A DNA stretch of 64,000 nucleotides from Acidimicrobiales bacterium (lineage in GTDB: Bacteria; Actinomycetota; Acidimicrobiia; Acidimicrobiales; Aldehydirespiratoraceae): assembly GCA_041394245.1 (NCBI GenBank), contig JAWKIR010000002.1, positions 2,858,970-2,922,969 of the forward strand. Direction: 5' to 3'. The position numbers were made by a program, and so were the translations under genes. How positions within the stretch are numbered: the first letter of the stretch is position 1; every line of letters starts with the position of its first letter. A model generated the notes under the pieces. That model ran no database searches. It was not told the origin of the DNA and was given only the letters and a program-made list of their open reading frames with translations. Below are positions 1-64,000 of this stretch, one piece after another.

Positions 1-1318
1 CGAGGGCGTCGTCGTGGTCGCGGTCGACGCCGATCTCGTCGCACAGACGACGGATCGTGGCGGGGCCGACACCCTCCAGGGATGCGAGGACGCGATGCCA
101 GGCCAGCTGGTCGGCCGGATTGTCGAGGATGCGCAGGAGCGCCAGCAGATCTTTGACGTGGGCCGACTCGAGGTACTTCAGTCCGCCGTATTTCACATAG
201 GGGATGTCGCGTCGGGTGAGTTCGAGTTCGAGGCCGTCGGCGTGGTGGCCGGCCCGGAAGAGCACGGCCTGTTGGCGGAGATCGATCCCCCGCTCGCGGG
301 CGTCGAGCACGGCGGTCGCGACGGCGGCGCTCTGGGCACCCTCGTCGTGATGGGTCTTCAGCTTGGGGGTGAGGCCGTGCGGACGGGACGACCAGAGCTG
401 CTTCGCGTAGTGCTCGTCGCTCTGGGACAGCACGGCGTTGGCGACGGCCAGGATCGGCATGGTCGATCGATAGTTCTGTTCGAGGGTCACCCGCGTGGCG
501 CCGGGAAACTGCTCGGCGAAGTTCCACATGTTGGCCACGGTCGCCGCCCGGAACCCGTAGATGGCCTGGGCATCGTCGCCGACGGCGCACAGGTCGGTGT
601 CGGGGCGGCACATCCCCCGGACGATGTCGGCCTGGATCGGGTTGGTGTCCTGGTACTCGTCGATGAGGACGTGGTCGAAGAGATCCCGCATCGCGTCGCC
701 GACTCCGCTGACCGTGAGCCCACGCCAGAAGAGCAGCAGGTCGTCGTAGTCGAGCACCTGATGGCTGCGCTTGCGAGCGGTGTAGGCGGTGAAGATCGTC
801 CGCAGGTCGTCGGCGTGATCGGCGCACCAGGGGTAGTCGCGCTCGAGCACCTCGCCGAGCTTCGCCTGGCTGCTGACCATGCGCGAGTAGACGCCGGCGA
901 TGGTCTCCTTGCGGGGGAACCGCTTGCCCCGCTCCCCGAATCCCTCGTCGGTACGCACGATGCCCATCAGCTCGGTGGCGTCGGACTGGTCGAGCACGGT
1001 GAATCCGGGTGACAGCCCGGCGCTCTGTCCGAAGTTGCGCAGGAGTCGGTTGGCCGTGGAGTGGAAGGTGCCACCCCAGACCCGGGAGGCGGCCCGGTCG
1101 GTCGACACCGCCGCCACCCGGGCAAGCATCTCGCTCGCGGCACGTCGGGTGAACGTGAGCAGGAGGATCCGGCTCGGGTCGGCGCCGTCGTCGATGATCC
1201 GACAGACCCGGGCTGCGAGGGTCTTGGTCTTGCCGGTACCCGCGCCGGCGACGATGAGCAAGGGGGAGCCGGTGTGGTCGACGGCGGCCTGCTGCTGTGG
1301 GTTCAGCGAATCGAACAT
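1..1318 (-). CDS. UvrD/PcrA-family ATP-dependent DNA helicase, N-terminal part (3' end runs off the window)
   Basis: Absent from the ORF track because no stop lies in the window. Reverse translation from ATG at 1318 gives MFDSLNPQQQAAVDHTGSPLLIVAGAGTGKTKTLAARV (Walker A), then LIDEYQDTN. Plus-strand ORFs 14..1012 and 900..1928 are its shadows. Confidence 0.85.
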   Translation of the reverse strand, partial: MFDSLNPQQQAAVDHTGSPLLIVAGAGTGKTKTLAARVCRIIDDGADPSRILLLTFTRRAASEMLARVAAVSTDRAASRVWGGTFHSTANRLLRNFGQSAGLSPGFTVLDQSDATELMGIVRTDEGFGERGKRFPRKETIAGVYSRMVSSQAKLGEVLERDYPWCADHADDLRTIFTAYTARKRSHQVLDYDDLLLFWRGLTVSGVGDAMRDLFDHVLIDEYQDTNPIQADIVRGMCRPDTDLCAVGDDAQAIYGFRAATVANMWNFAEQFPGATRVTLEQNYRSTMPILAVANAVLSQSDEHYAKQLWSSRPHGLTPKLKTHHDEGAQSAAVATAVLDARERGIDLRQQAVLFRAGHHADGLELELTRRDIPYVKYGGLKYLESAHVKDLLALLRILDNPADQLAWHRVLASLEGVGPATIRRLCDEIGVDRDHDDAL

Positions 1319-1340
1319 GCGTTCGATCGTAGTCGAGACC

Positions 1341-2453
1341 TCAGCGGATCGAGGGAAGGGAGACGAACGGGGGCTCGGGTTTCGAGAGCGCGTATCCCTG
1401 GAAGAGCTCACAGCCGAGGTTCACGAGATGGTCGATCTCCCGGTGCGACTCGACACCTTCCGCCAACGTGATCGAGCCGAGGTCGCGACACACGACGATC
1501 ATCGACTGGACCAGCGTGCTCTGGGTCGATCGCACATGGATGTCGCGCACGAGTTCCATGTCGAACTTCACGATGTCCGGTTGCATGGTCGCGAGGCTGG
1601 TGAGTCCGGCGTAGCCGGCGCCGAGGTCGTCCAGCGCCAGCCGGTAGCCGAGGCGGCGAAGTGCGTCGAGCCGCGTCTCGACGTCGGAGATCATCGAGAG
1701 GGGTGCCCGTTCGGTGATCTCGAGCACGATGCGGTCGCGGTGAGGCGCCAGTTCGTCGCGGCCCTCGATGAGCATCGGGTCCTCGAGCGACTCGGGCAGC
1801 AGGTTCACGAAGACGGCGACGTCGTCGGGTGCCGACGGCATGTCGGTGGCGACCATGTGGCGGACCAGCCGGTCGAGATCGAATCGGCGATCCAGCTGCG
1901 TGGCGGCATGGATCAGGTCGGGGGGTGACGCGATCACCGGATGATCCACGCGGATGAGCGCCTCGTAGGCGAAGACGCGACCCGCGGGAAGCGCAACGAT
2001 CGGCTGGTACACCATGCGACAAAAGCCGAGTGCTTCCTCGAACGCCTCCTCCAGGCCGGGATCGACGTCGACCGAGCGAGAGGCGCGCCCTGCGGCCAGG
2101 GCGTCGTTGATGGCTTCGACGAGCACGTCGGACGGGCACGGCTTGACGAGGAACCGGTGGATCGCCGCGTCGTTGATCGCCGAGATCGTGGCTTCGAGCG
2201 ATGCCTCACCGGTCAGAATGATCCGCTGAACGTCGGGATGTTCCTCGCGGACGCGGGCCAGGAACTCCGTGCCCGTCATCTGCGGCATGCGCTCATCCGA
2301 CACCACGACGTCCACGTCGCCCGCAGCGAGTGCGGCGAGTCCGTCTCGTCCGGAGTTGGCCGTGCGGACTTCGAACGGCATCTTGCGGAGTGCGACCCGC
2401 ACGGCGTCGGTGACACCGACCTCGTCGTCGACGAAGAGGACGACCGGGCTCAC
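1341..2453 (-). CDS. Response regulator, REC + EAL (c-di-GMP phosphodiesterase type)
   Basis: 370 aa. N-terminal receiver (VLFVDDE...SDERMP...LVKP). C-terminal EAL-type motifs (YQPIV, EALIR, EITE, DDLGAGY, QGY). Confidence 0.9.
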   Translation of the reverse strand: MSPVVLFVDDEVGVTDAVRVALRKMPFEVRTANSGRDGLAALAAGDVDVVVSDERMPQMTGTEFLARVREEHPDVQRIILTGEASLEATISAINDAAIHRFLVKPCPSDVLVEAINDALAAGRASRSVDVDPGLEEAFEEALGFCRMVYQPIVALPAGRVFAYEALIRVDHPVIASPPDLIHAATQLDRRFDLDRLVRHMVATDMPSAPDDVAVFVNLLPESLEDPMLIEGRDELAPHRDRIVLEITERAPLSMISDVETRLDALRRLGYRLALDDLGAGYAGLTSLATMQPDIVKFDMELVRDIHVRSTQSTLVQSMIVVCRDLGSITLAEGVESHREIDHLVNLGCELFQGYALSKPEPPFVSLPSIR

Positions 2454-3592
2454 CGGGCCAGCTCCCGTGCCATCGACAGGGGTGCGAGCACCCGGATCGG
2501 TTCGACGATGCCCGGACCGGCCCCGAAGGTGCGGATGCGGCCGACGAGCACGGTGGTCAAGGTGACGCCTTCTGCCGCCAGTTTCGATCCGGTCGTGGTC
2601 ATCACGTCCTCCGTGAGCTTCATTCCCGCCGCGAGCTGGTCGGCGGTCGTGTCGATCTCGACCATCGCGTTCGACGACGGCTTCACCTTGCCGAGGGCGG
2701 TGAGCAGGAACTCGGGTGGTGGATGGCTCTCGGCGGCCAGGAGCGCCAGCGCGGCGACGCGGCTCTCGCCGGAGCTCACCAGGTCGTCGAAGCGGTACGC
2801 GAGTCGGAGCAGTTCGGTCTTCAACGCCGTGTCACCGCACTCGGCGAGCGTCTCGGCGGTCATCGCCGGCCGGGTGTCCTGCTGATGCGAGACGATCTCG
2901 GCGACGGTCTCGAGGCGTGGGATCCGTGTGAGCAAGTCGCCGGCCACCGTCGAGTGCAGGGCCACCGACCCGGGCAGCAGATCACCGTGGTCGTCGCCGA
3001 CCACGACACAGCCGATCTGGGAGAGGCGCGCGGCGAGGAGGAGGTCCCAGTCCACGTCGCGCTCGAGCTGACGGCACAGACCGGTCACGATGTCGACGAT
3101 GCGCATCGTCTTGCTGTAGGCGCCGACGCTGACCAAGCCGAGCACGTCGGTGAGCATGCCGACGGCGCCACTGAGCGTCTGGTCGAGCAGGTCACGTTCG
3201 ACGGTGCGAAGTCGCGACTGTTCGATCGCCTCGTCGATGGTCTCCGTGAGGAGTTCCGGAGGGCACGGCTTGGTCAGGAAACGGAAGACCCTCGCGTCGT
3301 TGACCGCAGCGATCGCCGCGTCGAGATCGGCTTGTCCGGTGAGGAGGATCCGGGGCAGCTCCGGGTGGCGTTCGCGCACCGCGGTCAGGAACTGCGCGCC
3401 GGACATCTGCGGCATGCGCATGTCCGAGACGACGGCGTCGACCCCGGCCTCGCGCGTCTCGGCGAGATACGAGAGCCCCTCGGCACCGCTCGACGCAACC
3501 GCGACGTTGTAGCGCTTGCGCAGGCCGAGACGCATGCCTTCGAGGAGCTCTGATTCGTCGTCGACGAAGAGAACGGTGGGCTTGTCGGTCAC
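2450..3592 (-). CDS. Response regulator, REC + degenerate HD-GYP-like output domain
   Basis: Real start is GTG at 3592 ([13 protein letters not shown]), a GTGA overlap with the upstream stop. The C-terminal domain aligns in pattern to HD-GYP, but HD is LSQIG, HHE is SHQQD, and there is no GYP. The track ORF 2450..5014 is an over-extension. Confidence 0.75.
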   Translation of the reverse strand: MTDKPTVLFVDDESELLEGMRLGLRKRYNVAVASSGAEGLSYLAETREAGVDAVVSDMRMPQMSGAQFLTAVRERHPELPRILLTGQADLDAAIAAVNDARVFRFLTKPCPPELLTETIDEAIEQSRLRTVERDLLDQTLSGAVGMLTDVLGLVSVGAYSKTMRIVDIVTGLCRQLERDVDWDLLLAARLSQIGCVVVGDDHGDLLPGSVALHSTVAGDLLTRIPRLETVAEIVSHQQDTRPAMTAETLAECGDTALKTELLRLAYRFDDLVSSGESRVAALALLAAESHPPPEFLLTALGKVKPSSNAMVEIDTTADQLAAGMKLTEDVMTTTGSKLAAEGVTLTTVLVGRIRTFGAGPGIVEPIRVLAPLSMARELAR

Positions 3593-4815
3593 GGTCTTGC
3601 CTCGACGAGCCCCGCCTCCCAGCGGTCGAGGGCGGCGGTCATGGTGTCGTCGAGTCGGGTGACGAGCGGCCGACCGAGTGAGTCCCCCAGACGTCGCTGC
3701 ACGATCAGGGCGGCGGCTTGTACCGCGGTGGTGCAGGTGAACGGCGTGTCGATGTCGGGGTCGGGAAGGTCGCTGGATGCGGCCACCGCGAGCACGAGTT
3801 CCGACGGAAGGCCCCAGATGGACAGCAGGTGTCCGGCCAGGTCGGTGTGGCGAACCCCGAACAGCATCCGCTCGGCGGTCGGCAGGTCGATGTCCTCGGC
3901 TTCGGCATGGTCGTAGGCCGCACGGAGGCGACCGGGCGTGGTCGAGGCTTCGAGCAGGATGCCGACGTGCGCGAGCAGACCGCCGACGGCGGCGATCGTG
4001 GCGTGCTCGGGACGGGCCAACGCCGAGGCGACGTGTCCGACCGAGGAGCCGTAGGTCGCGAGGGCATCGGGCGGGAATCCCCGGATGTCGGTGTCGGTGT
4101 CGAGGGCGCGCATCACCTCGACGGTCAGGGCGAGCTGGGCGACGGCGACGATGCCGATCCGGCCGACGGCATCGCGCACGGTCGTCGACGGCGTCGCGCC
4201 GGCGAACGCCGAGTTCGCGAGCTGGAGCAGCTTCGCGGTGATCGCCGGATCGGTTTCGGCAGCGGCCGCCACCGCGTCGAACGACACGTTGGGGTCGGCC
4301 AGAAGGGTCTGGATCCGCAGGTAGTGCTCGGGCAGGCTGGGCACGTTGTCGGCTCCGGCGATGACGCCGGCGACCTGATCGTCGAGGTGGAGCGAGCGAT
4401 ACCGGACCGCGTCGGCCAGGGCGGCGAGCAACTGCTCCCGCGGGCATGGCTTCGTCAACCAGCGGTGGGCCTCGAGCATCGACCTCATGACGAGTTGGGG
4501 CTCGGCCTCGCCGGAGAGGACGAAGCGCACGACATGGGGGTGTTCGCGTCGAATCGTGACCAGCAGGTCGGCGCCGTTGGCTCCGGGCATACGCATGTCC
4601 GTCACGACCACGTCGACGTGGTGTGCGTCGAGGATCTCGAGGGCCTCCTCGACACTCCCCGCCCAGAGGAAGTGATAGCTCTTGCGGGCCTGGCGCAGGG
4701 CGAGGCGAATGCCGTCGAGCACCCCGGGTTCGTCGTCGACGAACAGCACGGTCGGGCGAGGCTCGGCGCCGCCGGCCGGGGCACCGGTCGTGTCGTGGGT
4801 CGCGATCGTGGTCAT
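3589..4815 (-). CDS. Response regulator, REC + HDOD domain
   Basis: Start ATG at 4815 (MTTIATHD...), an ATGA overlap with the kinase stop. Receiver (VLFVDDEP...TDMRMP...LTKP), then an HDOD-like stretch ([19 protein letters not shown]...[16 protein letters not shown]). Confidence 0.8.
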
Positions 4816-6128
4816 GTCGGCGGCTCCGACGGCAACCAGATGCGGAAGGTGGTGCCGACCCCTTCCTCGACATCCACACCGATCTTGCCGTTGTGGCCGT
4901 CCACGACGACAGAGCGCGAGATCGCCAGTCCCTGGCCGGTCCCCCTGCCGGGTTCCTTGGTCGTGAAGAAGGGATCGAAGATCCGGTCGCGGATGGCTGC
5001 GGGGATCCCGCCACCAGTGTCGGCGATCGTCAGACAGACACCGCCGCCCTCCTCGACACACCGGATCGTGATGGTTCCCCGGTCCGGGGTCCCCTCGACC
5101 CGATCGGCGATGGCATGTGCGGCGTTCACCACGATGTTCAGCAGCACCTGCGACAGGTCACCCCGCTTGCACACGACCTGCGGGATCTCCGCCGGTACGA
5201 AGTCGACGTCGGCGATGTACTTGTACTCGTTGCGGGCGACGATGAGCGTCGTGTCGATCATCTCGTTGAGATCCTCGGGAGCGTGCTGCTCACTGCCGGG
5301 ATGGGAGAACTGCTTCATCGCCTTGACGATGGTCGACACCCGTTCGACGCCCTCGAGGGTGCGGCGTACGGCTGCGGGCCCCTCGACGGCGATGAACTCC
5401 AGGTCGGCCTCCTCTTCGGCCTCGTCGACAGCTGCGATCGCACTGTTGATCGCACTGTTGGTCGCGGCGTCGGCGCTGATCATCGTGCGGAGCGCACCGT
5501 GGGCCTCGGCGACTCGCAGGAGGTCGTCGATGACATCGCCCAGGAAGTGGACACTGTCACCGATGTACTGGATCGGCGTGTTGATCTCGTGGGCGACGCC
5601 GGCGGCGAGCTGACCGACCGACTCGAGCTTCTGGGAATGGCGGAGTTCGAGTTCGAGCTGTCGCCGCTCGCTGATGTCGGTCGCGACGCAGACGGCGCCG
5701 GTGGTCTGCCCTTCGTCGTCGACGAGGGCCGACGTCGCGACGAGGACCGGAAGGCTGCCGTCGGCCGTCGCCAGGGATGCCTCGCCGGACCAGACGAGGT
5801 CGTCATCGGAGACCACCTCGCCCGTCCGGCTGATGAGGGTCCAGAGCGACTCGCCGAGCAGTTCCGAGACGTCGGTGCCCGTGAGCCCGGCCGTCGTGCC
5901 CTGGGCCGACACGATCCGCGCGTCGGCATCGGTCACGATGACCGCCGAGTCCATACTCCGCAGGATGCTCTCGAGGAAGCGGCTCTTCGCGCTGATCTCC
6001 TCCTTCGCGAGATACAGCGACCGGGTGTTGTCCTCGATCATCCGCTCGAGGATCGAGATCTTCTCGCGGGCTCGCTCGAGTCGTCCCTCCAGCCGTTCGT
6101 GGGTGTCAGGCATCGACGGGAATGCCAT
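4812..6128 (-). CDS. Cytoplasmic sensor histidine kinase (coiled coil + PAS + HisKA + HATPase)
   Basis: 438 aa with no TM segment. PAS-like [15 protein letters not shown]-box [17 protein letters not shown]1 and G2 boxes (NAAHAI, DTGGGIP, GTGQGL). Confidence 0.9.
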
Positions 6129-6687
6129 CCGCCGGAGTCTGCGTCGTCCGTCCGTCGGCCAGGACGATCCGGAAGGTCGCGTTGGTTCCCTCCGAGCTCA
6201 CCATCTCGTGGGTGAACTCGGTCTCGAACCAGTCGCCGGCGCCGTCCAGCAGACCGTGGACCAACCCGAACAGCCCGAACGGCGACGCGTAGTGCATGAG
6301 GAGCTCACCGTCGCCGATCCGCTCGACGGCGAATCGGGCCGGGGACGCGTCCTGATCAAGCTTGCGGACCTCGGTGTGGACCACCGATTCCAGACCCAGC
6401 AGGAACGCCTCCAGGTCGTCGAAGTGCGCCATGAGGGAGGGAACGGCGCCCGCCAGGGTCGGGAAGGCGTGGCGGCCGCAGGCCTGGAGGGCCTCGTCGA
6501 CGGTCACTCCGAGCTTGGCCGCCGCGGTGACGACGAGCGCCACCAGGTCGCCGGCCGGATAGGTCCCCGGTCCGACGAAGGGCTCGGTGGTCTCGATCGT
6601 CGTGTCGGCCACGATGTCCTCGAGCACGTCCTCGCCGAAGGTCTCCACGACGAAGTTCTCGAACACGTTGAAAATGACGCCCTTCAC
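6106..6687 (-). CDS. H-NOX (heme-NO/O2-binding, HNOB) sensor protein
   Basis: GTG at 6687 is preceded by GAGGAG 6 nt upstream. VKGVIFNVFENFVVETFGEDV resembles H-NOX N-termini. His104, Pro116 and Tyr133-x-Ser135 sit at canonical positions. It overlaps the kinase start. Confidence 0.8.
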   Translation of the reverse strand: MKGVIFNVFENFVVETFGEDVLEDIVADTTIETTEPFVGPGTYPAGDLVALVVTAAAKLGVTVDEALQACGRHAFPTLAGAVPSLMAHFDDLEAFLLGLESVVHTEVRKLDQDASPARFAVERIGDGELLMHYASPFGLFGLVHGLLDGAGDWFETEFTHEMVSSEGTNATFRIVLADGRTTQTPADGIPVDA

Positions 6688-6817
6688 GGAGGACTCCTCT
6701 GCCGATCGATGTCGGCCGCAGCGTCGGTTGCCCCCTGCGCCACATGAGAGACTGGGTCGATGCTGTCGATCGCTGCGCTCCGATCCGCCCCGTCGTCGGG
6801 CGAGGGGTAGGTCGCTC

Positions 6818-9493
6818 GTGCCCGAGATTCCGGCGGGGATCGTGACGTTCCTGTTCACCGATGTCGAGGGGTCGACGCGGCTGTGGGCGGCCGACGCCGA
6901 GGCCACCGCGCGGAGCTTCGAACGCCACGACGAGATCATCCGCGACGCGATCGAGCGCTGCGGCGGCTACGTCTTCGGTTGGGCCGGTGACCACTTCCGC
7001 GGCGCTTTCGGTGATCCCGAGGCGGCGGTCGCCGCAGCGGTGGCTGCGCAGGCGGCGCTGGCGTCGTGTGACTGGCACGGCGACCCGGCACTGCGGGTGC
7101 GGATGGGTCTGCATCGCGGCCGCTCGACCCAGCGGGCCGGCGACTACTTCGGGCCGGTGCCCAACACGGCGGCGCGGTTGGAGGCACTCGCCGCCGGCGG
7201 GCAGATCCTGCTGTCGGCCGCCGTCGCCGACCTGGTCGACGTCGAGATGCTGGCGCTCGGCCAGCACCGTTTGCGTGACGTCCCCGAGCCCGTCGACATC
7301 TTCCAAGTCGGCGTCGAGTCGTTCCGGCCGCTCCAGGTCATCGACCCGTCGCTGTCGACCCTCCCGCTCCCCGGGTCACCGCTGATCGGACGACAACGCG
7401 AAGTCGGGCGGATCCGCCAGCTGCTCGAGACCTCGGCGATGGTGACGCTCACCGGATCCGGTGGCTGTGGGAAGACCCGGCTGGCCGTGGAGGTCGCCTA
7501 CCAGGAACTGCCGAGCCGATCCGACGGCTGCTACTTCGTCGACCTGTCGAGCGTGTCGGACGGGTCCGAGCTGCCGGCCGCCCTCGCGATCGCGGTGCGC
7601 CTCGAGTTCGGCGGCTCGGACGAAGGAGCGCTCGATCAGGTGATCGCGCACCTGGAGCGACGCGATGCCCTCCTCGTTCTCGACAATTGCGAGCACATCG
7701 TCGACGACTGCGCAGTGTTCGCCGAGCGCCTCCTGGCCCGCAACAGCGCGACCGCGGTGCTCGCGACCACCCGGGAGCGTCTCGACGTGGCGGGAGAGGA
7801 TGTGGTCGCCGTCGGTTCGCTGAGCATCGAGGGCGACGCTCCGGCCGTGCAACTCTTCGTCGAGCGGGCAAGGGCGGCGAGCCCGACCTTCACCTGCGGT
7901 GATGAGCCCGACGATCCTGTGCGGGCGACCGTGGGCGAGATCTGTCGACAGCTCGACGGCATGCCACTCGCCATCGAACTCGCCGCCGCCCGAGTGTCGG
8001 TGCTGACGCCCGCCCAGCTGCTCGATCGTATGTCCGACCGATTCCGTCTCCTGTCCGGCGGGCGCGGTCGGCACAAGCGGCGGACACTCCAGGCGACGCT
8101 CGACTGGTCCTACGACCTGCTCGACGAGGACGAGCAGCAGTTCTTCCGGCGTTGCGGGGTCTTCGTCGGGTCCTTCGACCTTCCCGCCGCGGTCGCCGTT
8201 TCGGGCTTCGACGACTATGACGCCATCGACTTGCTCGGCTCTCTCGTCGCCAAGTCGCTCCTGGCGATCGACGACTCGCCCGGCAATCCGACCACGCGGT
8301 ACCGGATGCTCGAGACCATCCGCATCTATGCCGGTGACCTGCTCGCACGGTCCGACGATGTGCTCGCGGCCCGCGAAGCCCACCTGCGCTGGTTCCGTTC
8401 CCGAGCGGTCACGCAGGATTTCGTCGAGGCGGCCGACCTGAACCGGGCGCGCGGGCTCAGGGCCGACTGGCCCAATCTCGCGAGTGCCCTCGAGTGGGCG
8501 CTGGTGCGTGGCACCGATCCGGAGACGGGCGCCACCGGGAGCGAGGTCGCCGCCCACCTCGCGTTCGGTTGTCAGGGCCTCTGGGAGGCGCAGGTGCCGG
8601 CGATCGAGGGACGTCGCTGGGTCGAGCAGATCGCCGAGGACCTCGAGGCCGGGGAGTGCCGTGACTGGATGCGATACATCAGCGTCGTGCTCTCCATGCA
8701 GCTCGACGACTTCGCCGTGGTCCACCGGCAACTCGAGGAACTGATCGCGGCCGAGGGCACGGTGCCCGAGGTGTTGGCACAGGCGGCGGGGCTGATAGCG
8801 TTCCTGTGCGGTCGTCAGGACCGGGATCGGGCCCGAGCGCTCGCCGAGCGAGCCGAGCAGGTGGTGACCGAGCACCGTTTGGCCGGGGAGCATCTCACGC
8901 CCGGTATATGGGCCAGCGGGTGCCTGGCGCTCTACGAGAACCGCGCCGACGTGTCGTTGCCCGAGTTCGCCAGGGCTTCTGCACTGTTGGAGGCCACGGG
9001 GCGTCACACCAACCATCGGGTGATGGCCGGGCTCGCGCTGGCATCGGCCCACATCCTCATCGGCGATCCGGCCCGGGCGCTCGACATCGTCGAGTCGGGA
9101 GAATGGGCGTCGTCGGTGTGGGATTCGTCGCCGACCGTGCGGGCGCTTGCGCTCGTCGACCTCGGACGGACCCCCGAGGCCGCCGAGCTGGTGATCGACT
9201 TCGGCTACGCGGCGCTACGAGGTCGGCTCAGCCGCATGGCCAACGACGCGCTGGTCGGGTTGGCCGCACTGGCGATCAAGCGCGGCGAGGAGGCACATGC
9301 CTGGGTCCTGCTCCAACAGGCCGCGTCGCCGAAGACCCCCTTCACCATCGCGCTGGCGGAGGGACTGGCCGATCGGCTCGGCCACGGCGAGGACCTGCGA
9401 GCCATCCATCGCGACCGTCGGCGGCCGCTGACGGAGCTCGACGCGTCCGAGCATCTCCGGGCCGAGCTCGACCGGATTCGGCTCGTTCGCTGA
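6818..9493 (+). CDS. Class III adenylate/guanylate cyclase fused to a STAND/AAA ATPase and TPR-like repeats
   Basis: GTG at 6818 (VPEIPAGIVTFLFTDVEGSTRLW). Cyclase motifs GDHFRGAF and PNTAARL. P-loop GSGGCGKTRLA. Long helical-repeat C-terminus. No HTH seen. Confidence 0.85.
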   Translation: MPEIPAGIVTFLFTDVEGSTRLWAADAEATARSFERHDEIIRDAIERCGGYVFGWAGDHFRGAFGDPEAAVAAAVAAQAALASCDWHGDPALRVRMGLHRGRSTQRAGDYFGPVPNTAARLEALAAGGQILLSAAVADLVDVEMLALGQHRLRDVPEPVDIFQVGVESFRPLQVIDPSLSTLPLPGSPLIGRQREVGRIRQLLETSAMVTLTGSGGCGKTRLAVEVAYQELPSRSDGCYFVDLSSVSDGSELPAALAIAVRLEFGGSDEGALDQVIAHLERRDALLVLDNCEHIVDDCAVFAERLLARNSATAVLATTRERLDVAGEDVVAVGSLSIEGDAPAVQLFVERARAASPTFTCGDEPDDPVRATVGEICRQLDGMPLAIELAAARVSVLTPAQLLDRMSDRFRLLSGGRGRHKRRTLQATLDWSYDLLDEDEQQFFRRCGVFVGSFDLPAAVAVSGFDDYDAIDLLGSLVAKSLLAIDDSPGNPTTRYRMLETIRIYAGDLLARSDDVLAAREAHLRWFRSRAVTQDFVEAADLNRARGLRADWPNLASALEWALVRGTDPETGATGSEVAAHLAFGCQGLWEAQVPAIEGRRWVEQIAEDLEAGECRDWMRYISVVLSMQLDDFAVVHRQLEELIAAEGTVPEVLAQAAGLIAFLCGRQDRDRARALAERAEQVVTEHRLAGEHLTPGIWASGCLALYENRADVSLPEFARASALLEATGRHTNHRVMAGLALASAHILIGDPARALDIVESGEWASSVWDSSPTVRALALVDLGRTPEAAELVIDFGYAALRGRLSRMANDALVGLAALAIKRGEEAHAWVLLQQAASPKTPFTIALAEGLADRLGHGEDLRAIHRDRRRPLTELDASEHLRAELDRIRLVR

Positions 9494-9523
9494 GCGCGCC
9501 GGAAGGGGGACGCGAGAGGACCC

Positions 9524-9553
9524 TTGACAGAGAACATCGAAAACGCATGAAAT
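9524..9553 (+). promoter_or_regulatory. Putative promoter of the toxin operon (TTGACA -35, TGAAAT -10-like), possibly giving a leaderless mRNA
   Basis: TTGACA at 9524-9529, an 18-nt spacer, then TGAAAT at 9548-9553 in a local AT-rich patch. ATG at 9561 lies 7 nt after the -10. AATGCATT palindrome at 9551-9558. Confidence 0.4.
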
Positions 9554-11588
9554 GCATTCAATGTCTCCACAACTCACGCCGCGACCCGCTGATCTCTCGA
9601 CGACCGGATCGTCCGACACGCTCGTTCTCGACGTGCCGGCCGCCCGCGAACTGGTCGGGGCGCTGACGAACGCCGCCGAGGCGCTGGCCGTCGATCACCT
9701 TGCGCTGCGGTCGATGCTCGACGAAGCCACCGCCATCCTCCGAGCCGACCACACGGGCGCACTGGTGCCGCTCACGGCCGCGCGTCAGGCATGCGCCGGA
9801 CTCGCTGCGGATCTGAGGTTCCGTGTCGATCTGGTCGAGCGGACCACACACTCGCTCGACCGGATCGACGAATTGTCGCGGGGCGACTCGGCCTGGGGAA
9901 CCCGCGAGCGCCGACGCCTGCTGCTCGGTCTGGTCGGCGGCGATGTCGACCACGCCCGGCGGGTCGAACGGGCGATGGCGGCAGGGCACGATGCCGCCGC
10001 GGCATTCCGGATCGTCGATGCCGAGCTGCGCCTCGAGTATCGGGTCGGTGCGCTCATGGAGGCGTTTTCGATCGACGAGGCCGCCGCCCTCGCCATGGTC
10101 GAACGGGTCGACGCGGCACTGATCGATCTCCTCGACCGGGGCTACGCCACCGACGACGCAGTGGCCGCGCTCGCGATCGTCGAGAACTTCGGGCTCGACC
10201 TCGCCACCGCACTCGACCATGCCGCTGCCGTCGGGATCGACCTGCACGCCGCACTCGGACAGATGCTCACGGCCCGCGCGCTCGGGGTGACCCTGGCCGA
10301 GTATGTCGCGCTCACCGGTCTGGAGGAGCACTTCGCGGTGTTCGACAACGCCACCGGAGGCTCCCGCGACCAGCGGGTGTCGGCCAAGGACCTCGAGTTC
10401 GTCGTCGCCCATCCGTGGCGGTTCACTCCGAGCCAGGTACTCGCCGCCCAGGCGCTGCTCGACCAGCCGCTCCTGCGCAATCGGCTCGACACCGCCAACC
10501 ACAACGCCGACCTCTTCTCCGGCACCGCCTTCGGGTCGATGGAGCCCGGCGACGGCCTGATCGCCGACGTCGACCTGCACGCCTTCCTGCTGAAGGCCCA
10601 GCTCCACACGATCCTCGGCGACTACGCCGACCGGATCGACGTCGCGAACGATCCGTCGGGCATCGTCGACGGGTTCCGTTCCGAGAACGACTTCCGCGCG
10701 TTCATCGCCGACAACCCCGACCTCCCCGAGTCGGTCCTGGCCGCGGCGACGGTGGCACTCGAGTCCGGATGGTTCGACCAGACCTGGTGGGACGAGCACA
10801 AGGACGAGCTGGCGATGGGGGCGGCGCTGCTCGCCGCAGGGCTGGTCGTCGTCGCGACCGGTGGTGCCGCCTCGATGATCCTCGTGGTCGGCGCCGGCGC
10901 GCTCGCCGGTGGAGCGACGACGGTCGCCATCAACCTCGCCACCGGCGCACCGATACTCGACGACGCCCTCATGAACTCGGTCAGGGGTGGCTTCATCGGC
11001 GCCGGCGTGCATGGTGTCGTCACGGGCGCAGCGGCCTACGGGACGGCGTCGACGGGGGTCGCTCGGGTCGCCGCCGTCGCCGGCGCGACATCGGGTGCCG
11101 CCGACGTCGTGGCCGCCGGAGGCGTCGACCTGCTCATCGACGAGCAGTATGAGGCGGCCGTCCACGGCATGGCCAACGACGTCGGCAATGTCGCCGGGGC
11201 GATCGACCTCGGCCTCAGTGCCGGCGAGTGGGCGAGCCGTACGCCGGTCACCTTCGATTCGGTCGAGGAGCAACTCGCCGCGCTGTCCGACCGGATCAGC
11301 CGACAGCGCCAGCTCCGCCACATCAAGGATTCACCGCTGCACCGGTCGGGGGGCTACTTCGTCGATCCGGCCGATGCCCAGCGGGTGCTCGACGCCGTCC
11401 ACGATGGGTCGGCGGAGGTCTTCGGGATCACTCGCGGTCAGGATCTCCTGGTGCGCTACGACGAGGTCATCGGGATCCATGTCAACCGCAACGGCGGAGT
11501 CGTGCCGGGCATCGAGACCACGACGTTCACCGTCAAGGGAAGCGCGAAGCCGAGTGTGGTGCCGGTGCGTCCGGGGAGGACGGAGTGA
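9552..11588 (+). CDS. Polymorphic toxin: helical N-terminal region, Gly-rich hydrophobic region, C-terminal Ntox50-like toxin domain
   Basis: 678 aa. Gly/Ala-rich TM-like stretch at ~10805-11140. The C-terminus RQLRHIKDSPLH...DAQRVL...VRYDEVIGIHV...TTTFTVKGSAKPSVVPVRP matches the recalled pattern of polymorphic toxin type 50 domains. Alternative start at 9561. Confidence 0.7.
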   Translation: MHSMSPQLTPRPADLSTTGSSDTLVLDVPAARELVGALTNAAEALAVDHLALRSMLDEATAILRADHTGALVPLTAARQACAGLAADLRFRVDLVERTTHSLDRIDELSRGDSAWGTRERRRLLLGLVGGDVDHARRVERAMAAGHDAAAAFRIVDAELRLEYRVGALMEAFSIDEAAALAMVERVDAALIDLLDRGYATDDAVAALAIVENFGLDLATALDHAAAVGIDLHAALGQMLTARALGVTLAEYVALTGLEEHFAVFDNATGGSRDQRVSAKDLEFVVAHPWRFTPSQVLAAQALLDQPLLRNRLDTANHNADLFSGTAFGSMEPGDGLIADVDLHAFLLKAQLHTILGDYADRIDVANDPSGIVDGFRSENDFRAFIADNPDLPESVLAAATVALESGWFDQTWWDEHKDELAMGAALLAAGLVVVATGGAASMILVVGAGALAGGATTVAINLATGAPILDDALMNSVRGGFIGAGVHGVVTGAAAYGTASTGVARVAAVAGATSGAADVVAAGGVDLLIDEQYEAAVHGMANDVGNVAGAIDLGLSAGEWASRTPVTFDSVEEQLAALSDRISRQRQLRHIKDSPLHRSGGYFVDPADAQRVLDAVHDGSAEVFGITRGQDLLVRYDEVIGIHVNRNGGVVPGIETTTFTVKGSAKPSVVPVRPGRTE

Positions 11589-11968
11589 TGGACGACCATC
11601 TGGGGGAGGACCGTCGGTCGGAGGCGCACCAGTTCACGACGCGCATGTTCCTGGCGGTGTGCGAGGCGGCCTTGGGCGCGTTCGACGACAACCTCTGGGG
11701 TATCGCCTTCACGACGGAGTTCGAGACCGAGACCGTCGATCTCCATCTGTTCTTCGAGGTGGAGCCGACCGATCTCGACCGCTACGAGATCTCCGAGTTC
11801 GCATTCGCCTTCGATGCCATCGGCGAGGTCGGACTGCGCATCCATCGAACCGTCATGGCTGCCGAGAGGTTCGTCCCCGACCACGGCCCGTTGATCTGGT
11901 GTTTCCGCCGTCGCCATCCCGCGGCAGAGCTGCCCGACGACGTCGGCTTCGAGGAGCTCGACTACTAG
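11588..11968 (+). CDS. Putative cognate immunity protein (126 aa, acidic)
   Basis: The ATG overlaps the toxin stop (TGATG). Small acidic protein directly downstream of the toxin domain. No recognised family. Confidence 0.55.
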   Translation: MDDHLGEDRRSEAHQFTTRMFLAVCEAALGAFDDNLWGIAFTTEFETETVDLHLFFEVEPTDLDRYEISEFAFAFDAIGEVGLRIHRTVMAAERFVPDHGPLIWCFRRRHPAAELPDDVGFEELDY

Positions 11969-13548
11969 CTCGACCAGGCAACAGCGGGATCGTCGACCTC
12001 TCGCACGTCGGCGTCGTCGGTGAAGGCGACGAAACGATCGAACGAACGCAGGAACCAACGGTCGTGGGTGACGCACACCACCGTCCCCTCGAACACTGCG
12101 AGTCCGGCCTCGAGGGCCTCGGCCGACGCGACGTCGAGATTGTCGGTCGGTTCGTCGAGCAGGAGCAGGTTGGCGCCGTCGATCTCGAGCAGCAGGATCT
12201 GGAAACGCGCCTGTTGACCTCCCGAGAGGGTCTCCCATGCCTGATCGGCGGCCAGGTTCAGCTCGTAGCGCCGGAGCCGCGCCATGGCCGGCCCCCGATT
12301 GAGGTCGCGGGCCGCGAGGATGTCGATCAGGGGGCGTCCGCGGAGTTCGGGATGATCGTGGGTCTGGTTGAACAGGCCCGCCACGACTCGGGCGCCCAGT
12401 TTCCACTCGCCCTCGTGGTCGACGTCGCCGCCTGCGAGGAGGCGCAGGAAATGCGACTTGCCGGTGCCGTTGCGGCCGACCACGGCGACCCGTTCACCGA
12501 ACCAGATCTCCAGATCGAACGGATACGTGAGGTCGCTGAGTTCGAGCTGTTCGCACATCACGACGCGCTTGCCGGTGCGGCCCCCCTCGAGTCGCATGTC
12601 GATCTTCTGCTCGCGGGCGAGCTCGCGGGGTGCACCCTGCTCGTCGAAGTGACGAAGCCTGGTCTCGGCGGCGCGGGCCCGACTCGCGTTGGCGTCGCTC
12701 ATCGCGGCGCGGCGCTTCTGCTCCTTCATGTGGTTCACGAGACGCTTGCGCTCCTCGGCCCACCGGCGCTGCTCGTCGCTGATGAGCGACAGGCGATGCT
12801 CGCGCGCCTCGCTCCAGGTCGAGAACGATTCACCGTGGGTCCACGCGCCGTTCGCCTCGATCGTCACGACCTTCTGCGACGCCTCGGCGAGCAGCTCGCG
12901 GTCGTGGCTGACGAAGAGCACCGCCTTCGGGGTCGCTCGGATCCGTTCGGCCAACCACTCCTTGCCCGGCACGTCGAGGAAGTTGTCGGGCTCGTCGAGC
13001 AGGAGGACGTCGTGTTCGGAGCGCAGCAACAGTTCCAACGCCATGCGCTTCTGCTCACCTCCGGAGAAGGTCGCCATCGACCGATCGGCGATGTCGGACC
13101 ACGGGAGGTCGGTGACGCGATGGGCACACTCCTCCCAGAGGACCTCGGCGTCGTAGCCGCCGATGCCGCCCCAGAGATCGAGCGCCTTCGCGTACTTCAT
13201 GCCGTCGTCGGTGCCATCCATCATCTGGCCGTGGGCCCGATCGAGGCGAGCGCCGACCTCCCGGAGCTCGGGGGAGGACAGCGACAGATAGAGATCGCGC
13301 ACGGTCGTCGAGCTGTCGAGGGCACCGACCAGCTGGGTCATCACGCCGAGCGAACCCTGGACGGAGATGGTGCCGTCGGTCGGCGTTTCCGTCCCGGCGA
13401 CGAGTCGCATCACCGTGGTCTTGCCGGCGCCATTGGCGCCGACCAAGGCGACGTGCTCGCCCTCGCCCACGCGAAACGACACGTCGTCGAGCAGCATCTG
13501 CCCGTCGGGAAGCGACCATCCGAGATGGCTGACCTGGATGGAACCCAC
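11965..13548 (-). CDS. ABC-F family ATPase (two ABC domains, no TMD)
   Basis: 527 aa. Two Walker A sites (GANGAGKTT, GRNGTGKSH), two signature motifs (FSGGEQKR, LSGGQQAR) and an inter-domain linker. Confidence 0.9.
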   Translation of the reverse strand: MGSIQVSHLGWSLPDGQMLLDDVSFRVGEGEHVALVGANGAGKTTVMRLVAGTETPTDGTISVQGSLGVMTQLVGALDSSTTVRDLYLSLSSPELREVGARLDRAHGQMMDGTDDGMKYAKALDLWGGIGGYDAEVLWEECAHRVTDLPWSDIADRSMATFSGGEQKRMALELLLRSEHDVLLLDEPDNFLDVPGKEWLAERIRATPKAVLFVSHDRELLAEASQKVVTIEANGAWTHGESFSTWSEAREHRLSLISDEQRRWAEERKRLVNHMKEQKRRAAMSDANASRARAAETRLRHFDEQGAPRELAREQKIDMRLEGGRTGKRVVMCEQLELSDLTYPFDLEIWFGERVAVVGRNGTGKSHFLRLLAGGDVDHEGEWKLGARVVAGLFNQTHDHPELRGRPLIDILAARDLNRGPAMARLRRYELNLAADQAWETLSGGQQARFQILLLEIDGANLLLLDEPTDNLDVASAEALEAGLAVFEGTVVCVTHDRWFLRSFDRFVAFTDDADVREVDDPAVAWSS

Positions 13549-13625
13549 GGCCGTCGACGCTAGCGGGCACCGCGCCGACCCCAGGCCGGTTTCCGCGGAC
13601 CCGTCGACATCGGTAAGTTCGCCGG

Positions 13626-14645
13626 ATGCCCGACATCGCGAACGACCGCCGTCTCGACCCCCGGATCAAGGCGATGCTGGCGGCCATGCCGGAAGCGGAA
13701 CCCCGCGATGTGTCGAGCTGGGAGGAACTCGTCGAGGAGGCTGCGGCCAACGACATGGCGCAGACGGTCACCGCCTTCATGGAGATCCACGACACCGAGG
13801 AGGTCGCCCCGTCGGCCGGGCTCCGGATGTCGGAGTACTCCTTCACGTCGTCGCCCGACGGCAACACGGTCAAGATCAACCTGATCCGGCCCGACAACGA
13901 CGAGACCGTGCCGTGCGTCTACTACATCCATGGCGGGGCGATGGCCACGTTGTCCGCCTTCGACGGGAACTATCGGGCGTGGGGAAAGATCATCGCCGCC
14001 AACGGTGTGGCGGTGGCGATGGTGGACTTCCGCAACTCGGTCGTGCCGTCATCGGCGCCCGAGGTCGCGAAGTATCCGGCCGGTCTGAACGACTGCGTGG
14101 CCGGCCTGCACTGGGTCATCGACAATGCCGAACTCCTCTCCATCGATGCCGGCCGGGTCACCCTCGCCGGCGAGAGCGGCGGTGGGAACCTCGCGATCGC
14201 GACCACGATGCGGCTCAAGGCGAGCGGTGAACTCGGCCTGATCCGGGGGCTCTACGCCCTGTGTCCCTACATCGCCGGGGAGTGGCCGCTCCCGCAGTAT
14301 CCGTCGTCGACCGAGAACCACGGGATCTTGTTGAGCCTGCACGACAACCGGCCGCGGATGGGCTACGGCATCGAGGCCTTCGAGGCGAAGGACCCGATGG
14401 CGTGGCCGGCGTTCGCCACCGTCGACGATGTCGCCGGGTTTCCGAAGACGATGATCAGCGTGAACGAATGTGATCCCTTGCGCGACGAGGGGATCGAGTT
14501 CTATCGACTCCTCCTCGAGGCCGGCGTGGACGCCCGATGCCGCCAGGTGATGGGCACGATGCACGGCATCGAGATCTTCCCCCTGATCTGCACGGAGATC
14601 TCGCGCGACACCGCCCGCGATCTCGCCGCCTTCGCCACGGACTGA
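13626..14645 (+). CDS. Alpha/beta hydrolase, hormone-sensitive-lipase-like esterase
   Basis: HGGA oxyanion motif (YYIHGGAM), nucleophile elbow GESGGGNLA, C-terminal DPLRDEG. Confidence 0.85.
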   Translation: MPDIANDRRLDPRIKAMLAAMPEAEPRDVSSWEELVEEAAANDMAQTVTAFMEIHDTEEVAPSAGLRMSEYSFTSSPDGNTVKINLIRPDNDETVPCVYYIHGGAMATLSAFDGNYRAWGKIIAANGVAVAMVDFRNSVVPSSAPEVAKYPAGLNDCVAGLHWVIDNAELLSIDAGRVTLAGESGGGNLAIATTMRLKASGELGLIRGLYALCPYIAGEWPLPQYPSSTENHGILLSLHDNRPRMGYGIEAFEAKDPMAWPAFATVDDVAGFPKTMISVNECDPLRDEGIEFYRLLLEAGVDARCRQVMGTMHGIEIFPLICTEISRDTARDLAAFATD

Positions 14646-14672
14646 CCGGGTACGACGACCGACCGCGGCGAG

Positions 14673-15446
14673 TCAGGTGCCGCGGGCGTCGGGCAGCGCG
14701 TCGAGCGCGATCACCGGCACGTGGATCCAGCCCTCGACCCGGGCGACGTCGCGATGTTCCGGCGGCGCCGACGTCGTCAGTCCCATGTGGGCGAGACCGG
14801 CGACGACGGCGGTGATCACCGCGTCGAGGTCGTCGTCGTTGTCCACGAGTCGGCCGGCCGTTCCGGCGAGATCGATGTGGTCCGCCAGCGCGTCGACGAT
14901 CGCGCGGCGGGCGTCGGTCCCCGCCTCGTCCTTGTAGCCGGTGGAACGCAGCCCCCACTTCGCGAGCGACCCGCCGGGATACGTCTCGTAGACCCCCGCC
15001 GCGCCGCTGCGGTCGGCTCCGGCTCCGGCGATCCGTTCGAGGATCCGGATCCCCCGCAGCGCGACGATGCCGAGCCGGTCGGTCGACACGCTCAACGGAT
15101 CACGCGGCACATGGTTGGTGCGGATCCACTGATCGGTGGTGCGCAGTCGGAGTGCTCGCGGTGTCGTGTCGACATCGGCGACCGAACGGCCCTCGTGGTG
15201 TCGGCGCACCGTCTCGACGAAATCGGATGGCCAACCGAACGGGCAGTCCAGGCCTGTCGCGTCGGCCGCATCGGCGTGGGCGACGATGAGATCGTCGTCG
15301 GCGGGGCGGGCCAGCTCGACGACCCGTGGGTGCTCCTCCCACTCGATCACACAGAGGCTGGACTTCTTCGGCTGCGACGCGAGGTCGACGCCCACGACGC
15401 GGAGTGGGCGGTCGGATGGATCGGGCCGCGTGGACATCCGAGCCAC
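14673..15446 (-). CDS. DUF429-like protein (predicted RNase H-fold nuclease)
   Basis: VVGVDLAS...GLDCPFGWP pattern. Start is GTG at 15446 or ATG at 15437. Confidence 0.5.
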   Translation of the reverse strand: MARMSTRPDPSDRPLRVVGVDLASQPKKSSLCVIEWEEHPRVVELARPADDDLIVAHADAADATGLDCPFGWPSDFVETVRRHHEGRSVADVDTTPRALRLRTTDQWIRTNHVPRDPLSVSTDRLGIVALRGIRILERIAGAGADRSGAAGVYETYPGGSLAKWGLRSTGYKDEAGTDARRAIVDALADHIDLAGTAGRLVDNDDDLDAVITAVVAGLAHMGLTTSAPPEHRDVARVEGWIHVPVIALDALPDARGT

Positions 15447-15460
15447 GGTAGGTTCACCCC

Positions 15461-15895
15461 ATGCCGAGTGACGCGATGCTCAAGGGAATGAATGCGCTCC
15501 ACCGAGGGCTCCTCAAGGTCAGCGGCGGCCGCCTCGGGTGGACGGCCGCGAAGATGCCGGTGCTCGAGCTCACGACGACGGGGCGCAAGTCGGGCAAGAA
15601 GCGTTCCGTGATGCTCACCTCGCCGCACCAGGACGGCGATTCGCTCCTGATCGTCGCGTCACGAGGCGGCGACGACATCCATCCGGCGTGGTTCCTCAAC
15701 CTGCGCGACGATCCCGCGGTCGAGGTGGCACTCGGGGGCAAGGAGGCCAAGCCCTACACGGCTCGAGTGCTGTCGTCGGAGGAGCGGGCCGAGCTGTGGG
15801 ACAAGGTCACATCGGACTTCGCGAACTACGGCGGCTACCAGAAGAAGACCGACCGTGAGATCCCGCTCGTCTATCTCGATCCGGTCGAGACGTAG
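15461..15895 (+). CDS. Deazaflavin (F420)-dependent nitroreductase family protein (DDN-like)
   Basis: LTTTGRKSGKKRSVML...ASRGGDDIHPAWFLNLRDDP...REIPLVYL is typical of the family. Confidence 0.8.
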   Translation: MPSDAMLKGMNALHRGLLKVSGGRLGWTAAKMPVLELTTTGRKSGKKRSVMLTSPHQDGDSLLIVASRGGDDIHPAWFLNLRDDPAVEVALGGKEAKPYTARVLSSEERAELWDKVTSDFANYGGYQKKTDREIPLVYLDPVET

Positions 15896-17076
15896 GCGAG
15901 GCTGCGGCTGCGGTCCTGGATGAACGGCCAGGCGAGCGCCACGCCGATCGCCGCCAACACGACCATGCCGACCGCCGCGGCGCCGTAGGCGACGGCTCGA
16001 CCCGGGCCCTCGTAGAGACCGGCGATCACGGGGGCCGCGATGCCGGCCGTCAACGACTGCGCGGCGCCCATGAGGCCCTGCGCTCCCGCCTGACGCGCCT
16101 CGGGCACGGCCATGGAGATGGCGACGCCCGACGACGCCACGGTGATCCCGTCGGCGCAGGCATGCAGCATCGCGACGGCGAAGATCCAGCCGCCGGTCGG
16201 GAGCTGTCCGTAGGCGAACATGAAGGCGGCACCTGCGAGCAGGCCCGCGGTGCCGATCCGGAACGGCCCGATGCGCTGGGCCAGCCGTCCGCTCGTCGGC
16301 CCGAGCACCACGAGGGGGACCGCGAACAGGGTGATGCCGAGGTTGGCGAGCCAGTCGGTGGTGGCGAGGTCCTCGTGGACGACGTCCCACAGGGCGTCGA
16401 ACGCGCCGATCATCAAGAAGACGGCGCTGCCGAGCACGACGGCACCGGCGACGACCCGATTGCGCAGCAGGCCGAGTGCGAGGCGCTGGCCGGTCTCGTC
16501 GGGGGTCTCCTCGACGGCGATCGCGAGGGCGAACGGGATGATGGCGATCGTGAGCGCGCTGACGACGACGAACGGCGAGGCGAGGCCGAACGGGCCCACC
16601 AACGCCGCACTGATGGCGGGGCCGCAGGCGAAGCCGAAGACGTCGGCACTGAGCAGCCGACCGAGGTTCTGACCGAGATTGTCGGGGTCGGCCAGGATCA
16701 CGATCCGGCGAATGGCGGGCAATGACGCGCCGATGCCCACACCCGACACCAGGCGGCCGGCGAGGAGCGGGACGAGCGCCGTGCCGAACGCCATCATCAG
16801 GAGGCCCACCACGTTGGCCAGGACGCCGGCGATGATCAGCTTCCGGGCGTGGCCCCGATCGGCCAACGGCGCGATGAAGATCTGGGCCAGGAACGCAGAG
16901 ATGAACCCGGCACCGATGAGCACGCCCAGCCAGGTCTCCGCGATCCCGTACTCGTCGCGATAGTCGCCGACCACGGTGAAGAGCACGCCGTAGCCCGACG
17001 CGAGGGCGGCCGAGAGCGCGGAGAAGACCCACGCCGGCGGGATGCGGCTGCGCAGCGACGTGGCGGTCTCGGACAC
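15871..17076 (-). CDS. MFS transporter
   Basis: 401 aa, about 12 hydrophobic segments, MFS-like loop motifs. Convergent 25-nt overlap with the upstream gene. Confidence 0.85.
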   Translation of the reverse strand: MSETATSLRSRIPPAWVFSALSAALASGYGVLFTVVGDYRDEYGIAETWLGVLIGAGFISAFLAQIFIAPLADRGHARKLIIAGVLANVVGLLMMAFGTALVPLLAGRLVSGVGIGASLPAIRRIVILADPDNLGQNLGRLLSADVFGFACGPAISAALVGPFGLASPFVVVSALTIAIIPFALAIAVEETPDETGQRLALGLLRNRVVAGAVVLGSAVFLMIGAFDALWDVVHEDLATTDWLANLGITLFAVPLVVLGPTSGRLAQRIGPFRIGTAGLLAGAAFMFAYGQLPTGGWIFAVAMLHACADGITVASSGVAISMAVPEARQAGAQGLMGAAQSLTAGIAAPVIAGLYEGPGRAVAYGAAAVGMVVLAAIGVALAWPFIQDRSRSLAYVSTGSR

Positions 17077-17153
17077 CCGGGCAGGCTACGGACTCGCCGC
17101 GGCGATCGCCGCGATTTCCAGACGCCCGGACCACGCGGGCCTAGGCTCCGGCG

Positions 17154-19439
17154 ATGGCGCAACGGTTCAGCGGCGGCTTCCGGTGGCTCATCGGCCTCAT
17201 CCTCACGCTCCTGGCGCCGGTCGTGGTCGAGATGCTCGGTTGGAACGACCCGTGGGTGATCATCGTCCCGTCGGCGCTGCTCGGGGCGTTGTGTCTGTGG
17301 AACATCAACGCCGCGTACGCCCACTGGGTCAACGAGGCCGGTCGCTGGGACGTGCGGAGCTGGCTGTCGCATCACCTGACGCTCGCGGGCGCGGGCATCG
17401 CGGTCGTTGCCGTGGCCGCGCTGCTCATGGCCTGGTCATCGACCGACAACGTCCAGGCCGGTATCGCCTACGCGCTCGGTCTCTGGCTCGCCGGCACGGT
17501 GCCGGTCGTGCAGGTGGTCAGGGCGAAGCTGGCCGACATCGCCGACGCGTTCCCGTTCGCGCTCGCATGGATCCTCAACGCCCTCCTCATCGCCGGAACA
17601 ACGGTGCTGCCGGCCGGGCTGCTCACGGGATGGGAGTGGTCCGGTCTCGCCGTCGGCGCGGTCGCCGGCGGGGTGTGGCTCGCGTTCGAGGTCGCCCGTC
17701 GGCTCATCTCGGTGTGGCCGTGGCTGGTCGGCGTTGGCGCGTTCGCGATGCTGCTGCCGATCGCTTTCGTGCTGTTCGCCGAGGCCGACCGCGTGCGATG
17801 GCCACTCCTCCTGCTCCTCCCGGTCGGGTTGGCGCTGGTCTCGGCCCGTCAACGTGGTCCGCGGCCGGTGGCCGTGGGTCCGACGCGGGCCGACCCGTGG
17901 AAGATCACCGCCCTCGCGGCAGTGGTGCTGTTGATCGTCGGCTTCGTCTGGTGGCTCGTTGTCATCGGCGACGACGTGTCGACGACCCTCGTGTTCGCCG
18001 GTGCCCTCGGCTCCCTGCTCTTCGGTGCGTCGCTCGTCACCCGCGGTGAGGGGCTCGTGGTGCTGGTGCTCGTCGGCCTGCTGATGGTGTGGGTCGTGCA
18101 GGACCACACCGGCCCACCGGCACCGATTCCCTCCGTGTCGTCGGACGCGGTGCTCGCTGCGTTCGGCGACTCGTATCTGTCGGGTGAGGGGATCGGCACG
18201 TTCTACGCCGACACCAACACGGGGACATCGGGCGATCCCGACCTCGCGATCGGCGGTGTGAACTCGTGTCGCCGCAGCGACGATGCGTACAGCCCGATCG
18301 TCGCGGCCGCGCGCGGCCTGGAGCTCGCGTTCTACGGGTGCTCCGGCGCGCTCGCGACGTCCGGCGGGTTCTCCGGTGCGCCCGACGACATCGAGACCGA
18401 GCGCGGCGTCAACTCCGTCTACGGCCAACTGCTGCGGTGGGAGGACGAACGGGGAACCGACAACGATCCCGAGCTCGTGCTGCTCTCGCTCGGCGGCAAC
18501 GACGCGGGCTTCGCCACGATCGGTGCGGCCTGCTTCCTGCCGGGATCGTGCGACGACGCGCTCGATGCCGGGGCGACGCCGGCGCTCTCGGGGGTCACCG
18601 ACCGGGTCGAGATCGCGCTCACCAAGGCGAGGGAGCTCTTTCCCACGTCACCGATGGTCGTGGTCGCCTACCCGCAGATGTTCGGGCCCGACGTCGACCG
18701 CTGTGGCGGTCAGGTGCCGTTCAACGGCACCGAGACCCGCGCGCTCCAGGGTTTCGTCGACGCCCTGAACCGGGCGGTCGGCGCGGCGGTCGAGCGGGTG
18801 GGCGACAGCGGGATCGTGCACTTCACCGGCGCGTCGACCTCCTATGAAGGGGAGCGGTTCTGCGAGGTCGATACCGGCGGCGCCCTGGTCGAGCCTGCGG
18901 CGATTCGGTCCCTCAGCTTCCAACCGACCGAGGGCGATGACCTCCTCGATCGACTCGTGCCGTCCAGGATCATCCACAACACCTTCCACCCGACACGGCG
19001 CGGTCACGAACTCGTCGCGGCGAAGCTCGTCGAATTCCTCGATCACGATTGCCACCTCGGAGCGGCCGACGGGTTCTGCGAGACCAACACCGCACCCGTG
19101 GCGGCCCCTGGACAGGCGCCGCCCATCGAGCCGAGCGGCCTGGCCGGTGTCGGCGGGCCGGCCGCTGAGGGTCCCGGTGCCGAGGTCGTCGCCGACGCGC
19201 CGGTCGGCGGCTGCGACGACCTCGAGTCGTTCACCCAGTGCACCCTCATCCAGAGCCTTCGTCTGGTGTTGGTGCCGATCGTGTTGATGGTGCTCGCCGG
19301 GCTGCTGCTCGTGCTCGCGGCCGGGCAGGGACAGCTCCTCGCCGTGGTCCGCAACCGGCTCCCGGGGCTTCGCCGAGTGATCCAGGCCACGCCGCTGGGG
19401 GAGGCGAGTCAGCGCCGACCGGAGGGTCCGCTACGTTGA
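17154..19439 (+). CDS. Polytopic membrane protein with C-terminal SGNH/GDSL hydrolase domain
   Basis: About 10 N-terminal TM segments, then AAFGDSYLSGEGIG (GDS block I), LSLGGND (block II) and a distal HPTRRGH. Confidence 0.75.
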   Translation: MAQRFSGGFRWLIGLILTLLAPVVVEMLGWNDPWVIIVPSALLGALCLWNINAAYAHWVNEAGRWDVRSWLSHHLTLAGAGIAVVAVAALLMAWSSTDNVQAGIAYALGLWLAGTVPVVQVVRAKLADIADAFPFALAWILNALLIAGTTVLPAGLLTGWEWSGLAVGAVAGGVWLAFEVARRLISVWPWLVGVGAFAMLLPIAFVLFAEADRVRWPLLLLLPVGLALVSARQRGPRPVAVGPTRADPWKITALAAVVLLIVGFVWWLVVIGDDVSTTLVFAGALGSLLFGASLVTRGEGLVVLVLVGLLMVWVVQDHTGPPAPIPSVSSDAVLAAFGDSYLSGEGIGTFYADTNTGTSGDPDLAIGGVNSCRRSDDAYSPIVAAARGLELAFYGCSGALATSGGFSGAPDDIETERGVNSVYGQLLRWEDERGTDNDPELVLLSLGGNDAGFATIGAACFLPGSCDDALDAGATPALSGVTDRVEIALTKARELFPTSPMVVVAYPQMFGPDVDRCGGQVPFNGTETRALQGFVDALNRAVGAAVERVGDSGIVHFTGASTSYEGERFCEVDTGGALVEPAAIRSLSFQPTEGDDLLDRLVPSRIIHNTFHPTRRGHELVAAKLVEFLDHDCHLGAADGFCETNTAPVAAPGQAPPIEPSGLAGVGGPAAEGPGAEVVADAPVGGCDDLESFTQCTLIQSLRLVLVPIVLMVLAGLLLVLAAGQGQLLAVVRNRLPGLRRVIQATPLGEASQRRPEGPLR

Positions 19440-20416
19440 CGCGGGTGTCCCCGTTCCTCGCGACCGAATCGGCTCGCGACAACTTCGTCGAACTCGAGGT
19501 CGGGGTGGGATGGTGGGCCGGCCTTGCCGTGGCGATCGTCGCTCTCCTCGCCATCGACCTCTACCGGCACCGCGAGGATCACGAGCCGACGACCCGCGGC
19601 GCGTTCGTCGAGACGGCGGCCTGGATCACCGTCGGTCTCTCGTTCTCGCTCGTGGTCCTCGCCGGTTTCGGCGGGGCGGCGTTCGGTGAGTACCTGTCGG
19701 GCTACCTGATCGAGAAGTCGCTCAGCATCGACAACGTGTTCGTCTGGTCGATTCTCTTCTCCACCATGGCGATCCCGCTGCGGTTCCAGCACCGGGTGCT
19801 GTTCTGGGGCATCTTCGGCGCGCTGGCACTTCGGCTGGTGTTCATCCTGCTCGGCTCGGCGCTCATCCAACGCTTCGCCTGGATCCTCGTCGTCTTCGGC
19901 ATCTTCCTCGTGGTCACCGGATTTCGGATCATCCGTCACCGTGACGACGAGGGTGAGGACGCGTCGACCGTCGGACTCGGCATCCTGCGACGGATCATGC
20001 CGGTGACCGAGACATTCGACGGTCACAAGTTCTTCACCGTCCACAACGGGATGCGGGCGGCGACGCCGCTGTTCGCCGCGCTCGTGGTGGTGGAGGCGAC
20101 CGACGTGATCTTCGCACTCGACTCGGTCCCCGCGGTTCTCGCCGTCTCCAACGAGTCGTTCATCGTGTTCTCGTCGAACGCGTTCGCCATCCTCGGTCTG
20201 CGGGCCATGTACTTCCTGCTCGCCGATGCGCGTCAACGGTTCCACTATCTCTCGCATGCCCTCGGCGGCATCCTGATCTTCGTGGGTGCCAAGATGGCGG
20301 CGAGCCACTGGTACCACCTCGACACCTACGTCTCGCTGTCGATCATCCTCGGGATGCTCGTCGGAGCGATCGTGTTCAGCGAACGCAAGACCCGTCGCGA
20401 AGCGCTCGTCGGTTGA
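19436..20416 (+). CDS. TerC family integral membrane protein
   Basis: TTG at 19436 (GGAGGG 9 nt upstream, TTGA overlap) or GTG at 19445. EKSLSIDNVFV and LDSVPAVLAVS motifs. Confidence 0.85.
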   Translation: MTRVSPFLATESARDNFVELEVGVGWWAGLAVAIVALLAIDLYRHREDHEPTTRGAFVETAAWITVGLSFSLVVLAGFGGAAFGEYLSGYLIEKSLSIDNVFVWSILFSTMAIPLRFQHRVLFWGIFGALALRLVFILLGSALIQRFAWILVVFGIFLVVTGFRIIRHRDDEGEDASTVGLGILRRIMPVTETFDGHKFFTVHNGMRAATPLFAALVVVEATDVIFALDSVPAVLAVSNESFIVFSSNAFAILGLRAMYFLLADARQRFHYLSHALGGILIFVGAKMAASHWYHLDTYVSLSIILGMLVGAIVFSERKTRREALVG

Positions 20417-20436
20417 GATCCCGCTAGAACGGGGCG

Positions 20437-22068
20437 ATGGTTTCCGCCGGTGCTCCCACCCTCACGCCCCCGTCGAGGTCCGCCCGCCTCGACGAGTTGG
20501 AGGCCGATCGCTTCGACGTGATCGTCGTCGGCGGGGGGATCACGGGGGCCGGTGTCGCCCGTGACGCGGCGGGGCGTGGGCTTCGGGTCGCCCTTCTCGA
20601 GGCCGACGACTTCGCGGCCGGCACGTCGTCGCGGTCTTCCAAGCTGATCCACGGAGGTTTGCGCTACCTGGCCAGCGGCGAGGTCGACCTGGTTCGCAAG
20701 ACGGCACGCGAACGCGCCGCGGTGCACGCCATGGCCCCCCATCTCGCCGAGCCGTGCTGGATGGTGGTGCCGGCCCGCAACCGGGCCGCCGTCACGACCT
20801 TCCGGGCCGGGATCGGTACCTACGAGAAGCTGGGCGGGATCGACGGTGTCGACCGCCACGAAGTCTGGAAGGGCGCCGACATCACGGCCCATGAGCCGCA
20901 TCTGCGCACCGACCCCTACCACTTCGCCGTCGCCTACCGCGAGTACCTGACCGACGATGCCCGGCTGGTGCTCGCCACCCTCCGGGCCGCGGTCGGCACG
21001 GGCGCGGTGGTCGCGAACCGGCTCCCGGTCGTCGGAATGCTCCATGGCCCCGACGGCGTCCGCATCGAGGGTGTCGTCGCCCGTTGTGCCCGCACCGATC
21101 GTGAGGTGAACGTGCGGGGCGCGGTCGTCGTCAATGCGGCGGGGCCCTGGGTCGAGGGGATCGCCCGGATGGAACAGGATCCCCCGGCGACCCCGTTGCA
21201 CCTGTCGAAGGGCGTGCACATCGTCGTGCCGAGGTCCCGCTTCCCGGTCAACCACCTCGTGATCTGCAACACCCGCGACAAGCGGTCGATCTTCGTGATC
21301 CCGCGGGGCGACACCGTCTACATCGGCACGACCGACACCAGCTACTACGGCGACCGTCCCCTCTGGCCCGAGATCGAGCCCGACGATGTCGAGTACCTCC
21401 TCGATCCGATGACCCGCTACTTCGACATCGATCCGCTGACGCCCGACGATGTGATCGCGTCCTGGTCGGGCGTCCGGCCGCTGATCGCCCAGGAAGGCAA
21501 GGAAGCCAAGGAGATGTCGCGCAAGGACGAGATCACGGTGGGGCCGGGCGGGATGATCTCGATCGCCGGCGGCAAGCTCACCGGCTTCCGGCGCCTCGCC
21601 GAGGACGTCATGGACGTCGTCGCCCGCTCCCTCGACCGCCCCTTGGGCGCGGGCCCCGGTCTGGCCCGCGTGCCCGGTGGGGCCCCCGTCGACGCCGATC
21701 CCGATCGTCAGGCGACCCGCCTTCGGCGCCTCTACGGATCGGAGGCCCCCGACGTCCTCGCCCTCGGCGCGGGCCATCTGGTCGACGGTGAGCCGGTCGT
21801 CGTCGGTGAGGTCGACTGGGCGATCGACATGGAGGCGGCGACCACGCTGGTCGACGTCGTCTATCGACGCACGCGGCTCGCCTGGTACGTGCCGGCTCGT
21901 CGTGACGAACTGAGTGCGGCGGTGGCCGCCCGCATGGCGGAGCGCCTGGGTTGGTCGGCCGAGGAGCGGCTCGCCCAGGAAGCGGAGGTGCGCGCCCGGT
22001 TCGCCGATGAGCTGGCCTTTCGCGACGACGACCCATCGGCCCACGGAGAAGACGGAGACCCCACATGA
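20437..22068 (+). CDS. glpD: FAD-dependent glycerol-3-phosphate dehydrogenase
   Basis: DVIVVGGGITGAGVARDAAGRGLRVALLE...SSRSSKLIHGGLRYL, 543 aa. Confidence 0.9.
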   Translation: MVSAGAPTLTPPSRSARLDELEADRFDVIVVGGGITGAGVARDAAGRGLRVALLEADDFAAGTSSRSSKLIHGGLRYLASGEVDLVRKTARERAAVHAMAPHLAEPCWMVVPARNRAAVTTFRAGIGTYEKLGGIDGVDRHEVWKGADITAHEPHLRTDPYHFAVAYREYLTDDARLVLATLRAAVGTGAVVANRLPVVGMLHGPDGVRIEGVVARCARTDREVNVRGAVVVNAAGPWVEGIARMEQDPPATPLHLSKGVHIVVPRSRFPVNHLVICNTRDKRSIFVIPRGDTVYIGTTDTSYYGDRPLWPEIEPDDVEYLLDPMTRYFDIDPLTPDDVIASWSGVRPLIAQEGKEAKEMSRKDEITVGPGGMISIAGGKLTGFRRLAEDVMDVVARSLDRPLGAGPGLARVPGGAPVDADPDRQATRLRRLYGSEAPDVLALGAGHLVDGEPVVVGEVDWAIDMEAATTLVDVVYRRTRLAWYVPARRDELSAAVAARMAERLGWSAEERLAQEAEVRARFADELAFRDDDPSAHGEDGDPT

Positions 22069-23459
22069 GCCTGATCGACGACCTGGGCGCGGTGCTCGGG
22101 AGTGATGCCCTGCTGCTCGACGACGGCGACCGCGCCGCACGCTCGCGCGACACCTGGATGCGCTCGCAGATCCCGCTGTCGGCCGGCGAGACCGTTGCCG
22201 CGCCGGTGGCGGTGGTGGCCCCCGAGTCGACGGCCGAGCTGGCCGAGGCGGTCAAGGTCTGCCGCGCCCACGGCGCCCCGATGATTCCCCGCGGTGGCGG
22301 GTCGGGTGTGGTCGGTGGGGTGCTGGCGTCGGCCGATTCGGTGGTGCTGTCGACCGAACGCATGGCCGGACTCCGAGGGCTCTCGTCGACCGACCTCACC
22401 GCCACGTTCGGTGCCGGCACCAACGGTCTCGCCGCCGAGGAGCGGGTGCAGCAGGAAGGCCTCACCATCGGGCACTGGCCCCAGTCGATCGAGCTGTCGA
22501 CGGTCGGCGGCTGGGTGGCGACCAGGGCATCGGGCCAGTATTCGACGGCCTACGGCAACATCGAGGACGTCGTCCTGTCGCTCGAAGCGGTGCTGGCCGA
22601 CGGCACCGTCTACCGGGGCCGCGACACGCCTCGCGCATCGGCCGGCCCCGACCTGCGGCAGCTGCTGTTGGGTTCGGAAGGGACGCTCGGCATCGTGACC
22701 GAGGTGACGTTGTCGCTGCGGGAGCAGCCCGAACCGGGTGTGCGCCAGGCGTTCCACTTCACCGAGTTCTCACAGGGGCTCGACGCCATTCGCCGTGTGA
22801 TGCGGGCGGGCTGGCGTCCGCCGGTCGTGCGTCTCTACGACGGTCGCGAGTCGTGGCGCCACTTCCGTGACCAGATGCCCAAGGGCCACTCGATGCTGAT
22901 CTTCCTCCACGAGGGCCCCCCGGGACTCGCTCCCCTCGAGGCCGAGGCGGTCGCCGGGATCTGCACCGCCGGTGGCGGCGCAGCAGCCTCGGTGGAAGCG
23001 GTCGACGCGTGGTTCGCCCATCGCAACACGGTGCCGAGCTGGGACGAGTTGCTGACATCAGGGGTCGTCGCCGACACCATCGAGGTCGCCACCGACTGGT
23101 CCCGACTTCCAGCTCTCTACGACGCCGTCGTCGACGCCCTCAACGACGTGCCCGGCGTGGTGGCCGCATCGGCGCACTCGTCGCACGCCTATCGCTCGGG
23201 GGCCAATCTCTACTTCACGCTCGCGGCGACGCCCGGCGACGCCACCGAGTACGCCGCGACCTACGACGCCTGCTGGGACGCAGCGATGCGGGCGGCCGAC
23301 GGCCTCGGTGCCGGCCTCGCGCACCACCACGGCATCGGGCGCGTGCGGCGCGACTGGATGCAGGCCGAGATCGGCGCTGGTGGGGTGTCGATGCTGCGGG
23401 CCGTGAAGTCGGCCCTCGATCCCGATGGCCTGCTCAACCCGGGCGTGCTGATCCCGTGA
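22065..23459 (+). CDS. FAD-linked oxidase (GlcD / alkyl-DHAP-synthase-like)
   Basis: ATGA overlap with glpD. PRGGGSGVVGG FAD_binding_4-type motif. C-terminal HHHGIG...LDPDGLLNPG. Confidence 0.85.
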   Translation: MSLIDDLGAVLGSDALLLDDGDRAARSRDTWMRSQIPLSAGETVAAPVAVVAPESTAELAEAVKVCRAHGAPMIPRGGGSGVVGGVLASADSVVLSTERMAGLRGLSSTDLTATFGAGTNGLAAEERVQQEGLTIGHWPQSIELSTVGGWVATRASGQYSTAYGNIEDVVLSLEAVLADGTVYRGRDTPRASAGPDLRQLLLGSEGTLGIVTEVTLSLREQPEPGVRQAFHFTEFSQGLDAIRRVMRAGWRPPVVRLYDGRESWRHFRDQMPKGHSMLIFLHEGPPGLAPLEAEAVAGICTAGGGAAASVEAVDAWFAHRNTVPSWDELLTSGVVADTIEVATDWSRLPALYDAVVDALNDVPGVVAASAHSSHAYRSGANLYFTLAATPGDATEYAATYDACWDAAMRAADGLGAGLAHHHGIGRVRRDWMQAEIGAGGVSMLRAVKSALDPDGLLNPGVLIP

Positions 23460-24793
23460 ACGCGCGCAGTGGGCGGAGCGGTCGGCTGGTCGCCGGGCTC
23501 GATGTCGGCACGACGACGATCCGGTTCGGTCTGTTCGATCCGGCGTCGGGCGAACGGGTGGCCATCGCCCGCGAGACCCTCGACCTGTCGGTGCCGTTCG
23601 CCGGCGCGGTCGAACAGGATCCGGCTGCCTTCGTCGCGGCGACGCAGCGGCTGTGGGGATCGGTCCTCGCCGATGCCGGCGTGGTCGCCGGCGACGTCGG
23701 CGCGCTGGGCATCGCCAACCAGCGGGCGACGATCGTGTGCTGGTCGTCGGTCGACGGGCGGGCCATTCGGCCCGCGGTCGGCTGGCAGGACGCCCGCAGC
23801 GCCGGGGCCGTCGCCGAGCTGGTCGCCCAGGGGATTCCGGTCAACACCGCCGCGTCGTGCACGAAGATGCGCTGGCTGCTCGACAACGACCCGGCCGTCG
23901 CAGCGGCGGCGGCCGACGGCACCTTGCGGATGGGCACCGTCGATTCATGGATGACCTGGGCGCTGTCGGATGGGCAATCCTTCGTGACCGATCCCGGTAA
24001 CGCGGCGGCCACCGGGATGTACGACCCCCGGGTCGGTGATTGGTCCGACGGCGCGCTCGAGCTCTTCGGGGTGCCACGAGCACCCCTGGCCGAGATCGTC
24101 GCGTCCGATGCCGATGCCGGCGCAGCCGTTCTCCTCGATCCGGCCGGTGGCATCGCCCTCACTGCCCGCGTCGGTGATCAGATGGCGGCCTGCGCGGCCC
24201 ACCGGCTTGCCGAGGGTGAGGCGAAGATCACGCTCGGCACCTCGGCGATGCTCGACGTGCACGCGGGGCCCGAACCCGGCACGGCCCCGGTTGGCTGCTA
24301 CACGCTTCCGTTGTGGCGACGCACACCGACCGGCGGCGCCGCGCCGGTCGAGGAGTTCATGTTCGAAGGCTCGATCACCACGGCGGGCAGCGTGGTCGAA
24401 TGGCTCGTGCGCATCGGGATGCTCGACCGGGTCGACGCGCTCGACGCCGTTGCGTCGGAGGGGCGCCCGGGCGCAGTGCGGTTCGTGCCCGCGCTCGCCG
24501 GTCTCGGGTCGCCGCATCACGACCCGGGGGCTCGGGGTGAATGGACGGGGCTCGCCCTCGACACCACCCGACCCGACATGGTGCGGGCCGTGGTCGAGGG
24601 CATCGCCGACCGGGTCGCCGAGCTCGCGGTGCACATGGGGGTGCCGTCGCTCGCCGTCGACGGCGGATTGAGTCGCTCGCAGGTGATGGTCGACGCGCTG
24701 GAGCATCGGGGTCTCCACATCCGGCGGGCCGCCGACGACGAGGCGAGCCTGCGCGGCGCGGCCGAGATCGCCGCGTCGGCGCTCAGTCGATGA
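23456..24793 (+). CDS. FGGY-family carbohydrate kinase (glycerol-kinase-like)
   Basis: GTG at 23456 (GTGA overlap). GLDVGTTTIRFGLFD...NQRATIVCW...GDQMAA. The track ORF 23009 start is an over-extension. Confidence 0.8.
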   Translation: MNARSGRSGRLVAGLDVGTTTIRFGLFDPASGERVAIARETLDLSVPFAGAVEQDPAAFVAATQRLWGSVLADAGVVAGDVGALGIANQRATIVCWSSVDGRAIRPAVGWQDARSAGAVAELVAQGIPVNTAASCTKMRWLLDNDPAVAAAAADGTLRMGTVDSWMTWALSDGQSFVTDPGNAAATGMYDPRVGDWSDGALELFGVPRAPLAEIVASDADAGAAVLLDPAGGIALTARVGDQMAACAAHRLAEGEAKITLGTSAMLDVHAGPEPGTAPVGCYTLPLWRRTPTGGAAPVEEFMFEGSITTAGSVVEWLVRIGMLDRVDALDAVASEGRPGAVRFVPALAGLGSPHHDPGARGEWTGLALDTTRPDMVRAVVEGIADRVAELAVHMGVPSLAVDGGLSRSQVMVDALEHRGLHIRRAADDEASLRGAAEIAASALSR

Positions 24794-25655
24794 CCGCCTG
24801 AAGGCCGATGACGGGGAGGTCGACCGACGTGGTCAGGCTGACGGTGCCCCACACCACCCAGGATCCGGCGGTGCGGTCGGTCCGCTGCCAGATCGTCCAG
24901 CTGGCGGTCGCCGATATCGGCCCCGGGTCGGAGGGTGATGGCGCGCGGGTGAAGGTGTGGATGCAGCGACTGTGCTGGTCGTCGGGTCCGGTCGGGTCCC
25001 ATCGGGTCGTCGCGTCGTCGGTGCAGACGAGGCGGGCGCCATCGCCGAGATCCCAGGTGACGTCGCGAAAGACCGGGCGCACCGTCGCCCACACCGGGCC
25101 GGCCTGCGCCGACGCGGGGGCGTAGTCGAGTTCGCTGTCGACCGCGAACCACGAGGGAATGCCGACGATCTGGATACCGGCGGGCGAGGTCACGACCGAC
25201 GGACGCTCGAACTCGATGCTGTCGAGTGCGTACCGGGCGGCTACCGGGGTGGTGATCAGCGGACCGGGAGGATCGACGATCGGGTCGTAGACGGCAACGA
25301 GCGGGTAGCCCGGGTAGCGGTCGTCCCACGGGTCGACGAACCAGCAGTTGTAGACGTAGGTGGCACCGACCTCGGGGTCGGCGATGCGCACCGCGTCGAG
25401 GGTGGTTCCGCCGATGACGAGCGTGAACCACGCGCAGTGGATGCGGGGGCCGTCGTAGGGGGCGCCGGGGGTGTCGGTCAGCTCGAGGGTTCCGGGTGCC
25501 GCGGCGGTGACCACCAGCGTGTTGTCGCTCCATTCCGTCGTCGTCTCCGACGGTGGCGGGTCGTCCTGGGCGGCCGCACCGCGCTCGGTCGGGACGAGCA
25601 CGCCGATCAACCCGACCAGTACCAGTGGGAGGAGAGCGGTGCGATGTCGGTGCAC
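24783..25655 (-). CDS. Secreted hypothetical protein
   Basis: GTG start with GGAGGA 6 nt upstream. Signal peptide RTALLPLVLVGLIGVLV. No recognised domain. Confidence 0.6.
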   Translation of the reverse strand: MHRHRTALLPLVLVGLIGVLVPTERGAAAQDDPPPSETTTEWSDNTLVVTAAAPGTLELTDTPGAPYDGPRIHCAWFTLVIGGTTLDAVRIADPEVGATYVYNCWFVDPWDDRYPGYPLVAVYDPIVDPPGPLITTPVAARYALDSIEFERPSVVTSPAGIQIVGIPSWFAVDSELDYAPASAQAGPVWATVRPVFRDVTWDLGDGARLVCTDDATTRWDPTGPDDQHSRCIHTFTRAPSPSDPGPISATASWTIWQRTDRTAGSWVVWGTVSLTTSVDLPVIGLQAVID

Positions 25656-25695
25656 GGTGGATCCTCCGTGGTCGGCCGTGGTGGGCTGCGTGGTG

Positions 25696-27858
25696 CTACA
25701 TCCGGGTCAACGCCTCCAGGATGCTGGCGCGACTCCAACTTGCATGGTGGTATCGCAAGCCTGCCACGTCAAGGCCTTGGCTGGTGCGGTGGCCGCAATG
25801 GGTCCAGATGAGTACGACCAGGTCGCGGTCGGGGTCGACGGCGCCGGCCCAGTCGAGCGACGGTGGCTTCTTGCGCTCGCTCTCGTGCCATCGCAGATCC
25901 TTCAGCCCGAGATCGGTCGCGAGGCGCTCGGCCCAGGGTTGACGACGGCCGCCCACGATGTGGAGGACCTTCCCCTGTACCGTCGATCGCAGCCTCGACG
26001 CCACGTCCCCGTCCCGTTTCTCGCGCCACTCCTGGAAGTCGACGAGCTCGTCGAGCACCGTCCGGAGCCGCTCGACCGCGGTGTCGACCGCCTCGTCGGC
26101 ACCGGCGGGCCAGCGCTCGCGAAGGGTGAACGCCAACTCGGTGGAGATGTCGGGATCGCCGAGCCCGGCGCTCTCCGCGGCGGCTTCGAGGAGGAGATCG
26201 CGGGCGATCGGAAGCGTCTCGTCCTGCTCGAAGAACAGGCGGGCGGTCGCGATCCGGAGCCGCACCTGGTCGAGGCGGGGCAAGAGCGAGCGGCCCCGTT
26301 CACCGAGCTCGAGGACGTCGTCGAGCTCCCCGGCATCGATGTGGTTCTCGATCGCTTCGCGCAGGTAGGGCGCCAGCGCCGCGGCGTTGATGTCCCAGGT
26401 GAGAATCTCCCGCAACGCGTCGTCGGGCATGCGGTGTGGGTCCGGCCAACGGGTGAGGGCGCGATCGAGCCAGGCGTCGGGGTCGGCGGGTGCACATTCG
26501 CGAGCGACGCGCAGCGCGAGATCGTCTCGCAATCGCAGGAACACCGATGGCAGCAGCCGGTCGAGCACCTCCTTGCCGGCCAGCTCGTCGAGGATGACCT
26601 CGGCGATCTCCCTCACCGCGCCATCGGGAAGGCGGGGGAGCTCGGCTGCGAGACGAGCCACGTTGGACTCGACTCCGAGGTCGATCTCGCGCAGCAGCGC
26701 GGCGACCTGTGTCGGAATGCTGAAGTGCAGGCCGGCACTGAGTCGTCGAAAGGCATCGCCGGTGCGGAACCGCGCCGGGTCGTCGAGCAGATCGATGACC
26801 ACCTGGTAGTCGCCGATGTCGTAGGCGGCTTCGGCGGTCATCGATCGGACCACTGCGTCGTCGGGGGCGAGCGGGAGGATGTGGTCCTGGAGGAGGTTGA
26901 GCCACTGGGCGGGCTCGATGGCGTCGAGTCGTCGCAGGCGTTCGGCCAGTGCCTGCACCAGCGCCGGATCGGTGGCGACCGGCGCCGGCAACGCCGCGGC
27001 TTCGGCGGACGGGGTCGGCGCCGCCGGGAGCCTCGGCGGGGGAGGCGGTGAAGGAGCGGGAGCGGCGGCCTTGTGCGCATCGATCGCGAACGTGATCCGT
27101 GTCGAGAGCAGGGGCTCGGGCACGAAGGCCATGTCGATCGTGTGGGTGCCGGCGGCGAGTGGGCGGACGGGCACGTGGAGATAGTCGTCGTGGTCGGCGC
27201 GCTCCTTCTCGATTCCACCGACGACGGCGCCGGGCGGATTGGAGTCGACGAGGACGGAGTGGACGTGGTCGTCGCCGCCGGGGGAGTGGACCTCGATCAC
27301 CGCGTTGGCGATCTCGCCGAGTTCGAGGCTGCGCTCGCGAACCTCGTGGCCGTGCGGATCGAGCACACGCACCAGACGGGCGAAGTTCGATTCGGCGTAG
27401 AACTGGTTACCCCGGAGGCGATGGACGACGTGGCGCCACGCCTCGCGCAACTCGTGGTCCGACCGTGGCGGCCGCAGCCCCTCGGCCGGCGCCCGCCAGG
27501 CGAAGTAGGGCGGCTGGGTCGGGTGCGGGCGCAAGGGCGCGATCAGTGCGTCGTCGTCCTCCACGACCGGCCATGGCCCGACCTTGATCGTGACCTGGAG
27601 CCCGTTGCGGGTTCGTTCGGCCGCGGTGATCGAGGCGTAACGGGCGGGGTCGACCTGGCTGTACGGGGAGTCCGACAGGATCACGATGGCACCTTCGCCG
27701 ACCTCCACGTCGAGCCCGGGGGCCAGCCATCGTTCGGCGTAGACGATGTCGAACTCGGTGCCTTCGGGTGCGGAGACGAGCGCGACGTTCTGTTGTCGGT
27801 ACTGCAGGATCCGTCCTGCCTTGAGCAGGTGGAGCAGCTGTGGTGCCTCGTCCGCCAT
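25696..27858 (-). CDS. Large uncharacterised protein (720 aa) with Pro-rich linker, helical repeats and a DUF2325-like C-terminal domain
   Basis: The C-terminus KVLHIVGGRRQPW...DRDLVVLIWTHCGHRTSQ fits the recalled DUF2325 pattern. N-terminal 270 aa unrecognised. Its ATG shares a CCATGG with a divergent ATG. Confidence 0.65.
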   Translation of the reverse strand: MADEAPQLLHLLKAGRILQYRQQNVALVSAPEGTEFDIVYAERWLAPGLDVEVGEGAIVILSDSPYSQVDPARYASITAAERTRNGLQVTIKVGPWPVVEDDDALIAPLRPHPTQPPYFAWRAPAEGLRPPRSDHELREAWRHVVHRLRGNQFYAESNFARLVRVLDPHGHEVRERSLELGEIANAVIEVHSPGGDDHVHSVLVDSNPPGAVVGGIEKERADHDDYLHVPVRPLAAGTHTIDMAFVPEPLLSTRITFAIDAHKAAAPAPSPPPPPRLPAAPTPSAEAAALPAPVATDPALVQALAERLRRLDAIEPAQWLNLLQDHILPLAPDDAVVRSMTAEAAYDIGDYQVVIDLLDDPARFRTGDAFRRLSAGLHFSIPTQVAALLREIDLGVESNVARLAAELPRLPDGAVREIAEVILDELAGKEVLDRLLPSVFLRLRDDLALRVARECAPADPDAWLDRALTRWPDPHRMPDDALREILTWDINAAALAPYLREAIENHIDAGELDDVLELGERGRSLLPRLDQVRLRIATARLFFEQDETLPIARDLLLEAAAESAGLGDPDISTELAFTLRERWPAGADEAVDTAVERLRTVLDELVDFQEWREKRDGDVASRLRSTVQGKVLHIVGGRRQPWAERLATDLGLKDLRWHESERKKPPSLDWAGAVDPDRDLVVLIWTHCGHRTSQGLDVAGLRYHHASWSRASILEALTRM

Positions 27859-27913
27859 GGCGGGAGGATACGGCTGGTCGCCCCGGGAGACCAGCGAGTC
27901 GTACGCTGCACGG

Positions 27914-29044
27914 ATGGCTCGCTATCGACGTCGTCGGCCCAAGTCGGTTCGAGAGGTACTCGACGGTCTGGGCTTCGATCCCGAGACGATCGAGGAGGCC
28001 GAGGAGACCGGCACCGCCGAGTTGCTCGCGATCGACGGCCTGGTGCTCCCCGAACGAGGGAAGCTGACGCTGGCCGAACTCGCCGACAAGGTCGGTGCGG
28101 AGCCCGCCGCGGTGCGAGTGCTCTGGCGCAGCCTCGGCTTCGTCGAACCGGTCGAGGACGACCCGATGTTCACCAAGACCGATGTCCGGATCCTGCGCAA
28201 CCTGATCGGCCTCACGAAGGCCGGGGCCGTACGTCCGGCGGTCGCGCTGCAGCTCGGGCGGGTCCTCGGGCAGGCGATGTCGCAGGTGGCGACGGCGGTT
28301 GTCGATGCGACCGAGGCCCAGGCCGCCGAGGCTCGCGACAGCGATGACGAAGCCGAATCCCCCTTCGCGGCCAGTGCCGGTGAGATCCTCCCGTTCCTGT
28401 CCGACGCGGTCGACTACACGTTTCGACGTCACCTCAGGGCCGCCGCTCGACGTCGCGTCGATCTGGCGATGCTCGTCGAGGGCACCGGCCAGGTCGTCGG
28501 CTTCGCCGACCTCGTCCGGTTCACCGAGCTCAGCATGCAACTCGCCGACGACGAGCTGGCCGAGGTCGTGGGCCGCTTCGACGACCTGGTCCATCAGGTG
28601 GTCGTCGAACACGACGGCCGCATCGTCAAGATGATCGGCGACGCGGCGATGTTCACGGTCGTCGATCCGGTGCAGGGCGCGATGATCGCGCTGGAGATGG
28701 CGGAGGCCGTTGCCGCCGAGGACGCCCTGGGAAGCGTGCGAATCGGTATGGCCTACGGGCCGATCCTGACGCGTGACGGTGATCTCTACGGGCCGGTCGT
28801 CAATCTCGCGAGTCGGCTGGTGGGAGTCGGCCGTGCCGGTGCGGTCAACGTGAGCCACGAGTTGCGCGACGCGATCGGCAGCGACCACCGGTTCGCACTG
28901 CGCAGCCTCGGGCCCAAACCGCTCAAGGGCATCGGGGATGCGCGGGTGTATCGCCTGCGTCCGGGTGAGGACTGGGGACTCGATCTACGGACGAGCGCTC
29001 CAGCCGCGGCCGCCGAGATCGCGGATCAGCTCCATCATCCGTGA
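27914..29044 (+). CDS. Class III adenylate cyclase with Rv1264-like N-terminal regulatory domain
   Basis: ATG at 27914 (alternative 27857). Catalytic FADLVRFT...KMIGDAAM...GPVVNLASRL. The N-terminal helical domain resembles the Rv1264/Rv2212 architecture. Confidence 0.8.
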   Translation: MARYRRRRPKSVREVLDGLGFDPETIEEAEETGTAELLAIDGLVLPERGKLTLAELADKVGAEPAAVRVLWRSLGFVEPVEDDPMFTKTDVRILRNLIGLTKAGAVRPAVALQLGRVLGQAMSQVATAVVDATEAQAAEARDSDDEAESPFAASAGEILPFLSDAVDYTFRRHLRAAARRRVDLAMLVEGTGQVVGFADLVRFTELSMQLADDELAEVVGRFDDLVHQVVVEHDGRIVKMIGDAAMFTVVDPVQGAMIALEMAEAVAAEDALGSVRIGMAYGPILTRDGDLYGPVVNLASRLVGVGRAGAVNVSHELRDAIGSDHRFALRSLGPKPLKGIGDARVYRLRPGEDWGLDLRTSAPAAAAEIADQLHHP

Positions 29045-29887
29045 CGGGTCGCCGCTGGTCCCCGCGATGATCCGCTTGCGGATCGCCGACGAAACGGTGT
29101 CGATGAACACCACCACGGCGATGGTGATGATGAGCACGGCGCCGACCTGGGGGAAGTTGCGGAAGTTGAGCTGTGCGATCAGCTCCGAGCCGACGCCGCC
29201 GGCCCCGATCATGCCGAGCACGGCGGAGGCGCGGACGTTGATCTCGAAGCGGAACAGCCAGTAGCTGGTGATCTGCGGCATCACCTGGGGCAGCACGCCC
29301 CAGCGGACCCGTGAGACGAATGTGCCGCCGCAGGCCTCGACGGCCTCGACGGGACCGTGGTCGGACGACTCGATCTCCTCGCTCGAGAGCTTGCCCAGCG
29401 TGCCGATCGAGTGGAGCCCGATGGCGAGGGCGCCGGCCCACGGGCCGAGGGGCACGACCCCGAGGAGCACGACGGCGACGATCAGTTCGGGTACGGCCCT
29501 GATCACGTTGAACAGCTGGCGAATGGGCAGACGAACGAAACTCGGCGAGACGTTGTTCGACGCGAGGAACGCGAGTGGCAGCGACAGCGTTGCCGCGATG
29601 ACGGTGCCGACCCACGCGATGTAGACCGACTCGAGGACCTTGCCGAGCACGCCCCGGTCGATCTCCGTGGCGAAATCGGGTGGCCACATCAGGCGGATGA
29701 TCGCCCACGCATCGCCGGGGGCGGTGCGGAGCCGGGTCCAGGATGCGTCGAGTCCCGAGACGCCCCAGACGAAGGCCAAGCCGATCACCACAACCATCGC
29801 GAGGCGGAAGACCTGCGACCCACGCGGGGGAGCGGGTCGGGTGCGGGCCGCGGTGTCGGCCTGATCGGGCGGAATCGTCGCCGTCAT
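28985..29887 (-). CDS. phnE: Phosphonate ABC transporter permease
   Basis: Start ATG at 29887 (TGATG junction with the upstream permease). EAVEACGG...RWGVLPQV and NVRASAVLGMIGAGGVG motifs. Confidence 0.85.
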   Translation of the reverse strand: MTATIPPDQADTAARTRPAPPRGSQVFRLAMVVVIGLAFVWGVSGLDASWTRLRTAPGDAWAIIRLMWPPDFATEIDRGVLGKVLESVYIAWVGTVIAATLSLPLAFLASNNVSPSFVRLPIRQLFNVIRAVPELIVAVVLLGVVPLGPWAGALAIGLHSIGTLGKLSSEEIESSDHGPVEAVEACGGTFVSRVRWGVLPQVMPQITSYWLFRFEINVRASAVLGMIGAGGVGSELIAQLNFRNFPQVGAVLIITIAVVVFIDTVSSAIRKRIIAGTSGDPSRMMELIRDLGGRGWSARP

Positions 29888-30693
29888 CAGACGAGCCTCC
29901 GGCGGAGCGCCACGCTGATCTGCTCGATCACGAAGACGACCACGAATACCAGGATCAAGATGCCCAGGATCCGGTCGAAGCGGAAGAAGCTGCGCTGGGC
30001 TTCGATGATCCGACCGATGCCACCGGCGCCGACGAGACCGAGCACGATGGAGGCACGGATGTTGAGCTCGAACACGTAGAGCGCGTAGGCCACATACGAC
30101 GGGAGAACCGTCGGCAACACGCCGGTGCGGACGGCCGGCACGTGACGGGCGCCCGCGGCCCGCGCGGCCTCGAGCGGCCCGGGATCGGCGCCGTCGATGG
30201 TCTCGGAGAAGAGCTTGACCATCACGGCGAACGAGAAGATGGACAGCGCCCACGACCCGGCGAACGCCCCGATACCGATCGCGGTCACCAGGATCTTCGC
30301 CCAGAAGAGATCGGGCACCGCGCGCACGATGCTCATGAGGATGCGGCTCACCCAGTAGGTGGGTGCGTTGGGGGTGGTGAGCCGACTCATGGCGAACGCG
30401 GCCGGGAGCGCGAGTCCGCAGCCGATCACGGTGGCGACGATCGCGATCTGGAAGGTCTCGATCAGCGGGTCGATCACGTTGCCGCGGTCGAGGACCCAGT
30501 CCCATGGGATCGGCCAGAACAGGCCCCAGAGCTTGTTGGTCCAGATGTCGATGAAGGTCGACCAGCGGAAGCCGACCTGGCGGGCGGTGAAGACGGTCCA
30601 CGCCACGAGCGCAATGGCGACCAGATAGACGAGCGGATTTCGCCGCGGCTTCGTCGGACGCTGGGTTGCGCCGGGGGTTGTCGCCCCGGTCAC
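29887..30693 (-). CDS. phnE: Phosphonate ABC transporter permease (second copy)
   Basis: GTG at 30693 (GTGA overlap with the phnC stop). EAARAAGA...RTGVLPTV and NIRASIVLGLVGAGGIG. Confidence 0.85.
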   Translation of the reverse strand: MTGATTPGATQRPTKPRRNPLVYLVAIALVAWTVFTARQVGFRWSTFIDIWTNKLWGLFWPIPWDWVLDRGNVIDPLIETFQIAIVATVIGCGLALPAAFAMSRLTTPNAPTYWVSRILMSIVRAVPDLFWAKILVTAIGIGAFAGSWALSIFSFAVMVKLFSETIDGADPGPLEAARAAGARHVPAVRTGVLPTVLPSYVAYALYVFELNIRASIVLGLVGAGGIGRIIEAQRSFFRFDRILGILILVFVVVFVIEQISVALRRRLV

Positions 30694-31463
30694 TTGTCGT
30701 TGTCGGCGAGAACGTCGCCGGTGGTGATCGAGCGCCCGTAGATCTCGCGGAACGTGTCGTCGTCGACGTCGGCGATGTTGCCGTCGAAGACGAGCTCGCC
30801 GGCCCGGAGACCGATCAGGCGTTGGCCGTATTCCTGGGCGAGATCGAGATAGTGGAGGTTGATGAGGGTGGTGATGCCGAGTTCGGTGTTGATGCGGGCG
30901 AGGTCGCCCATCACCTGGCGGCTCGTCACCGGGTCGAGGGCGGCGACGGGTTCGTCGGCGAGCATGAGTGTCGGCTATTGGGCGAGAGCCCGGGCGATGC
31001 CGACGCGTTGTTGCTGGCCACCCGACAGGTTCGACGCCCGCACGTAGGCCTTCTCGACGATGCCGACCCGTTCGAGGGCCTCGAGGGCGATCTCGCGATC
31101 GGCCGCCGGCCACAGGCCGATGGTCGAGCGCCAGGCGGGCACGTTGCTGAGGCGGCCCATGAGCACATTGTTGAGCACGGTCGTGCGCTCGGCGAGGTTG
31201 AAGGTCTGGAAGATCATGCCGATGCGCGAGCGCACCTGGCGAAGGGCCGCTCCCGAGGCACCCACCACCTCGATGCCGTCGACCTTCGCCGAACCGCTGG
31301 TGGCGGGGACCAGCCCGTTGAGGACGCGCAGCAGGGTGGACTTGCCCGCGCCCGAGAGGCCGACGACCACCACGAACTCACCGTCGTCGATGGTGAGATC
31401 GACGTTGCGCAGCGCCTTGACCCCGTCGCGATAGGTGACGGACACGTCCTCGAGTTCGATCAT
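30690..31463 (-). pseudogene. phnC: Phosphonate ABC transporter ATP-binding protein interrupted by one in-frame TAG
   Basis: Track ORFs 30975..31505 and 30690..30965 are in the same frame. The sequence reads [35 protein letters not shown], so the stop (30975-30977) lies between the signature and Walker B. Confidence 0.75.
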
Positions 31464-31502
31464 GTGTCGGGCCTGACTCCTCGTGCGGTGGGCCGAACGT
31501 GG

Positions 31503-31543
31503 CACCGGCTGCGGACCTCCTGTCGGGGGTTCCGCAGCCGGTG
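31503..31543 (-). promoter_or_regulatory. Intercistronic 13-bp perfect stem-loop between phnD and phnC
   Basis: CACCGGCTGCGGA (31503-31515) pairs with TCCGCAGCCGGTG (31531-31543), 15-nt loop, within the 115-nt phnD-phnC gap. Confidence 0.5.
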
Positions 31544-31578
31544 ACCATCACGGGATGGCGGGAGACCCCGCCGAGTGA

Positions 31579-32772
31579 TCAGCCGGGGGGCTCGGTGATA
31601 CCGAGGGCCGTGGCGGCTTCACGAACGACGTCGAAGTCGGCGTCGTTCGCCGGTGCGATGTCGGTCCAGCTGTAGATCTCGTCGAAGACGGCTTCGCCCT
31701 CTTCGGTCTGCAGATACGCATCGATCGCGTCGTAGATGGCGTCCTTCAGCGACTGCGGGAGTGCGGTGCGGACGGCGACGACGTCGTTCGGGATCTCGTC
31801 GGTGATCGAGAACACGATGACCTTCTCGCCGACATCGGGGTTGACGTCGTCGATGGTGCTGCGGGCGTCGTCGAAGGACAGGCCGAACTTGGCGCTGCCG
31901 TCGTAGACGGCCGTGACCGCGGCATCGTGGCCACCGGTGAAGATGGGGGTGATACCGGTCGCGGGATCGATGCCCAGGTTGGTGAGGTCGAGCGCCGGGA
32001 AGAGGTAACCCGAGGTCGAGGTCTCCGAGGTGAAGGCCACGGTCTCGCCGGCGACCGACGACAGGTCGCCGATGCAGCTCGTGCCGGAGCTGATCACGTC
32101 GCCGTTGTCGTTGACCTTGCCGAACTGGGGACCGTCGTCGCCGAACTCCACACCGACCTGCAGGGCCACTGCTTCGAGTGCCGGGACCTGGACGATCTCG
32201 CCGTTCTGGTTCTCGAGGGCGGTCGCCTCGGCGAGGGTGCCCTCCTGACAAACGGACGGGTCGTTGGTGAACCACTGGCCGTGGTAGGTGGCCGAGCCGA
32301 AGCGCACCGACTGGATCAGGGGCTCGATGTTGCCGAACTGGTCCTTGCCGAGCGTGTAGCCGAACGGGCCGAAGGCGCCGAGGTCGGTCTGGTCGGTTCC
32401 CATCGAGGTGACGAGGCCGGTGTAGTCGGTGGTGACCACGCCGTTGACGGTGATGCCGAGGGCCTCCTCGAGGACTGCGATGAACGGGTCGATGTTGTCC
32501 TGCAGCGTCGCCTGGTCCTGGCTGGGAACGAAGCCGAACGTGATCGACTCGGGCCAGTCGGCCATGTCGTCGTCGGCCATGTCGCCGCTGTCGTCGGCCA
32601 TGTCGCCACTGTCGTCGCTCATGTCGTCGCTGGCGCTGTCGTCGGCCATGTCGCCGCTGTCGTCGGCTGAGCTGTCGTCGGCGGCATCGCCGCTGTCGTC
32701 GTCGCCGCACGCAGCGGCGAACAACGCGAAGCCGAGCAACAACGCCAGAAAGCGCATCATTGTCTTGTTCAT
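31579..32772 (-). CDS. phnD: Phosphonate/phosphite ABC substrate-binding lipoprotein
   Basis: ATG at 32772 with GGAGGGA upstream. Lipobox LFAAAC. Acidic linker, then FGFVPSQD...GAFGPFGY (PhnD-type). Confidence 0.85.
   Translation of the reverse strand: MNKTMMRFLALLLGFALFAAACGDDDSGDAADDSSADDSGDMADDSASDDMSDDSGDMADDSGDMADDDMADWPESITFGFVPSQDQATLQDNIDPFIAVLEEALGITVNGVVTTDYTGLVTSMGTDQTDLGAFGPFGYTLGKDQFGNIEPLIQSVRFGSATYHGQWFTNDPSVCQEGTLAEATALENQNGEIVQVPALEAVALQVGVEFGDDGPQFGKVNDNGDVISSGTSCIGDLSSVAGETVAFTSETSTSGYLFPALDLTNLGIDPATGITPIFTGGHDAAVTAVYDGSAKFGLSFDDARSTIDDVNPDVGEKVIVFSITDEIPNDVVAVRTALPQSLKDAIYDAIDAYLQTEEGEAVFDEIYSWTDIAPANDADFDVVREAATALGITEPPG
32557..32706 (-). repeat. In-frame acidic low-complexity repeat (DDSGDMADD-type) in the PhnD linker
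   Basis: Repeated gtcgtcggccatgtcgcc(g/a)ctgtc units encoding about 50 D/S/G/M/A residues after the lipobox Cys. Confidence 0.8.
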
Positions 32773-32843
32773 GTGGTCCCTCCAGGGATGTGGGTTGGAA
32801 GCGACCGTAGTCAGCTCGAGCCGGCTTTGCGTCGCCGACCGCG

Positions 32844-33431
32844 TTACGTGCCTGTGAACGCCGCCCGGCGGTCGACGATCTCCTGGAAGTCGGCCCAGTC
32901 GTAGACGTCGATCGCGCCGGCGATCGGGCGGTTCCACGGGCGGACGTATCGGCACACCTCGGCGTCGGGGTGGGCGCCGGTGAGGGCCTCGAGGTTGTGG
33001 TCGGCATCGTCGAGGTACACGTCGCAGGTGACCTGGGTCTTGTCGTCGAGGATGTGGATTTCCGTCGACGGGATGCGGTGGCGGGCCAGCCAGTCGTAGG
33101 TGTCGTGGACCGAGAAATGCGGCTTGGTGGTGAGGATCACCAGGTGGTGACCGGCGCCGCGCAGTGCGTGGAGGGCGTCGAGCGCACCCTCGTAGGGCTC
33201 CAATCCGTGGAACAGGCTGCGTCCGTCGGCACACGTCTCCGCCCACTTCCAGAACGCGGACATGCTGGGGAAGTGGCTGAGGGAGGTGGGTGCATCCCAC
33301 TCGACGACGTCGTCGGCGCGGAGTTCGCGCTCGAGGTGCTCGGGAAAGTCGCGGTTGTAGCGAGTGGTCCAGCCATGGTTGAAGTCGGCGACCACGCCGT
33401 CGAGATCGATGCCGAGTCGGAGTTTGCGCAC
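32844..33431 (-). CDS. 5'(3')-deoxyribonucleotidase-like HAD hydrolase (NT5C family)
   Basis: GTG at 33431 gives VRKLRLGIDLDGVVADF (DxDG motif). Track start 33488 would overlap the divergent paralogue. Confidence 0.7.
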   Translation of the reverse strand: MRKLRLGIDLDGVVADFNHGWTTRYNRDFPEHLERELRADDVVEWDAPTSLSHFPSMSAFWKWAETCADGRSLFHGLEPYEGALDALHALRGAGHHLVILTTKPHFSVHDTYDWLARHRIPSTEIHILDDKTQVTCDVYLDDADHNLEALTGAHPDAEVCRYVRPWNRPIAGAIDVYDWADFQEIVDRRAAFTGT

Positions 33432-33475
33432 AGACCAACTCTCGCAGCTCGGCTCCGATGTGGCACCCTCGGGGT

Positions 33476-34135
33476 ATGTCCCGGCCATCTCGCCCGTTCG
33501 TGTTCGGCGTCGACCTGGACGGCGTCGTGGCCGACTACACCGCGGGCTTTCGCGAGATCGTGGCGGAGGATCGCGGGGTCGATCCGGCGACCCTTCCCGT
33601 CGAGCGTTCGTGGGACTTCCACGAGTGGGGACTCGACGCCGACGAGTTCAACCGGCTCCACAACTACGCCGTCAACGAGCGCCGCATGCTCGCGACATTG
33701 CCTGCGTTCGACGGCGCGGCCGACGCGCTGTGGCGTCTCTCCGATGCCGGGATCTGGATCCGTGTCGTCACCCACCGGCTCTATGTGAACTGGGGTCACG
33801 CCGCCGCGATCAACGACACCGTCACCTGGCTCGACGTCAACCGGATCCCGTATCGCGACATCTGCTTCCTGGGCGCCAAGCCCGAGGTCGAGGCCGACTG
33901 CTACATCGACGACGCGCCGCACAACATCGAGCAACTGCGCGCCGCGGGCAATGATGTCATCGTGTTCGATCAGCCCTACAACGTCGACTTCGACGGCCTC
34001 CGGGCCCGCGACTGGCGAGAGGTCGAGGCGATCGTGGTCGAACTCGCGGCGGCCAAGGCCGGTGCCGTCGAGGTGCAGCTGCCGGGGATCGAACCGGGTG
34101 CCGATCGGCTGACGCGTCGAGTCGGCCCGGCGTAG
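33476..34135 (+). CDS. Second NT5C-like HAD hydrolase, divergent paralogue
   Basis: MSRPSRPFVFGVDLDGVVADY. Alternative start at 33458. Only 26-44 bp separate the two starts. Confidence 0.7.
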   Translation: MSRPSRPFVFGVDLDGVVADYTAGFREIVAEDRGVDPATLPVERSWDFHEWGLDADEFNRLHNYAVNERRMLATLPAFDGAADALWRLSDAGIWIRVVTHRLYVNWGHAAAINDTVTWLDVNRIPYRDICFLGAKPEVEADCYIDDAPHNIEQLRAAGNDVIVFDQPYNVDFDGLRARDWREVEAIVVELAAAKAGAVEVQLPGIEPGADRLTRRVGPA

Positions 34136-34145
34136 CCTCTTCATC

Positions 34146-34607
34146 ATGAGCACAGATGCAGACAGCGGCAGCGACTACGAACCGAGCGCGTGGGGATGGG
34201 TGGCCGACCAGGTCGCCGAGTACGAGGCTTCGGGTGGCGAGCGGGCCAACACGCTGATGGACACGGGCATCCCGATCGTGGTCACCACGATGGTGGGGCA
34301 CAAGAGCGGCAAGGTCCGCAAGGTGCCGTTGATGCGGGTCGAGCACGAGGGCGAGTACGCACTCATCGCCTCGAAGGCGGGCATGCCGCACCATCCGGGC
34401 TGGTACTACAACCTCGTCGACGCCACGCACGTCACGGTGCAGGACGGCCCCGAGCCGAAGAACTACACCGTCCGCGAAGTCACCGGCGCCGAGCGCGACG
34501 AGTGGTACGCCCGTGGGGTCGCGGTCTATCCGGACTATGCCGACTACGCCGTGTCCGCGGCCGAACACGGCCGGGTCATCCCGGTGTTCGTCGCCACACC
34601 CGTGTAG
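34146..34607 (+). CDS. Deazaflavin (F420)-dependent nitroreductase family protein (second DDN-like)
   Basis: VVTTMVGHKSGKVRKVPLM...ASKAGMPHHPGWYYNL...RVIPVFV. Confidence 0.8.
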   Translation: MSTDADSGSDYEPSAWGWVADQVAEYEASGGERANTLMDTGIPIVVTTMVGHKSGKVRKVPLMRVEHEGEYALIASKAGMPHHPGWYYNLVDATHVTVQDGPEPKNYTVREVTGAERDEWYARGVAVYPDYADYAVSAAEHGRVIPVFVATPV

Positions 34608-34610
34608 GGG

Positions 34611-34904
34611 TCAGAGGCCGCCGGCCGACAGTGCGTTGGCGATGCGGTTGAACGTCTGCACCAGGCCGAGGTGTTCGGTTTCGAAACGAGAGAGCGACTC
34701 CTCGAGGCTCTCGATGAGGTTCGGATCGTCGTCCTCGTTCTCGTCGGCCTCGACCTCGATCCGTCGAACCAGTTCCGCGAGGTGGGAGCGGTCGTCGTCG
34801 CCCAAGCCGTCGGCGGCGGCGATCGCCGACCGCAGCTCGTCGAGCAGTTCCTCCATGTCGCGGTCTTCGGTCTCGCTCACCACATCCCCCTCGGTCGCGT
34901 ACAT
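34611..34904 (-). CDS. Small acidic DUF4404-like protein
   Basis: ATG at 34904 (MYATEGD...). Helical acidic body ending FETEHLGLVQTFNRIANALSAGGL, as recalled for DUF4404. Confidence 0.5.
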   Translation of the reverse strand: MYATEGDVVSETEDRDMEELLDELRSAIAAADGLGDDDRSHLAELVRRIEVEADENEDDDPNLIESLEESLSRFETEHLGLVQTFNRIANALSAGGL

Positions 34905-34940
34905 CAGCCCTTGCCGGTCAGCCCTGTTTCTACTCGCTCC

Positions 34941-35006
34941 CACCCGCCACAGCGGTGTCAGACACCCGCCACAGCGGTGTCAGACACCTGCCACGAGGTG
35001 GTGGGA
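34941..35006. repeat. 22-bp tandem repeat (2 perfect + 1 degenerate copy) carrying two 13-bp palindromes, a putative operator
   Basis: CACCCGCCACAGCGGTGTCAGA occurs at 34941-34962 and 34963-34984, with a degenerate copy at 34985-35006. GGTGTCAGACACC palindromes at 34954-34966 and 34976-34988. Confidence 0.8.
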
Positions 35007-35031
35007 GACTGCGTCGGTGTCCGATCTGCGC

Positions 35032-36381
35032 ATGAACCAGACCATCGATCTGCTGCGGGAACTGATTCGCAACGAGTGTGTCAACGACGGCACGGCGGCG
35101 TCGGGCCAGGAGGTGCGCAACGCCGATGTGTTGCAGCATTGGCTGGAGGGATCGGGGCTCGATCTCCAGCGCTACGAGCCGGCGCCCGGCCGGGTGTCGC
35201 TCGTGTCGCGTATCGAGGGCACCGACCCGAGCGCGCCGAGCCTGTGCCTGATGGGACACACCGACGTGGTGCCGGTGAATCGCGACGGCTGGAGTCGCGA
35301 CCCGTTCGGTGGCGAACGAGTCGTGTCGCCTGCCGGCATCGACGAGGTGTGGGGCAGGGGCGCGGTCGACATGTTGAACCTCACCGCGTCGATGGCCGTC
35401 GCGTTCCGTGAGCTGGCGCGCAGCGGGTTCCGGCCGCGGGGTGACCTCATCTTCTTCGCCGTTGCCGACGAGGAGTCGGGGAGCGCGCACGGCGCTCGGT
35501 GGATGGCCGACCACGAACGCGACGCCATCTTCGCCGACTACGTGCTCACCGAGAACGGCGGGCTCCACTCGGGGTCCCCGGAGGCACCGAGGATCGGCAT
35601 CAACGTGGCCGAGAAGGGAGTGGCGTGGCGGCGGCTACGGGTCAAGGGCACACCCGGTCACGGGTCGCGGCCCTATCGCGGCGACAACGCGTTGGTGAAG
35701 GCCGCCGCCGTCATCCAGCGAATCGCCGACTACCGACCGCCGCCGCGATTCCACGAGCTCTGGCCGCAGCAGGTGGCCACCATGGACGTCGACGACGACA
35801 CCAAGGCGGCGATGCTCGATCCCGACCGACTCGACGATCTGCTCGCCGAGCTTCCCCACGCCCCGCATGCGTCGCACCTCTACTCGTGCACGCACACCAC
35901 CTTCTCGCCGAACCTGATCGCGGGCGGCGACGGCAGCCGGATGAAGACCAACGTCATCCCCGACTCGGTCGACATCGACGTCGACATTCGCACGATGCCC
36001 GGCGACACCACCGACGAGGTGCGGGCCCATCTCGACACGGCGCTCGGTGACCTTGCCGACGAGGTCCACGTCGACGTGATCATGAACGACCCGGCCAGCA
36101 CGAGCCCGTCCGACACGCCCCTGTGGCAGAGCCTGCAGCGGGCGGTCGAGAAGCCGTTCCCGGGTGCACGGTTGGCCCCCCAGTTCGTCGTCGGGTTCAC
36201 CGATTCGCGGATCTACCGGGAGATGGGAGCGGTGGCGTACGGCGCAGGGCTGTTCAGCCCCGAGCTCGATGTCGGTTCGTTCGGGCAGCGCTTCCACGGC
36301 AACGACGAACGCATCGACGTCGAGTCACTGCGACTCAGCACCGACCTGTTCCACGACGTGGCGAAGGATCTCCTGGGATGA
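35032..36381 (+). CDS. M20-family metallopeptidase
   Basis: ATG at 35032 (MNQTIDLLRELI). LMGHTDVVPV, DPFGGE...GRGAVDM, ADEESGS motifs. Confidence 0.85.
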   Translation: MNQTIDLLRELIRNECVNDGTAASGQEVRNADVLQHWLEGSGLDLQRYEPAPGRVSLVSRIEGTDPSAPSLCLMGHTDVVPVNRDGWSRDPFGGERVVSPAGIDEVWGRGAVDMLNLTASMAVAFRELARSGFRPRGDLIFFAVADEESGSAHGARWMADHERDAIFADYVLTENGGLHSGSPEAPRIGINVAEKGVAWRRLRVKGTPGHGSRPYRGDNALVKAAAVIQRIADYRPPPRFHELWPQQVATMDVDDDTKAAMLDPDRLDDLLAELPHAPHASHLYSCTHTTFSPNLIAGGDGSRMKTNVIPDSVDIDVDIRTMPGDTTDEVRAHLDTALGDLADEVHVDVIMNDPASTSPSDTPLWQSLQRAVEKPFPGARLAPQFVVGFTDSRIYREMGAVAYGAGLFSPELDVGSFGQRFHGNDERIDVESLRLSTDLFHDVAKDLLG

Positions 36382-36406
36382 GCACGGCACCACCACCGAG
36401 GTCGCG

Positions 36407-36538
36407 ATGGCGCCGCCGACGCAGGTGATCGGCGACATGCTCGATCGTCACGAGCGGATCGAACCGGCGGGGTCGGTCGAGCGAGTCCGCAGCAACCTGC
36501 TCCACGGCGTGGAGCACCGGCCCGTGCGGCTGCGCTGA
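36407..36538 (+). CDS. Possible 43-aa ORF coupled to the DUF1971 gene
   Basis: ATG at 36407. The stop is separated from the next ATG by 1 nt (TGAcATG). No family recognised, so this may be non-coding. Confidence 0.2.
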   Translation: MAPPTQVIGDMLDRHERIEPAGSVERVRSNLLHGVEHRPVRLR

Positions 36539-36539
36539 C

Positions 36540-36830
36540 ATGGGCGACGATCCCGTCGTCGAGGAGCTTCCACCTGGCCTGGCGCTGGTACGCACGACGC
36601 CGGAGTTCACGATCGACACCGTGCCCGCCGGCCTGCTCGGTGCGCATCGCGTGGCCGACGACGTGTGGGGCGTGCTGCGCGTGAATCGCGGCACGGTGGT
36701 CTTCGTGCTCGAAGACACCGGCGTGCGGCGGTCGTTGACGACGAACGACGCGCAGGTGATCGAACCCGGGGTGTTGCACCACGTCGAGCCCTCGGCCGAC
36801 GCCCGTTTCGTCGTCGAGTTCCACCGCTAG
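36540..36830 (+). CDS. DUF1971 (TehB-associated) domain protein
   Basis: 96 aa. LPAGLLGAHRVADDVWGVLRV..G...F pattern as recalled for DUF1971. Confidence 0.6.
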   Translation: MGDDPVVEELPPGLALVRTTPEFTIDTVPAGLLGAHRVADDVWGVLRVNRGTVVFVLEDTGVRRSLTTNDAQVIEPGVLHHVEPSADARFVVEFHR

Positions 36831-36901
36831 GTCCGTCTCGCTCGCGGTGCTCGCGGGCGGACTGTGGTCAACTGGTTCCGAACCCGACGAGAGGGGCCTC
36901 C

Positions 36902-37783
36902 GTGGCGGACAGGAACGTACTCATCACCGGTACCTCGACGGGGATCGGTGCGGCCTGCGTGCAACGCATGGCGGGCTCGGGGTGGCGGGTCTACGCCGGT
37001 GTCCGACGCGAAGAGGACGGCGAACGCCTCGCCGCCGACGCCGACGCCGGCGCCGCGGGCGAGGTCGTCCCCGTCCTCCTCGATGTCGTCGATCGGGGGC
37101 ACGTCGACGCCGCCCTGGCCCGGATCCGCGACGAGGCGGGCGTGCTGCACGGGTTGGTGAACAACGCGGGGATCGGAGTCGGTGGACCGATCGAGCTCCT
37201 GACCGACGAGGAGTGGCGCCGCCAGTTCGACGTCAACTTCTTCAGCCTCGTGTCGCTGACCCGAGAAGCGATGCCGCTGATGGAGGACGTCGGCGGCCGG
37301 TTCGTCCACATCGGTTCGATCGCCGGACGAGTGTCGCAGCCGGCACTCGGTCCCTATGCCGCGAGCAAGCACGCAGTGGAGGCGTTCAACTGGTCGTTGC
37401 GCGGTGAGCTGGCGCGGACGTCGATGAACTCGTCGGTCGTCGAGCCGGGCGAGATCAAGACGGCGATCTGGGACAAGGCCGACGACACGATCGCCGGGTC
37501 GGAGGCGCGGATCGATGCTGCGGGGCGGCGGGCTCGCTACGGCTTCCTGATCCAGCGCCAACGGGCGTTCAACGTCGAGGGCCGGGAGAAGGGAATCGAT
37601 CCGGATCGGGTGGCGCAGGCGGTCGAGCACGCACTCACGGCGTCGAGGCCGAAGGCCCGCTATCTCGTCGGTCCCGACGCCAAGCTGATCGGTCTCATGG
37701 CCCGTTTGCCGGACCGCGTGCTCGAGCCGCTGCTCGGTCTCAACGGCCGGCGTCTGGAACGGGCAGGCCGCAAGCTCGTTTGA
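36902..37783 (+). CDS. Short-chain dehydrogenase/reductase
   Basis: GTG at 36902. VLITGTSTGIG, NNAG and YAASK catalytic motifs. Confidence 0.9.
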   Translation: MADRNVLITGTSTGIGAACVQRMAGSGWRVYAGVRREEDGERLAADADAGAAGEVVPVLLDVVDRGHVDAALARIRDEAGVLHGLVNNAGIGVGGPIELLTDEEWRRQFDVNFFSLVSLTREAMPLMEDVGGRFVHIGSIAGRVSQPALGPYAASKHAVEAFNWSLRGELARTSMNSSVVEPGEIKTAIWDKADDTIAGSEARIDAAGRRARYGFLIQRQRAFNVEGREKGIDPDRVAQAVEHALTASRPKARYLVGPDAKLIGLMARLPDRVLEPLLGLNGRRLERAGRKLV

Positions 37784-37858
37784 TCGGCGGGGCCCGAGGG
37801 CACCTACAGTCGGTGCGGTCCGGGCCGGTGCGGTCCGGTGTCGGCAAGGGGGAATCCG

Positions 37859-39043
37859 ATGGCAGACGACGTGGCGGCGCTCGACGTCGACGGGGTGTTG
37901 CGCACCGCGTCGGAACGGGCCGGAGGGCTCGACGACCTCGACGACGGACCGGGCGGTTCGTTCATGGAGGGACTCGGTCGCTTGGTCGACTCGCTGTCCG
38001 CCGAGGCGCAACTCAACGACATCGGCCGGATCATCAGCAACGAACGGATGTTGCTCCACACGGTCAACCGCCTCCACTATGTCGACGATCGCAAGCGCCA
38101 TCCGGACATCGCGACGCAGAAGATCGTGCGTCCGGTGTTCATCATCGGCATGCCTCGAACGGGTACGACGATCCTGCACGACATCCTCGCCTGCGACCCC
38201 CGCAGTCGGGCCCCGATGACCTGGGAGGTGATGTTCCCGTCGCCGCCACCCGAGGCCGCCACCTTCGACACCGACCCCCGCATCGCCCAGTGCGCGGCGA
38301 CGATGCCCGACCGCGACATGCAGCTGCCCGGCTTCGACGCGATCCATCCGATGGGTCCGCAGCTGACACAGGAGTGCGTCGTGCTGATGGGTGAATCGAT
38401 GTGCACTCCGCTGTTCCACAACCAGTTCCGGGTGCCGAGCTACGAGGACTGGGTCGACACCGAAGCCGATTGGCGTCCGGTCTACGACTTCCATCACCGT
38501 CAGCTCCAGCACTTCCAGGCCCGCAACCCCGGCGATCGCTGGGTGCTCAAGACCGGCGCCCACCTGTGGGGTCTCGATCAGCTGCTCGAGACCTACCCCG
38601 ACGCCCGCATCGTGTTCACCCATCGCGACCCGGTGAAGTCGATGACCTCCTACTCGAGTCTCACGTCGATCGTGCGTCGGGTCGGCAGCGACGCCGTCGA
38701 CCCGATCGAGGTGGCCGACGACTGGATCGACCGACTGCGGAGGGTCCTCCTGCGCGGTATCGAGATCCGTCAGGCCCGCGAGTACCCCGACGCGATCTTC
38801 TACGACATGTACTTCCCCGACTTCATCTCGGATCAGTTCACCGAGGTCGAGAAGATCTACGAGGCGCTCGACCTGCCGATGTCGGGCGAGGGCGCCGACG
38901 CGATGAAGGCGTTCATCGACGACAACCCGCCGGGCAAGCACGGTATCCACCGGTATTCGCCCGAGGAGTTCGGTGTCGACCCGGCCCAGGTCCGCGCCGA
39001 GTTCCGGACCTACATCGACCACTTCGGATTGACGGAGGAATGA
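37859..39043 (+). CDS. Sulfotransferase family protein
   Basis: ATG at 37859 with AAGGGGGA upstream. PAPS-loop-like GMPRTGTTILH and RDP..S motifs. Confidence 0.8.
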   Translation: MADDVAALDVDGVLRTASERAGGLDDLDDGPGGSFMEGLGRLVDSLSAEAQLNDIGRIISNERMLLHTVNRLHYVDDRKRHPDIATQKIVRPVFIIGMPRTGTTILHDILACDPRSRAPMTWEVMFPSPPPEAATFDTDPRIAQCAATMPDRDMQLPGFDAIHPMGPQLTQECVVLMGESMCTPLFHNQFRVPSYEDWVDTEADWRPVYDFHHRQLQHFQARNPGDRWVLKTGAHLWGLDQLLETYPDARIVFTHRDPVKSMTSYSSLTSIVRRVGSDAVDPIEVADDWIDRLRRVLLRGIEIRQAREYPDAIFYDMYFPDFISDQFTEVEKIYEALDLPMSGEGADAMKAFIDDNPPGKHGIHRYSPEEFGVDPAQVRAEFRTYIDHFGLTEE

Positions 39044-40101
39044 TGGCCGAGGACGTGACGATGCGGGCCTGGCGGGTCCACGAGTACGGGGCCCCACTCG
39101 AGGTGCTGCAGCTCGAGACGGTGCCGGTGCCCGAGCCCGAGGCCGGTGAGGTGCGGGTTCGGGTGCAGGCGATTCCGCTCAACCTCAACGACATCGAGCG
39201 CATCACCGGCGGCAACATGATGGCCCCGCCCGAGTTCCCCTACAGCCCGGGCATGGAGGTCATGGGTGTGGTCGACGCGTGTGGTCCCGGTGCCGAGGCC
39301 TGGCAGGGTCGGCGGGTGGTGGCGACCACGCGGCGGGCGTTCGGCGGGTTCGCCGAGCAGGCGATCTGCTCGACCCCCGCGGTGTTCGACATGCCCGACG
39401 ACATCCCACTCCCCGACGCAGCCGCCCTCTATTTCCCGTTCCACCTCGCGTGGTTGGGCTTGTTCGACCGGGCCGAGTTGAAGGCCGGCGAGAGCGTGTT
39501 GATCCATGCCGCAGCCGGTGGTTCGGGCTCGGCCGCCGTGCAGCTCGCCGCCAACGCCGGAGCCCGGGTGTTCGCGACCGCGGGGACCGACGAGAAGGTG
39601 CAGCAGTGCCTCGACCTCGGCGCCGACGTCGCGATCAACTACGCCGACACCGACTTCGCCGAGATCGTGTTGGCCGAGACCGACAATCGGGGCGTCGACG
39701 TGGTGTTCGACAACGTCGGCGAGGCGGTGATGGAGCAGTCCATGAAGTGCACCGCCTACAACGGGCGCTACCTCATGATGGGCTTCGCCTCGAACAAGAC
39801 GGTGGCCGACGAGCCCTTCATCGTTCCCCGTCGCGTTGCGCTCGGGAACTTCAAGCTCTGTGGTGTGCTGCTCAACTATGCCGGCGACGACATGATCCAG
39901 ATGATGAAGACGGCGCTCGGCTGGAACGTCTCGCCCACCGCGTTGGGTGAGCGGATCACGGCCGACATCGTCGACCTGGTCCGGGCGGGGGCGGTGAAGC
40001 CGGTGATCGGTTCCGTCGTCGCGTTCGAGGAGCTCCCCGGCTTGATCGACGACATGGCCAACCGTCGCACCACCGGCCGCGCCATCGTGATGGTTGACTG
40101 A
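39040..40101 (+). CDS. Zinc-type/quinone oxidoreductase (MDR family)
   Basis: Start ATG at 39040 or 39043, overlapping the upstream stop. GMEVMGVV and AAAGGSGSAAVQLA Rossmann motifs. Confidence 0.85.
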   Translation: MMAEDVTMRAWRVHEYGAPLEVLQLETVPVPEPEAGEVRVRVQAIPLNLNDIERITGGNMMAPPEFPYSPGMEVMGVVDACGPGAEAWQGRRVVATTRRAFGGFAEQAICSTPAVFDMPDDIPLPDAAALYFPFHLAWLGLFDRAELKAGESVLIHAAAGGSGSAAVQLAANAGARVFATAGTDEKVQQCLDLGADVAINYADTDFAEIVLAETDNRGVDVVFDNVGEAVMEQSMKCTAYNGRYLMMGFASNKTVADEPFIVPRRVALGNFKLCGVLLNYAGDDMIQMMKTALGWNVSPTALGERITADIVDLVRAGAVKPVIGSVVAFEELPGLIDDMANRRTTGRAIVMVD

Positions 40102-40125
40102 GTCGTCGAAGGACCAAGGGGAGAC

Positions 40126-41046
40126 ATGGACACACGCACGATCGGTTCGCTCGAGGTCTCGGTGGTGGGGCTGGGGTGCAACAACTTCGGTATGCGCATC
40201 GATGCCGACCAGACGAAGGCCGTGGTCGACGCCGCGATCGACGCGGGGATCACCTACTTCGACACGGCCGAGGCCTACGGCGGCGGGAAGTCCGAGGAGT
40301 TCCTCGGCGCCGCGCTCGTCGGTCGCCGTGACCGGGTCCACATCGCCACCAAGTGGGGCATGCGCCCGGCGGAGGACGGCGCTCCGGCCAACGGCAGCCG
40401 CGACGCGGTGCGGACCGCGATCGAGGGGAGCCTGCGGCGGCTCGGGACCGACTACATCGATCACTACCAGTTCCACAATCCCGACGCCGACACGCCGATC
40501 GCCGAGACGTTGGCCGCGCTGGCCGAGCTCGTGGCCGAGGGGAAGGTGCGTGAGGTGGGGTGCTCGAACTTCAGCGCCGCACAACTCGACGAAGCGGCGG
40601 CGGCCGGGCCGATCCCGTTCGCGACGGTCCAGAACCACTACAGCCTGCTCACGCGTGACCCGGAGACCAACGGTGTGCTCGACGCGTGCCGTCGTCACTC
40701 GATCGGGTTCGTGCCGTACTTCCCGCTCGAGTCGGGCCTGCTGACCGGCAAGTACCGGGACGGCGAGGATCTGCCCGAGGGAAGCCGGCTCGCTGCCTGG
40801 GGCGACCGGGCCGGCACGTTCATCACCGACGAGCGGCTGGCCACCGTCGCCGCGATCTCCGAATGGGCGGCCGACCGAGGCCACACCGTGCTCGACGCGG
40901 CGATGAGCTGGCTGACGAGCAACCCGCAGGTCGCAACCGTCATCTCGGGGGCGACCAAGGTCGAGCAGGTTCGGGGCAACGTGGCTGCGGGCGGCTGGGC
41001 GATGACCGCCGACGAGCGATCCGAGCTCGAGGCGCTGCTGAGTTGA
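40126..41046 (+). CDS. Aldo/keto reductase
   Basis: LGCNNFG...FDTAEAYG...DYIDHYQFH...GCSNF. Confidence 0.9.
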   Translation: MDTRTIGSLEVSVVGLGCNNFGMRIDADQTKAVVDAAIDAGITYFDTAEAYGGGKSEEFLGAALVGRRDRVHIATKWGMRPAEDGAPANGSRDAVRTAIEGSLRRLGTDYIDHYQFHNPDADTPIAETLAALAELVAEGKVREVGCSNFSAAQLDEAAAAGPIPFATVQNHYSLLTRDPETNGVLDACRRHSIGFVPYFPLESGLLTGKYRDGEDLPEGSRLAAWGDRAGTFITDERLATVAAISEWAADRGHTVLDAAMSWLTSNPQVATVISGATKVEQVRGNVAAGGWAMTADERSELEALLS

Positions 41047-41058
41047 TCGGAGCCCCGG

Positions 41059-42315
41059 TCAGAGCACGTCGAAGGTGAGCCCGGCGTGGGCCTGCAGCGC
41101 CTCGATCAGGGTGTCGCCGAGGGCCGTCGACGGCGTCCAGAAGCCGCCGGCCACGCCGGCCTCGCCATCGCGGGGAAGATGCAGCAGCGTGACCGCGCAC
41201 TCGCCGAGCATCCTGGCGGTCGACCCGTAGCCGGGGTCGCGGTCGCCGGTGACCTTCGTGGCGATCGTGCGACCGCTCGCCGTGGTGCCGAAGAAGCGGA
41301 TGTCGAAGAAGCCCTTCTCCTGCGCTTCGGGACTCGGGCCGTCACCCGGCTTGGGCAGCACGAACCGGTTGAGGAGGCGGCGTGCCGGTCGGAGTGCGGC
41401 GATGCCGACAAAGCCGCCGAGGCCGCCGGCGAGGCCGGCCGCCTTGGCCGCGCCCTTCGGGCCGGCCCCCATCATCATCGCCTCGTCGTAGAGGAAGTCG
41501 TCGCCCCACGGACGGCCGAGCAGTGCATGGCTGCGGTGCACGACCCGGGTGTTGATCGCCGCCATCACGAACGGGGCGATCCATTCGCCGGATGCCTCGT
41601 CGTTCTTCGGCACCAGCACATTGGGCTGGTCGACCCCGCTCCGCATGCCGTCGGGCGCGAGCGCGTAGGGGTTGGCGAGCATCTTGCGGAGCGCCGGGTC
41701 GCCCGCGGTCTCCTCCAGAACGTTCATCATGCTGGCGATCGTGCCGCCGCTCGCTCCGCCCCTCATGGCCTTGACCCTCATGGCGATCGTCGTGCACGGC
41801 TCGCCGAACTCCTCGATGGCGGCGTGCTGCGTGAACCACACGCCGAGGTCGGAGGGGATCGAGTCGAAGCCGCAGGTGTGCACGATGCGGGCGCCGCTCG
41901 CCTGGGCCGTCGCGTAGTGGGCGTCGATCATCTTCTGCATCCATTGCGGTTCGCCGGTGAGGTCGCAGTAGTCGGTTCCGGCGGCCGCACACGCGGCGAC
42001 GAGCTCGGATCCGTAGAGCGCATAGGGCCCGACCGTCGAGACCACGACCCGGGTCGAATCGGCGAGTGACGCCATGTCGGTGGCGCTCGACGCGTCGGCC
42101 ACGATCTGCGGCACCGTGGCGCCGGTGGCAGCGGCAACAGCGTCGAGCTTGGCGGTGCTGCGACCGGCGATGGCCCACCGAAGCCCGCCCGGGTCAGTGC
42201 CGGGTCCAGGGCCGATGCCGTGGCGGTCGACCAGATACCGGCAGAGAATCTGGCCGACGAAGCTGGTGGCGCCGAACAGCACGATGTCGAACGGTCGGTC
42301 GTCGCGAGATGTCAT
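41059..42315 (-). CDS. Saccharopine dehydrogenase-like NAD(P)-binding oxidoreductase
   Basis: FDIVLFGATSFVGQIL N-terminus, 418 aa, family-typical length. Confidence 0.8.
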   Translation of the reverse strand: MTSRDDRPFDIVLFGATSFVGQILCRYLVDRHGIGPGPGTDPGGLRWAIAGRSTAKLDAVAAATGATVPQIVADASSATDMASLADSTRVVVSTVGPYALYGSELVAACAAAGTDYCDLTGEPQWMQKMIDAHYATAQASGARIVHTCGFDSIPSDLGVWFTQHAAIEEFGEPCTTIAMRVKAMRGGASGGTIASMMNVLEETAGDPALRKMLANPYALAPDGMRSGVDQPNVLVPKNDEASGEWIAPFVMAAINTRVVHRSHALLGRPWGDDFLYDEAMMMGAGPKGAAKAAGLAGGLGGFVGIAALRPARRLLNRFVLPKPGDGPSPEAQEKGFFDIRFFGTTASGRTIATKVTGDRDPGYGSTARMLGECAVTLLHLPRDGEAGVAGGFWTPSTALGDTLIEALQAHAGLTFDVL

Positions 42316-42571
42316 GGACCCCGAGGCTACGGGCGGGACGGGGTCCCAGTGATCAGCAGAATCAGCGTCTCGGTCGCCTTCGCGATGTTTGCATCGGGAG
42401 TGACGTTCTCAGGGAGTGCCACTGAGCGGCGTGACGATGGCACCAAGCTCATTCCCGTCGAGAGCCCTCCGCCCGTGAACGATCCTCCGCCTCGCGCAAC
42501 TTGTACCACTCTGCGTGGCTGTGTAGCCTCCCGCCCCTGGCCTGTTCGGGGGCAGGTCGAGGGGTTGGGCG

Positions 42572-45500
42572 ATGGTTGCACGGGTCAGGATTCTGATCGT
42601 TCTCGCGGTGTTGGCCGCCGGAATGGGAACCGCGAGCGGGGCATCAGCCCAAAGTGACGGCGAGGTCCCGGCCGGCGATCCGCCGATCGTCGATGGGCTG
42701 CTGGACTCGGCGCTTCGCGACCTCGTCGCCAATGCCGGATCCTCGCGCTCCACGTCCGCGGGGACCGTGCTCGTCGAGGCGCATTACAACGTGGGGTCGG
42801 CTCAGGCCCGTGCCCTGGTCGAGGGCGCCGGTGGTGTGATCACCGGTGAGGTTCCCGGCTGGCTCATCGAGGCCTCGGTGCCGGTGGGCAACCTCGAAGC
42901 CCTCGAGGCGGAGGCCGGGATCGACTTCCTGCGTCTGCCCGGGGCCAGCTCCCCGATCTTCGACCCGCCGTCACCCGAACCCGGGCCGGGCCAGGCGGTC
43001 AGCGGCCAGCACGTGGTCGAATCGAACGCCGACGACTGGCACGCGGCCGGATACGACGGCGCCGGCATCAAGGTCGGCATCATCGACTTGTTCAACCTTC
43101 CCGACTGGAACAACGCCGTCGCGAGTGGGGATCTTCCGGCTGTCAGCGGCACCTTCTGTCGGTGGTCGGGTTCGTCCTGCAACGTCTGGAGTGTGTTCGC
43201 GACCGTGGCAACACACGGCAACAACGTGGCCGAGATCATCCACGACATGGCGCCTTCTGCGGAGCTCTACATCGCGTCGGTGTCGACAGCATCCGACTTC
43301 CAGGCCGCGGTCGACTGGTTCGACAGCAACGATGTCGACATCATCAGCCAGTCGCAGACGAACCGGTACGACGGTCCTGGCGACGGCACCGGACCGTTCG
43401 GCTCGGTCGTCGACGATGCCGTCTCCAAGGGGATGGCCTGGTTCAATGCAGCCGGCAACAACAGCGGCACCACGGGCAACGGCTCCTACTGGCGAGGCAC
43501 CTGGACCGACACCGACAACGACGGCTGGATGAACTTCAACGGCGGCGACGAGGACCTGCAGTTCTGGGCCACGTTCCAGAACGGCGTCCGATGGGACGAC
43601 TGGGGCGAAGCCGGCGTCACCGACTTCAACATCTGCGTCTACAGCAACCCGAATGCGGTCGGACTGCGCGGTTGCAGCTCGAACAGCCAGGTTGGTGGTG
43701 CCGACCCGCTGGAGGTCGTGACGAATCTGGCCTATCAAAGCTCGGCCAATTACCTCCGCATCCAGCTCGTTGACCCAGGTGCCGGCGCCGGCACCGACAC
43801 CATCGAGTTCATGCAGAACGGCGGCGGGGTCGAAGCCTCGTCCAATCCGGGCAACGCCGGAGGACCCTTCTCCGACTCGGCCAACGCCGGGGCGATGTCG
43901 ATCGGTGCGATCGATCCGGCCACCGGGAACAACATCGCCGGCTACAGCTCCTGGGGTCCGACCAACGACTTTCGCACGAAGCCGGACATGGCGGGACAGG
44001 CGTGCCTCACGACGAGCCTCACACCCTGCTTCGACGGGACCAGCTCGGCGACGCCGGTCGTTGCCGGCGCCGCTGCCCTGATCCTGCAGAGCCGGCGGAC
44101 CACCACGCCCGCCGGTGTCGTGTCGTATCTTCGCAACCAGTCGACGGTCGATCGCGGTGCAGCCGGGGTCGACAACATCTACGGCTGGGGTGAGCTTCTC
44201 CTGCCCGCGCCCTGCGCGATCGACACCCACGAAGACAACGACACACAGGCGACCGCCACCTCGATGGCCAACGGCACGGTGCTTTCCGCCTCGGTCTGCG
44301 TGGGCGACCCGGACTGGTATTCGTTGCGGGTCACCGAAGGTCAGGACATCTCGGTCGATCTGACCTTCGATCACGCCAACGGTGATGTCGACGTCAAACT
44401 CTTCGATCCGTCCGGCCAGCTCGTCGGCTCGTCGACGTCTGGCTCCAGCAACGAGAGCATCACACACACGGCCCTCGCGAGCGGTCTCTACGCCGCTCAG
44501 GTCTACGGCTTCGGTGGGGCGGAGAACACCTATCAGATCGACATGCATCGTTCGATCTGTCCGGTCGACGATGCGTTCGAGGTCAACAACTCGCAGGCGA
44601 CCGCAACGCCGCTCACCGATGGCGTGTCCGTTTCGGCCATCGCCTGCGACATCGCGGGCCCGACCGCCTACGACGTCGATTGGTACTCGTTGCCGGTGCA
44701 GGCCGGCGACACGGTCACTGCGACGGCCGAGTTCATCCACGACGGCGGCGACTTGACTGCGATTCTCTATGACCCGTCGGGTCTGACGCAGCTCGGTATC
44801 GGGACCTCGACGACCGACAACGAGGTCGTCGCCAGTGTCGCCGAGGAGGACGGGGCGTACGCGGTCCTCGTCTTCGGCGCCGGCAACGAGGAGAACGAGT
44901 ACACGATGACGATGTCGGCGAGTTGTGTCGATGACGCGTTGGAGGACAACGACACCCGGTCGACGGCGACGGCATTGGCGAACGGGTCGTCGCAGAGCGG
45001 GGTGCAGTGTCCGGCTGATGATGACTGGTTCTCTCTCGATGTGGCGGCTGGCCTCGATGTCACAGTCGATCTCGCGTTCGTGGATGCCTACGGCGATCTC
45101 GATGTGCGGTTGTTCGATCCGTCGGGGTCCGAGGTTGCCTCGGCGACTTCGGGAACCGACAACGAGTCGATCGTGCACACGGCGCTGTCGGACGGCACGT
45201 ACACCGCTCGGGTGTATGGCTATCTGGGGGCGCAGAACGTCTATGACATCACGATGTCGAAGTCGATCTGTCCGGGCGACGACACGATGGAACCCAACAA
45301 CACGCAGGCGACTGCGACACCGTTGGGGAGTGGCGTGACGCAGGCGGCGATCGCGTGTGACGTCGACTGGTACTCGATTCCGGTGGTGGCCGGCGAGACG
45401 GTCAGCGCCGATGTCGAGTTCGCTGATGCGGCGGGCGATCTCAGCATCGCGTTGTACAACCCTTCGGGTTCGACGCAGGTGTCGAACAGCGTGTCCACGA

Positions 45501-46354
45501 CCGACAACGAGTCGTTGAGTCATGTGGCGACCGAGACCGGCGACTACGGCCTGGTCGTCTTCGGGGCGGGCGGGGCCCAGAACGTGTACGACGTGACATT
45601 GTCGACGGTGTGCACCGATGACGGGTTCGAGGAGAACGACACCCGGGCGACGGCGACGCCGCTGTCCAATGACGTGGCCGTAGCCGGGCGTGTGTGTTCC
45701 GGTGACGATGACTGGTTCTCGATCCCGGCCGTGTCGGGTCAACTGGTGACGGCAGTGGTCGATTTCGTCCATGCCGACGGTGACCTCGACATCAGCTTGG
45801 TCGACCCGGCCGGGACCGAGGTGGAGTTCTCGACATCGACGAGCGATGGCGAGGCGATCACGTGGACGGCGGCGTCTTCAGGGACCTACAGCTTGGTGGT
45901 GTTCGGCTACAACGGAGCGGCGAACGACTACACCGTGTCGATGAAAGCAGGAGCACATCCGCGGGTTCGTCCGTTCGGTGCGGTGGCGAACCCGGAGGGC
46001 GACACGGGATCACAGATCGCGGATCTGTACCTGTACCTCGAGGATGCGTCAGGTCAACCGTACGCGTCGCCCACACCAGTGACGGTGTCGTGGACCACGC
46101 TCGATATTCCGAGCAATCCGCTGGTCGCGCATCCGGGTGAGGATTTCGTGGCGGCGTCGGGGGTGGCGACGTTCTTGCCGGGGGAGACGATCACGACGGT
46201 GCCGGTGGAGGTGTTGGGTGACACGGTCGACGAGCCGCCGCTGCTCTATGGCGAGTGGGGCTTGTGGACGGTGAGCAACCCGTCGTTGAACGCAAAGATC
46301 GACACAACGACCTTCTTCGGAATCGGCCTGCTGATCATCATCGACGACGACTGA
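42572..46354 (+). CDS. Secreted S8 subtilisin-like protease with 5 PPC (pre-peptidase C-terminal) repeats and a Calx-beta-like C-terminus
   Basis: Signal peptide. Catalytic GIKVGIIDLF (D), THGNNVAEI (H), GTSSATPVVAGAAAL (S). Five C..D..E.N(D/N)..ATA...DWYS repeats. C-terminal GEDFVAASG..F.PGE...V.V.GD.V.E. Confidence 0.9.
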   Translation: MVARVRILIVLAVLAAGMGTASGASAQSDGEVPAGDPPIVDGLLDSALRDLVANAGSSRSTSAGTVLVEAHYNVGSAQARALVEGAGGVITGEVPGWLIEASVPVGNLEALEAEAGIDFLRLPGASSPIFDPPSPEPGPGQAVSGQHVVESNADDWHAAGYDGAGIKVGIIDLFNLPDWNNAVASGDLPAVSGTFCRWSGSSCNVWSVFATVATHGNNVAEIIHDMAPSAELYIASVSTASDFQAAVDWFDSNDVDIISQSQTNRYDGPGDGTGPFGSVVDDAVSKGMAWFNAAGNNSGTTGNGSYWRGTWTDTDNDGWMNFNGGDEDLQFWATFQNGVRWDDWGEAGVTDFNICVYSNPNAVGLRGCSSNSQVGGADPLEVVTNLAYQSSANYLRIQLVDPGAGAGTDTIEFMQNGGGVEASSNPGNAGGPFSDSANAGAMSIGAIDPATGNNIAGYSSWGPTNDFRTKPDMAGQACLTTSLTPCFDGTSSATPVVAGAAALILQSRRTTTPAGVVSYLRNQSTVDRGAAGVDNIYGWGELLLPAPCAIDTHEDNDTQATATSMANGTVLSASVCVGDPDWYSLRVTEGQDISVDLTFDHANGDVDVKLFDPSGQLVGSSTSGSSNESITHTALASGLYAAQVYGFGGAENTYQIDMHRSICPVDDAFEVNNSQATATPLTDGVSVSAIACDIAGPTAYDVDWYSLPVQAGDTVTATAEFIHDGGDLTAILYDPSGLTQLGIGTSTTDNEVVASVAEEDGAYAVLVFGAGNEENEYTMTMSASCVDDALEDNDTRSTATALANGSSQSGVQCPADDDWFSLDVAAGLDVTVDLAFVDAYGDLDVRLFDPSGSEVASATSGTDNESIVHTALSDGTYTARVYGYLGAQNVYDITMSKSICPGDDTMEPNNTQATATPLGSGVTQAAIACDVDWYSIPVVAGETVSADVEFADAAGDLSIALYNPSGSTQVSNSVSTTDNESLSHVATETGDYGLVVFGAGGAQNVYDVTLSTVCTDDGFEENDTRATATPLSNDVAVAGRVCSGDDDWFSIPAVSGQLVTAVVDFVHADGDLDISLVDPAGTEVEFSTSTSDGEAITWTAASSGTYSLVVFGYNGAANDYTVSMKAGAHPRVRPFGAVANPEGDTGSQIADLYLYLEDASGQPYASPTPVTVSWTTLDIPSNPLVAHPGEDFVAASGVATFLPGETITTVPVEVLGDTVDEPPLLYGEWGLWTVSNPSLNAKIDTTTFFGIGLLIIIDDD
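44213..45945 (+). repeat. Five tandem ~345-bp coding repeats (PPC domains) inside the protease gene
   Basis: Repeat-initial Cys codons lie at 44213, 44558, 44924, 45269 and 45611, all in frame. Confidence 0.8.
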
Positions 46355-46368
46355 TCGGAAATCGCAAG

Positions 46369-46394
46369 CCACCGGGGCCTCACGGCCCTGGTGG
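46369..46394 (+). terminator. Putative stem-loop terminator after the protease gene
   Basis: CCACCGGGGCC-tcac-GGCCCTGGTGG (10 of 11 bp paired), 15 nt after the stop. No U-tract, as is often the case in high-GC genomes. Confidence 0.45.
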
Positions 46395-46448
46395 GACCAG
46401 ACCACACTTCGTGCCGACGCCGCCCTGGGAGCGGACTACCGTGCGCTC

Positions 46449-47774
46449 ATGAAGACCCAGGCCTACGCCGACACCGTGGTGCGGCAGCGAGACGCCATCC
46501 CCGGGATCTACGGCGACGTCGACTTCTCGATCGTGCCCGAACGCTACGACGCCGGGGCGGCCGTCGACGATGCCCGATTCGCGAAATCGCACGCAGCGGT
46601 GCGGCGGGTCTTCGACGACCCGGCCCTCAGGGAGATGGTGCGCGACTACACCATGACCGGCGACCGGGTCGCCGATGCCTACGCCGCCCTGATTCCCGAG
46701 TACGGGTTCCGGACGCTCGTCGAGATGCTCGACGCGGCATGTGAGGGTGGTCTCGAGAGCGTCGAGAATGCACCCCCGGAGCTCGCAGCCTTCATCGAGG
46801 CGATGGAGGCGACGCCGGATTGGGTCGACATGGCGCTCGTCGAGCAGGGGGCCCGGGCCGAACGCATCCCGATGGCGACCGCCACCCCGTTCGCGATCCG
46901 CGGCGCCTTCCTCGCCACGTTCCTCAACAAGTACGCCGCGCTGCCCATGACCATGACGGGCACGCTCTCCGACGCCGCCGCAGCCAAGCGGGTGTTCGAG
47001 ACGGCGAGCTTCTTCACGGCCACCACCATGCCGGGCGCGCTCGAACGCGACGGCAAGGGATTCCAGGCCGCGGCGAAGGTCCGCCTCATGCACTCGATGG
47101 TGCGCTTCCATCTGATGAGCTCCGGAAAGTGGGACGTCGCCACCTACGGGATCCCGATCCCACAGATCGACCAGATGCCGGCGGGGACGATCGGTGTGTT
47201 CCTCATGTCGGCGCGGCTCCTCGCGAAGGGCAGGACCGAGTTCACGCCGGCGCAGAAGGCGACCGTCGAACTCGCCCGCTACCGCTGCTTCCTGCTCGGC
47301 CTGCCCCAGGATCTGCTCGGCGAAACGCCCCAGGAGATCGTCGACCTGCTCGTCGCCCGCCACGTGTCGTTGCGGGAGGCCTACGACGACGAAGTCTGCG
47401 GCGCGCTGGTGCGAGGGACGATGAAGGCGGATCTCTTCGACACCTCGTCGACCAAGGGACGGGTTCACGCGTGGCTCGAGAACGGCTTCTCCCGTTTCGT
47501 CCTGATCAACAACTTCCTGGGCGGTGACCGGGCCCGCGCCGAGTCGATCGGCATCACCTTCGGCCGGATGGACAAGGTCGCCGCCGTCTTGTCGATGGGT
47601 GTGATCGCGGTCAAGACCGCGTACTACACGCTGGGCGTGCGAGTTCCGCTGCCGGTGGTTTCCGAACGGATCGACGCGCAGCTCAACGCCCGGCTGGCCC
47701 GGCTGCTCGACATGTACGGCCACGCCGACTTCGTGACCGACCCGGACCAATACGACCTCAGCGCCGCGCCATAG
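46449..47774 (+). CDS. MpaB/DUF2236-family (Lcp/rubber-oxygenase-related) putative oxygenase
   Basis: 441 aa. AAKVRLMHSMVRFHL core motif and family-typical length. Confidence 0.7.
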   Translation: MKTQAYADTVVRQRDAIPGIYGDVDFSIVPERYDAGAAVDDARFAKSHAAVRRVFDDPALREMVRDYTMTGDRVADAYAALIPEYGFRTLVEMLDAACEGGLESVENAPPELAAFIEAMEATPDWVDMALVEQGARAERIPMATATPFAIRGAFLATFLNKYAALPMTMTGTLSDAAAAKRVFETASFFTATTMPGALERDGKGFQAAAKVRLMHSMVRFHLMSSGKWDVATYGIPIPQIDQMPAGTIGVFLMSARLLAKGRTEFTPAQKATVELARYRCFLLGLPQDLLGETPQEIVDLLVARHVSLREAYDDEVCGALVRGTMKADLFDTSSTKGRVHAWLENGFSRFVLINNFLGGDRARAESIGITFGRMDKVAAVLSMGVIAVKTAYYTLGVRVPLPVVSERIDAQLNARLARLLDMYGHADFVTDPDQYDLSAAP

Positions 47775-47810
47775 GTGCCATCGCATCGGATGTGAACGTT
47801 CCCCTGCGTC

Positions 47811-47830
47811 CGGAGCGAGGTTTCGCTCCG
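47811..47830 (+). promoter_or_regulatory. Perfect 8-bp stem-loop abutting the heliorhodopsin RBS
   Basis: CGGAGCGA-ggtt-TCGCTCCG, immediately followed by tAGGAGGtgggGAAGGA and the start codons at 47849 and 47855. Confidence 0.5.
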
Positions 47831-47854
47831 TAGGAGGTGGGGAAGGACGTGGCA

Positions 47855-48652
47855 ATGCTCGATTTCGACCGACAATCCGTGGAGATCGGCGAGGGCCGTC
47901 TCGCCAAGCTGCGCCGCTTCAACCTGGTGATGGGTCTGGTCCATCTCGTGTCCGGTGCGCTGATGGTGGTGCTCGGCAACGACTTCGAGCTGGAGATCAG
48001 CTCGTTCAGCCTGGGCGGCCCCCCGGGCACCCCGCTCGCCGACGGCACCCTCGATTCGGTGATCGGCGTTCCACTCGCGTGGGCGACCGCGTCGTTCCTC
48101 TTCCTGTCGGCCTTCTTCCATTTCGTGATCGCCACCGTCGGGTTCCGTGCCTACGGCTCGGAGCTCCGCCACGGGCGCAACCGGTTCCGCTGGGTCGAGT
48201 ATGCGCTGTCGTCGACGCTGATGATCGTGTTGATCGCGCTCGTCACCGGCATCACCGATCTGGCCGCGCTCATCGCGATCGCGTTCGTGAACGCCTCGAT
48301 GATCCTCTTCGGCTGGATCATGGAGATGGTCAACGACGCCGACCGCCCGGTCTGGTGGACGCCCTTCTGGTTCGGGTCGATCGCCGGGATCGGTCCGTGG
48401 GTCGCCATCGCGACCTATCTCGTGGTCAACCTCAGCCGTGAAGGCGCCGAGGGTCCCCCCGGCTTCGTCTACGGGATCATCGTCACGATCTTCGTGCTGT
48501 TCAACATCTTCGCCATCAACCAATGGCTGCAGTACCGCAGGGTCGGCCGTTGGGCCGACTACGTCTACGGCGAGACCGCCTACATCGTGCTCAGCCTCGT
48601 GGCGAAGAGTGTCCTGGCATGGCAGATCTTCGTCAACACGCTGATCGATTGA
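47855..48652 (+). CDS. Heliorhodopsin
   Basis: Near-colinear motif match to recalled HeR 48C12: RFN..MG..H, GGPPGT, FFHFVI, FRWVEYALSS (counterion Glu), VNASMILFGW, PFWFGSIAGI.PW, PGFVYGII, YIVLSLVAKSVLAWQIF (Schiff-base Lys). Alternative GTG starts at 47837 and 47849. Confidence 0.9.
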   Translation: MLDFDRQSVEIGEGRLAKLRRFNLVMGLVHLVSGALMVVLGNDFELEISSFSLGGPPGTPLADGTLDSVIGVPLAWATASFLFLSAFFHFVIATVGFRAYGSELRHGRNRFRWVEYALSSTLMIVLIALVTGITDLAALIAIAFVNASMILFGWIMEMVNDADRPVWWTPFWFGSIAGIGPWVAIATYLVVNLSREGAEGPPGFVYGIIVTIFVLFNIFAINQWLQYRRVGRWADYVYGETAYIVLSLVAKSVLAWQIFVNTLID

Positions 48653-48957
48653 TCGGGTCGATCAGCCGCCTGCGGCGATGCGGCCTTCGACGCTGCGATG
48701 ATCGCGGCGATCCGCGAGGTCCCGGCGCCGGTCGAGTGGGCCGGCTGACCGAGTCGGTCGTTCTCGATGCGATCGTGTTCGATGCGATCGTGGAGGGTTG
48801 CCCGCGGGGTCTGGGGTGCGTTCCGGGGTTCGGTCATGAGCATGCTGCTCGATTCTGGGCCAGTGGTCTCCCCCAGAAGTCGGGGGCCTACTCCTACAAC
48901 GGCGGAAACGCGACGAAGTCGCGTGATTCGTCGGAACAATTCCCGAATCGGTGTCGT

Positions 48958-50223
48958 TCAGCCGGCGTAGGCCGAGATCTGGGCGTCGACGAGGGCGACG
49001 AGATCTCCCATTGCCACCTGCGCGTCGGCGAGGTGCAGGCCCCACTCGGGGGTGAGGTCGCCGTTGATGTCATCGGTGCGGGGATCGGCCGGGTCGCCCA
49101 GGATCTCGATCGACAGGTAGCCGAAGGTGCCGTCGTCGACGCATTCGGCGACGATGAAGTCGGGGTAGCCGACCCATGGGGTCGTGATGGCCTCGGCGTC
49201 GGCGGGGTCGGTGAACGGGCTCGCGCCGGCGAAGGCGGCCGAACCGGCGTTGAAGAGGTACTCGGGGTGTGTGGTGGCCGCTGAACCTTCGAGGTTGGCC
49301 GGGTTGGTGCACAGCGCGGGGCCGGCGTCGTTGCGGCCGAAGAAGGAGTTCGAGGGCGGCGGGGCGGTTTCGCGGAAGGTCGCGTAGCTGATGACACAGC
49401 CGATCTCGCCGACCTCGGTGCACCCCGGAATCGTGTCGTACGCCCGGGCGGAGCTGCCCAGGATGTGGGCGGTCACGAACTGGTCCTGGATGCCGGGCAC
49501 ACCGTCGATCTCCTCGGCGATCAGGTTGGCGATGAGGCCGGCGCCCTGGGAGTGGCCGAGAAGGACGAAGCCGCGGCCTTCGTTGGCCGTGGCCATGTAG
49601 TACTTGAAGGCGTCGAGCACGTCGGCGTAGGCGACCGCGTAGGTGTCGACGCCCTCGTCGGCCTGGACTCGGCCGGTCATCGAAGCGAGCGTGTTCTGTC
49701 GGTAGACGGGAGCGAACACCCGACACACCGAGCCGTAGCGGGCGGCCTGGCTGCGGGTGGTGAAGATCTCCTGTTCGGGCTGCGGGTCGAAGTCGCTGTT
49801 GGGGGTCTGGTCGCCACTGATGGTCGGGTAGACGTAGAAGCAGTCGACCGGGGCGTCGTCCACGGGGGTGAAGGGGACGACCTCGAGGCTCCCGTCGGGC
49901 GCCACGAGGGTCAGGTCCTGGTTCTCGGCGCAGGTGTCGTCGGCGCCGGGCCAGCAGATCCACACCGCCGGGTCGTCGTAGATCTCGCTGACGTAGCCCG
50001 CGTACGGAGCGGGTGAATCGACCGGATCGTCGGGCGCGGCCTCGATCGTGGTCGTCGTCTCCGCGGGGGTCTCCGCTTCGGTGGTCGTGGTGACGGCCGA
50101 CTCGGTCGTGGTGGTCGCGTCGTCGGTCGATGTGGTGTCGCCGTCGTCACTGCAGGCCCCGGCGAGCAGGGCGAGCGCGAGAGCGACGGTGACGATGGTG
50201 CGGATGGTTCGGCGACGAATCAT
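48958..50223 (-). CDS. DUF3089-like alpha/beta-hydrolase lipoprotein
   Basis: ATG at 50223 (MIRRRTIR). Lipobox LLAGAC, Thr/Asp-rich linker, GHSQGA nucleophile elbow. Confidence 0.7.
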   Translation of the reverse strand: MIRRRTIRTIVTVALALALLAGACSDDGDTTSTDDATTTTESAVTTTTEAETPAETTTTIEAAPDDPVDSPAPYAGYVSEIYDDPAVWICWPGADDTCAENQDLTLVAPDGSLEVVPFTPVDDAPVDCFYVYPTISGDQTPNSDFDPQPEQEIFTTRSQAARYGSVCRVFAPVYRQNTLASMTGRVQADEGVDTYAVAYADVLDAFKYYMATANEGRGFVLLGHSQGAGLIANLIAEEIDGVPGIQDQFVTAHILGSSARAYDTIPGCTEVGEIGCVISYATFRETAPPPSNSFFGRNDAGPALCTNPANLEGSAATTHPEYLFNAGSAAFAGASPFTDPADAEAITTPWVGYPDFIVAECVDDGTFGYLSIEILGDPADPRTDDINGDLTPEWGLHLADAQVAMGDLVALVDAQISAYAG

Positions 50224-50465
50224 GGCCGCGACCGTAGTCACAAACTCCGGGTCGGAACGGAACGATTGTGGCGATGAGGCCGGTGGCGTCGCCCCGGCCG
50301 GCGAGCAGGCTGCCCGGACCGTCTTCGGGCCGTGCCATGGGTCGAGGTCTTCGGAGGACTCGCTGGCCTGACGTGCCACCGCCTCGGATGGCCGATCCGT
50401 GTGAGATCGGCTCCCGGCCCGGGACCCTCCCGGTGGGTTTGCCTGGTCCCCCAGCGGGGAGTTGC

Positions 50466-51959
50466 ATGGGCGCCATGGCAGAACGCGCAGACCGGGGAGC
50501 ACCCACGTTCGGGATCATCGGGGCGGGGATGTCTGGCATCCTCGCAGCGATCAAGCTGCAGGAGGTCGGCTACGGGTTCACCGTCTTCGAGAAGGCCGAT
50601 CGGCTCGGGGGGACCTGGCGGGAGAACACCTACCCCGGCATCGCCTGCGACGTGCCGTCGCACATCTACAGCTACTCCTTCGCTCTCAACCCTGACTGGA
50701 GCCACTTCGCCTCGCCGGGGGGAGAGATCCTCGAGTACTTCGAGGAGGTGGCCCGGCGCTACGGCGTCGATGATCAGATCCGCTTCTCTGATGCCGTGGT
50801 GCGGTGCACCTGGTTCGACCCGACCGAGGATGCCGACGGCCGATGGGAGATCGAGACCGCTTCCGGGCATGTCGAGACGGTCGACTTCGTGATCGCGGCG
50901 ACCGGGATCCTCCATCACCCGAAGCTGCCCGACATCGCGGGGCTCGACTCGTTCGCGGGTCCGATGTTCCACAGCGCCCGCTGGGATCACGACGTCGCTC
51001 TCGACGGCAAGCGCATCGGGCTCATCGGCACCGGTTCCACCGGCGTGCAGATCACCGGGGCGCTCGCGCCGCGGGCCGGCCATCTCAGCGTGTTCCAGCG
51101 GACAGCGCAATGGGTGGTGCCGGTCGACCAGGTGGCGTACACCGAAGAGGAGAGGGCCACGTTCCGAACCGACGCCGATACGTTGGCGAAGCTTCACGAA
51201 GACCTGAAGAAGTCGTTCAACGACGGGTTCGGGACCACGATCCTCGACCAGCAGTCGGGAATGGTCGACGCCATCGAAGCCCGCTGTCAGGAGGAACTCG
51301 CGGCCATCGCCGACGAAGAGCTCCGGGCCAAGATCACGCCGACATATCGCGCCGGCTGCAAGCGGCTCGTGATCTCGCACAACTGGTACGACGCGGTGCA
51401 GCGAGACACCGTCGAGATCGTCACCGACGACATCGAACGGATCGAGCCGACGGGGGTGCGCACCGCCGACGGGCGTCTCCACGAGGTCGACGTGCTCGTG
51501 CTCGCAACCGGGTTCAAGGTCGACGCCTTCATGCGGCCGATGACGATCACCGGCGCCGACGGGGTGGATCTCGACGACGTGTGGGCCGAGCGACCGAGTG
51601 CCTACATGGCGATCACCATCCCGGGTTTCCCGAACCTCTTCATGCTGAACGGGCCCAATTCGCCGGTCGGCAATTTCTCGCTGATCCAGACGGCCGAGCT
51701 CCAGTTCGAGTACGTCATGGACATGGTCGAGCGGGTCGTGTCGGGGCAGCTCGATCGGGTCCAGCCGACGCAGGACGCAGCCGAGCGCTTCGAGGAGGAG
51801 CGGGTCGCCGCTGCGCGAAACACGGTGTGGGCGACCGGCTGCAACAGCTGGTACCTCGATGATCGTGGCATCCCGTTCGCCTGGCCTTTTCCGTTCGAAC
51901 GGTTCCGGCGCGAGATGGCCGAGCCTCGCCTCGGCGACTACGAAGCGGCCGGGGTCTGA
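50466..51959 (+). CDS. Flavin-containing / Baeyer-Villiger-type monooxygenase
   Basis: GGGGAG RBS 5 nt upstream. GIIGAGMSG (FAD), FEKADRLGGTW, GIACDVPSH, GLIGTGSTG (NADP). Confidence 0.85.
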   Translation: MGAMAERADRGAPTFGIIGAGMSGILAAIKLQEVGYGFTVFEKADRLGGTWRENTYPGIACDVPSHIYSYSFALNPDWSHFASPGGEILEYFEEVARRYGVDDQIRFSDAVVRCTWFDPTEDADGRWEIETASGHVETVDFVIAATGILHHPKLPDIAGLDSFAGPMFHSARWDHDVALDGKRIGLIGTGSTGVQITGALAPRAGHLSVFQRTAQWVVPVDQVAYTEEERATFRTDADTLAKLHEDLKKSFNDGFGTTILDQQSGMVDAIEARCQEELAAIADEELRAKITPTYRAGCKRLVISHNWYDAVQRDTVEIVTDDIERIEPTGVRTADGRLHEVDVLVLATGFKVDAFMRPMTITGADGVDLDDVWAERPSAYMAITIPGFPNLFMLNGPNSPVGNFSLIQTAELQFEYVMDMVERVVSGQLDRVQPTQDAAERFEEERVAAARNTVWATGCNSWYLDDRGIPFAWPFPFERFRREMAEPRLGDYEAAGV

Positions 51960-51972
51960 GTTCGGCGCAACG

Positions 51973-53052
51973 TCAGGAGCCGACCGGTCGAGGGAGCGGA
52001 CCCGAGAAGTCGATGGCGATGATCCTCAGGGCGCGGTGGCCCGGATAGCCCGGCGCCTCGAGCCACGCGTGATAGGCGAGCAGCGCCCGCCCCGACCGGT
52101 CGACGAAGAACTCGGCGCCGCCCGGACCTTCCGCCCCGGGGGAAGAGGCGATGATCGGCCCCTCGAAGGGCTTGTCGCACGGGCCGACGGCGGACGTGCA
52201 ACGGGCCAGTCCGATGCCGTAGGCGGCCTGGTTGTACCAGTTCCCCGAGTAGGCGAGCCAGTACGTGCCGTCGACGATGTGCATGCTCGGGGCCTCGACG
52301 TGGGGGTATTCCCAGTCCTGGTCGGTGGCGATGAGGCGCACTGGCTCGCCGATCAACGAGCGTCCGTCCGGGGCGAGTCGTTGGCTCCAGATCGATGATT
52401 CCCGACGCAGGGTGATGCCATCGTTCTTCCAGAGCAGGAAGATCGAGCCGTCGTCATCGACGAAGGGGCTCGGATCGATGGCGCCGCCGAGATCGGTGGG
52501 ACAGAGCCAGGGCTCGGTGCTGACGTCGACGAAGGGGCCGTCCGGTGCGGCGCCTTCGGCGACCGAGAGGCAGTGCTTGTCGGTGCCGTCGACCCTGGCC
52601 GTGTAGTAGAGGAGGTAGTGGTCGTCGACGGCGAGCACCGCGGGCGCCCAGCTCGACAGTGGGGTCGCCCAGCCGGGAAGCGTTGTGAGTGCGTCGGTCG
52701 GACCCGACCACTCGGCCAAGGTCGGCCCGTCGAGTCGCTGCACCTGTACGAACCCCGACGCCGTGGCGTAGGCGTGGTAGCCGTCGTCGTCGGCCAGCAC
52801 GAACGGGTCGGGGAAGTCCCGATCCCACACGAGTCGATCGTCGTCGACCCGATCCTCGGGAACAGTGGTCGTGGTCGTGGTCGTCGTGGTGGTGGTGGTC
52901 GTCGTCGTCGTCGTGGTGGTCGTCGTCGTCGTGGTCGTCGTCGTCGTGGTGGCCGTCGTGGTCGTCGATGGTGAGCCAGCGGTGTCGCCGGCGCCGCACC
53001 CGCCGAGCAGGGCGAGCGCCGCGATCAGTACCGGCACCCAGGGCCGCGGCAA
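51973..53052 (-). CDS. GH43-family glycoside hydrolase lipoprotein with poly-Thr linker
   Basis: TTG start. Lipobox LLGGC. FPDPFV, WAPAV...YYT, DPSPFVDDDG, EAPSM...YWLAYS motifs. Confidence 0.8.
   Translation of the reverse strand: MPRPWVPVLIAALALLGGCGAGDTAGSPSTTTTATTTTTTTTTTTTTTTTTTTTTTTTTTTTTVPEDRVDDDRLVWDRDFPDPFVLADDDGYHAYATASGFVQVQRLDGPTLAEWSGPTDALTTLPGWATPLSSWAPAVLAVDDHYLLYYTARVDGTDKHCLSVAEGAAPDGPFVDVSTEPWLCPTDLGGAIDPSPFVDDDGSIFLLWKNDGITLRRESSIWSQRLAPDGRSLIGEPVRLIATDQDWEYPHVEAPSMHIVDGTYWLAYSGNWYNQAAYGIGLARCTSAVGPCDKPFEGPIIASSPGAEGPGGAEFFVDRSGRALLAYHAWLEAPGYPGHRALRIIAIDFSGPLPRPVGS
52864..52965 (-). repeat. Imperfect ACC/ACG triplet repeat encoding TTTT-A-T(29)
   Basis: Counted codon by codon: 29 consecutive Thr codons (52864-52950), one Ala, then four Thr. 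Confidence 0.9.
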
Positions 53053-53053
53053 C

Positions 53054-53626
53054 TCAGGGTTCCAGGCAGAAGGGGATGGAGTCGCCGGGGGTGTCCGGTG
53101 ACCCCGTCTCGCCGGCGGGGTCGTAGATCTTCACGGCGTCGATGGACGTGAACTGCAGCAGCGTCGGGACGATCTGGTTGGCCACCGTGAAGGTGGACCC
53201 GCCGCTCGAGCAGCCCCCGGCGAGGCGCACCTGGGCGGTGCGCTCGAGTATCGAGAACTCGGCGATGCCGGTCGCCTCCGACGCCACGAACCGGAGTCCG
53301 CCCGCCTGTTCGTCACTCGTCGGACCCTCGAAGAGCGCGTCGAGCGCGGCAGCTTCCGGGGAGGCAGGATCCACGGCGCGCTCGACCGGGCGAACGTAGG
53401 GCAGGCGCCCGATGTTGAAGGCCTCCTCGTCGAGGAAGAACACCTGGACGACGATGGATTCGGGCTCGCTGGTGCTCGGCGGGACTGTCGTCGATGTGGG
53501 AGATGTTGTCGAGGTCGATGTTGCCTCCGGAGCGGTCGTGGTGGATGTGGGCGAACCCTGTGGGTCGTCGCCGCACGCCGCGCTGAGCACGCAGATGGCG
53601 ACCAACACCGGGAGAACGCGAGACAT
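53054..53626 (-). CDS. GerMN-domain lipoprotein
   Basis: ATG at 53626. Lipobox LSAAC, S/T/P linker, VQVFFLDEE...AALDALFEGPT...LAGGC pattern. Confidence 0.65.
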   Translation of the reverse strand: MSRVLPVLVAICVLSAACGDDPQGSPTSTTTAPEATSTSTTSPTSTTVPPSTSEPESIVVQVFFLDEEAFNIGRLPYVRPVERAVDPASPEAAALDALFEGPTSDEQAGGLRFVASEATGIAEFSILERTAQVRLAGGCSSGGSTFTVANQIVPTLLQFTSIDAVKIYDPAGETGSPDTPGDSIPFCLEP

Positions 53627-53681
53627 GACGCGAGTCAATCCGGTGCGGCAGCGACGCGCCAGGGTCCTTGGGCCCGAGCGC

Positions 53682-53708
53682 CGCTGCCGCCAGGCGGTTG
53701 CGGCAGCG
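53682..53708 (-). terminator. Putative terminator hairpin after the leftmost island gene
   Basis: CGCTGCCGC (53682-53690) pairs with GCGGCAGCG (53700-53708), 9-nt loop. A third copy of the arm at 53645-53653 allows an alternative pairing. Confidence 0.35.
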
Positions 53709-53724
53709 CCGGCCGGCGGGCCAA

Positions 53725-54213
53725 TCAGCCGAGTGCGCCCGACGCGAGCAGTGAGGTGATCGTCCCTGCGACGAACACGGCGAGCATCACCGCCATCGTG
53801 GCGGCACCGATGGTGACGGCGCGGCCGAGGTCGCTCATGTGGCCCCCGAGGACGTCGATCCGTTCGCCGATGCTGTCCATTCGCATGCTCAGGCTGTCCA
53901 TGCGCGAACTGAGCGATGCCCCCTGTGCGGCGACGAGTCGGGTGAGCTCCTGCAGGTCGCTCGAGGTCTGATCAGCCCGCAGCGTCAAGGCTTCGATGCG
54001 TCCCTCGACCCCGCCGATGCGTCCCTCGACGCCGCCGAGTCGGTCCTCGACGCCGCCGAGTCGGCGGTCGAGCAGCGCGATGTCGTCCTTGGTGGCGAGC
54101 TGCGTCCACGGGATCGGCGGCATGGACTCCATCATGGCATCCGCAGCGCTCTCGTCCATCAGTTCGATGAGGTACTGGCGGATACGAAGGCGGGTGTTCT
54201 CGTCGACGGGCAT
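53725..54213 (-). CDS. Tail-anchored coiled-coil protein, paralogue A (DUF1640/XhlA-like)
   Basis: MPVDENTRLRIRQYLIELMDESAADAMMESMPPIPWTQLATKDDIALLD, GGVExRL heptads, C-terminal TM. RBS AGGAGGGG. Confidence 0.7.
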   Translation of the reverse strand: MPVDENTRLRIRQYLIELMDESAADAMMESMPPIPWTQLATKDDIALLDRRLGGVEDRLGGVEGRIGGVEGRIEALTLRADQTSSDLQELTRLVAAQGASLSSRMDSLSMRMDSIGERIDVLGGHMSDLGRAVTIGAATMAVMLAVFVAGTITSLLASGALG

Positions 54214-54279
54214 CGGCCCCTCCTGGTTCGAGAGTTGGAGGGGAAGTCCGTGTCGTGACCCTAGGACGAGTGTGTGACA
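54214..54279 (-). promoter_or_regulatory. Conserved upstream module A: TGTCACA palindrome, 8 nt, TAGGGT -10, anti-SD/SD hairpin
   Basis: Minus strand reads TGTCACAC-N8-TAGGGT...CTTCCCCTCC-13 nt-GGAGGGGccgATG. Arms at 54237-54243 and 54217-54223. Confidence 0.5.
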
Positions 54280-54420
54280 GAAGGTCGTGGTGGTGAATGC
54301 GATCCCCGGAAAACGCCGGTTGGCGGTGTGCGGGTGCGCTCGCATCGGTGATGGCCCTGCCATGTTGAAGTCGACGTACTCCGCCGCAGCGTCGTCGCAC
54401 GCGTCGAGTCTGCTGCTGCA

Positions 54421-54528
54421 CTCAGCCGCGTCTCGGCTGTGCCGCGAAGTCGCTGAGTCGTTGCATGACGGCATTGCTCTCGTCGTCGAAGACGCCTCCG
54501 TAGACCCCGAGGATCAGCGCCGGGTTCG
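54421..54528. repeat. Left copy of a 108-bp direct repeat (70 bp perfect), equal to the integrase 3' end
   Basis: 54459-54528 is identical to 58319-58388. 54421-54432 is identical to 58281-58292. Constant offset of 3,860 bp. Confidence 0.9.
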
Positions 54529-55375
54529 AGTGGCCGGCCCACTTGGCCGCGGCACGGGGCGACGCCAGCGAGCGGCTCCACATCGCGACGCACGTGTGGC
54601 GGAGATCGTGGATCCGGAGGCCGTCGAGCCCGGCGGCTTCGGTGGCCGGTTTCCAGATGCGTCGCCGGAAGTTGGCGTCGCCGAGCGGCTTGCCGTTCGG
54701 TGAGGTCCAGATCAGCTCGTCGGGTTCGACGCCGCGGCTCGCCATGTCGATGACGAGCTCTTCCATCACGAAGCTCGGGACGGGGACCGTCCGGCGCCCG
54801 GCCCGTGACTTCGGTGGGCCGAAGGTCGGTGTGCCGTCGCGGCTGAGGGTACGCGTTTCGGTGACGTCGATCGTGGTGGTCGCCGCGTGGACTCGCTTGG
54901 CCCGGAGGGCTGCGAGCTCGCCGTTGCGGAGACCGGCGTAGGCGCCGACGAGCACGAAGGTGCGATACGGCGCGGCGATCGCATCGGCGAGGCGTTCGAC
55001 CTCCGCGGGTTCGAGGAACGTCGGCTCCTTGTGGGGCACTTGGGGGAGCGAGAGCCCCCGCGTCGGGTTGTGTTCGAGCAACCGGGACCGCACGGCGATG
55101 TCGAGGCTCTGGGCGAGCAACCCGGCGGCCTTGCGCACAGTGCGGGGGGACAGGTCGGTCGCCGCGAGCTCGGCGACGAAACGCTGGGCGTCGCGAAACC
55201 CGATCCGGTCGATCGCCACGTCGCCGAAGAACGGCTCGAGATGACACCGGAAGATCGATTCGTCGCGCAGACGGGTCGAGGGTCGGACACCGACCCTCGT
55301 CGAGATGAATTCGGCCCACCAGTCGCGAAACGACGGCGCGGGTTCCGCAGGGAGGCCCAGCGATGGCGCGTCCAC
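54422..55375 (-). CDS. Tyrosine recombinase / phage-type integrase
   Basis: GTG at 55375. SAM-like N-terminal domain, AYAGLRNGEL (R), HDLRHTCVAMW (HxxR), GHSNPALILGVYGGVF (Y). Confidence 0.9.
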   Translation of the reverse strand: MDAPSLGLPAEPAPSFRDWWAEFISTRVGVRPSTRLRDESIFRCHLEPFFGDVAIDRIGFRDAQRFVAELAATDLSPRTVRKAAGLLAQSLDIAVRSRLLEHNPTRGLSLPQVPHKEPTFLEPAEVERLADAIAAPYRTFVLVGAYAGLRNGELAALRAKRVHAATTTIDVTETRTLSRDGTPTFGPPKSRAGRRTVPVPSFVMEELVIDMASRGVEPDELIWTSPNGKPLGDANFRRRIWKPATEAAGLDGLRIHDLRHTCVAMWSRSLASPRAAAKWAGHSNPALILGVYGGVFDDESNAVMQRLSDFAAQPRRG

Positions 55376-55389
55376 GGGTCTGGCGCAGT

Positions 55390-55608
55390 TCAGGCGAGGG
55401 TGGTGGCCAGCACCGCGACGACGCCGACGATCCGCGTCATCATGGCGATGACGATCATGCCCGTCGTCTCGGCGCACCGCACTGGCAGCAGCCCTTCGAG
55501 CAGCGCCATCTCGCCGGAGAAGTTGTGGATCTGGGGGTCGATGCGTTTCGTTCCTGCGTCGGAGAGGCGCCGGTGGAGGCGGAGGCGTACTGGTTCGTCG
55601 ACGGACAT
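55390..55608 (-). CDS. Short paralogue D of the tail-anchored family (72 aa), 14 nt upstream of the integrase
   Basis: MSVDEPVRLRLHRRL... and a C-terminal TM (MIVIAMMTRIVGVVAVLATTL). Lacks the coiled-coil middle. Confidence 0.5.
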   Translation of the reverse strand: MSVDEPVRLRLHRRLSDAGTKRIDPQIHNFSGEMALLEGLLPVRCAETTGMIVIAMMTRIVGVVAVLATTLA

Positions 55609-55671
55609 GGGTTCCCTCGGATCGGAGTGCAAGGAGGGAAGTGACGGCGAACCTACGCGTCGGGTGTGACA
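55609..55671 (-). promoter_or_regulatory. Conserved upstream module D
   Basis: TGTCACAC-N8-TAGGTT...CTTCCCTCC-15 nt-GAGGGAAcccATG. Arms at 55634-55640 and 55612-55618. Confidence 0.45.
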
Positions 55672-55726
55672 GTCCTGCGCCGACGGGATGCCGGCTCGCT
55701 CGGTCCGTGGATCCCCGAGGTGAGTG

Positions 55727-56260
55727 TCAGAGATTGAGCAGACCCACGGCCACGCCGGTGACGGCGAGGAACAACGTGATCATGGCGAACACGAGGATCC
55801 GGGTGGTCTCCATCCATCGCAACGACAGCCGCCCCTCCATCGCGAGGAGTTGCCCCTCGAAGACCGAGCGGCTGCCGTCGAGCTGCGCGCCGAACCCTTC
55901 GAGCTTCGCGCCGACCCCCTCGAGCTGGGCATCGACGGTGTCGAAGCGCCGGTCCATGGCGTTGAACCGTTGGTCGACGTCGTCGAACCGTCGGTCGACG
56001 ATGTCGAGGCGCCGGTCGACGGTGTCGAGGCGCCGGTCGACGGTGTCGAGGCGCCGGTCGACGTTGTCGAGGCGCCGGTCGACGTTGTTGAATCGTTGGT
56101 CGACATCGTTGAACCGCAGGAGCATCTCGTCGCGGCGAGCGATCTCCGACCAGTCGAACGGCGGCATGGATTCGAGTATGGCATACGCCACCTCGGGTTC
56201 GAGCTCGTGATCGATCAGCCATTGGCGGAAACGGAGGCGAGCGTCCTGCTCAGGGGTCAT
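55727..56260 (-). CDS. Tail-anchored coiled-coil protein, paralogue C
   Basis: MTPEQDARLRFRQWLIDHELEPEVAYAILESMPPFDWSEIARRDEM, about nine VDRRLDx heptads, C-terminal TM. Confidence 0.7.
   Translation of the reverse strand: MTPEQDARLRFRQWLIDHELEPEVAYAILESMPPFDWSEIARRDEMLLRFNDVDQRFNNVDRRLDNVDRRLDTVDRRLDTVDRRLDIVDRRFDDVDQRFNAMDRRFDTVDAQLEGVGAKLEGFGAQLDGSRSVFEGQLLAMEGRLSLRWMETTRILVFAMITLFLAVTGVAVGLLNL
55931..56119 (-). repeat. Nine tandem 21-bp in-frame repeats (heptad repeat VDRRLDx)
   Basis: gtcgacggtgtcgaggcgccg-type units. Units at 56015-56035 and 56036-56056 are identical. Confidence 0.9.
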
Positions 56261-56319
56261 GGGTCCTCCCGGATGGGGTGGGAGGGGAAGTGGACCCACC
56301 GTACGCGCCCGGTGTGACA
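56261..56319 (-). promoter_or_regulatory. Conserved upstream module C
   Basis: TGTCACAC-N8-TACGGT...CCCCTCCC-9 nt-GGGAGGAcccATG. Arms at 56280-56285 and 56265-56270. Confidence 0.45.
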
Positions 56320-56593
56320 CTGGGGGCCGGTCCTCGCGTCGAGCGGTTCTTTGAGAACGCGTCGTCTCGACCGGCCAACAGATACAGAACGCGCCGCCGT
56401 TGGTGGGGAAGAGCGGGATCCAACAGCGCGGGAACCCGATCGCGACGCCGGCGAGCACGCGTGCGATCCACGACCAGTGGCGAGCCGAGCTGGAAGGAGG
56501 CTGAAATCGGTTGGTCGCGTTCGAAGCTGCACCGGTTGCACCCCACTGAGGGGAGCCCAGGAGAATTCATCGAAGCCGGTGTCTCCAGTGTGA

Positions 56594-57001
56594 TCAGGAG
56601 CTGGTCGCGAGGACGCTGACGATGAACACCGCAATGGTGATCGCGAGGGTGGCGGCGCCGATCGTGACCGCCCGGCCGAGGTCGGTCATGTGGTTGCCCA
56701 ACGCGTCGATCCGGCCGCCGATGCCGTCCATGCGCGTGCCCAACGAGGTGCCCTGCTGGGCGACGGCCCTGGTGAGCTCCTGCAGATCGCTCGACGTCTG
56801 GTCCATCCGCGCCGTCAGCGAGTCGAGGCGGTGCTCGACGCCGCCCAAGCGTGTGTCGAGCGCGGCGATGTCGTCCTTCGTGGCGAGTTGCGTCCACGGG
56901 ATCGGTGGCATGGACTCCATCATGGCATCCGCGGCGGCTTCGTCCATCAGCTCGATCAGGTACTGGCGGATACGAAGTCGGGTGTTCTCGTCGGCGGGCA
57001 T
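56594..57001 (-). CDS. Tail-anchored coiled-coil protein, paralogue B
   Basis: MPADENTRLRIRQYLIELMDEAAADAMMESMPPIPWTQLATKDDIAALD is nearly identical to the N-terminus of A. C-terminal TM. Confidence 0.7.
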   Translation of the reverse strand: MPADENTRLRIRQYLIELMDEAAADAMMESMPPIPWTQLATKDDIAALDTRLGGVEHRLDSLTARMDQTSSDLQELTRAVAQQGTSLGTRMDGIGGRIDALGNHMTDLGRAVTIGAATLAITIAVFIVSVLATSS

Positions 57002-57064
57002 CGGCCCCTCCTTGGTCGACGTGTTGGAGGGGAAGTGGGCGCACGCTACGGCGCGGCTGTGACA
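57002..57064 (-). promoter_or_regulatory. Conserved upstream module B
   Basis: TGTCACAG-N8-TAGCGT...CTTCCCCTCC-14 nt-GGAGGGGccgATG. Arms at 57026-57032 and 57005-57011. Confidence 0.5.
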
Positions 57065-57089
57065 GTCGACATCGCTCTCGCGCCGTCAT

Positions 57090-58232
57090 TCATGAAGCAA
57101 GCGGTCGACGAGCTGCCAGGTCGGCCCGGTTGGCCGCCGCGACGCCGGCGCCGTAGCCCGACCCGTCGAATGTGGCGTGAGACGGGCGCAGGCGCGAGAG
57201 GGAAGGGAAGACCTCGTCCACCATGCGGTCGACCGCAGCCGCGCGGCTGGCGAGGACGGGGAGGAGTGGTCCGTCGGCCGCGGTGGTAGCGGCGGCCCGC
57301 TCGGTGGCCCGTGCGTTCTCCGCGGACAGGCGCTCGTCGATTCGTCCTGCGAATCCGATCAGGAATGAACGCCGAAAGGCGCGCGTCGTCGACTTGCCGT
57401 AGCCGTCGGTGGTCGATCCGTGGCGCAGCATGGCCCGGGACGCCTGAACCAGCAGCGAGGTGAACAGGAGTTCGGTCGCTTCGAGGTCGATGGTGTAGCC
57501 GATGACCGTGGCCAACCCGAGGCCACTGTGGCGAATGGCCGTCGCCCGATTCGACCGCGCGATCACGCTGAGTAGCCCGAACTTCTCACGGTCGTAGGGC
57601 CGCTCGACGGCCAGCCGGATCGCGTCGGGGCCCGTGTGCGGCCCGGAGCCGGCGGCGCTGCGCAACGCGTCGGCGAGCGAGTGATCGGTGATGAGCGCCT
57701 GGGCCTTGGCGGTGAACGCCTCGGCTTCTGCCTCGAACGCACTCGACTCGGCCTTGGCCAGCATGGCGCGCACCTTCCTCAGGATGTCGTGGTCCAACGC
57801 TCCGCCCGTTGCGGGCGACGCATCGCCAACGGAACGTGGCGCCGACGCATCGGCCTCGCCAGGGAGGGGTCCCAGCTGCCGCAGCCCGGGCAGGAAGGCC
57901 AGTCGAGACCACAGTTCGAGTCGGTCGGTACGCCAGCCCCGATGGCGGGACTCCACGGCTTCGTCATCGTCGCCCGCCACATTTCGGACGTGGTTGATCT
58001 GCACCTGCCACCGGGGCGAGAGTCGATCGCCGTAGCCCTGAACCTCGTGTTCGCGCAGGATCAGCGTGGCAGCGAGGCGCAGGGCGGTCGGGGTGAGGTC
58101 ATGGTCGACCATCGCCAACAGATCGCCCGGCATCCAGCCGATCTGCCAGGCGTAGGTGATGAGCGCGACGAGGCCGGCATCGAGTTCGTCGGGATCTTCG
58201 GGTGGGCGGTGTGGTGTGAAGTGGTTCGGCAT
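57090..58232 (-). CDS. DUF2786-domain protein
   Basis: ATG at 58232 with GAGAGGGTGGA upstream. ILRKVRAMLAKAESSAFEAEAEAFTAKAQALI is the recalled DUF2786 signature. TGTGACA palindrome at 58254-58260. Confidence 0.7.
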   Translation of the reverse strand: MPNHFTPHRPPEDPDELDAGLVALITYAWQIGWMPGDLLAMVDHDLTPTALRLAATLILREHEVQGYGDRLSPRWQVQINHVRNVAGDDDEAVESRHRGWRTDRLELWSRLAFLPGLRQLGPLPGEADASAPRSVGDASPATGGALDHDILRKVRAMLAKAESSAFEAEAEAFTAKAQALITDHSLADALRSAAGSGPHTGPDAIRLAVERPYDREKFGLLSVIARSNRATAIRHSGLGLATVIGYTIDLEATELLFTSLLVQASRAMLRHGSTTDGYGKSTTRAFRRSFLIGFAGRIDERLSAENARATERAAATTAADGPLLPVLASRAAAVDRMVDEVFPSLSRLRPSHATFDGSGYGAGVAAANRADLAARRPLAS

Positions 58233-58281
58233 GCGTCCACCCTCTCGCGCCGGTGTGACACGGCTGAGCGGCTTCGTCAAC

Positions 58282-58388
58282 TCAGCCGCGTCGCGGGGGT
58301 GACGCGTAGTCGCTGAGCCGTTGCATGACGGCATTGCTCTCGTCGTCGAAGACGCCTCCGTAGACCCCGAGGATCAGCGCCGGGTTCG
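58282..58388 (-). pseudogene. Orphan 3' fragment of an integrase gene (right copy of the direct repeat)
   Basis: Encodes ...NPALILGVYGGVFDDESNAVMQRLSDYASPPRRG*, matching the last ~35 codons of the intact integrase. No upstream integrase sequence. Confidence 0.75.
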
Positions 58389-58464
58389 CCGCAACACCGC
58401 CGCGCCGATTGATCCAGCCGTAGCATCCTGCTACAGTCGTATCAGTCCAGTACAGGAGATTCTG

Positions 58465-58842
58465 ATGGCGAAGGGTGCCTCGACCCCCACCCGAGTGAAC
58501 GCGGACGTTGCGGCGGCTGCTGCCGCGGTGGCGCCCGCCGAGAACCGGACGACAGCTGAGCAGATCAACTACTGGGTCAGGCTCGGCATGCAAGTCGAGC
58601 GGGCGGCGTCCGCCACCAGCCGACGTGTGCTGGCCGTCGTCGCCGGTGACGCCCAGTTCTCGACCCTCGACCCGCACGACCGAACAGCCGCCCACGCGTC
58701 GATCGATGCCCGGATGGCGGAGCGTGTGGCCGACCAGCGATTCGGGCCCGCCGCGCGCAAGGCGGGTCGCGTGACGGTGTCGATCGACGACGACGGCGCA
58801 CTCGTCGAGATCGCGCCGGACGGTACTCGTCGGCTCCTGTGA
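58465..58842 (+). CDS. ParD-like type II antitoxin
   Basis: AGGAG 7 nt upstream. AENRTTAEQINYWVRLGMQVE matches the recalled ParD_like motif. Confidence 0.7.
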   Translation: MAKGASTPTRVNADVAAAAAAVAPAENRTTAEQINYWVRLGMQVERAASATSRRVLAVVAGDAQFSTLDPHDRTAAHASIDARMAERVADQRFGPAARKAGRVTVSIDDDGALVEIAPDGTRRLL

Positions 58843-59408
58843 GCCGTCTCGATCTGATTGCAGGACCGAACGGCGCAGGAAAGTCCACGCTCTACGAGCG
58901 AGTGATCGCCCCTGACCGGCCTGGTCTGCCCTTCGTCAACGCAGACCGCATCGCACGCGAGCGATTCCCGGGCGCGGAAACAACGGAGGCCTACAAGGCT
59001 GCGGAGATCGCCGCAAAGGCGCGGGAAGCGCTCATCGCCGCCCGCCTCGACTTCTGCACCGAAACCGTGTTCTCGCATGAGTCGAAGGTCGACCTGGTCG
59101 CGAGCGCTTCTTCATCTGGCTACGACGTCGTCTTGCACGTGGTCATGATCCCTCTCCGTCTGTCTGGGCCCCGAGTCGCCGCTCGTGTCGCCAACGGAGG
59201 ACACGGCGTACCGGCCGAAAAGCTCGAGACGCGGTACGAGCGCCTCTGGCCGCTTGTCGTGGCCGCAGTGCCGCTGTGCCATCGTGCGGTGTTCTACGAC
59301 AACTCCGCAGACGCGGGCCCGCTCGAGGTCGGCTCCTACCGCTACGGCGTCCCCGACTACGAACCTCGGTGGCCCGCGTGGTCCCCGGATCCAGTCCGAA
59401 CACTCTGA
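58839..59408 (+). CDS. Zeta-toxin / COG4185-type P-loop kinase toxin
   Basis: GTGA overlap with the antitoxin. LIAGPNGAGKSTL Walker A. 189 aa. Confidence 0.75.
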   Translation: MSRLDLIAGPNGAGKSTLYERVIAPDRPGLPFVNADRIARERFPGAETTEAYKAAEIAAKAREALIAARLDFCTETVFSHESKVDLVASASSSGYDVVLHVVMIPLRLSGPRVAARVANGGHGVPAEKLETRYERLWPLVVAAVPLCHRAVFYDNSADAGPLEVGSYRYGVPDYEPRWPAWSPDPVRTL

Positions 59409-59771
59409 GCTCTCCGTACGACGGACTCGTCTCCCGCCGGAGTGAGAGTCGACTGCATCTCGTCGTGAGAAGGGGTCGCATGCGCTTCGGGTTTCCGCGA
59501 CTTCCCAACTCGGCGTGTCACACGCTCTCTCTCGTTTCGGGAATCACTGACGAGAGGAGACGTGATGAAGGTGCTGGTGGCACCTGAAGATTGGTGATCT
59601 CGCCGATGCACTGACCGACTCGCTCGAACGTGGCGGCTGGTTGCAGGGAAGTAGCGAGAACGAAACGGTGGCGATGGTGGGCGAGCTCCTGACGGTGCTC
59701 GTGAACATCACGGAGCCGGCCGAGCCGGGGTCAGTTGTTCGCCGGAATGGCGACCTGGCGTATGTCAGATG

Positions 59772-59817
59772 AGGTGTACACCTCATAGGTGTTCTACGTG
59801 TAAGAAGCGTGTAGTCT
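59772..59817 (+). promoter_or_regulatory. vapBC promoter/operator: 12-bp palindrome plus TAGTCT -10, likely leaderless
   Basis: AGGTGTACACCT (59772-59783). TAGTCT (59812-59817) ends 7 nt before the vapB ATG. No SD sequence. Confidence 0.45.
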
Positions 59818-59824
59818 CTGAACT

Positions 59825-60019
59825 ATGGCTCGAACCAACATCGAGATCGACGACGAAACGCTCGACGTCGTGATGCGGCGCTACGGCATCCACACCAAGA
59901 CCGAGGCGGTCGATCTTGCGTTACGGCGGCTCGCCGGTGAACCCATGACGATCGCTGAAGCCTTGGAGATGCGCGGTGCCCGTGCGATCAGCGACGTGCC
60001 GGCTGATACCGGTCCATGA
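59825..60019 (+). CDS. vapB: VapB-family antitoxin
   Basis: [36 protein letters not shown]. Confidence 0.85.
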
Positions 60020-60411
60020 TCCTCGCCGATACTTCGGCATGGGTTGAGTTCGACCGTGCCACCGGCTCTGGCGCCGACGAGCGCCTCGCCGGATTGATCG
60101 AAGCAGGCGGCGGCGACCTTGCCGTCACCGAACCCGTCATGATGGAGGTGCTCGCAGGTGCACGGACCGACCAGCGCAGCAACGAGCTTCGCCGGCTCCT
60201 GACATCATTTCGATGGATCGCCGCCGACCCCGTCGCCGATTTCGAAGGTGCGGCACTGCTCTACCGACAGTGTCGATCTGCCGGCGTCACTCCGCGAGGT
60301 CTCATCGACTGCATGATTGCCACGATCTCGCTGCGATCCGGAGCAGAACTCTTGGCGGTCGACGGCGACTTCGCCGCGATCGCGGAAGTCGTTCCTCTGC
60401 GCCTCGCCTAG
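60016..60411 (+). CDS. vapC: PIN-domain VapC toxin
   Basis: ATGA overlap. [12 protein letters not shown]..., E43, and the D..IA and DGDF acidic residues typical of PIN domains. Confidence 0.9.
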
Positions 60412-60540
60412 CGCGGGCGGGGTATGAGCCCACGCCGGCGGTGACCGCGGCGTCCCGTCCGGACCGGGCATGTTCATCATGGCGGTCATACCCCCTTGGA
60501 CAAGGATGGACTCAGTCAGCCACTCGACCAAGGAGCTATC

Positions 60541-60738
60541 GTGAACGCTGTGCCTGAAGGCAAGATCTGGACCACAGATGAACTCCTGGCGATGACGCCG
60601 AACGAACGCCACGGCGTTGTCAACGCTGGCATCGTGACGGACGTGCACGCGGTCCCGCCGGACCTTCTCGAGCGTGCGCGCTCCGACATACGCGCCCACA
60701 TCGCCGACGACGAGGCAGCGACTACCACCGAGCCGTGA
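60541..60738 (+). CDS. Small hypothetical protein (65 aa), first gene of a TA-like pair
   Basis: GTG at 60541 with AAGGAG 5 nt upstream. No family recognised. Confidence 0.45.
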   Translation: MNAVPEGKIWTTDELLAMTPNERHGVVNAGIVTDVHAVPPDLLERARSDIRAHIADDEAATTTEP

Positions 60739-61046
60739 ACACGCGGCGGCCGGTCAAGGTCGACGAGCGCTTCCTCGAACTTCTCGACACCCAACTCGGC
60801 AGTGAAGGCGGCCCGAACGGCGAGCCCTCGGCGACGGACTTCCTGCTCGTCGAGCTGCCGCCGATCGCGGAGCGGTTTGCCACCGCGTTCCATGAACTGA
60901 TGACGCCCATTGCCGATCGCCCGGACTATCGGTCGGTCCTGAGTGTCGGCACCCTTGTTCCACGGGTCCTCGAAACCGGTGTCGTCGAAGCCGACGGCGC
61001 GGTCAATCGCATCAGCATCCGCATCGACATGGAGGCCGGGTGGTGA
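60735..61046 (+). CDS. Hypothetical protein (103 aa), second gene of a TA-like pair
   Basis: GTGA overlap with the upstream gene. Loosely ParE/RelE-like layout. Family not recognised. Confidence 0.45.
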   Translation: MNTRRPVKVDERFLELLDTQLGSEGGPNGEPSATDFLLVELPPIAERFATAFHELMTPIADRPDYRSVLSVGTLVPRVLETGVVEADGAVNRISIRIDMEAGW

Positions 61047-61237
61047 GATCACCCAACCTTCTCGTCGGTTGACGAATCCGAGTATCGGACCGGTTCTTCT
61101 CCTCAGAACGAGTCGCGCGGCCGGTTCATAGAGAGTAGTCTCGGGCGCTCCGATCCCGACGGCATGGGAGCGGTCAGGGGAACTGCGCCCGGAGAAACCG
61201 TCCCGTCCGCGCCGTGGAGGATCCCTAGGCTGCGAGA

Positions 61238-62890
61238 ATGGCAGCCGACCACGAACAGATAGGCGATGAGGTCACCGAGGGCGTTCTGCGCGGCTACTTC
61301 AAGACGGGCAAGCGATTCGTGCCTCCGATCATGGCGTTGCCGGGTGCTATCTCTTCGGACTGGGTGAAGTCGAGCCTGCCTGATCTCTTGTGGCCGATCC
61401 TGTTGGTGTCGCAGTTCGGTGACCGGGGCTCTGTCATGTTTGCGATGGCGCAGCGGGCCGTCATCGAGGCTGTGGGCACGGACACGTTGGAGACCGAAGG
61501 CATCGATCTCGACGGTCGCCTCACCAGCCTCGAGCGGGCGTCAGACTACCGCGACGTCGTCGCCGCTGCGGTTATGGCTCAGCCTGAGGCCTACGAGCTG
61601 TTCGATCCTCTGGTTCTCGGAGTCATGGCCGCCTACGGCGATGCTCTGCCCGGTGCCTGGCTGTTTGAACGAGCGCTCGAGCTGCAACCCGGTCTGAGTA
61701 TCGAGGAGTCGCTTGACCTCCTTGCGTCTGCCGTCTTGCGTGTCATCGAGGATCGACATCTGAACGCCCTTGCCAAGGCGGCGCCCTTCGGATGGGCCAT
61801 GCAGATGGGCAAGATGCGATTCCCGTCCGACCTTCCTGCTGTGGACTCTCTTGTGGGCTATCCCGGGGTGCCTGAGAACGTGGACGAGGCCGACGCCTTC
61901 ATCCTTTCAACGTTCCTGGCGATGAACATGATGGTCCCGGAACAGACTCAGCGGGCGCGTGACGACTGGTGTCGCATGTTCTGGAATCTCAACTGGGCTC
62001 TCACGCCGTGTATCCCAGCAGAGGTTGCCGCTGCGGAAGACCCCGAAGACTCCGCCGAAACGCGTCGAGGTGGGGGCCAAGCCGCTCCTCGGAACGTGGC
62101 AAGTGACCCGAGCGGCGCCAGCCCGCTCGCAGAAGGGGCTGCGGGCGAGAACGACCTGGAAGAGGCCTCGCCATTGGACGTCGCGGCTTCGATGTACGAG
62201 GAGTTTATGGAGAAGATCCTCGCTCGTGACGCGCAAGTCGACTTGTACTCGCCGGCCAAGTTCGAGGTCCTATCGGGGCTTGTCGCCCGCGCATTCCACT
62301 CCGTCGTCGGGCTTCTACGCGCTCCGCACCTATGGACGGGGGAGCAAGCGTCCGGGGTACTGCGGTCGTTCCGGGAGTCCCGCATACACATCGCGTGGAT
62401 GTTGAAGAACGAGGAGGGGGGTTCGTTCGATCGCTACCAGGACTACGGTCTGGGCAAGCGCAGGTTGTACGAACAGGTTCTCAAGGGCCTTGTGCCGGAT
62501 GACGAGGAAGCTCCTCCTGACCTTCAGACGCTCATCGAGACAATCGAGAGGCAGACCGGCGGCGATCACGGAGCGATGTTCCAGACGGTATCCGTCGAGG
62601 CCACCTTCTCTGGCAAGAACCTGAGGGCGATGGCCGCAGAGGTGGGTCTCGCCGACGAGTACCGAGCCGTCTATCAGCGGGAGAGCGGTGTGACGCACGC
62701 CGAGTGGTGGGCGTTGGAGGACTACGCAATGCAGCGGTGCCTTAACCCGCTACATCGGTTCCACTGGCTGCCTACGTTCAGTGCGGCCGCCGCCCCGACC
62801 AGAGGGTTCCCAGTCGTCCTCCTGGATGCGTTCGAAGAACTCGTCGCGCTGGCAGCCGAAGGGCTCTCGCGCACCGAGGGACCGGAGTAG
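61238..62890 (+). CDS. Uncharacterised 550-aa protein, C-terminal half DUF5677-like
   Basis: Unknown N-terminal domain, acidic disordered linker, then GVLRSFRESRIHIAWML...YRAVYQRESGVTHAEWWAL, resembling the recalled DUF5677 pattern. Lower GC3 codons. Confidence 0.6.
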   Translation: MAADHEQIGDEVTEGVLRGYFKTGKRFVPPIMALPGAISSDWVKSSLPDLLWPILLVSQFGDRGSVMFAMAQRAVIEAVGTDTLETEGIDLDGRLTSLERASDYRDVVAAAVMAQPEAYELFDPLVLGVMAAYGDALPGAWLFERALELQPGLSIEESLDLLASAVLRVIEDRHLNALAKAAPFGWAMQMGKMRFPSDLPAVDSLVGYPGVPENVDEADAFILSTFLAMNMMVPEQTQRARDDWCRMFWNLNWALTPCIPAEVAAAEDPEDSAETRRGGGQAAPRNVASDPSGASPLAEGAAGENDLEEASPLDVAASMYEEFMEKILARDAQVDLYSPAKFEVLSGLVARAFHSVVGLLRAPHLWTGEQASGVLRSFRESRIHIAWMLKNEEGGSFDRYQDYGLGKRRLYEQVLKGLVPDDEEAPPDLQTLIETIERQTGGDHGAMFQTVSVEATFSGKNLRAMAAEVGLADEYRAVYQRESGVTHAEWWALEDYAMQRCLNPLHRFHWLPTFSAAAAPTRGFPVVLLDAFEELVALAAEGLSRTEGPE

Positions 62891-63126
62891 CTGTTCCCGA
62901 ACAGGGCGGGGTGGTTTCCCCATCTCATGGACCCCTGCTCGTTGCGGTCCCTGACTCGTCCAGAGCTCGTCAAGGAAGCTCTTCACCTCCAAGGTGGTTG
63001 CGGTCGGCCGGCGCCGGCGGAACCTGGGGGGCAAGCGGCCCTGTAACGATCTGCGGCGCAAGGTTGGGTATCGATTACGGTTGGCTGGCCGGCGGCGGGT
63101 CAGAGCCGGTCGGAGGGAGGCGCGAA

Positions 63127-63621
63127 ATGGCTCGATCCAATCGGCATGGCGGTCCCGCGGACTCGGCATGGGAGGAGTGCCTAGAGGTCACCGCGTCGAT
63201 CGAGCGTAAGGCCGGGAAGAACAAACGACGGGCGCGAGTGGTGACCCTAGTGATGATCGGATCCACCGCCATGATCCCGGTTGTTCTTGCCTACGCGAGC
63301 AGTGACTTCTGGCAAAGGCTGGTCCCATCAGTGCTGGCTGCGGTCTCGGTCGTTGCGGGGACATGGGCACAGTTCGAGAAGCCTCACGAGCGGTGGGTCC
63401 TCTATCGCCGTTACCACAGGATTCTTCAGGGTGAACAGAATCGGTACAAGTACCGCTTGGATGCCTATGCAGCGGAAGCTGACGACGAGAGTAACAAGCG
63501 GCTGGCGGCGAGGCTCGTGGAGCTGCAGCTGCAGCTTCACCGAGAATGGGAGGGACTCGTGCCCGCAACGGATGAACTCGGCGGGGTTCAGACCAGCCCT
63601 GGGAGTTCGCATGGCACCTGA
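63127..63621 (+). CDS. DUF4231 / SLATT-superfamily two-TM effector protein
   Basis: GGAGGGAGG RBS. KNKRRARVVTLVMIGSTAMIPVVLAY (TM1), LVPSVLAAVSVVAGTWAQF (TM2), then ERWVLYRRYHRILQGEQNRYKYRLDAY. Confidence 0.75.
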   Translation: MARSNRHGGPADSAWEECLEVTASIERKAGKNKRRARVVTLVMIGSTAMIPVVLAYASSDFWQRLVPSVLAAVSVVAGTWAQFEKPHERWVLYRRYHRILQGEQNRYKYRLDAYAAEADDESNKRLAARLVELQLQLHREWEGLVPATDELGGVQTSPGSSHGT

Positions 63622-64000
63622 TCTTTTTGACCATGCCAGCTCGCCTCTCAAGTCGGTGTTCGGGTCAGCGGTTCTTCATTGTTTCTCGTTCGGTGAGCAT
63701 GAAGAGGACAACGTCCTGGTCATCGACTGTTTGGACAGAAGTGGCCAGGACTGGCCACCGGTGCGTGTTCAAAGTGCGTGCTACACCGCTGAGATCTTTA
63801 GGAGCACCGACTGTGACTGCCACGGGCAGCTCGCCGCCAGTCTGAGGCGCGTCCACGCCGAGGGTGGGCTTCTGGTCTACATGATTGCCGATGGACGCGG
63901 AGCCGGCCTCCTCACCAAGGTCAGAGGCCTCTCCTTGGGCGCAACGGAGGGATTGGATACCTATGACGCATACGAGCGGCTTGGTGTCGATTCGGACCCC
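63611..64000 (+). CDS. GTP cyclohydrolase II (RibA)-like protein, N-terminal 130 codons (truncated by window end)
   Basis: Not in the track (no stop). Own translation: MAPDLFDH...VRVQSACYTAEIFRSTDCDCHGQLAASLRRVHAEGGLLVYMIADGRGAGLLTKVRGL, with the three Zn Cys (SAC, CDC) conserved. Overlaps the SLATT gene by 11 nt. Confidence 0.8.
   Translation, partial: MAPDLFDHASSPLKSVFGSAVLHCFSFGEHEEDNVLVIDCLDRSGQDWPPVRVQSACYTAEIFRSTDCDCHGQLAASLRRVHAEGGLLVYMIADGRGAGLLTKVRGLSLGATEGLDTYDAYERLGVDSDP

Follow-up and report, generated by a model that had tools for sequence, protein, structure and literature searches.

A conserved operon linking an H-NOX protein to a putative branched two-component c-di-GMP pathway in an Acidimicrobiales bacterium

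The locus described here raises the question of whether five consecutive genes of an Acidimicrobiales bacterium, located within the window (the whole 64-kb stretch of DNA that was analysed), form a complete signalling pathway from an H-NOX protein to c-di-GMP, as the initial annotation proposed. Our answer, to which we assign a probability of about 0.65, is that they constitute one operon for a branched two-component pathway running from H-NOX via a single kinase to three receiver proteins. The actinobacterium-like context assumed in that annotation is corroborated by the H-NOX protein itself, which is 100% identical to an NCBI 'heme NO-binding domain-containing protein' from an Acidimicrobiales MAG.

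The order and coupling of the genes can be read directly from the window (Table 1). The five minus-strand genes at positions 1341-6687 overlap at successive junctions by 8, 4, 4, and 4 nt, just as tightly as had been noted at the outset. With the alternative kinase start at 6128, the H-NOX/kinase overlap grows to 23 nt, and the 8-nt overlap is likewise found in two relatives (L001 and L004); the last three junctions are the overlaps ATGA, GTGA, and GTGA. We can only infer that the operon promoter lies in the divergent intergenic region, since no sigma-70-like consensus was found in these 130 bp. The UvrD-like helicase gene follows the operon at exactly the distance originally stated, and this adjacency is not kept in relatives. 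No diguanylate cyclase genes are encoded within the 64-kb window. The juxtaposition of the operon genes is not due to chance, because 16 more species-level genomes of Acidimicrobiia show the arrangement as well.

Table 1. Genes of the H-NOX operon and adjoining features in the window
Feature	Position	Strand	Start or context	Length or remark
H-NOX	6106-6687	-	GTG start, GAGGAG in front	193 aa
Soluble histidine kinase	4812-6113	-	ATG start, alternative ATG at 6128	433 aa
REC-HDOD	3589-4815	-	ATG start	408 aa
REC-degenerate HD-GYP	2450-3592	-	GTG start	380 aa
REC-EAL	1341-2453	-	GTG start	370 aa
Intergenic region, 130 bp, divergent	6688-6817	.	between H-NOX start and cyclase/STAND-NTPase gene	presumed operon promoter region
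UvrD/REP helicase	ATG at 1318, 22 nt past EAL stop		downstream	PF00580, 216 bits

A profile check of each domain in Pfam upheld all five assignments. The first gene product matches HNOB (PF07700) over profile positions 1-162 of 163 with 101.5 bits (E 5.9e-29; curated cut-off 25.5 bits), and H-NOX sequences from PDB match it down to E 4e-19, although it is only 24-29% identical to the characterised H-NOX proteins. The AF2 model (pLDDT 83.4) has the N-terminal helical and C-terminal alpha/beta subdomains of the H-NOX fold; all its top Foldseek matches are H-NOX structures, the best being S. oneidensis H-NOX (4u99, TM 0.83). The kinase consists of an N-terminal coiled coil, a PAS domain, an H-box, and HATPase_c (E 2.2e-24), with Pfam matches to PAS, PAS_4, and PAS_9. 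It is soluble, as had been proposed, since hydrophobic segments are absent (the highest Kyte-Doolittle value of any 19-mer is 1.35).

The three receivers of the window are 43-55% identical among themselves, which is consistent with one shared kinase, and the D-x-R-M-P phospho-acceptor, VDDE, and KPC motifs are kept in most members of each receiver class. Their best NCBIfam model is in all three cases NosR-family (95-165 bits), but membership in this family was ruled out, the scores being far under its cut-off of 400 bits. REC-HDOD matches HDOD (PF08668) with 117.7 bits (cut-off 22.9) and Response_reg with 73.3 bits, and its phospho-acceptor lies in the motif VVVTDMRMP. The metal-binding dyad of HDOD is missing in the window, with LLAHVG for LLHDIG and SS for HH; the HD dyad, a variable trait within the HDOD family, is lost in all Acidimicrobiia orthologues and kept in four non-actinobacterial ones. 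In the fourth gene product, Response_reg is followed by HD_5, the whole protein scoring just under the HD_5 cut-off of 27.2 bits (25.4) and the isolated domain above it (28.6); the protein scores 164.8 bits, again under the cut-off, with the NCBIfam model of NosR-family REC c-di-GMP phosphodiesterases. The degeneracy ascribed to this HD-GYP domain is borne out by its motifs: LSQIGC stands for LHDIGK, the GYP motif is absent, and the change of HD to SQ is family-wide (LSQ[IL]G). At the C terminus of this protein, modelled by AF2 with pLDDT 85, there is also a conserved extension of some 70 aa, rich in beta structure and without family assignment. Finally, REC-EAL matches Response_reg and EAL (169.4 bits); with the PvrR-family model, whose cut-off is 580 bits, it scores 96. 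Every catalytic motif is retained in an alignment to BlrP1 (3gfx), namely EALIR, NLLP, EITE, DDLGAGY, KFD, EGVE, and FQG, and the protein is predicted to be an active c-di-GMP phosphodiesterase similar to HnoB.

Taken at the level of domains and residues, these data support an H-NOX-to-c-di-GMP pathway of the Hno type known from Shewanella and Vibrio. In the proposed scheme, the stand-alone H-NOX protein would bind the soluble PAS kinase encoded by the neighbouring gene and set the rate of its autophosphorylation according to its ligand state, the most likely ligand being NO or CO at a putative haem in an apolar pocket. All three paralogous receiver proteins would in turn obtain their phosphate from the kinase. 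Phosphorylation is expected to stimulate the phosphodiesterase activity of REC-EAL, as with HnoB; the degenerate HD-GYP protein would be a non-catalytic modulator restraining the phosphodiesterase until it is itself phosphorylated, like HnoD; and REC-HDOD would be a non-catalytic output, an evolutionarily fixed partner of H-NOX and the kinase that probably serves as primary output or adaptor. HnoK phosphorylates both HnoB and HnoD, and inhibition by NO-bound H-NOX is common to all the H-NOX-associated kinases characterised so far (PMC4436077; PMC8846402; PMC8738867). Should the kinase of the window behave in the same way, it would be inhibited by H-NOX in the ligand-bound state, with less phosphodiesterase activity and more c-di-GMP as the consequence.

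Conservation of the cassette was assessed in 23 distinct loci, 17 from Acidimicrobiia (the window included) and six from other lineages. The H-NOX gene adjoins a co-oriented kinase gene in every locus, the H-box of the orthologous kinases is identical or nearly so in 23/23, and in one relative (L022) H-NOX and the kinase share one ORF, a possible fusion consistent with direct interaction of the two proteins. The H-NOX–kinase–REC-HDOD core is likewise present in 23/23 loci. The initial annotation regarded HDOD as an 'extra' regulator, and the opposite turns out to be the case: REC-HDOD is the only response regulator common to all the loci, the EAL and HD-GYP-like genes being variable. The full set of five genes is found in five Acidimicrobiia loci, the window among them, and in one Planctomycetota MAG, where the order is identical; the five other non-actinobacterial loci have the core in common. 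The cassette is thus not confined to actinobacterial surroundings. Nor was the presence of H-NOX in Actinobacteria, initially taken as outside its main range, a new observation, since homologues from this phylum, including Acidimicrobiaceae, were noted as uncharacterised in a 2022 review (PMC8738867).

The same variability bears on the output of the pathway. Because the EAL gene is missing from 7 of the 17 Acidimicrobiia operons, control of c-di-GMP hydrolysis is not an output that all versions of this module share. Possibly, although we hold this only tentatively, c-di-GMP turnover is not the main output at all: REC-HDOD could drive another process by protein-protein interaction, such as the motility or gene expression reported for GsmR of Xanthomonas, with the EAL and HD-GYP-like proteins as lineage-specific accessories. 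Besides the invariance of REC-HDOD, this agrees with the replacement of EAL by REC-GAF in one non-actinobacterial locus, with a FapA gene intervening between the kinase and REC-HDOD in another, and with the properties of HDOD regulators, which influence motility genes although they are devoid of phosphodiesterase activity (PMC4114195, PMC6543031). However, the window has an intact REC-EAL whose gene is coupled in translation to the rest of the operon, and a proposal exists that HDOD binds c-di-GMP (PMC6543031), in which case the pathway would stay within c-di-GMP signalling. For the window locus, a role of REC-HDOD as main output is moreover compatible with the branched pathway proposed above.

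The input of the pathway is less canonical than was at first assumed. The proximal haem-ligating histidine is His104 (aligned with Tt H102 and sGC H105), and Tyr133 and Ser135 of the Y-x-S-x-R motif, which anchors the haem propionates, are kept, but Phe137 replaces the arginine (Y133-A-S135-P-F137). This position is occupied by F, L, Y, H, or M in 84/84 members of the actinobacterial H-NOX clade. In addition, the conserved proline that contacts the haem (Tt P115) corresponds to Ala117, with a proline one position earlier (S-P-A-R-F), and of the 84 proteins of the clade, 72 have Ala there. Among the 138 nearest family representatives, clustered at 50% identity, the arginine is present in 124 and the proline in 134; the proline is also found in every non-actinobacterial match and in every reference sequence of the residue alignment. 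Since the clade has lost the arginine and, mostly, the proline, binding of haem and NO cannot be assumed, and these proteins may bind haem with a different affinity or geometry, or may bind none.

It is therefore conceivable, though in our opinion unlikely, that the actinobacterial protein is no haem or NO sensor, and that it has kept the fold and the kinase-regulating surface to respond to another signal or to act as a constitutive co-factor of the kinase, the PAS domain being the true sensor. The anchoring of haem by the tyrosine and the arginine is documented in sGC, where a protein with both mutations, Y135A and R139A, contains no haem (PMC3157391). The proximal histidine is replaced by Asp in two clade members (P0083 and P0084) and in the fused protein of L022, another large H-NOX group is known in which most members have no proximal histidine (PMC8738867), and all the H-NOX-associated kinases of the loci have a PAS domain. 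On the other hand, the proximal histidine is retained in 98%, the tyrosine in 100%, and the serine in 99% of the clade (n=84), which would be unexpected in a protein without haem, and the pocket positions are still hydrophobic. Moreover, Arg118, a clade-conserved residue beside the position of the lost proline, could act as a substitute at the haem propionates, and the canonical Y-x-S-x-R motif is present in non-actinobacterial relatives with the same operon.

If haem is bound, the identity of the pocket residues argues for NO or CO rather than O2. Stable binding of O2 by H-NOX proteins needs a distal tyrosine. The fold that the window protein shares with Tt H-NOX (TM about 0.8) would suit an O2 sensor like that of Thermoanaerobacter, but such a sensor is very improbable here, as the distal hydrogen-bond network W9, N74, and Y140 of Tt H-NOX is replaced by F9, A76, and L142, making the pocket apolar as in the NO-selective subclass, and Leu occupies the Tyr140 position in 110/120 homologues. 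Haem-independent thiol/zinc redox sensing, a mechanism that exists in the H-NOX family, as in the haem-free V. cholerae protein in vitro (PMC7108781, PMC8738867), is already disfavoured by the sequence and hardly credible for the window H-NOX, whose single, unconserved Cys cannot form a three-Cys site. The mean number of Cys residues per protein is 0.5 in its clade and 3.3 in the non-actinobacterial matches.

Various features of the branched pathway from H-NOX to the three receivers have counterparts in characterised systems. In the Hno network (HnoX/HnoK/HnoB/HnoC/HnoD) known from Shewanella oneidensis and Vibrio cholerae, as in the window, a stand-alone H-NOX gene lies beside the gene of a soluble kinase. 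The several receiver targets of this kinase, putative ones in the window, comprise a phosphodiesterase of REC-EAL type and a modulator of REC-degenerate HD-GYP type. The initial claim that the window contains the same part types thus holds for H-NOX, the kinase, REC-EAL, and REC-degenerate HD-GYP, all found by domain. The HD-GYP protein is likened to HnoD by the published motif, HD being changed to SE in HnoD and to SQ in the window (bioRxiv 10.1101/2021.11.05.467447). The initial statement that the Hno targets are more dispersed also proved correct: they are encoded elsewhere in the genome (SO2144/SO2145 versus SO_2541; VCA0720/VCA0719 versus VC1086; PMC8738867, bioRxiv 10.1101/2021.11.05.467447), in contrast to the single operon of the window. 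The latter has the invariant REC-HDOD and, among its five genes, no REC-HTH regulator of the HnoC type (no DNA-binding domain in Pfam). The H-NOX protein, despite its fold match to that of S. oneidensis (24-26% identity), differs from it by the absence of the Y-x-S-x-R arginine, of the conserved proline, and of the Zn/Cys site.

H-NOX, a kinase, and a response regulator related to c-di-GMP are likewise the products of consecutive genes in Pseudoalteromonas atlantica (PATL1532/PATL1533/PATL1534), a proteobacterial system with canonical H-NOX and one regulator in place of three (PMC8738867). The NosP/NahK/NarR system, of the NosR family, follows a similar scheme from an NO sensor through a kinase to a REC c-di-GMP enzyme, but its sensor is the FIST-type NosP and not H-NOX. 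The REC-HDOD architecture is shared with GsmR of Xanthomonas campestris and DVU0330 of Desulfovibrio, and the HDOD of GsmR is without the catalytic histidine (PMC4114195), as in the window; no link to H-NOX has been reported for either protein, GsmR may answer to another kinase and another signal, and our literature search found no paper mentioning both H-NOX and HDOD. Overall, the cassette is a real and conserved variant of a known pathway, and it is not unique to the window.

Five co-oriented genes on the minus strand, encoding an H-NOX protein, a histidine kinase, and three response regulators, make up a tightly packed operon whose junctions overlap, in order, by 8, 4 (ATGA), 4 (GTGA), and 4 (GTGA) nt. 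Because of the high G+C content of the window (~68%), reading frames were set from the start-codon context together with homology; the kinase start at 6113 is favored, since relatives show the same 8-nt overlap between H-NOX and the kinase. This layout, the soluble nature of the kinase (no membrane segment was found), and the helicase gene 22 nt downstream (start at 1318) had been proposed in the initial annotation and are borne out here. Pfam likewise assigns all domains of the five proteins, HD_5 being marginal for the fourth protein taken whole.

Features of the operon and its surroundings in the window
Feature	Coordinates	Strand	Remarks
H-NOX	6106-6687	-	GTG start, preceded by GAGGAG
Histidine kinase	4812-6113	-	alternative ATG at 6128
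REC-HDOD	3589-4815	-	Pfam
REC with degenerate HD-GYP-like domain (REC-dHD-GYP)	2450-3592	-	Pfam HD_5, marginal
C-terminal extension of REC-dHD-GYP	2450-2680	-	residues ~305-380; ~70 aa, beta-rich
REC-EAL	1341-2453	-	Pfam
UvrD/REP-family helicase	1-1318	-	starts 22 nt past the EAL stop; runs off the window
Class III adenylate/guanylate cyclase with NB-ARC/STAND NTPase	6818-9493	+	891 aa; divergent from H-NOX
ORF	9552-11588	+	678 aa; coding-type GC3; no Pfam match at E <=0.001

A scan of window positions 1-8000 yielded no promoter-like site and two terminator-like matches, both within genes and neither above chance. The same scan found no terminator-like site between the EAL stop and the helicase gene, so read-through from the operon into the latter is possible; the operon promoter and transcript end are putative. 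A functional tie to the UvrD-like helicase was rejected, since the genes flanking the operon vary from locus to locus among the relatives and this adjacency is not conserved. On the other side, 130 bp separate the H-NOX start from the divergent cyclase/STAND gene, a second nucleotide-signalling gene beside the operon. Neither Rfam nor tRNA scanning of the window gave a match.

Aligned with BlrP1, REC-EAL keeps all of the catalytic motifs EALIR, N, EITE, DD, K, EGVE, and Q. In the HD-GYP-like domain of the fourth protein LHDIGK has become LSQIGC and the GYP motif is missing; LSQ[IL]G is found in 120/120 homologues among the matches listed, gammaproteobacterial, Gemmatimonadota, and Acidobacteriota proteins included. 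S. oneidensis HnoD is reported with HD changed to SE and HHE to QLE (bioRxiv 10.1101/2021.11.05.467447). HD_5 scores 25.4 bits with the whole protein (cut-off 27.2) and 28.6 bits with the isolated domain. PDB searches with this protein by sequence, by profile, and by Foldseek with an AF2 model matched receiver domains only, so that the assignment to HD-GYP, which stays marginal, relies on the Pfam HD_5 score, HD_5 annotations throughout the family, and inspection of the motifs. The C-terminal extension of the same protein had no match in a Pfam search; the AF2 model is confident over most of it (pLDDT ~84-92), and the motif L..GM.L..D.....G..L...G..LT...I.R...F.....G..EP..V is common to homologues from several phyla.

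The H-box of the kinase is nearly invariant across 23 orthologues, and the three receivers of the window, with pairwise identities of 43-55%, each carry the VDDE acidic pocket, the D-x-R-M-P phospho-acceptor, and K-P-C, motifs shared by most orthologues in each of the three classes. Wherever it has been characterized, the NO-bound form of H-NOX inhibits the kinase it is paired with (PMC4436077). This kinase in S. oneidensis and V. cholerae activates c-di-GMP hydrolysis by phosphorylating the REC-EAL protein HnoB; it also phosphorylates HnoD, an HD-GYP protein that has lost catalysis and, unless phosphorylated, inhibits HnoB (PMC8846402, PMC8738867). Since the window has the part types of the Hno network with intact functional residues, branched phosphotransfer, in which one H-NOX-controlled kinase would feed all three receivers, is the best supported model. 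Binding of a ligand to H-NOX would then lower phosphodiesterase activity; the anatomy of the operon and its conservation are observed, and ligand, direction of regulation, and phosphotransfer are predictions by analogy. In one Acidimicrobiales MAG (BC2.78, L022:8001-9977) H-NOX and the kinase read as a single 659-aa ORF, with a 14-nt tandem duplication (ATCACCTTCCCGAC x2) at the junction and Asp in place of the proximal His; the fusion may be genuine, or may stem from a frameshift or from misassembly.

The anatomy of the operon recurs widely. Scanning one genome per GTDB species gave 16 loci, all in MAGs of Acidimicrobiia, among which one bears the label Candidatus Microthrix; with further contexts from homologue look-ups and after removal of duplicates, 17 Acidimicrobiia loci including the window were compared, all relatives here and below being MAGs or metagenome contigs. 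H-NOX, kinase, and REC-HDOD occur in this order in 17/17. Downstream of REC-HDOD lie REC-dHD-GYP and then REC-EAL in five loci (window, L007, L013, L019, L020), REC-EAL alone in three (L001, L004, L008), and REC-dHD-GYP alone, with no EAL in the available sequence, in seven (L010, L015-L018, L021, L022); the downstream gene set of two (L012, L014) is unclassed. Six non-actinobacterial contexts with a canonical Y-x-S-x-R motif, picked from the matches closest to the query and thus describing this H-NOX subfamily and not all H-NOX, likewise all carry H-NOX, kinase, and REC-HDOD. Among them, a Planctomycetota MAG (L026) has the same five-gene order with overlapping junctions, L024 a four-gene EAL form, L023 and L028 an HD_5 form, and L025 a REC-GAF gene in place of the last one, while in Latescibacterota (L027) a FapA gene stands between the kinase and REC-HDOD. 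The window's operon thus belongs to a multi-phylum cassette, in which H-NOX, kinase, and REC-HDOD are the fixed core and the genes related to c-di-GMP are modular. Two earlier expectations therefore fall: the cassette is not special to an actinobacterial context, as the Planctomycetota locus demonstrates, and the HDOD regulator, initially described as an extra component, is constant in 17/17 Acidimicrobiia and 6/6 other loci.

Such invariance speaks for REC-HDOD as the primary output or as an adaptor. HDOD regulators characterized so far lack phosphodiesterase activity; they affect genes of motility and attachment, and a capacity to bind c-di-GMP has been put forward (PMC4114195, PMC6543031). 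HDOD has lost its HD dyad and its HH pair (LLAHVG, SS) in the window and all Acidimicrobiia orthologues; these motifs are also lost in the Planctomycetota five-gene locus. LHDIG is kept in the REC-HDOD partners of four non-actinobacterial loci (L024, L025, L027, L028), and the HH motif in L024 and L028, the sequences from L025 and L027 not covering that position. The H-NOX pocket has diverged in parallel with this loss of HDOD motifs.

The structures closest to the window H-NOX by sequence (E 4e-19 to 1e-16) are those from Kordia algicida (6bde), Shewanella woodyi (6ocv), and S. oneidensis (4u99/2kii), and its AlphaFold model (pLDDT 83) fits the S. oneidensis protein with a TM of 0.83. Proximal His104, Tyr133, and Ser135 are kept, and the positions of the O2-binding W9, N74, and Y140 of the Thermoanaerobacter-type (Tt) protein are occupied by F, A, and L; judged from these residues, the distal pocket is therefore apolar, of the NO/CO type. 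An O2 sensor was rejected, as the distal Tyr is missing. A Zn/Cys redox sensor, a mechanism described for V. cholerae H-NOX (PMC8738867), was rejected as well, since the protein has a single Cys and that one is not conserved.

Unexpectedly, the Y-x-S-x-R motif of the window protein reads Y-A-S-P-F. Throughout the actinobacterial clade, defined as homologues with at least 44% identity (n=84), the Arg position holds F, L, Y, H, or M (84/84), whereas Arg is kept in 36/36 matches more distant than the clade. The Pro equivalent to P115 of Tt H-NOX is Ala in 72/84 clade members, inside a conserved S-P-A-R-F. Among the 138 representatives nearest the query (full-length, 50%-identity, from a library of 1.8 billion proteins), 124 have Arg and 134 have Pro, and those without them belong mainly to the actinobacterial clade. 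Y-x-S-x-R together with the axial His is the accepted heme-binding signature, and the Y135A/R139A mutant of soluble guanylate cyclase is heme-free (PMC3157391). Heme binding by the clade is plausible, given the retained His, Tyr, and Ser, and at the same time is not to be taken for granted, given the altered Arg and Pro of the heme pocket. Asp stands at the proximal-His position in three homologues (P0083, P0084, P0089), two of them from the actinobacterial clade, so that some members have probably given up heme ligation altogether. In one Acidimicrobiaceae MAG, the strand opposite to the five-gene operon carries another H-NOX-like ORF ~2 kb downstream of it (L020:14005-14463, minus strand).

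A bolder reading, tentative and on balance improbable, is that the Acidimicrobiia H-NOX is a distinct subclass that would bind its cofactor without the Arg and Pro heme contacts or would be heme-free, the fixed output of the module being REC-HDOD and not a c-di-GMP enzyme. If true, an HDOD regulator would for the first time have a defined input signal and kinase, and the operon would allow a natural test of the H-NOX residues that gas sensing truly needs. Knowledge of H-NOX signalling comes almost wholly from Proteobacteria, and the H-NOX fold is common to soluble guanylate cyclase, a drug target. Here a compact cassette places all predicted partners side by side, in a major class of actinobacteria that is poorly represented in culture, so that no orphan-regulator phosphotransfer profiling would be needed to find them. 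Its invariant core ties a sensor of known type to the HDOD domain, and the clade-wide loss of Arg and Pro amounts to an experiment of nature on what the fold needs to bind heme. The general NO/c-di-GMP picture is unaltered, and the value of these findings is incremental unless the sensor is non-canonical.

NCBI already lists the operon genes under generic names, H-NOX as "heme NO-binding domain-containing protein" and the fourth gene as "response regulator", in both cases an identical protein from the same Acidimicrobiales MAG. An exact-sequence look-up with the window translation of H-NOX, and with its identical homologue P0001, gave no record, and relatives served in their place. Actinobacterial H-NOX homologues, including those of Acidimicrobiaceae, were noted as uncharacterized in a review based on sequence similarity networks (SSN); its passage on them stresses conservation of the proximal His and does not mention the motif change (PMC8738867). 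Within the library searched, H-NOX and HDOD occur together in no paper, and the term H-NOX was absent from the ten top-ranked papers of a search for H-NOX with Acidimicrobiia names. The system is similar to the Hno network of S. oneidensis and V. cholerae in its predicted working and part types; in contrast to that network, its genes form a single operon, which adds an invariant HDOD regulator and has no HnoC-type transcription factor. Compared with the H-NOX family, the sensor fails two residue-level hallmarks. The logic of the pathway is as expected, whereas the link to HDOD and the sensor clade lacking Arg and Pro are what a specialist would not have predicted.

Follow-up and report, generated by a model that had tools for sequence, protein, structure and literature searches.

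Among the closest described counterparts of the locus analysed here is YxiD-YxxD of Bacillus subtilis 6633 (PDB 9V8I; PMC12700104), in which an LXG polymorphic toxin carries an Ntox50 tRNase tip. The C-terminal domain of this toxin (YxiD-CTD) was shown experimentally to be a tRNase and is neutralised by YxxD, and mutagenesis revealed the histidines H447, H521 and H528 as essential (PMC12700104). A further toxin-immunity pair is MafB2-CT/MafI2 of Neisseria meningitidis (PDB 8HHJ), whose toxin, unlike the one described below, is carried by the MafB N-terminus (DUF1020), which has a Sec signal, and belongs to a diderm host. The C-terminal Ntox50 motif was described as 'HxVP' (Zhang et al. 2012; PMC3482391).

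Other parts of the protein recall other systems. HrpF/NolX (NopX)/PopF/HrpK1 (PF05819, PF16937) are found in proteobacteria associated with plants and are putative components of the T3SS translocon, and their module is repeated in the HrpF/NolX family (PMC5483457). Gly-rich hydrophobic helical segments occur in the glycine-zipper T7SS toxins TelE, EsxX and TspA (PMC10434224, PMC12744356) and, upstream of the toxin, in the transmembrane regions of Rhs effectors of the T6SS (pre-toxin regions). Polymorphic toxins with an immunity gene are well established as a category, and the present locus leaves that category unchanged. For the enzymatic ones of Gram-positive bacteria, little is known of how they exit the producing cell and get through the target membrane, and both steps could be studied on the scaffold described here, which is compact and conserved.

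Two adjacent genes in the window

The locus was found in a 64-kb stretch of DNA, called the window for its whole length, from an uncultured marine actinobacterium of the Acidimicrobiales. The 678-aa protein proposed from sequence alone corresponds to an ORF that is present on the + strand, with a GC3 of 0.86, a typical coding value in this window of 68-70% GC. A database search returned a 100% match to a protein of an Acidimicrobiales MAG and 28 homologues; NCBI calls the gene in this MAG from the ATG at 9561, giving a 'hypothetical protein' of 675 aa. The features are as follows.

9552-11588, +: toxin gene, 678 aa (ORF list, database homologues, GC3)
9633-9881, +: N-terminal long helical hairpin, residues 28-110 (AlphaFold; conserved across the family)
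9888-9902, +: SAWGT turn, residues 113-117, degenerate copy of the family motif NWxG(T/S)DNDP
9891-10328, +: helical region of eight short predicted helices, residues 114-259 (AlphaFold, pLDDT 77-90)
10281-10706, +: EF-hand-like module with three Asp-rich loops, residues 244-385 (conserved Asp; NolX-type matches)
10770-10808, +: Trp-rich motif WFDQTWWDEHKDE, residues 407-419, just before the hydrophobic region
10806-11138, +: Gly/Ala-rich hydrophobic region, residues 419-529 (composition, AlphaFold helices)
11115-11171, +: scaffold-end motif GGxDLLxPExxExxVH, residues 522-540 (alignment A1)
11277-11585, +: C-terminal toxin tip, residues 576-678, pI 9.4 (profiles, fold match)
11316-11321, +: R589-H590, predicted catalytic pair, invariant in all tip alignments
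11535-11555, +: K662...S668 (IKGxxxPSVVP), invariant in alignments, at the positions of YxiD H521 and H528
11573-11579, +: Shine-Dalgarno GGGGAGG of the candidate immunity gene, inside the toxin 3' end and 8 nt before the ATG at 11588
11588-11968, +: candidate immunity gene, 126 aa, pI 4.4 (ORF, overlap, co-occurrence)

We consider it probable that these genes form a two-gene polymorphic toxin-immunity module that works as proposed below, and the results support the earlier interpretation as largely right. As in YxiD, a C-terminal Ntox50-clade domain of ~100 aa with a predicted BECR fold follows a long helical N-terminal carrier and precedes an immunity gene immediately 3'. Unlike YxiD, the carrier has no LXG domain, and YxiD is not reported to have an EF-hand-like/NolX-type module or a Gly-rich region.

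The C-terminal tip and the candidate immunity gene

The toxin protein has a single Pfam match, which falls on the tip delimited by the sequence-only reading (11281-11585, residues ~577-678), and the pattern it had quoted was recovered, the sequence reading RHI...DAQRVLDAV...VRYDEVIGIHV...TFTVKGSAKPSVVPVRP. This match, to Ntox50 (PF15542), extends over residues 582-665 and model positions 1-85 of 92, and its 15.5 bits (E 0.03) are below the gathering score of 22.2 bits; among 21 close homologues only five were matched at E<=1, the best at E 0.0093. When a profile was built from 13 tips of the scaffold family, it retrieved PF15542 or 'polymorphic toxin type 50' proteins with values down to 1e-28 (P0033, P0034 and P0041, 1e-25 to 1e-28), together with Rhs-, HINT- and FHA (filamentous-haemagglutinin)-linked toxins or fragments, over a range of 1e-28 to 1e-15. 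As a check for Ntox50, Pfam itself thus stayed sub-threshold and the family profile was positive.

Homologous tip domains lay at most 10 residues from the C-terminus in all 113 sampled hits, in proteins of 87-2259 aa. Among the 39 larger carriers, PF15542 was matched at E<=0.001 in 19 (e.g. P0147, 25.6 bits), RHS repeats were found in nine and PT-HINT in four, and WXG100_2 and T7SS_signal were each matched by a single protein.

A broader tip profile aligned with the MafB2 toxin sequence over the full domain length (E 2.6e-6), its best sequence-profile match in the PDB. The AlphaFold model of the tip alone showed one helix followed by a beta-sheet, with a core pLDDT of 80-90. In a Foldseek search of 350,542 PDB chains, the best two matches of this model were the sole solved Ntox50 toxins, 8HHJ_B (MafB2-CT; probability 1.00, TM 0.50/0.56) and 9V8I_B (YxiD-CTD; probability 0.97), with TM values of 0.47-0.56 over both and modest E-values of 0.05 and 0.09. 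The tip is therefore homologous to Ntox50 toxins, as the sequence-only reading had proposed, with PF15542-annotated proteins retrieved at 1e-28 and both top PDB folds in that group.

R589-H590 was aligned by HMMER with the KH of MafB2 and YxiD (K446-H447 in the latter), and the C-terminal xVP motif also aligns with that of YxiD. In contrast, the remaining two essential histidines of YxiD are replaced, H521 by K662 and H528 by S668, whereas MafB2 has an HxVP motif with C-terminal histidines. The K/S replacement is invariant throughout a large subclade of tips, including proteins labelled Ntox50 in databases, and for this reason the tip was assigned to a diverged branch of the Ntox50 clade and not counted as a canonical member. 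Together, these tips make up a large subclade of Ntox50 in which a K/S pair stands where the H/H catalytic residues would be, so that the activity and mechanism of YxiD are not simply transferable. By profile and predicted fold, the tip is best classified as a divergent Ntox50-clade domain with a BECR fold.

The small downstream ORF had been read as an immunity gene from its layout, and this layout was confirmed. Its ATG (11588) overlaps the toxin stop TGA (11586-11588) by one base (TGATG), an arrangement of translational coupling, and its GC3 is 0.87. The product is acidic (28 acidic vs. 10 basic residues), its pI being complementary to that of the basic tip. Among 22 homologues of this ORF, the named sources of which are all Acidimicrobiales MAGs, no Pfam domain was found, and no sequence similarity to PDB chains, YxxD included, was detected; MafI2 is likewise unrelated. 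The protein defines a new family of candidate immunity proteins.

The presence of this gene tracks the tip. A homologue was located directly 3' of every intact tip, in 10 loci (the window, L001, L002, L005-L007, L023-L025 and L027), whereas none was found at the loci with another tip or without a tip. Counting all loci with an Ntox50 tip, the gene was present in 10 of 11. The exception, L026, has lost the immunity gene and carries a mutated tip, with K->E (IEG) and S->R (PRVVP) at two positions that are invariant in more than 70 other sequences. Different ORFs adjoin different tips across the loci, as in L003, where an unrelated coupled ORF stands behind an unrelated tip. The small ORF thus co-varies with the tip, and the comparative data support a role of 11588-11968 as the putative cognate immunity gene; on the same evidence, the tip is predicted to be toxic and to be neutralised by the downstream protein.

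The loss of two catalytic histidines of the characterised Ntox50 enzymes, together with a chromosomal synteny conserved among housekeeping genes, could also suggest a housekeeping pair, e.g. an enzyme that processes RNA at the membrane and a partner that regulates it, outside any toxin system. We regard this as very improbable, given the strict co-variation of tip and small ORF, the decay of invariant tip residues once that ORF is lost, the exchange of the tip for RES, TNT, EndoU or DUF6883 domains, and the occurrence of the tip family otherwise at the C-termini of Rhs/HINT/FHA toxins.

With the tip and the immunity protein as queries, tblastn found a single copy only in the 64-kb window and no orphan cassette beside it. 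Such cassettes are common in polymorphic toxin systems and not obligatory.

The scaffold family and its modules

Residues 1-560 form an unannotated scaffold family, whose named records all come from Acidimicrobiia or from unclassified Actinomycetes MAGs. Its hosts are abundant, uncultured aquatic Acidimicrobiia, in which interbacterial antagonism is hardly studied. The scaffold (profile positions ~10-560) carries Ntox50, EndoU_bacteria (E 1.6e-12), DUF6883/BECR-Tox3 followed by DUF4926, RES, TNT, one of several unassigned tips or no tip; it bears, in all, at least five different known toxin domains. In the scaffold-end motif, G523, D526 and E534 are invariant in alignment A1, beyond which P0023-P0029 diverge, and in distant relatives the scaffold matches stop at profile position ~550-565. 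These comparisons support the assignment of the toxin to a family in which one scaffold is combined with exchangeable C-terminal tips; varied C-terminal toxins on one N-terminal scaffold are among the features by which polymorphic toxins are defined (PMC3482391).

The N-terminal hairpin was modelled as two long helices (H28-63 and H68-110, pLDDT ~90), and no Pfam or NCBIfam match was found for it; this domain may serve in secretion or targeting. The SAWGT turn sits between H68-110 and H114-127, after the second hairpin helix, as does the family motif, for which the A1 consensus is 'LxxWxGxxxDP'. No YxxxD/E motif was seen by eye in the toxin protein. Of the 'five short helix repeats' proposed for the following region, the short helices stood, as eight of them were modelled over residues 114-259, but the repeat signal was weak (P~0.006 in a profile self-comparison).

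A similar partial outcome was obtained for the three EF-hand-like loops. Their aspartates are conserved, D265, D313, D334, D341, D363, D373 and D380 being the best-conserved residues across 45 distant relatives, but the EF-hand label fits less well than that of another module. Pfam EF-hand models were weakly matched by some scaffold relatives, and PF05819 and PF16937 were matched by 10 and four of the 45, respectively, with sub-threshold values such as 7.9e-6 (P0103, HrpK1), 9e-4 (P0218, NolX) and 0.0076 (P0106, NolX). The family profile matched P0140, a bona fide NolX member (83.7 bits to NolX), at 2e-25, and in an hhalign comparison with seven NolX/PopF sequences residues 244-348 aligned with NopX 315-414 (E 3.5e-5, probability 72%). 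The toxin protein itself did not match PF05819 or PF16937, and a direct HMM comparison with NopX was negative. From these sub-threshold or transitive matches, the loops appear to be homologous to the repeat of the translocators and better described as a HrpF/NolX/HrpK1-type module, which is probably Ca2+-binding.

The Gly/Ala-rich hydrophobic region that had been noticed in the sequence (10805-11140, residues 419-530) was evident from its composition (44% Gly+Ala, GRAVY +1.07), and it contains three K+R vs. seven D+E. Kyte-Doolittle windows above 1.6 were found only at 418-444 and nowhere else in the toxin protein. Four helices were predicted by AlphaFold (H410-436, H442-464, H472-498 and H502-521), two of them strongly hydrophobic and two Gly-rich and amphipathic. 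In A1, G430, G438, T457, N461 and G479 of this region are invariant, and the preceding Trp-rich motif is strongly conserved as WFDESWWQEHKDELA, with D409 and W412 invariant. A near-absence of positive charge is what a segment that is secreted and then inserts should show, unlike an anchor of a resident membrane protein. The guess that this region could be PT-TG (PF14449) was not supported, as the domain was reported neither for the toxin protein and 20 homologues (Pfam, E<=1) nor among the first 25 of the 32 families listed for 45 scaffold relatives (E<=0.1).

The order of these parts resembles that of NopX, whose sequence shows a Gly-rich hydrophobic stretch (~470-575) on the C-terminal side of an Asp-rich helix-loop module. 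However, no significant match was found between the Gly/Ala region and the NopX C-terminus, the two hydrophobic regions not being detectably homologous, and HrpF/NolX proteins have neither toxin tip nor immunity gene. In TelE, EsxX and TspA the Gly-zipper is C-terminal and is the toxin itself, whereas here the Gly-rich segment is upstream of a separate enzymatic tip; sequence homology was found neither to these toxins nor to Rhs effectors, and LXG and PAAR are absent here.

The scaffold could nevertheless be the main weapon, a Ca2+-dependent pore former or depolariser of the glycine-zipper type (as TspA, EsxX and TelE), with the tip as an optional addition. Members without a tip are common and intact (L004, L008, L010, L029, P0026, P0027 and P0029), the Gly-rich region with its polar T457 and N461 is the best conserved after the Asp loops, and T7SS toxins with a glycine zipper have been described (PMC10434224, PMC12744356). 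If such a pore former were self-toxic, an immunity gene would be expected next to it, but no small immunity-like gene lies beside the tipless loci, the immunity gene tracks the tip and not the scaffold, and the scans showed no sequence resemblance to the known families of glycine-zipper toxins, so that we hold this reading to be quite unlikely.

Proposed export and membrane crossing, and conserved synteny

The sequence-only reading had recognised no signal peptide, LXG, WXG or Rhs, and the Pfam and hydrophobicity scans agreed, apart from the degenerate SAWGT turn. No signal peptide was found, nor any hydrophobic window before residue 418; LXG, WXG100 and Rhs had no Pfam match in the toxin protein or 20 homologues (E<=1), WXG100 and LXG were absent among the first 25 of the 32 families listed for 45 scaffold relatives, and the toxin protein contains no PAAR, VgrG, TPS or MafB-N domain. 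Secretion-system genes were found neither among the 20 largest of the ~50 window genes nor in ~30 related loci; no T7SS genes (EccC/EssC etc.) were seen in the 64-kb window, which is part of a 2.9-Mb contig, and no T3SS genes in the window or the related loci. The Acidimicrobiia belong to the Actinomycetota, where T3SS injectisomes are not known.

Since these scans showed neither a secretion signal nor a gene of a secretion system, export can only be inferred. The absence of these signals and genes would also fit a non-secreted, membrane-anchored system of the toxin-antitoxin or abortive-infection type, in which the Gly-rich helices would hold the protein in the membrane of the producer itself and an antitoxin would control a cytoplasmic RNase tip freed on stress or phage infection. 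With four predicted hydrophobic helices, the N- and C-terminus would lie on one side of the membrane, the locus is inherited vertically in conserved synteny beside a cyclase-STAND regulator, and RES and BECR RNase tips are known in classical TA systems too (PMC3482391). Nevertheless, this explanation seems unlikely, since the positive charges that flank the membrane segments of resident proteins are missing around the hydrophobic region, translocators secreted by the T3SS have the Asp-rich module too, and a multi-domain scaffold of ~560 residues with tip swapping is the criterion of Zhang et al. for secreted polymorphic toxins. Also, the same tip occurs on carriers annotated as Rhs, HINT and FHA and in WXG100_2 and T7SS_signal proteins, and PADLOC models matched neither the toxin nor the immunity protein.

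In the preferred reading, that of a secreted polymorphic toxin, the protein would consist of the helical hairpin, the short-helix block, the HrpF/NolX-type module, the Gly/Ala region and the RNase tip. In the producer, the basic tip is most likely bound by the acidic immunity protein, which would cover the active site in the way that YxxD blocks YxiD. The toxin would exit the producer along a path that the sequence does not reveal; the first guess is a type VII-like one, given the helical hairpin and its WxG-type turn. At the target, the Ca2+-binding module and the hydrophobic region might insert into the membrane and carry the tip across, and the tip might then cleave tRNA or other RNA using H590, K662 and S668.

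The scaffold combines a lack of recognisable export signals with a T3SS-translocon module and a charge-poor hydrophobic segment between carrier and tip. A bolder proposal, which we consider doubtful, is that it acts as a self-contained monoderm delivery device, in which, once exported along an unrecognised path, the Ca2+-binding NolX-type module and the Gly helices would insert into the membrane of the target cell and translocate any tip. If true, the scaffold would be an evolutionary relative of the T3SS translocators of plant pathogens working outside a T3SS, and it would give a concrete answer to how nuclease toxins of Gram-positive bacteria cross the target membrane.

Within the orthologous group, the toxin locus is syntenic and vertically inherited, and a reading of it as a mobile island was rejected there on these grounds. 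The cyclase-STAND regulator adjoins it as part of the conserved synteny. In this group the tip (51-66% identity) is as conserved as the scaffold (45-64%), unlike what is seen in fast-swapping toxin islands.

Predicted toxin gene, scaffold and tip swapping

The window consists of high-GC DNA (62-73% per kb), in which the toxin gene, its candidate immunity gene and their direct neighbours are arranged as follows:

6587-9493, plus strand: adenylate/guanylate cyclase with a STAND NTPase (AAA_22/NB-ARC), 968 aa
9552-11588, plus strand: toxin gene, 678 aa
11588-11968, plus strand: candidate immunity gene, 126 aa
11965-13548, minus strand: ABC-F ATPase gene, convergent

The coordinates of the sequence-only reading were all correct. 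The GC3 of the toxin ORF (0.86) was similar to that of other genes of the window, and its product matched, at 100% identity, a protein recorded as 'hypothetical protein' from an Acidimicrobiales MAG, which there starts at an ATG three codons downstream; a search for this NCBI protein by its exact sequence gave no record. The TGA of the toxin gene (11586-11588) and the ATG of the 126-aa ORF have one base in common, a Shine-Dalgarno sequence (GGGGAGG) is found at 11573-11579 ahead of this second ORF, and its product is acidic (pI 4.4), compared to the basic last 103 residues of the toxin (pI 9.4). The stop codon of the immunity gene (TAG, 11966-11968) overlaps that of the ABC-F gene, leaving no space for a terminator between them; the ABC-F gene was detected in some syntenic loci and was missing in others (L002, L008 and L029). 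The cyclase-STAND gene ends 58 bp upstream of the toxin gene on the same strand, its orthologues additionally carry HTH_77, and homologues of its product were found in 9 related loci; it might be a putative regulator of the toxin operon.

When the full-length toxin was used as a query, no match was obtained in NCBIfam or among PDB sequences, and Foldseek searches of the PDB with its AlphaFold model (mean pLDDT 71) returned non-significant helical-repeat matches only. The model starts with a long hairpin (H28-63 and H68-110, pLDDT ~90). Eight shorter helices then extend to residue 259; next come a region of mixed structure that includes three short strands, a Gly-rich region over which four helices are predicted, and a C-terminal alpha+beta tip. 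Thus, the short helices that had been read as repeats were indeed modelled, but the internal repeat signal was only marginal.

The scaffold (first 560 residues) contains no domain of Pfam or NCBIfam and defines a family of about 46 representatives (50% clustering, E<1e-30); its nine loci in species-representative genomes all belonged to Acidimicrobiia or unclassified Actinomycetes MAGs, and a metagenome scan with a narrow alignment only added orthologues. Matches to the scaffold stop at profile position ~550-565, just past a conserved GGxDLLxPExxExxVH motif, after which the tips differ:

Tips found on the scaffold
Ntox50
EndoU_bacteria (L012, E 1.6e-12)
DUF6883
RES
TNT
Several unassigned tips of 100-250 aa
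No tip (L004, L010)
Short tail of ~80 aa, no tip (L008, L029)

Such different tips on one scaffold are what defines a family of polymorphic toxins. A reading in which the scaffold itself is a pore toxin is compatible with the tipless forms, although no immunity-like neighbour accompanies them. In the main orthologous group synteny is kept, which is unusual, with the cyclase-STAND gene upstream and ABC-F, esterase, F420H2-quinone reductase and MFS genes downstream; here tip and scaffold are conserved to the same degree, and tip and immunity gene are present or missing jointly, as one unit.

The C-terminal tip and its candidate immunity gene

The single Pfam match in the toxin was to Ntox50 (PF15542) at residues 582-665 (E 0.03), with 15.5 bits for a cut-off of 22.2, and this model matched just 5 of 21 close homologues, sub-threshold evidence that by itself left the assignment of the tip open. 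A narrow profile of 13 family tips, searched against 5.8 billion proteins, recovered at 1e-28 proteins that are named 'polymorphic toxin type 50 domain-containing protein' or for which PF15542 had been precomputed, along with fragments fused to PT-HINT or named at source as RHS repeat-associated protein or filamentous haemagglutinin. In an exhaustive search, hundreds of proteins matched just the tip part of the profile (positions ~575-675), and in all 113 proteins extracted, with lengths from 87 to 2259 aa, this domain lay within 10 residues of the C-terminus. Among 39 larger carriers analysed with Pfam, Ntox50 was detected in 19, RHS repeats in 9 and PT-HINT in 4, with WXG100_2 in one carrier and T7SS_signal in one.

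When the tip was modelled alone (mean pLDDT 70, core 80-90) and compared to the whole PDB with Foldseek, the best two matches were the two solved Ntox50 toxins, MafB2-CT (8HHJ_B; probability 1.00, TM 0.50/0.56, E 0.05) and YxiD-CTD (9V8I_B; probability 0.97, E 0.09). The narrow 13-sequence profile gave no true match among PDB sequences, and a broader tip profile matched the MafB2 toxin sequence over the entire domain (E 2.6e-6). The Ntox50-like tip proposed by the sequence-only reading was therefore borne out by tip profiles, the MafB2 match among them, and by structure comparison.

Ntox50 domains are predicted RNases of the BECR fold (PMC3482391), and YxiD-CTD is a demonstrated metal-dependent tRNase that YxxD blocks sterically (PMC12700104). 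HMMER-type residue-level alignments were read together with the mutagenesis of YxiD (PMC12700104):

YxiD residues and their counterparts in the window tip
K446-H447: R589-H590, conserved, invariant
H521: K662, replaced
K524: S664 (Thr in most relatives), replaced
H528: S668, replaced

Across the large subclade to which the tip belongs, IKGTxxPSVVP is found in place of IHxGKxxxHxVP. Given these replacements and this motif, the tip belongs to a divergent branch with a different catalytic set; it is a new member of the known Ntox50 clade, with predicted RNase activity.

The 126-aa protein had 22 homologues, none with a Pfam domain and every named source being an Acidimicrobiales MAG, and no relative was found in Pfam, NCBIfam or PDB; it is a new small family. 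A homologue was encoded directly 3' of the toxin in 10/10 loci with an intact Ntox50-type tip (the window, L001, L002, L005, L006, L007, L023, L024, L025 and L027, where L001 and L027 are probably one organism), and was missing from every scaffold locus with another tip or none (L003, L004, L008, L010, L012, L021, L022 and L029). Other tips are followed by other genes: an unrelated coupled 105-aa ORF after the unassigned tip of the relative P0025, and an overlapping DUF4926 gene after the DUF6883 tip of the relative P0097, a pair proposed as toxin and immunity in a recent preprint.

The most informative locus was the orthologous L026 (toxin at 1077-3092): its immunity gene was cleanly deleted, with 35 bp from the toxin stop to the convergent ABC-F gene, and the tip carries Glu at the K662 position (IKG to IEG) and Arg at that of S668 (PSVVP to PRVVP), both invariant in three tip alignments (13, 20 and 39 sequences). 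For a real toxin-immunity pair, one would expect predicted active-site residues to decay when the antidote is lost, as is the case in L026. The earlier proposal of a coupled downstream immunity gene thus finds comparative support in the loci with intact tips, in those with other tips or none and in L026. A housekeeping role for the gene pair is very unlikely because of L026 and of the tip repertoire. The L026 orthologue would provide a natural, ready-made inactive control.

The Asp-rich module, the Gly-rich region and export

The most conserved residues of the family are the aspartates of EF-hand-like loops, and Pfam EF-hand models matched some scaffold relatives weakly. The conserved Asp loops noticed earlier are thus real, but a link to the HrpF/NolX module proved more informative than the EF-hand. 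Among 45 scaffold relatives, PF05819 (NolX) matched 10 and PF16937 (HrpF/HrpK1) matched 4, and bona fide scaffold members gave sub-threshold matches to these models (P0103, 7.9e-6; P0106, 0.0076; P0218, 9e-4). The close-family profile, in a search of 1.8 billion proteins, reached P0140 at 2e-25, a protein built of six module copies that scores above the thresholds of both Pfam models, with 83.7 and 58 bits. In two proteins, P0126 (926 aa) and P0140 (666 aa), the HrpF/NolX-type Asp-rich module is repeated 6-7 times in tandem and takes up nearly the whole length.

In profile-profile comparisons with NopX of NGR234, R. etli and Bradyrhizobium HrpF/NolX and four Ralstonia PopF-type proteins, residues 244-348 of the window toxin aligned with NopX 315-414 (E 3.5e-5, probability 72%). 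The window toxin itself did not match the Pfam NolX/HrpK1 models, and the close-family HMM was negative when compared directly to NopX and the R. etli HrpF/NolX protein, so that the link of the scaffold to NopX comes only through profile-profile and transitive evidence; at this profile level, the Asp-rich module common to both is established. Repeats of ~110 aa are a known trait of HrpF-family proteins, which presumably form the translocon (PMC5483457), and from the colinear architecture we infer that a membrane-insertion function may also be common to both. No paper connecting NolX with polymorphic toxins was found in the literature. The carrier is an undescribed scaffold, seen in Acidimicrobiia, with one module in common with T3SS translocators.

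The sole strongly hydrophobic windows of the toxin lie in residues 419-530 (Gly+Ala 44%, GRAVY +1.07), a region with 3 basic and 7 acidic residues; this charge balance is at odds with the positive-inside rule for resident membrane proteins but fits a secreted inserting segment. The scaffold could possibly be a self-translocating delivery device. Homology with the Gly-rich C-terminus of NopX, which occupies a similar position, was rejected as unproven, as the alignment was not significant. The suggested PT-TG identity (PF14449) of this region was not upheld, with no Pfam match in the toxin, its homologues or the best 25 of 32 families for the 45 scaffold relatives. The short relatives P0142 and P0194 share the N-terminal hairpin and the EF-hand-like module, and their Gly-rich region is replaced by another pre-toxin segment, which contains SFIPxxGxxxD. 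This motif is also visible in the C-terminus of NopX (L014:1072-2862), LSFIPGIGQVADL, and in the N-terminus of the small Ntox50-tip protein P0044, AGFIPGLGAVADV; the segment may be a candidate common PT-TG-like element.

As previously noted, the toxin has no signal peptide, since no strongly hydrophobic window is present at its N-terminus, and no LXG or WXG100 domain; PAAR and TPS domains were likewise not detected by Pfam in the toxin or its homologues. No secretion-system genes were found when the 20 largest proteins predicted in the window and the recurrent neighbours in ~30 clustered related loci were examined, these loci showing housekeeping synteny only, and the literature search returned nothing on type VII secretion (T7SS) in Acidimicrobiia. 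Two leads, and only leads, point to T7SS: the N-terminal hairpin with the family-wide motif helix-NWxG(T/S)DNDP-helix (degenerate SAWGT in the window toxin), which would be T7SS-substrate-like in style, and the presence of the same tip on carriers matching WXG100_2 and T7SS_signal.

The main alternative is a non-secreted toxin-antitoxin or abortive-infection module; in its favour are the lack of an export signal and the vertical inheritance, and against it speak the multi-domain, tip-swapping architecture, the same tip on other carriers elsewhere and the lack of PADLOC matches for the toxin or the immunity protein. The reading as a polymorphic toxin with its immunity gene is essentially correct, and the finding real.

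Other genes in the window

Further genes of the window were annotated as follows:

1341-6939, minus strand: signalling cluster of an H-NOX (haem-NO-binding) protein, a PAS histidine kinase, an HDOD response regulator and an EAL response regulator
27746-29044, plus strand: 432-aa protein, the second with an adenylate/guanylate cyclase domain in the window
42572-46354, plus strand: 1260-aa subtilase with three PPC (pre-peptidase C-terminal) domains and a P-domain
47837-48652, plus strand: heliorhodopsin gene (PF18761, E 9e-97)

The composition of the signalling cluster suggests an NO-sensing, c-di-GMP-linked circuit, and the subtilase is probably a large secreted protease.

Follow-up and report, generated by a model that had tools for sequence, protein, structure and literature searches.

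Within the 64,000-nt stretch of DNA analysed here (the window), three intact genes and one decayed gene for membrane-anchored coiled-coil proteins lie together with an integrase in a rearranging Acidimicrobiales island. The arrangement is real, and we grade it as moderately new. On balance, we favor an explanation that places the products of the four genes in an actinobacterial branch of the DUF1640/CCDC90-like head-neck-stalk-anchor proteins, with A, B and C intact and D' decayed.

The four ORFs named in the initial annotation (A, D, C and B, with D written here as D') all exist where it had placed them, on the minus strand (Table 1), and the NCBI calls of A and D are identical to the ORFs read here. 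The integrase described as interleaved with them is a Phage_integrase-family gene between D' and A. Two other parts of the cluster had been overlooked, a DUF2786 gene and a remnant of the integrase 3' end. As the sequence comes from a MAG, some misassembly across similar modules is possible; two of the window junctions are independently backed by related loci (L001 and L002).

Table 1. Features of the cluster and its border (positions within the window).
Feature	Position	Strand
Gene A, head-neck-stalk-anchor protein, 162 aa (P0001 = R2707_14425)	53725..54213	-
A tandem repeat, 21 nt, 3.1 copies, coding GGVExRL heptads of the A stalk	53994..54059	-
A promoter/leader module	54214..54279	-
Integrase 3' end, one copy of 109-nt direct repeat, candidate att core	54420..54528	-
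Tyrosine integrase, 317 aa, phrog_1, MEZ5246295.1	54422..55375	-
Gene D', 72 aa, internal-deletion derivative	55390..55608	-
D' promoter/leader module	55609..55671	-
Gene C, 177 aa	55727..56260	-
C tandem repeats, 21 nt, 8.2 + 2.4 copies, VDRRLDx heptads of the C stalk	55878..56104	-
C promoter/leader module	56261..56319	-
Fossil in B-C spacer, 91-92% identity to AbiEii-flanking DNA of relatives	56435..56578	-
Gene B, 135 aa	56594..57001	-
B promoter/leader module	57002..57064	-
DUF2786 + DUF7168 protein, 380 aa, phrog_421	57090..58232	-
Integrase remnant, last 107 nt of gene, abuts ParD promoter region	58282..58388	-
ParD-like antitoxin + zeta toxin pair, borders module	58462..59408	+

As judged by alignment, the likeness among the window proteins is true paralogy and not chance, as had been proposed: BLASTP matches A to C at E=2e-18 and C to D at E=8e-8, and a head-domain HMM matches A (E=1e-30), B (9e-31) and C (6e-22). 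Both A and B combine an A-type head with a LATKDD neck at residue 39 and a type-1 anchor (LGRAVTIGAAT... in A), on stalks of ~93 and ~75 aa, respectively. They had been described as diverging after residue 48; instead, the alignment spans both entire proteins (76% identity by MAFFT, 67% over 154 columns by BLASTP), with 14- and 7-aa blocks missing from B. The two have ~200 nt of conserved 5' sequence in common (88% identity), and head dN/dS between the two is 0.13. C has a C-type head, a degenerate neck (IARRDE), a ~115-aa stalk and a type-2 anchor (LEGRLSLRWMETTR...). Its N-terminus (MTPEQDARLRFR) is only a loose fit to the proposed common motif M-P/S-x-D-E-x-x-R-L-R-x-R, and the ATKD neck also attributed to all four holds for A and B and not for C. 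In D' the proposed ESMPP..W..ATKD block is absent altogether: compared with a complete D-type protein, this ORF retains 16 residues at the start and ~55 at the end, has lost the second head helix, neck and stalk, and contains an Arg in its TM segment. D' derives from a D-type paralogue of 147-176 aa by internal deletion in frame; it is probably decaying, yet remains the upstream ORF of the integrase.

The wider family is large and found in Acidimicrobiia and Nitriliruptoria; clustering at 50% identity gives about 1,700 groups, and there are several loci per genome. The head of the window proteins has a signature of its own, RLRxRxxLxELxDxxAADAMMESMPPxxW. The head HMM gave 114 matches across 72 loci, and the head profile 1,710 representatives at E<=1e-3; among the top 147 of these, a hydrophobic segment at the C-terminus is present in 119 and an ATK motif in 117. 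In an AF2 model of B (mean pLDDT 83), helices at 4-18 and 21-30 precede a break at 39-41 and a 92-residue helix (42-133). Confidence in the head is moderate (pLDDT 61-73), and no structural match for the head was found.

The window proteins appear to be bacterial proteins distantly related to the mitochondrial MCUR1/CCDC90 (DUF1640) family. The DUF1640/CCDC90-like family (PF07798) comprises MCUR1, CCDC90B and prokaryotic homologues, as Adlakha et al. (2019, Structure 27:464) are cited in PMC7279490. This model is matched by 19 of 141 distant relatives (best E=4e-8) and, at E<=1, by none of A, B, C, D or 23 close relatives; the link is thus transitive only. The best PDB sequence matches are the MATKDD constructs 5apz and 6h9l (E~0.002). 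The stalk of DUF1640 membrane proteins starts at a beta-layer neck of the form [aliphatic]-A-T-K-[polar]-[DE] (PMC4786415). Such a neck is present in A and B, altered in C and gone from D', and in some relatives the motif is repeated several times. A coiled-coil stalk with a single C-terminal TM anchor is likewise indicated, by the long AF2 helix of B and by hydropathy. The initial suggestion of a DUF1640-like protein thus stands, on architecture, the A/B neck, the two PDB constructs and the distant relatives.

The same annotation had also called the proteins XhlA-like, which we do not uphold. XhlA (PF10779) gave only sub-threshold coiled-coil matches (to C at E=0.08, and to 8 of 23 relatives, all below the cut-off), no lysis genes were found in the window cluster or in loci L001-L007, and searches of viral collections (IMG/VR, GenBank phages) returned no relatives.

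Each chain opens with a two-helix head of ~38 residues, followed in A and B by the LATKDD beta-layer neck, a motif that should nucleate a trimeric coiled coil; the putative trimer is suggested by this one motif. The heptads reported for A and C are borne out by TRF as 21-nt tandem repeats. The stalk consists of the 7-residue units that they encode, and its length changes quickly as repeats are gained or lost. Near-identical strains differ in stalk length by 7- or 14-residue steps, alleles of 130, 144, 158 and 172 aa have identical ends, and C differs by 21 aa from its relative P0063. The initial annotation had asked whether copy and repeat number vary between strains, and had named single-copy homologues of fixed length as evidence against it; the homologues are instead multi-copy and variable in length. 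Predicted stalk lengths are about 11 (B), 14 (A) and 17 nm (C).

A hydrophobic C-terminal segment, as first noted, is present in all four proteins (best 19-aa hydropathy windows 2.1-2.5); the type-1 version is rich in small residues. No signal peptide was found in the window proteins, Arg/Lys residues precede the TM segment (a positive-inside pattern) and 3-12 residues follow it, so the helix would anchor a chain whose head and stalk should stay in the cytoplasm. With the N-terminus predicted inside, almost nothing would be exposed on the cell surface, which argues against the diversifying surface function that had been suggested.

As had been reported, each family gene has its own upstream module, which proves to be clade-specific and consists of a TGTCACA box, a TAnnnT -10, a CU-rich box and an SD. 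In A these are TGTCACA (54273-54279), TAGGGT (54258-54263), ACTTCCCCTCC (54237-54247) and GGAGGGG (54217-54223); in D', TGTCACA (55665-55671), TAGGTT, TTCCCTC and GAGGGAA; in C, TGTCACA (56313-56319), TACGGT, CCTCCC and GGGAGG; and in B, TGTCACA (57058-57064), TAGCGT, CCCCTCC and GGAGGGG. The DUF2786 gene has a TGTCACA box (58254-58260) without the CU-box leader and is possibly leaderless. TGTCACA occurs exactly five times on the minus strand of the 64 kb, each time upstream of one of these five genes, and all 17 matches to the composite motif in 601 kb stand upstream of family genes. Of the family upstream regions, 56% contain CTTCC, against 1% of the controls. The probability that the SD core is paired is 0.79 in family leaders and 0.55 in controls (p=9e-14), and hairpins pairing the CU box with the SD fold in the window copies. 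The advantage of cognate over non-cognate CU-box/SD pairs is small (-0.86 kcal/mol). Pairing would be expected between any CU-rich box and any SD. RNAalifold found no consensus pair and no covariation support in the leaders, Rfam gave no relevant match at E<=10 across 53500-58600, and no canonical promoter or terminator was detected. Each family gene may form its own expression unit, with the TGTCACA box 9-10 nt upstream of the -10 and a short leader opening with a CU-rich box that, by thermodynamic prediction, can pair with the SD and throttle translation.

The integrase carries the catalytic-region motifs HDLRH and LGVY (phrog_1, E=4e-53) and starts with GTG 14 nt past the D' stop. The distance from family-gene stop to integrase start is 11-28 nt in about 10 loci (9-10), and we read the integrase as a putative second cistron behind the family gene. 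The trio of DUF2786 gene, integrase and family gene is seen in the window and again in loci L002, L005 and L013. The integrase 3' end is directly repeated at 58280-58388 (94% identity), ~3.9 kb away, which delimits a 3.86-kb unit; remnant and intact gene are 100% identical over the first ~70 nt and divergent after. It is equally possible that this repeat arose as a deletion remnant and was then homogenised by gene conversion. The other loci showed no second core copy within +/-10 kb, and no other flanking repeat was found. Among seven loci the C-terminal tails of the integrase differ, and the downstream DNA is different in every locus. From the one repeat pair, the att core of the integrase probably overlaps its own 3' end.

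The cluster looks like an accretion of decaying integrase modules, and not the product of local duplication or a shufflon. Every window paralogue has its nearest relative in another genome, a pattern that fits accreted modules better than the clustering around a recombinase initially proposed, and heads and stalks are mosaic between relatives. The remnant begins exactly at the edge of a ParD block of 96.6% identity, this being the identity of the ParD/zeta junction to its L002 counterpart. Decayed or duplicated integrase modules occur in L001 and L072/L073, and the neighbours include ParD/zeta, VapBC, AbiE, HEPN and Fic modules. Related integrase modules may have integrated one after another, recombined and decayed in a TA-rich island to give the cluster. 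Two other arrangements were rejected. For an integron, the integrase reaches 14 bits with TIGR02249, whose cut-off is 265, the genes have their own promoter-like modules and structured 3' inverted repeats are absent; for an invertible switch, there are only scattered inverted repeats of low complementarity, and the window family genes lie on one strand.

An unlikely alternative to this accretion, though one to be taken seriously, is an ordinary chromosomal multigene family whose integrase is unlinked, with mobile elements repeatedly landing in a hot spot and the module being a mere family promoter. Distant members indeed stand amid housekeeping and metabolic genes without integrase enrichment, there are several loci per genome, and in relatives the integrase is decayed or deleted while the family genes stay. 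The link to the integrase may be incidental, since most family members and clusters are not beside integrases. Against this reading, about 10 independent loci have a family gene 11-28 nt upstream of an integrase of this subfamily, the trio recurs and the TGTCACA box is shared with the DUF2786 gene. The same persistence of family genes without integrases, most clusters having none, weighs against deliberate variation by a shufflon or cassette exchange, in which the integrase would swap stalk and anchor cassettes through the conserved 5' modules, and to which we assign the slightest probability of all. The mosaicism might suggest it (between A and its L001 orthologue, dS is 0.07 for the head and 0.61 for the remainder), as might natural hybrids of an A-type head with a type-2 anchor (P0045-47, P0050-51), the shared operon and the ~200 nt of 5' sequence common to A and B. 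However, all copies are in direct orientation without meaningful inverted repeats, no copy is a silent cassette, as every one comes with a promoter, an SD and a start codon, the integron-integrase model is not matched, and homologous recombination explains the mosaics equally well.

It is quite improbable that the proteins are toxic membrane effectors (type I toxin, abortive-infection or holin-like), in which the SD-sequestering leader silences a pore-forming tail-anchored protein until triggered. The predicted occlusion of the SD, the small-residue-rich type-1 anchor and the toxin-antitoxin and Abi-type neighbours would suit such a role, as would the weak XhlA matches and a match of C to function-unknown phage families (phrog_12015, E=3.9e-14). 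However, PADLOC defence HMMs gave only coiled-coil noise (12-16 bits), IMG/VR and GenBank phages yielded no relatives, lysin or holin neighbours are absent, distant members stand amid housekeeping genes, and proteins of 130-180 aa with a strongly conserved soluble head under purifying selection are unlike small toxins.

For the DUF1640/CCDC90-like reading that we favor, our best guess at function, and its weakest step, is a membrane-anchored trimeric scaffold. It would keep a head that binds a partner at a fixed distance beneath the membrane, as has been suggested for MCUR1/CCDC90B.

The window proteins share with DUF1640/CCDC90 proteins an identical order of parts (helical head, ATK-type beta-layer neck, coiled-coil stalk, C-terminal TM) and the head pattern helix-G-x-x-x-A-x-x-L. 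They differ in missing PF07798 themselves, in their own head signature, in stalks made up of a variable number of near-perfect 7/14-residue tandem repeats, in being encoded by multi-copy genes with a dedicated promoter/leader and, in one clade, in being joined in an operon with an integrase. The motif of A and B, followed by I/L-A-x-L, is like the MATKDD nonads of Thermosinus Tcar0761 (Hartmann et al., 2016, PMC4786415; PDB 5apz), but A and B have one neck motif and not a nonad array, and C has IARRDE. A pyrimidine box-SD hairpin near the mRNA 5' end is also known from ROSE/fourU thermometers and type I toxin mRNAs; here, however, Rfam matches, bulged-G or U-tract signatures and covariation support are absent, and the pairing register shifts from copy to copy, unlike in known SD-sequestering leaders. 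XhlA of Bacillus PBSX-type lysis cassettes likewise combines a short cytoplasmic coiled coil, a C-terminal TM and a mobile-element background, but is not known to have a conserved head or neck, and holin or endolysin neighbours are absent here. Myxococcus phage Mx8 intP/intX is an integrase with an att site inside or at the end of its own gene. In SSV1-type integrases att also lies in the integrase gene (PMC5861418), and here the 3.86-kb unit lies between direct copies of the integrase 3' end. Tails that differ per locus are expected if flanking DNA completes the ORF; in contrast to the SSV1 and Mx8 type, any exchange here would be limited to the last ~12 codons, so that the gene stays intact.

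The four-gene cluster, carried by an Acidimicrobiales MAG, is a real feature, and its members (A, B, C and D, all on the minus strand) are paralogous, as the initial annotation had proposed: A matches C with E=2e-18 and C matches D with E=8e-8, and a head-domain HMM gives E-values down to 1e-30. The heptad arrays of the stalks, likewise remarked on there, are true 21-nt tandem repeats, and the ESMPP/ATKD block that had been ascribed to all four genes is absent from D. Recent local duplication was rejected as the origin of the cluster; each paralogue is closer to a relative elsewhere than to any in the window, which points to an assembled cluster and not to duplication on the spot. In a PHROGs scan, the neighboring integrase matched phrog_1 and the DUF2786 protein phrog_421.

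Coordinates of the integrase module and neighboring features in the window
Feature	Position	Strand	Remark
Candidate heliorhodopsin gene	~47805-48652
GH43 lipoprotein gene	51973-53052	minus
Thr-codon run	52865-52965		within GH43 lipoprotein gene
GerMN lipoprotein	53054-53638		adjacent to GH43 lipoprotein
Gene A	54213-53725	minus	NCBI R2707_14425
Tyrosine integrase	55375-54422	minus
Gene D	55608-55390	minus
Gene C	56260-55727	minus
B-C spacer	56435-56578
Gene B	57001-56594	minus
DUF2786/DUF7168 gene	58232-57090	minus
Integrase 3'-end remnant	58388-58282	minus	107 nt
ParD-like/zeta toxin pair	58462-59408	plus	borders module
VapB/VapC-like pair	59825-60411	plus	borders module

The intact proteins consist of a head, a neck (LATKDD in A and B, a degenerate IARRDE in C), a coiled-coil stalk and a C-terminal transmembrane (TM) anchor, with 75 (B), 93 (A) or 115 (C) residues between neck and anchor. 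In an AF2 model of B, the head forms two short helices, the chain is broken at the neck, and a single 92-residue helix follows; searched with Foldseek against the PDB, it found no match, head included. LATKDD agrees with the consensus published for beta-layers, [aliphatic]-A-T-K-[polar]-[DE] (PMC4786415), and the top PDB sequence matches were 5apz (a MATKDD construct) and 6h9l (a multi-ATKED protein). Some relatives found with the head profile (P0108, P0099, P0101 and others) repeat the ATK(D/E)D motif two to four times in the stalk, resembling the multi-beta-layer proteins 6h9l and Tcar0761. The hydrophobic window is followed by 3-12 residues, which together with the charge distribution predicts an N-in/C-out topology; head and stalk would thus be cytoplasmic, arguing against the surface function once considered for these proteins. 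A DNA-binding head was rejected on residue counts, the head being acidic.

The head-domain HMM yielded 114 matches at 72 loci in Acidimicrobiia and Nitriliruptoria, and a head profile run against 1.84 billion proteins matched 1,710 cluster representatives. Among the best 147 of these, 119 carry a C-terminal hydrophobic segment and 117 the ATK motif. Scans of the four proteins against Pfam, NCBIfam, PHROGs and PADLOC returned coiled-coil noise only. PF07798 is matched by 19 of 141 distant relatives and by neither the window proteins nor their close relatives, and we therefore describe both of these groups as a divergent DUF1640-like branch rather than as certified members. Three 20-kb loci (L031, L043, L054) hold arrays of five or six family genes, some divergent and some 5'-truncated; no integrase of the window subfamily was detected in these arrays.

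Homologues vary in both length and copy number, as had been anticipated. Whole repeat units make the difference between near-identical alleles: six proteins with identical ends measure 130, 144, 144, 144, 158 and 172 aa, the nearest relative of C is shorter by 21 aa, and loci carry between one and six family copies. Stalk length turns out to alter through repeat slippage. The heads are under purifying selection (dN/dS of 0.13 between A and B). The genes are mosaics as well, dS between A and its counterpart in the related locus L001 being 0.07 in the head and 0.61 in the remainder. These two genes differ in anchor subtype, and A-type heads joined to type-2 anchors occur naturally as hybrids.

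Alignment with full-length D-type genes of relatives revealed a 75-codon in-frame internal deletion in D, removing the second head helix, the neck and the stalk. Given this deletion, an Arg interrupting the TM segment and a relaxed dN/dS of 0.42, D (henceforth D') is probably a decaying copy. L001 carries the same deletion in frameshifted form, and the integrase behind that copy is deleted too; the D' ORF stays open in the one genome that retains an intact integrase, 14 nt downstream of it.

One upstream module is common to all four window genes and to family members in many genomes: a TGTCACA box, a 9-10 nt spacer, a TAnnnT -10 element, a spacer of ~7 nt and a ACTTCCCCTC box, followed by a 12-20 nt loop, the Shine-Dalgarno sequence (SD) and the start codon. 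Within the 64-kb window, TGTCACA is present five times on the minus strand, preceding only A, D', C, B and the DUF2786 gene. Across 601 kb of related loci there are 17 instances of the composite motif, all of them preceding a family gene, and CTTCC is found in 56% of family upstream regions compared to 1% of 214 control regions. TGTCACA was rejected as a -35 element, as it lies only ~10 nt from the -10. A scan for sigma-70 promoters and terminators, with folding of the 3' flanks, gave nothing informative.

Each CU-rich leader box is complementary to its own SD (CCCCTCC/GGAGGGG, CCTCCC/GGGAGG, TTCCCTC/GAGGGAA), and the leaders are predicted to fold into hairpins in which the SD core is paired with P=0.79, compared to 0.55 in controls. 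RNAalifold on a MAFFT alignment of 42 leaders returned no consensus pair, since the copies pair in different registers, and cognate and swapped duplexes differ by only -0.86 kcal/mol. Covariation was thus not demonstrable by alignment, RNAalifold or duplex swap, and no Rfam family matches the leader; we therefore infer from thermodynamics and conservation only that the leader occludes the SD. A distant Aldehydirespiratoraceae subfamily (L033, L038, L042, L046, L049 and L050, ~9930-10000) has a longer conserved leader made up of a hairpin TCACTCGGGGACGGTGA, a CCCCCTCC box and GGAGG, in that order; its GGGGA loop might rival the SD in pairing with the CU box, making a three-part switch possible. 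The DUF2786 genes also carry the TGTCACA box (58254-58260 in the window; 10530-10563 in L002; 8520-8553 in L005), which in L002 and L005 is part of an inverted repeat, GTCACA...TGTGAC. Only 7-25 nt separate their -10-like element from the ATG, suggesting leaderless mRNAs.

The module's neighbors are toxin-antitoxin (TA) and defense genes (ParD/zeta, VapBC, AbiE, HEPN/MNT, Fic), and the TA set at this place varies, with VapBC missing from L002 and ParD/zeta from L001. The spacer between B and C, which resembles a scar left by a lost AbiE module, shows 91-92% identity to AbiEii-flanking DNA in both loci. Elsewhere in the window, the GH43 lipoprotein linker includes a run of ~33 consecutive Thr codons (ACC/ACG), and the GerMN lipoprotein linker is likewise Ser/Thr-rich. 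A further stretch matches an L001 gene annotated as Pfam Heliorhodopsin (PF18761) at 84% nucleotide identity and is probably a heliorhodopsin gene.

At about 10 loci, a small number to which a metagenome scan for the integrase added only two, the integrase subfamily lies 11-28 nt downstream of an A-, C- or D-type family gene, making an operon likely; DUF2786 again adjoins the pair in L002, L005 and L013. Distant relatives are set among housekeeping genes, with no enrichment of integrases nearby. That the adjacency is purely incidental is unlikely, and the defining features of such a case are missing. Our preferred reading is that these proteins are membrane-anchored cytoplasmic scaffolds of DUF1640 type, probably trimeric, the scaffold function being our guess. 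The data show the architecture, the neck motif, the repeat polymorphism, the promoter/leader specificity and the synteny; trimerization, topology, SD occlusion, the operon link and the att position are inferred from them. Each would be expressed from its own throttled leader, and one clade would have been captured by, or have captured, a small integrase module that accretes and decays within the TA-rich island.

A toxic membrane effector would be quite improbable as a description of these proteins, lacking that reading's defining features. The hybrids raise the possibility that the integrase actively swaps head and stalk/anchor cassettes, but the hallmarks of shufflon-like exchange are missing as well, and we regard it as very improbable. 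The scaffold reading could be taken further, as a long shot: family gene, SD-occluding leader and integrase might form one regulatory unit, an undescribed small integrative element in which the trimer, with DUF2786, controls integrase timing or site. The trimer might tether integrase or element DNA to the membrane, or excision might be coupled to envelope state, with control tuned by repeat-driven changes in stalk length.

To our knowledge, prokaryotic DUF1640-type proteins have a solved architecture and no known function, and mobile elements of marine Acidimicrobiia have received almost no study. Our results provide the first bacterial genomic context for this family type: a very large, multi-copy actinobacterial branch with a dedicated promoter/leader signature, and one clade in which the family gene is apparently co-regulated with a DUF2786 protein and firmly coupled to a tyrosine integrase downstream of it. 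They offer candidate partners, a box that apparently marks a regulon, and a translational leader new to Rfam. The cluster itself may represent a new family of small integrase modules among marine Acidimicrobiia. Should the scaffold reading be true, the natural stalk-length series would be a ready "molecular ruler" experiment.

A phage origin of the module was rejected: searches of IMG/VR found nothing related to the family or to the integrase's close relatives, and tblastn of C and DUF2786 against GenBank phages gave no matches. The zeta/ParD block matches L002 at 96.6% identity as far as 58389, which is precisely where the integrase remnant has its edge; the module itself shows only 74-89% identity and a different arrangement. 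Additional decayed or doubled integrase modules occur in L001, L072 and L073. L072 (6399-10954) has two integrases of the window family 3.4 kb apart: one is accompanied by a divergent Xis/AlpA-like HTH gene, and the other follows a D-type family gene. After another 2.4 kb (13351-13455) comes a remnant of a D 3' end and integrase start. Each locus has its own integrase C-terminal tail and its own downstream DNA, and the window's integrase remnant is identical to the intact integrase 3' end for ~70 nt, then diverges. An att core that overlaps the 3' end of the integrase gene would fit this pattern, as would serial insertion into copies already in place, and a deletion remnant homogenized by gene conversion would look the same. 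No other att-like repeats were found around the integrase, and no tRNA genes in the window. The candidate att site would be like that of Mx8, whose att core overlaps the integrase 3' end. SSV1, with its att core within the integrase gene, is the more drastic case of such overlap (PMC5861418).
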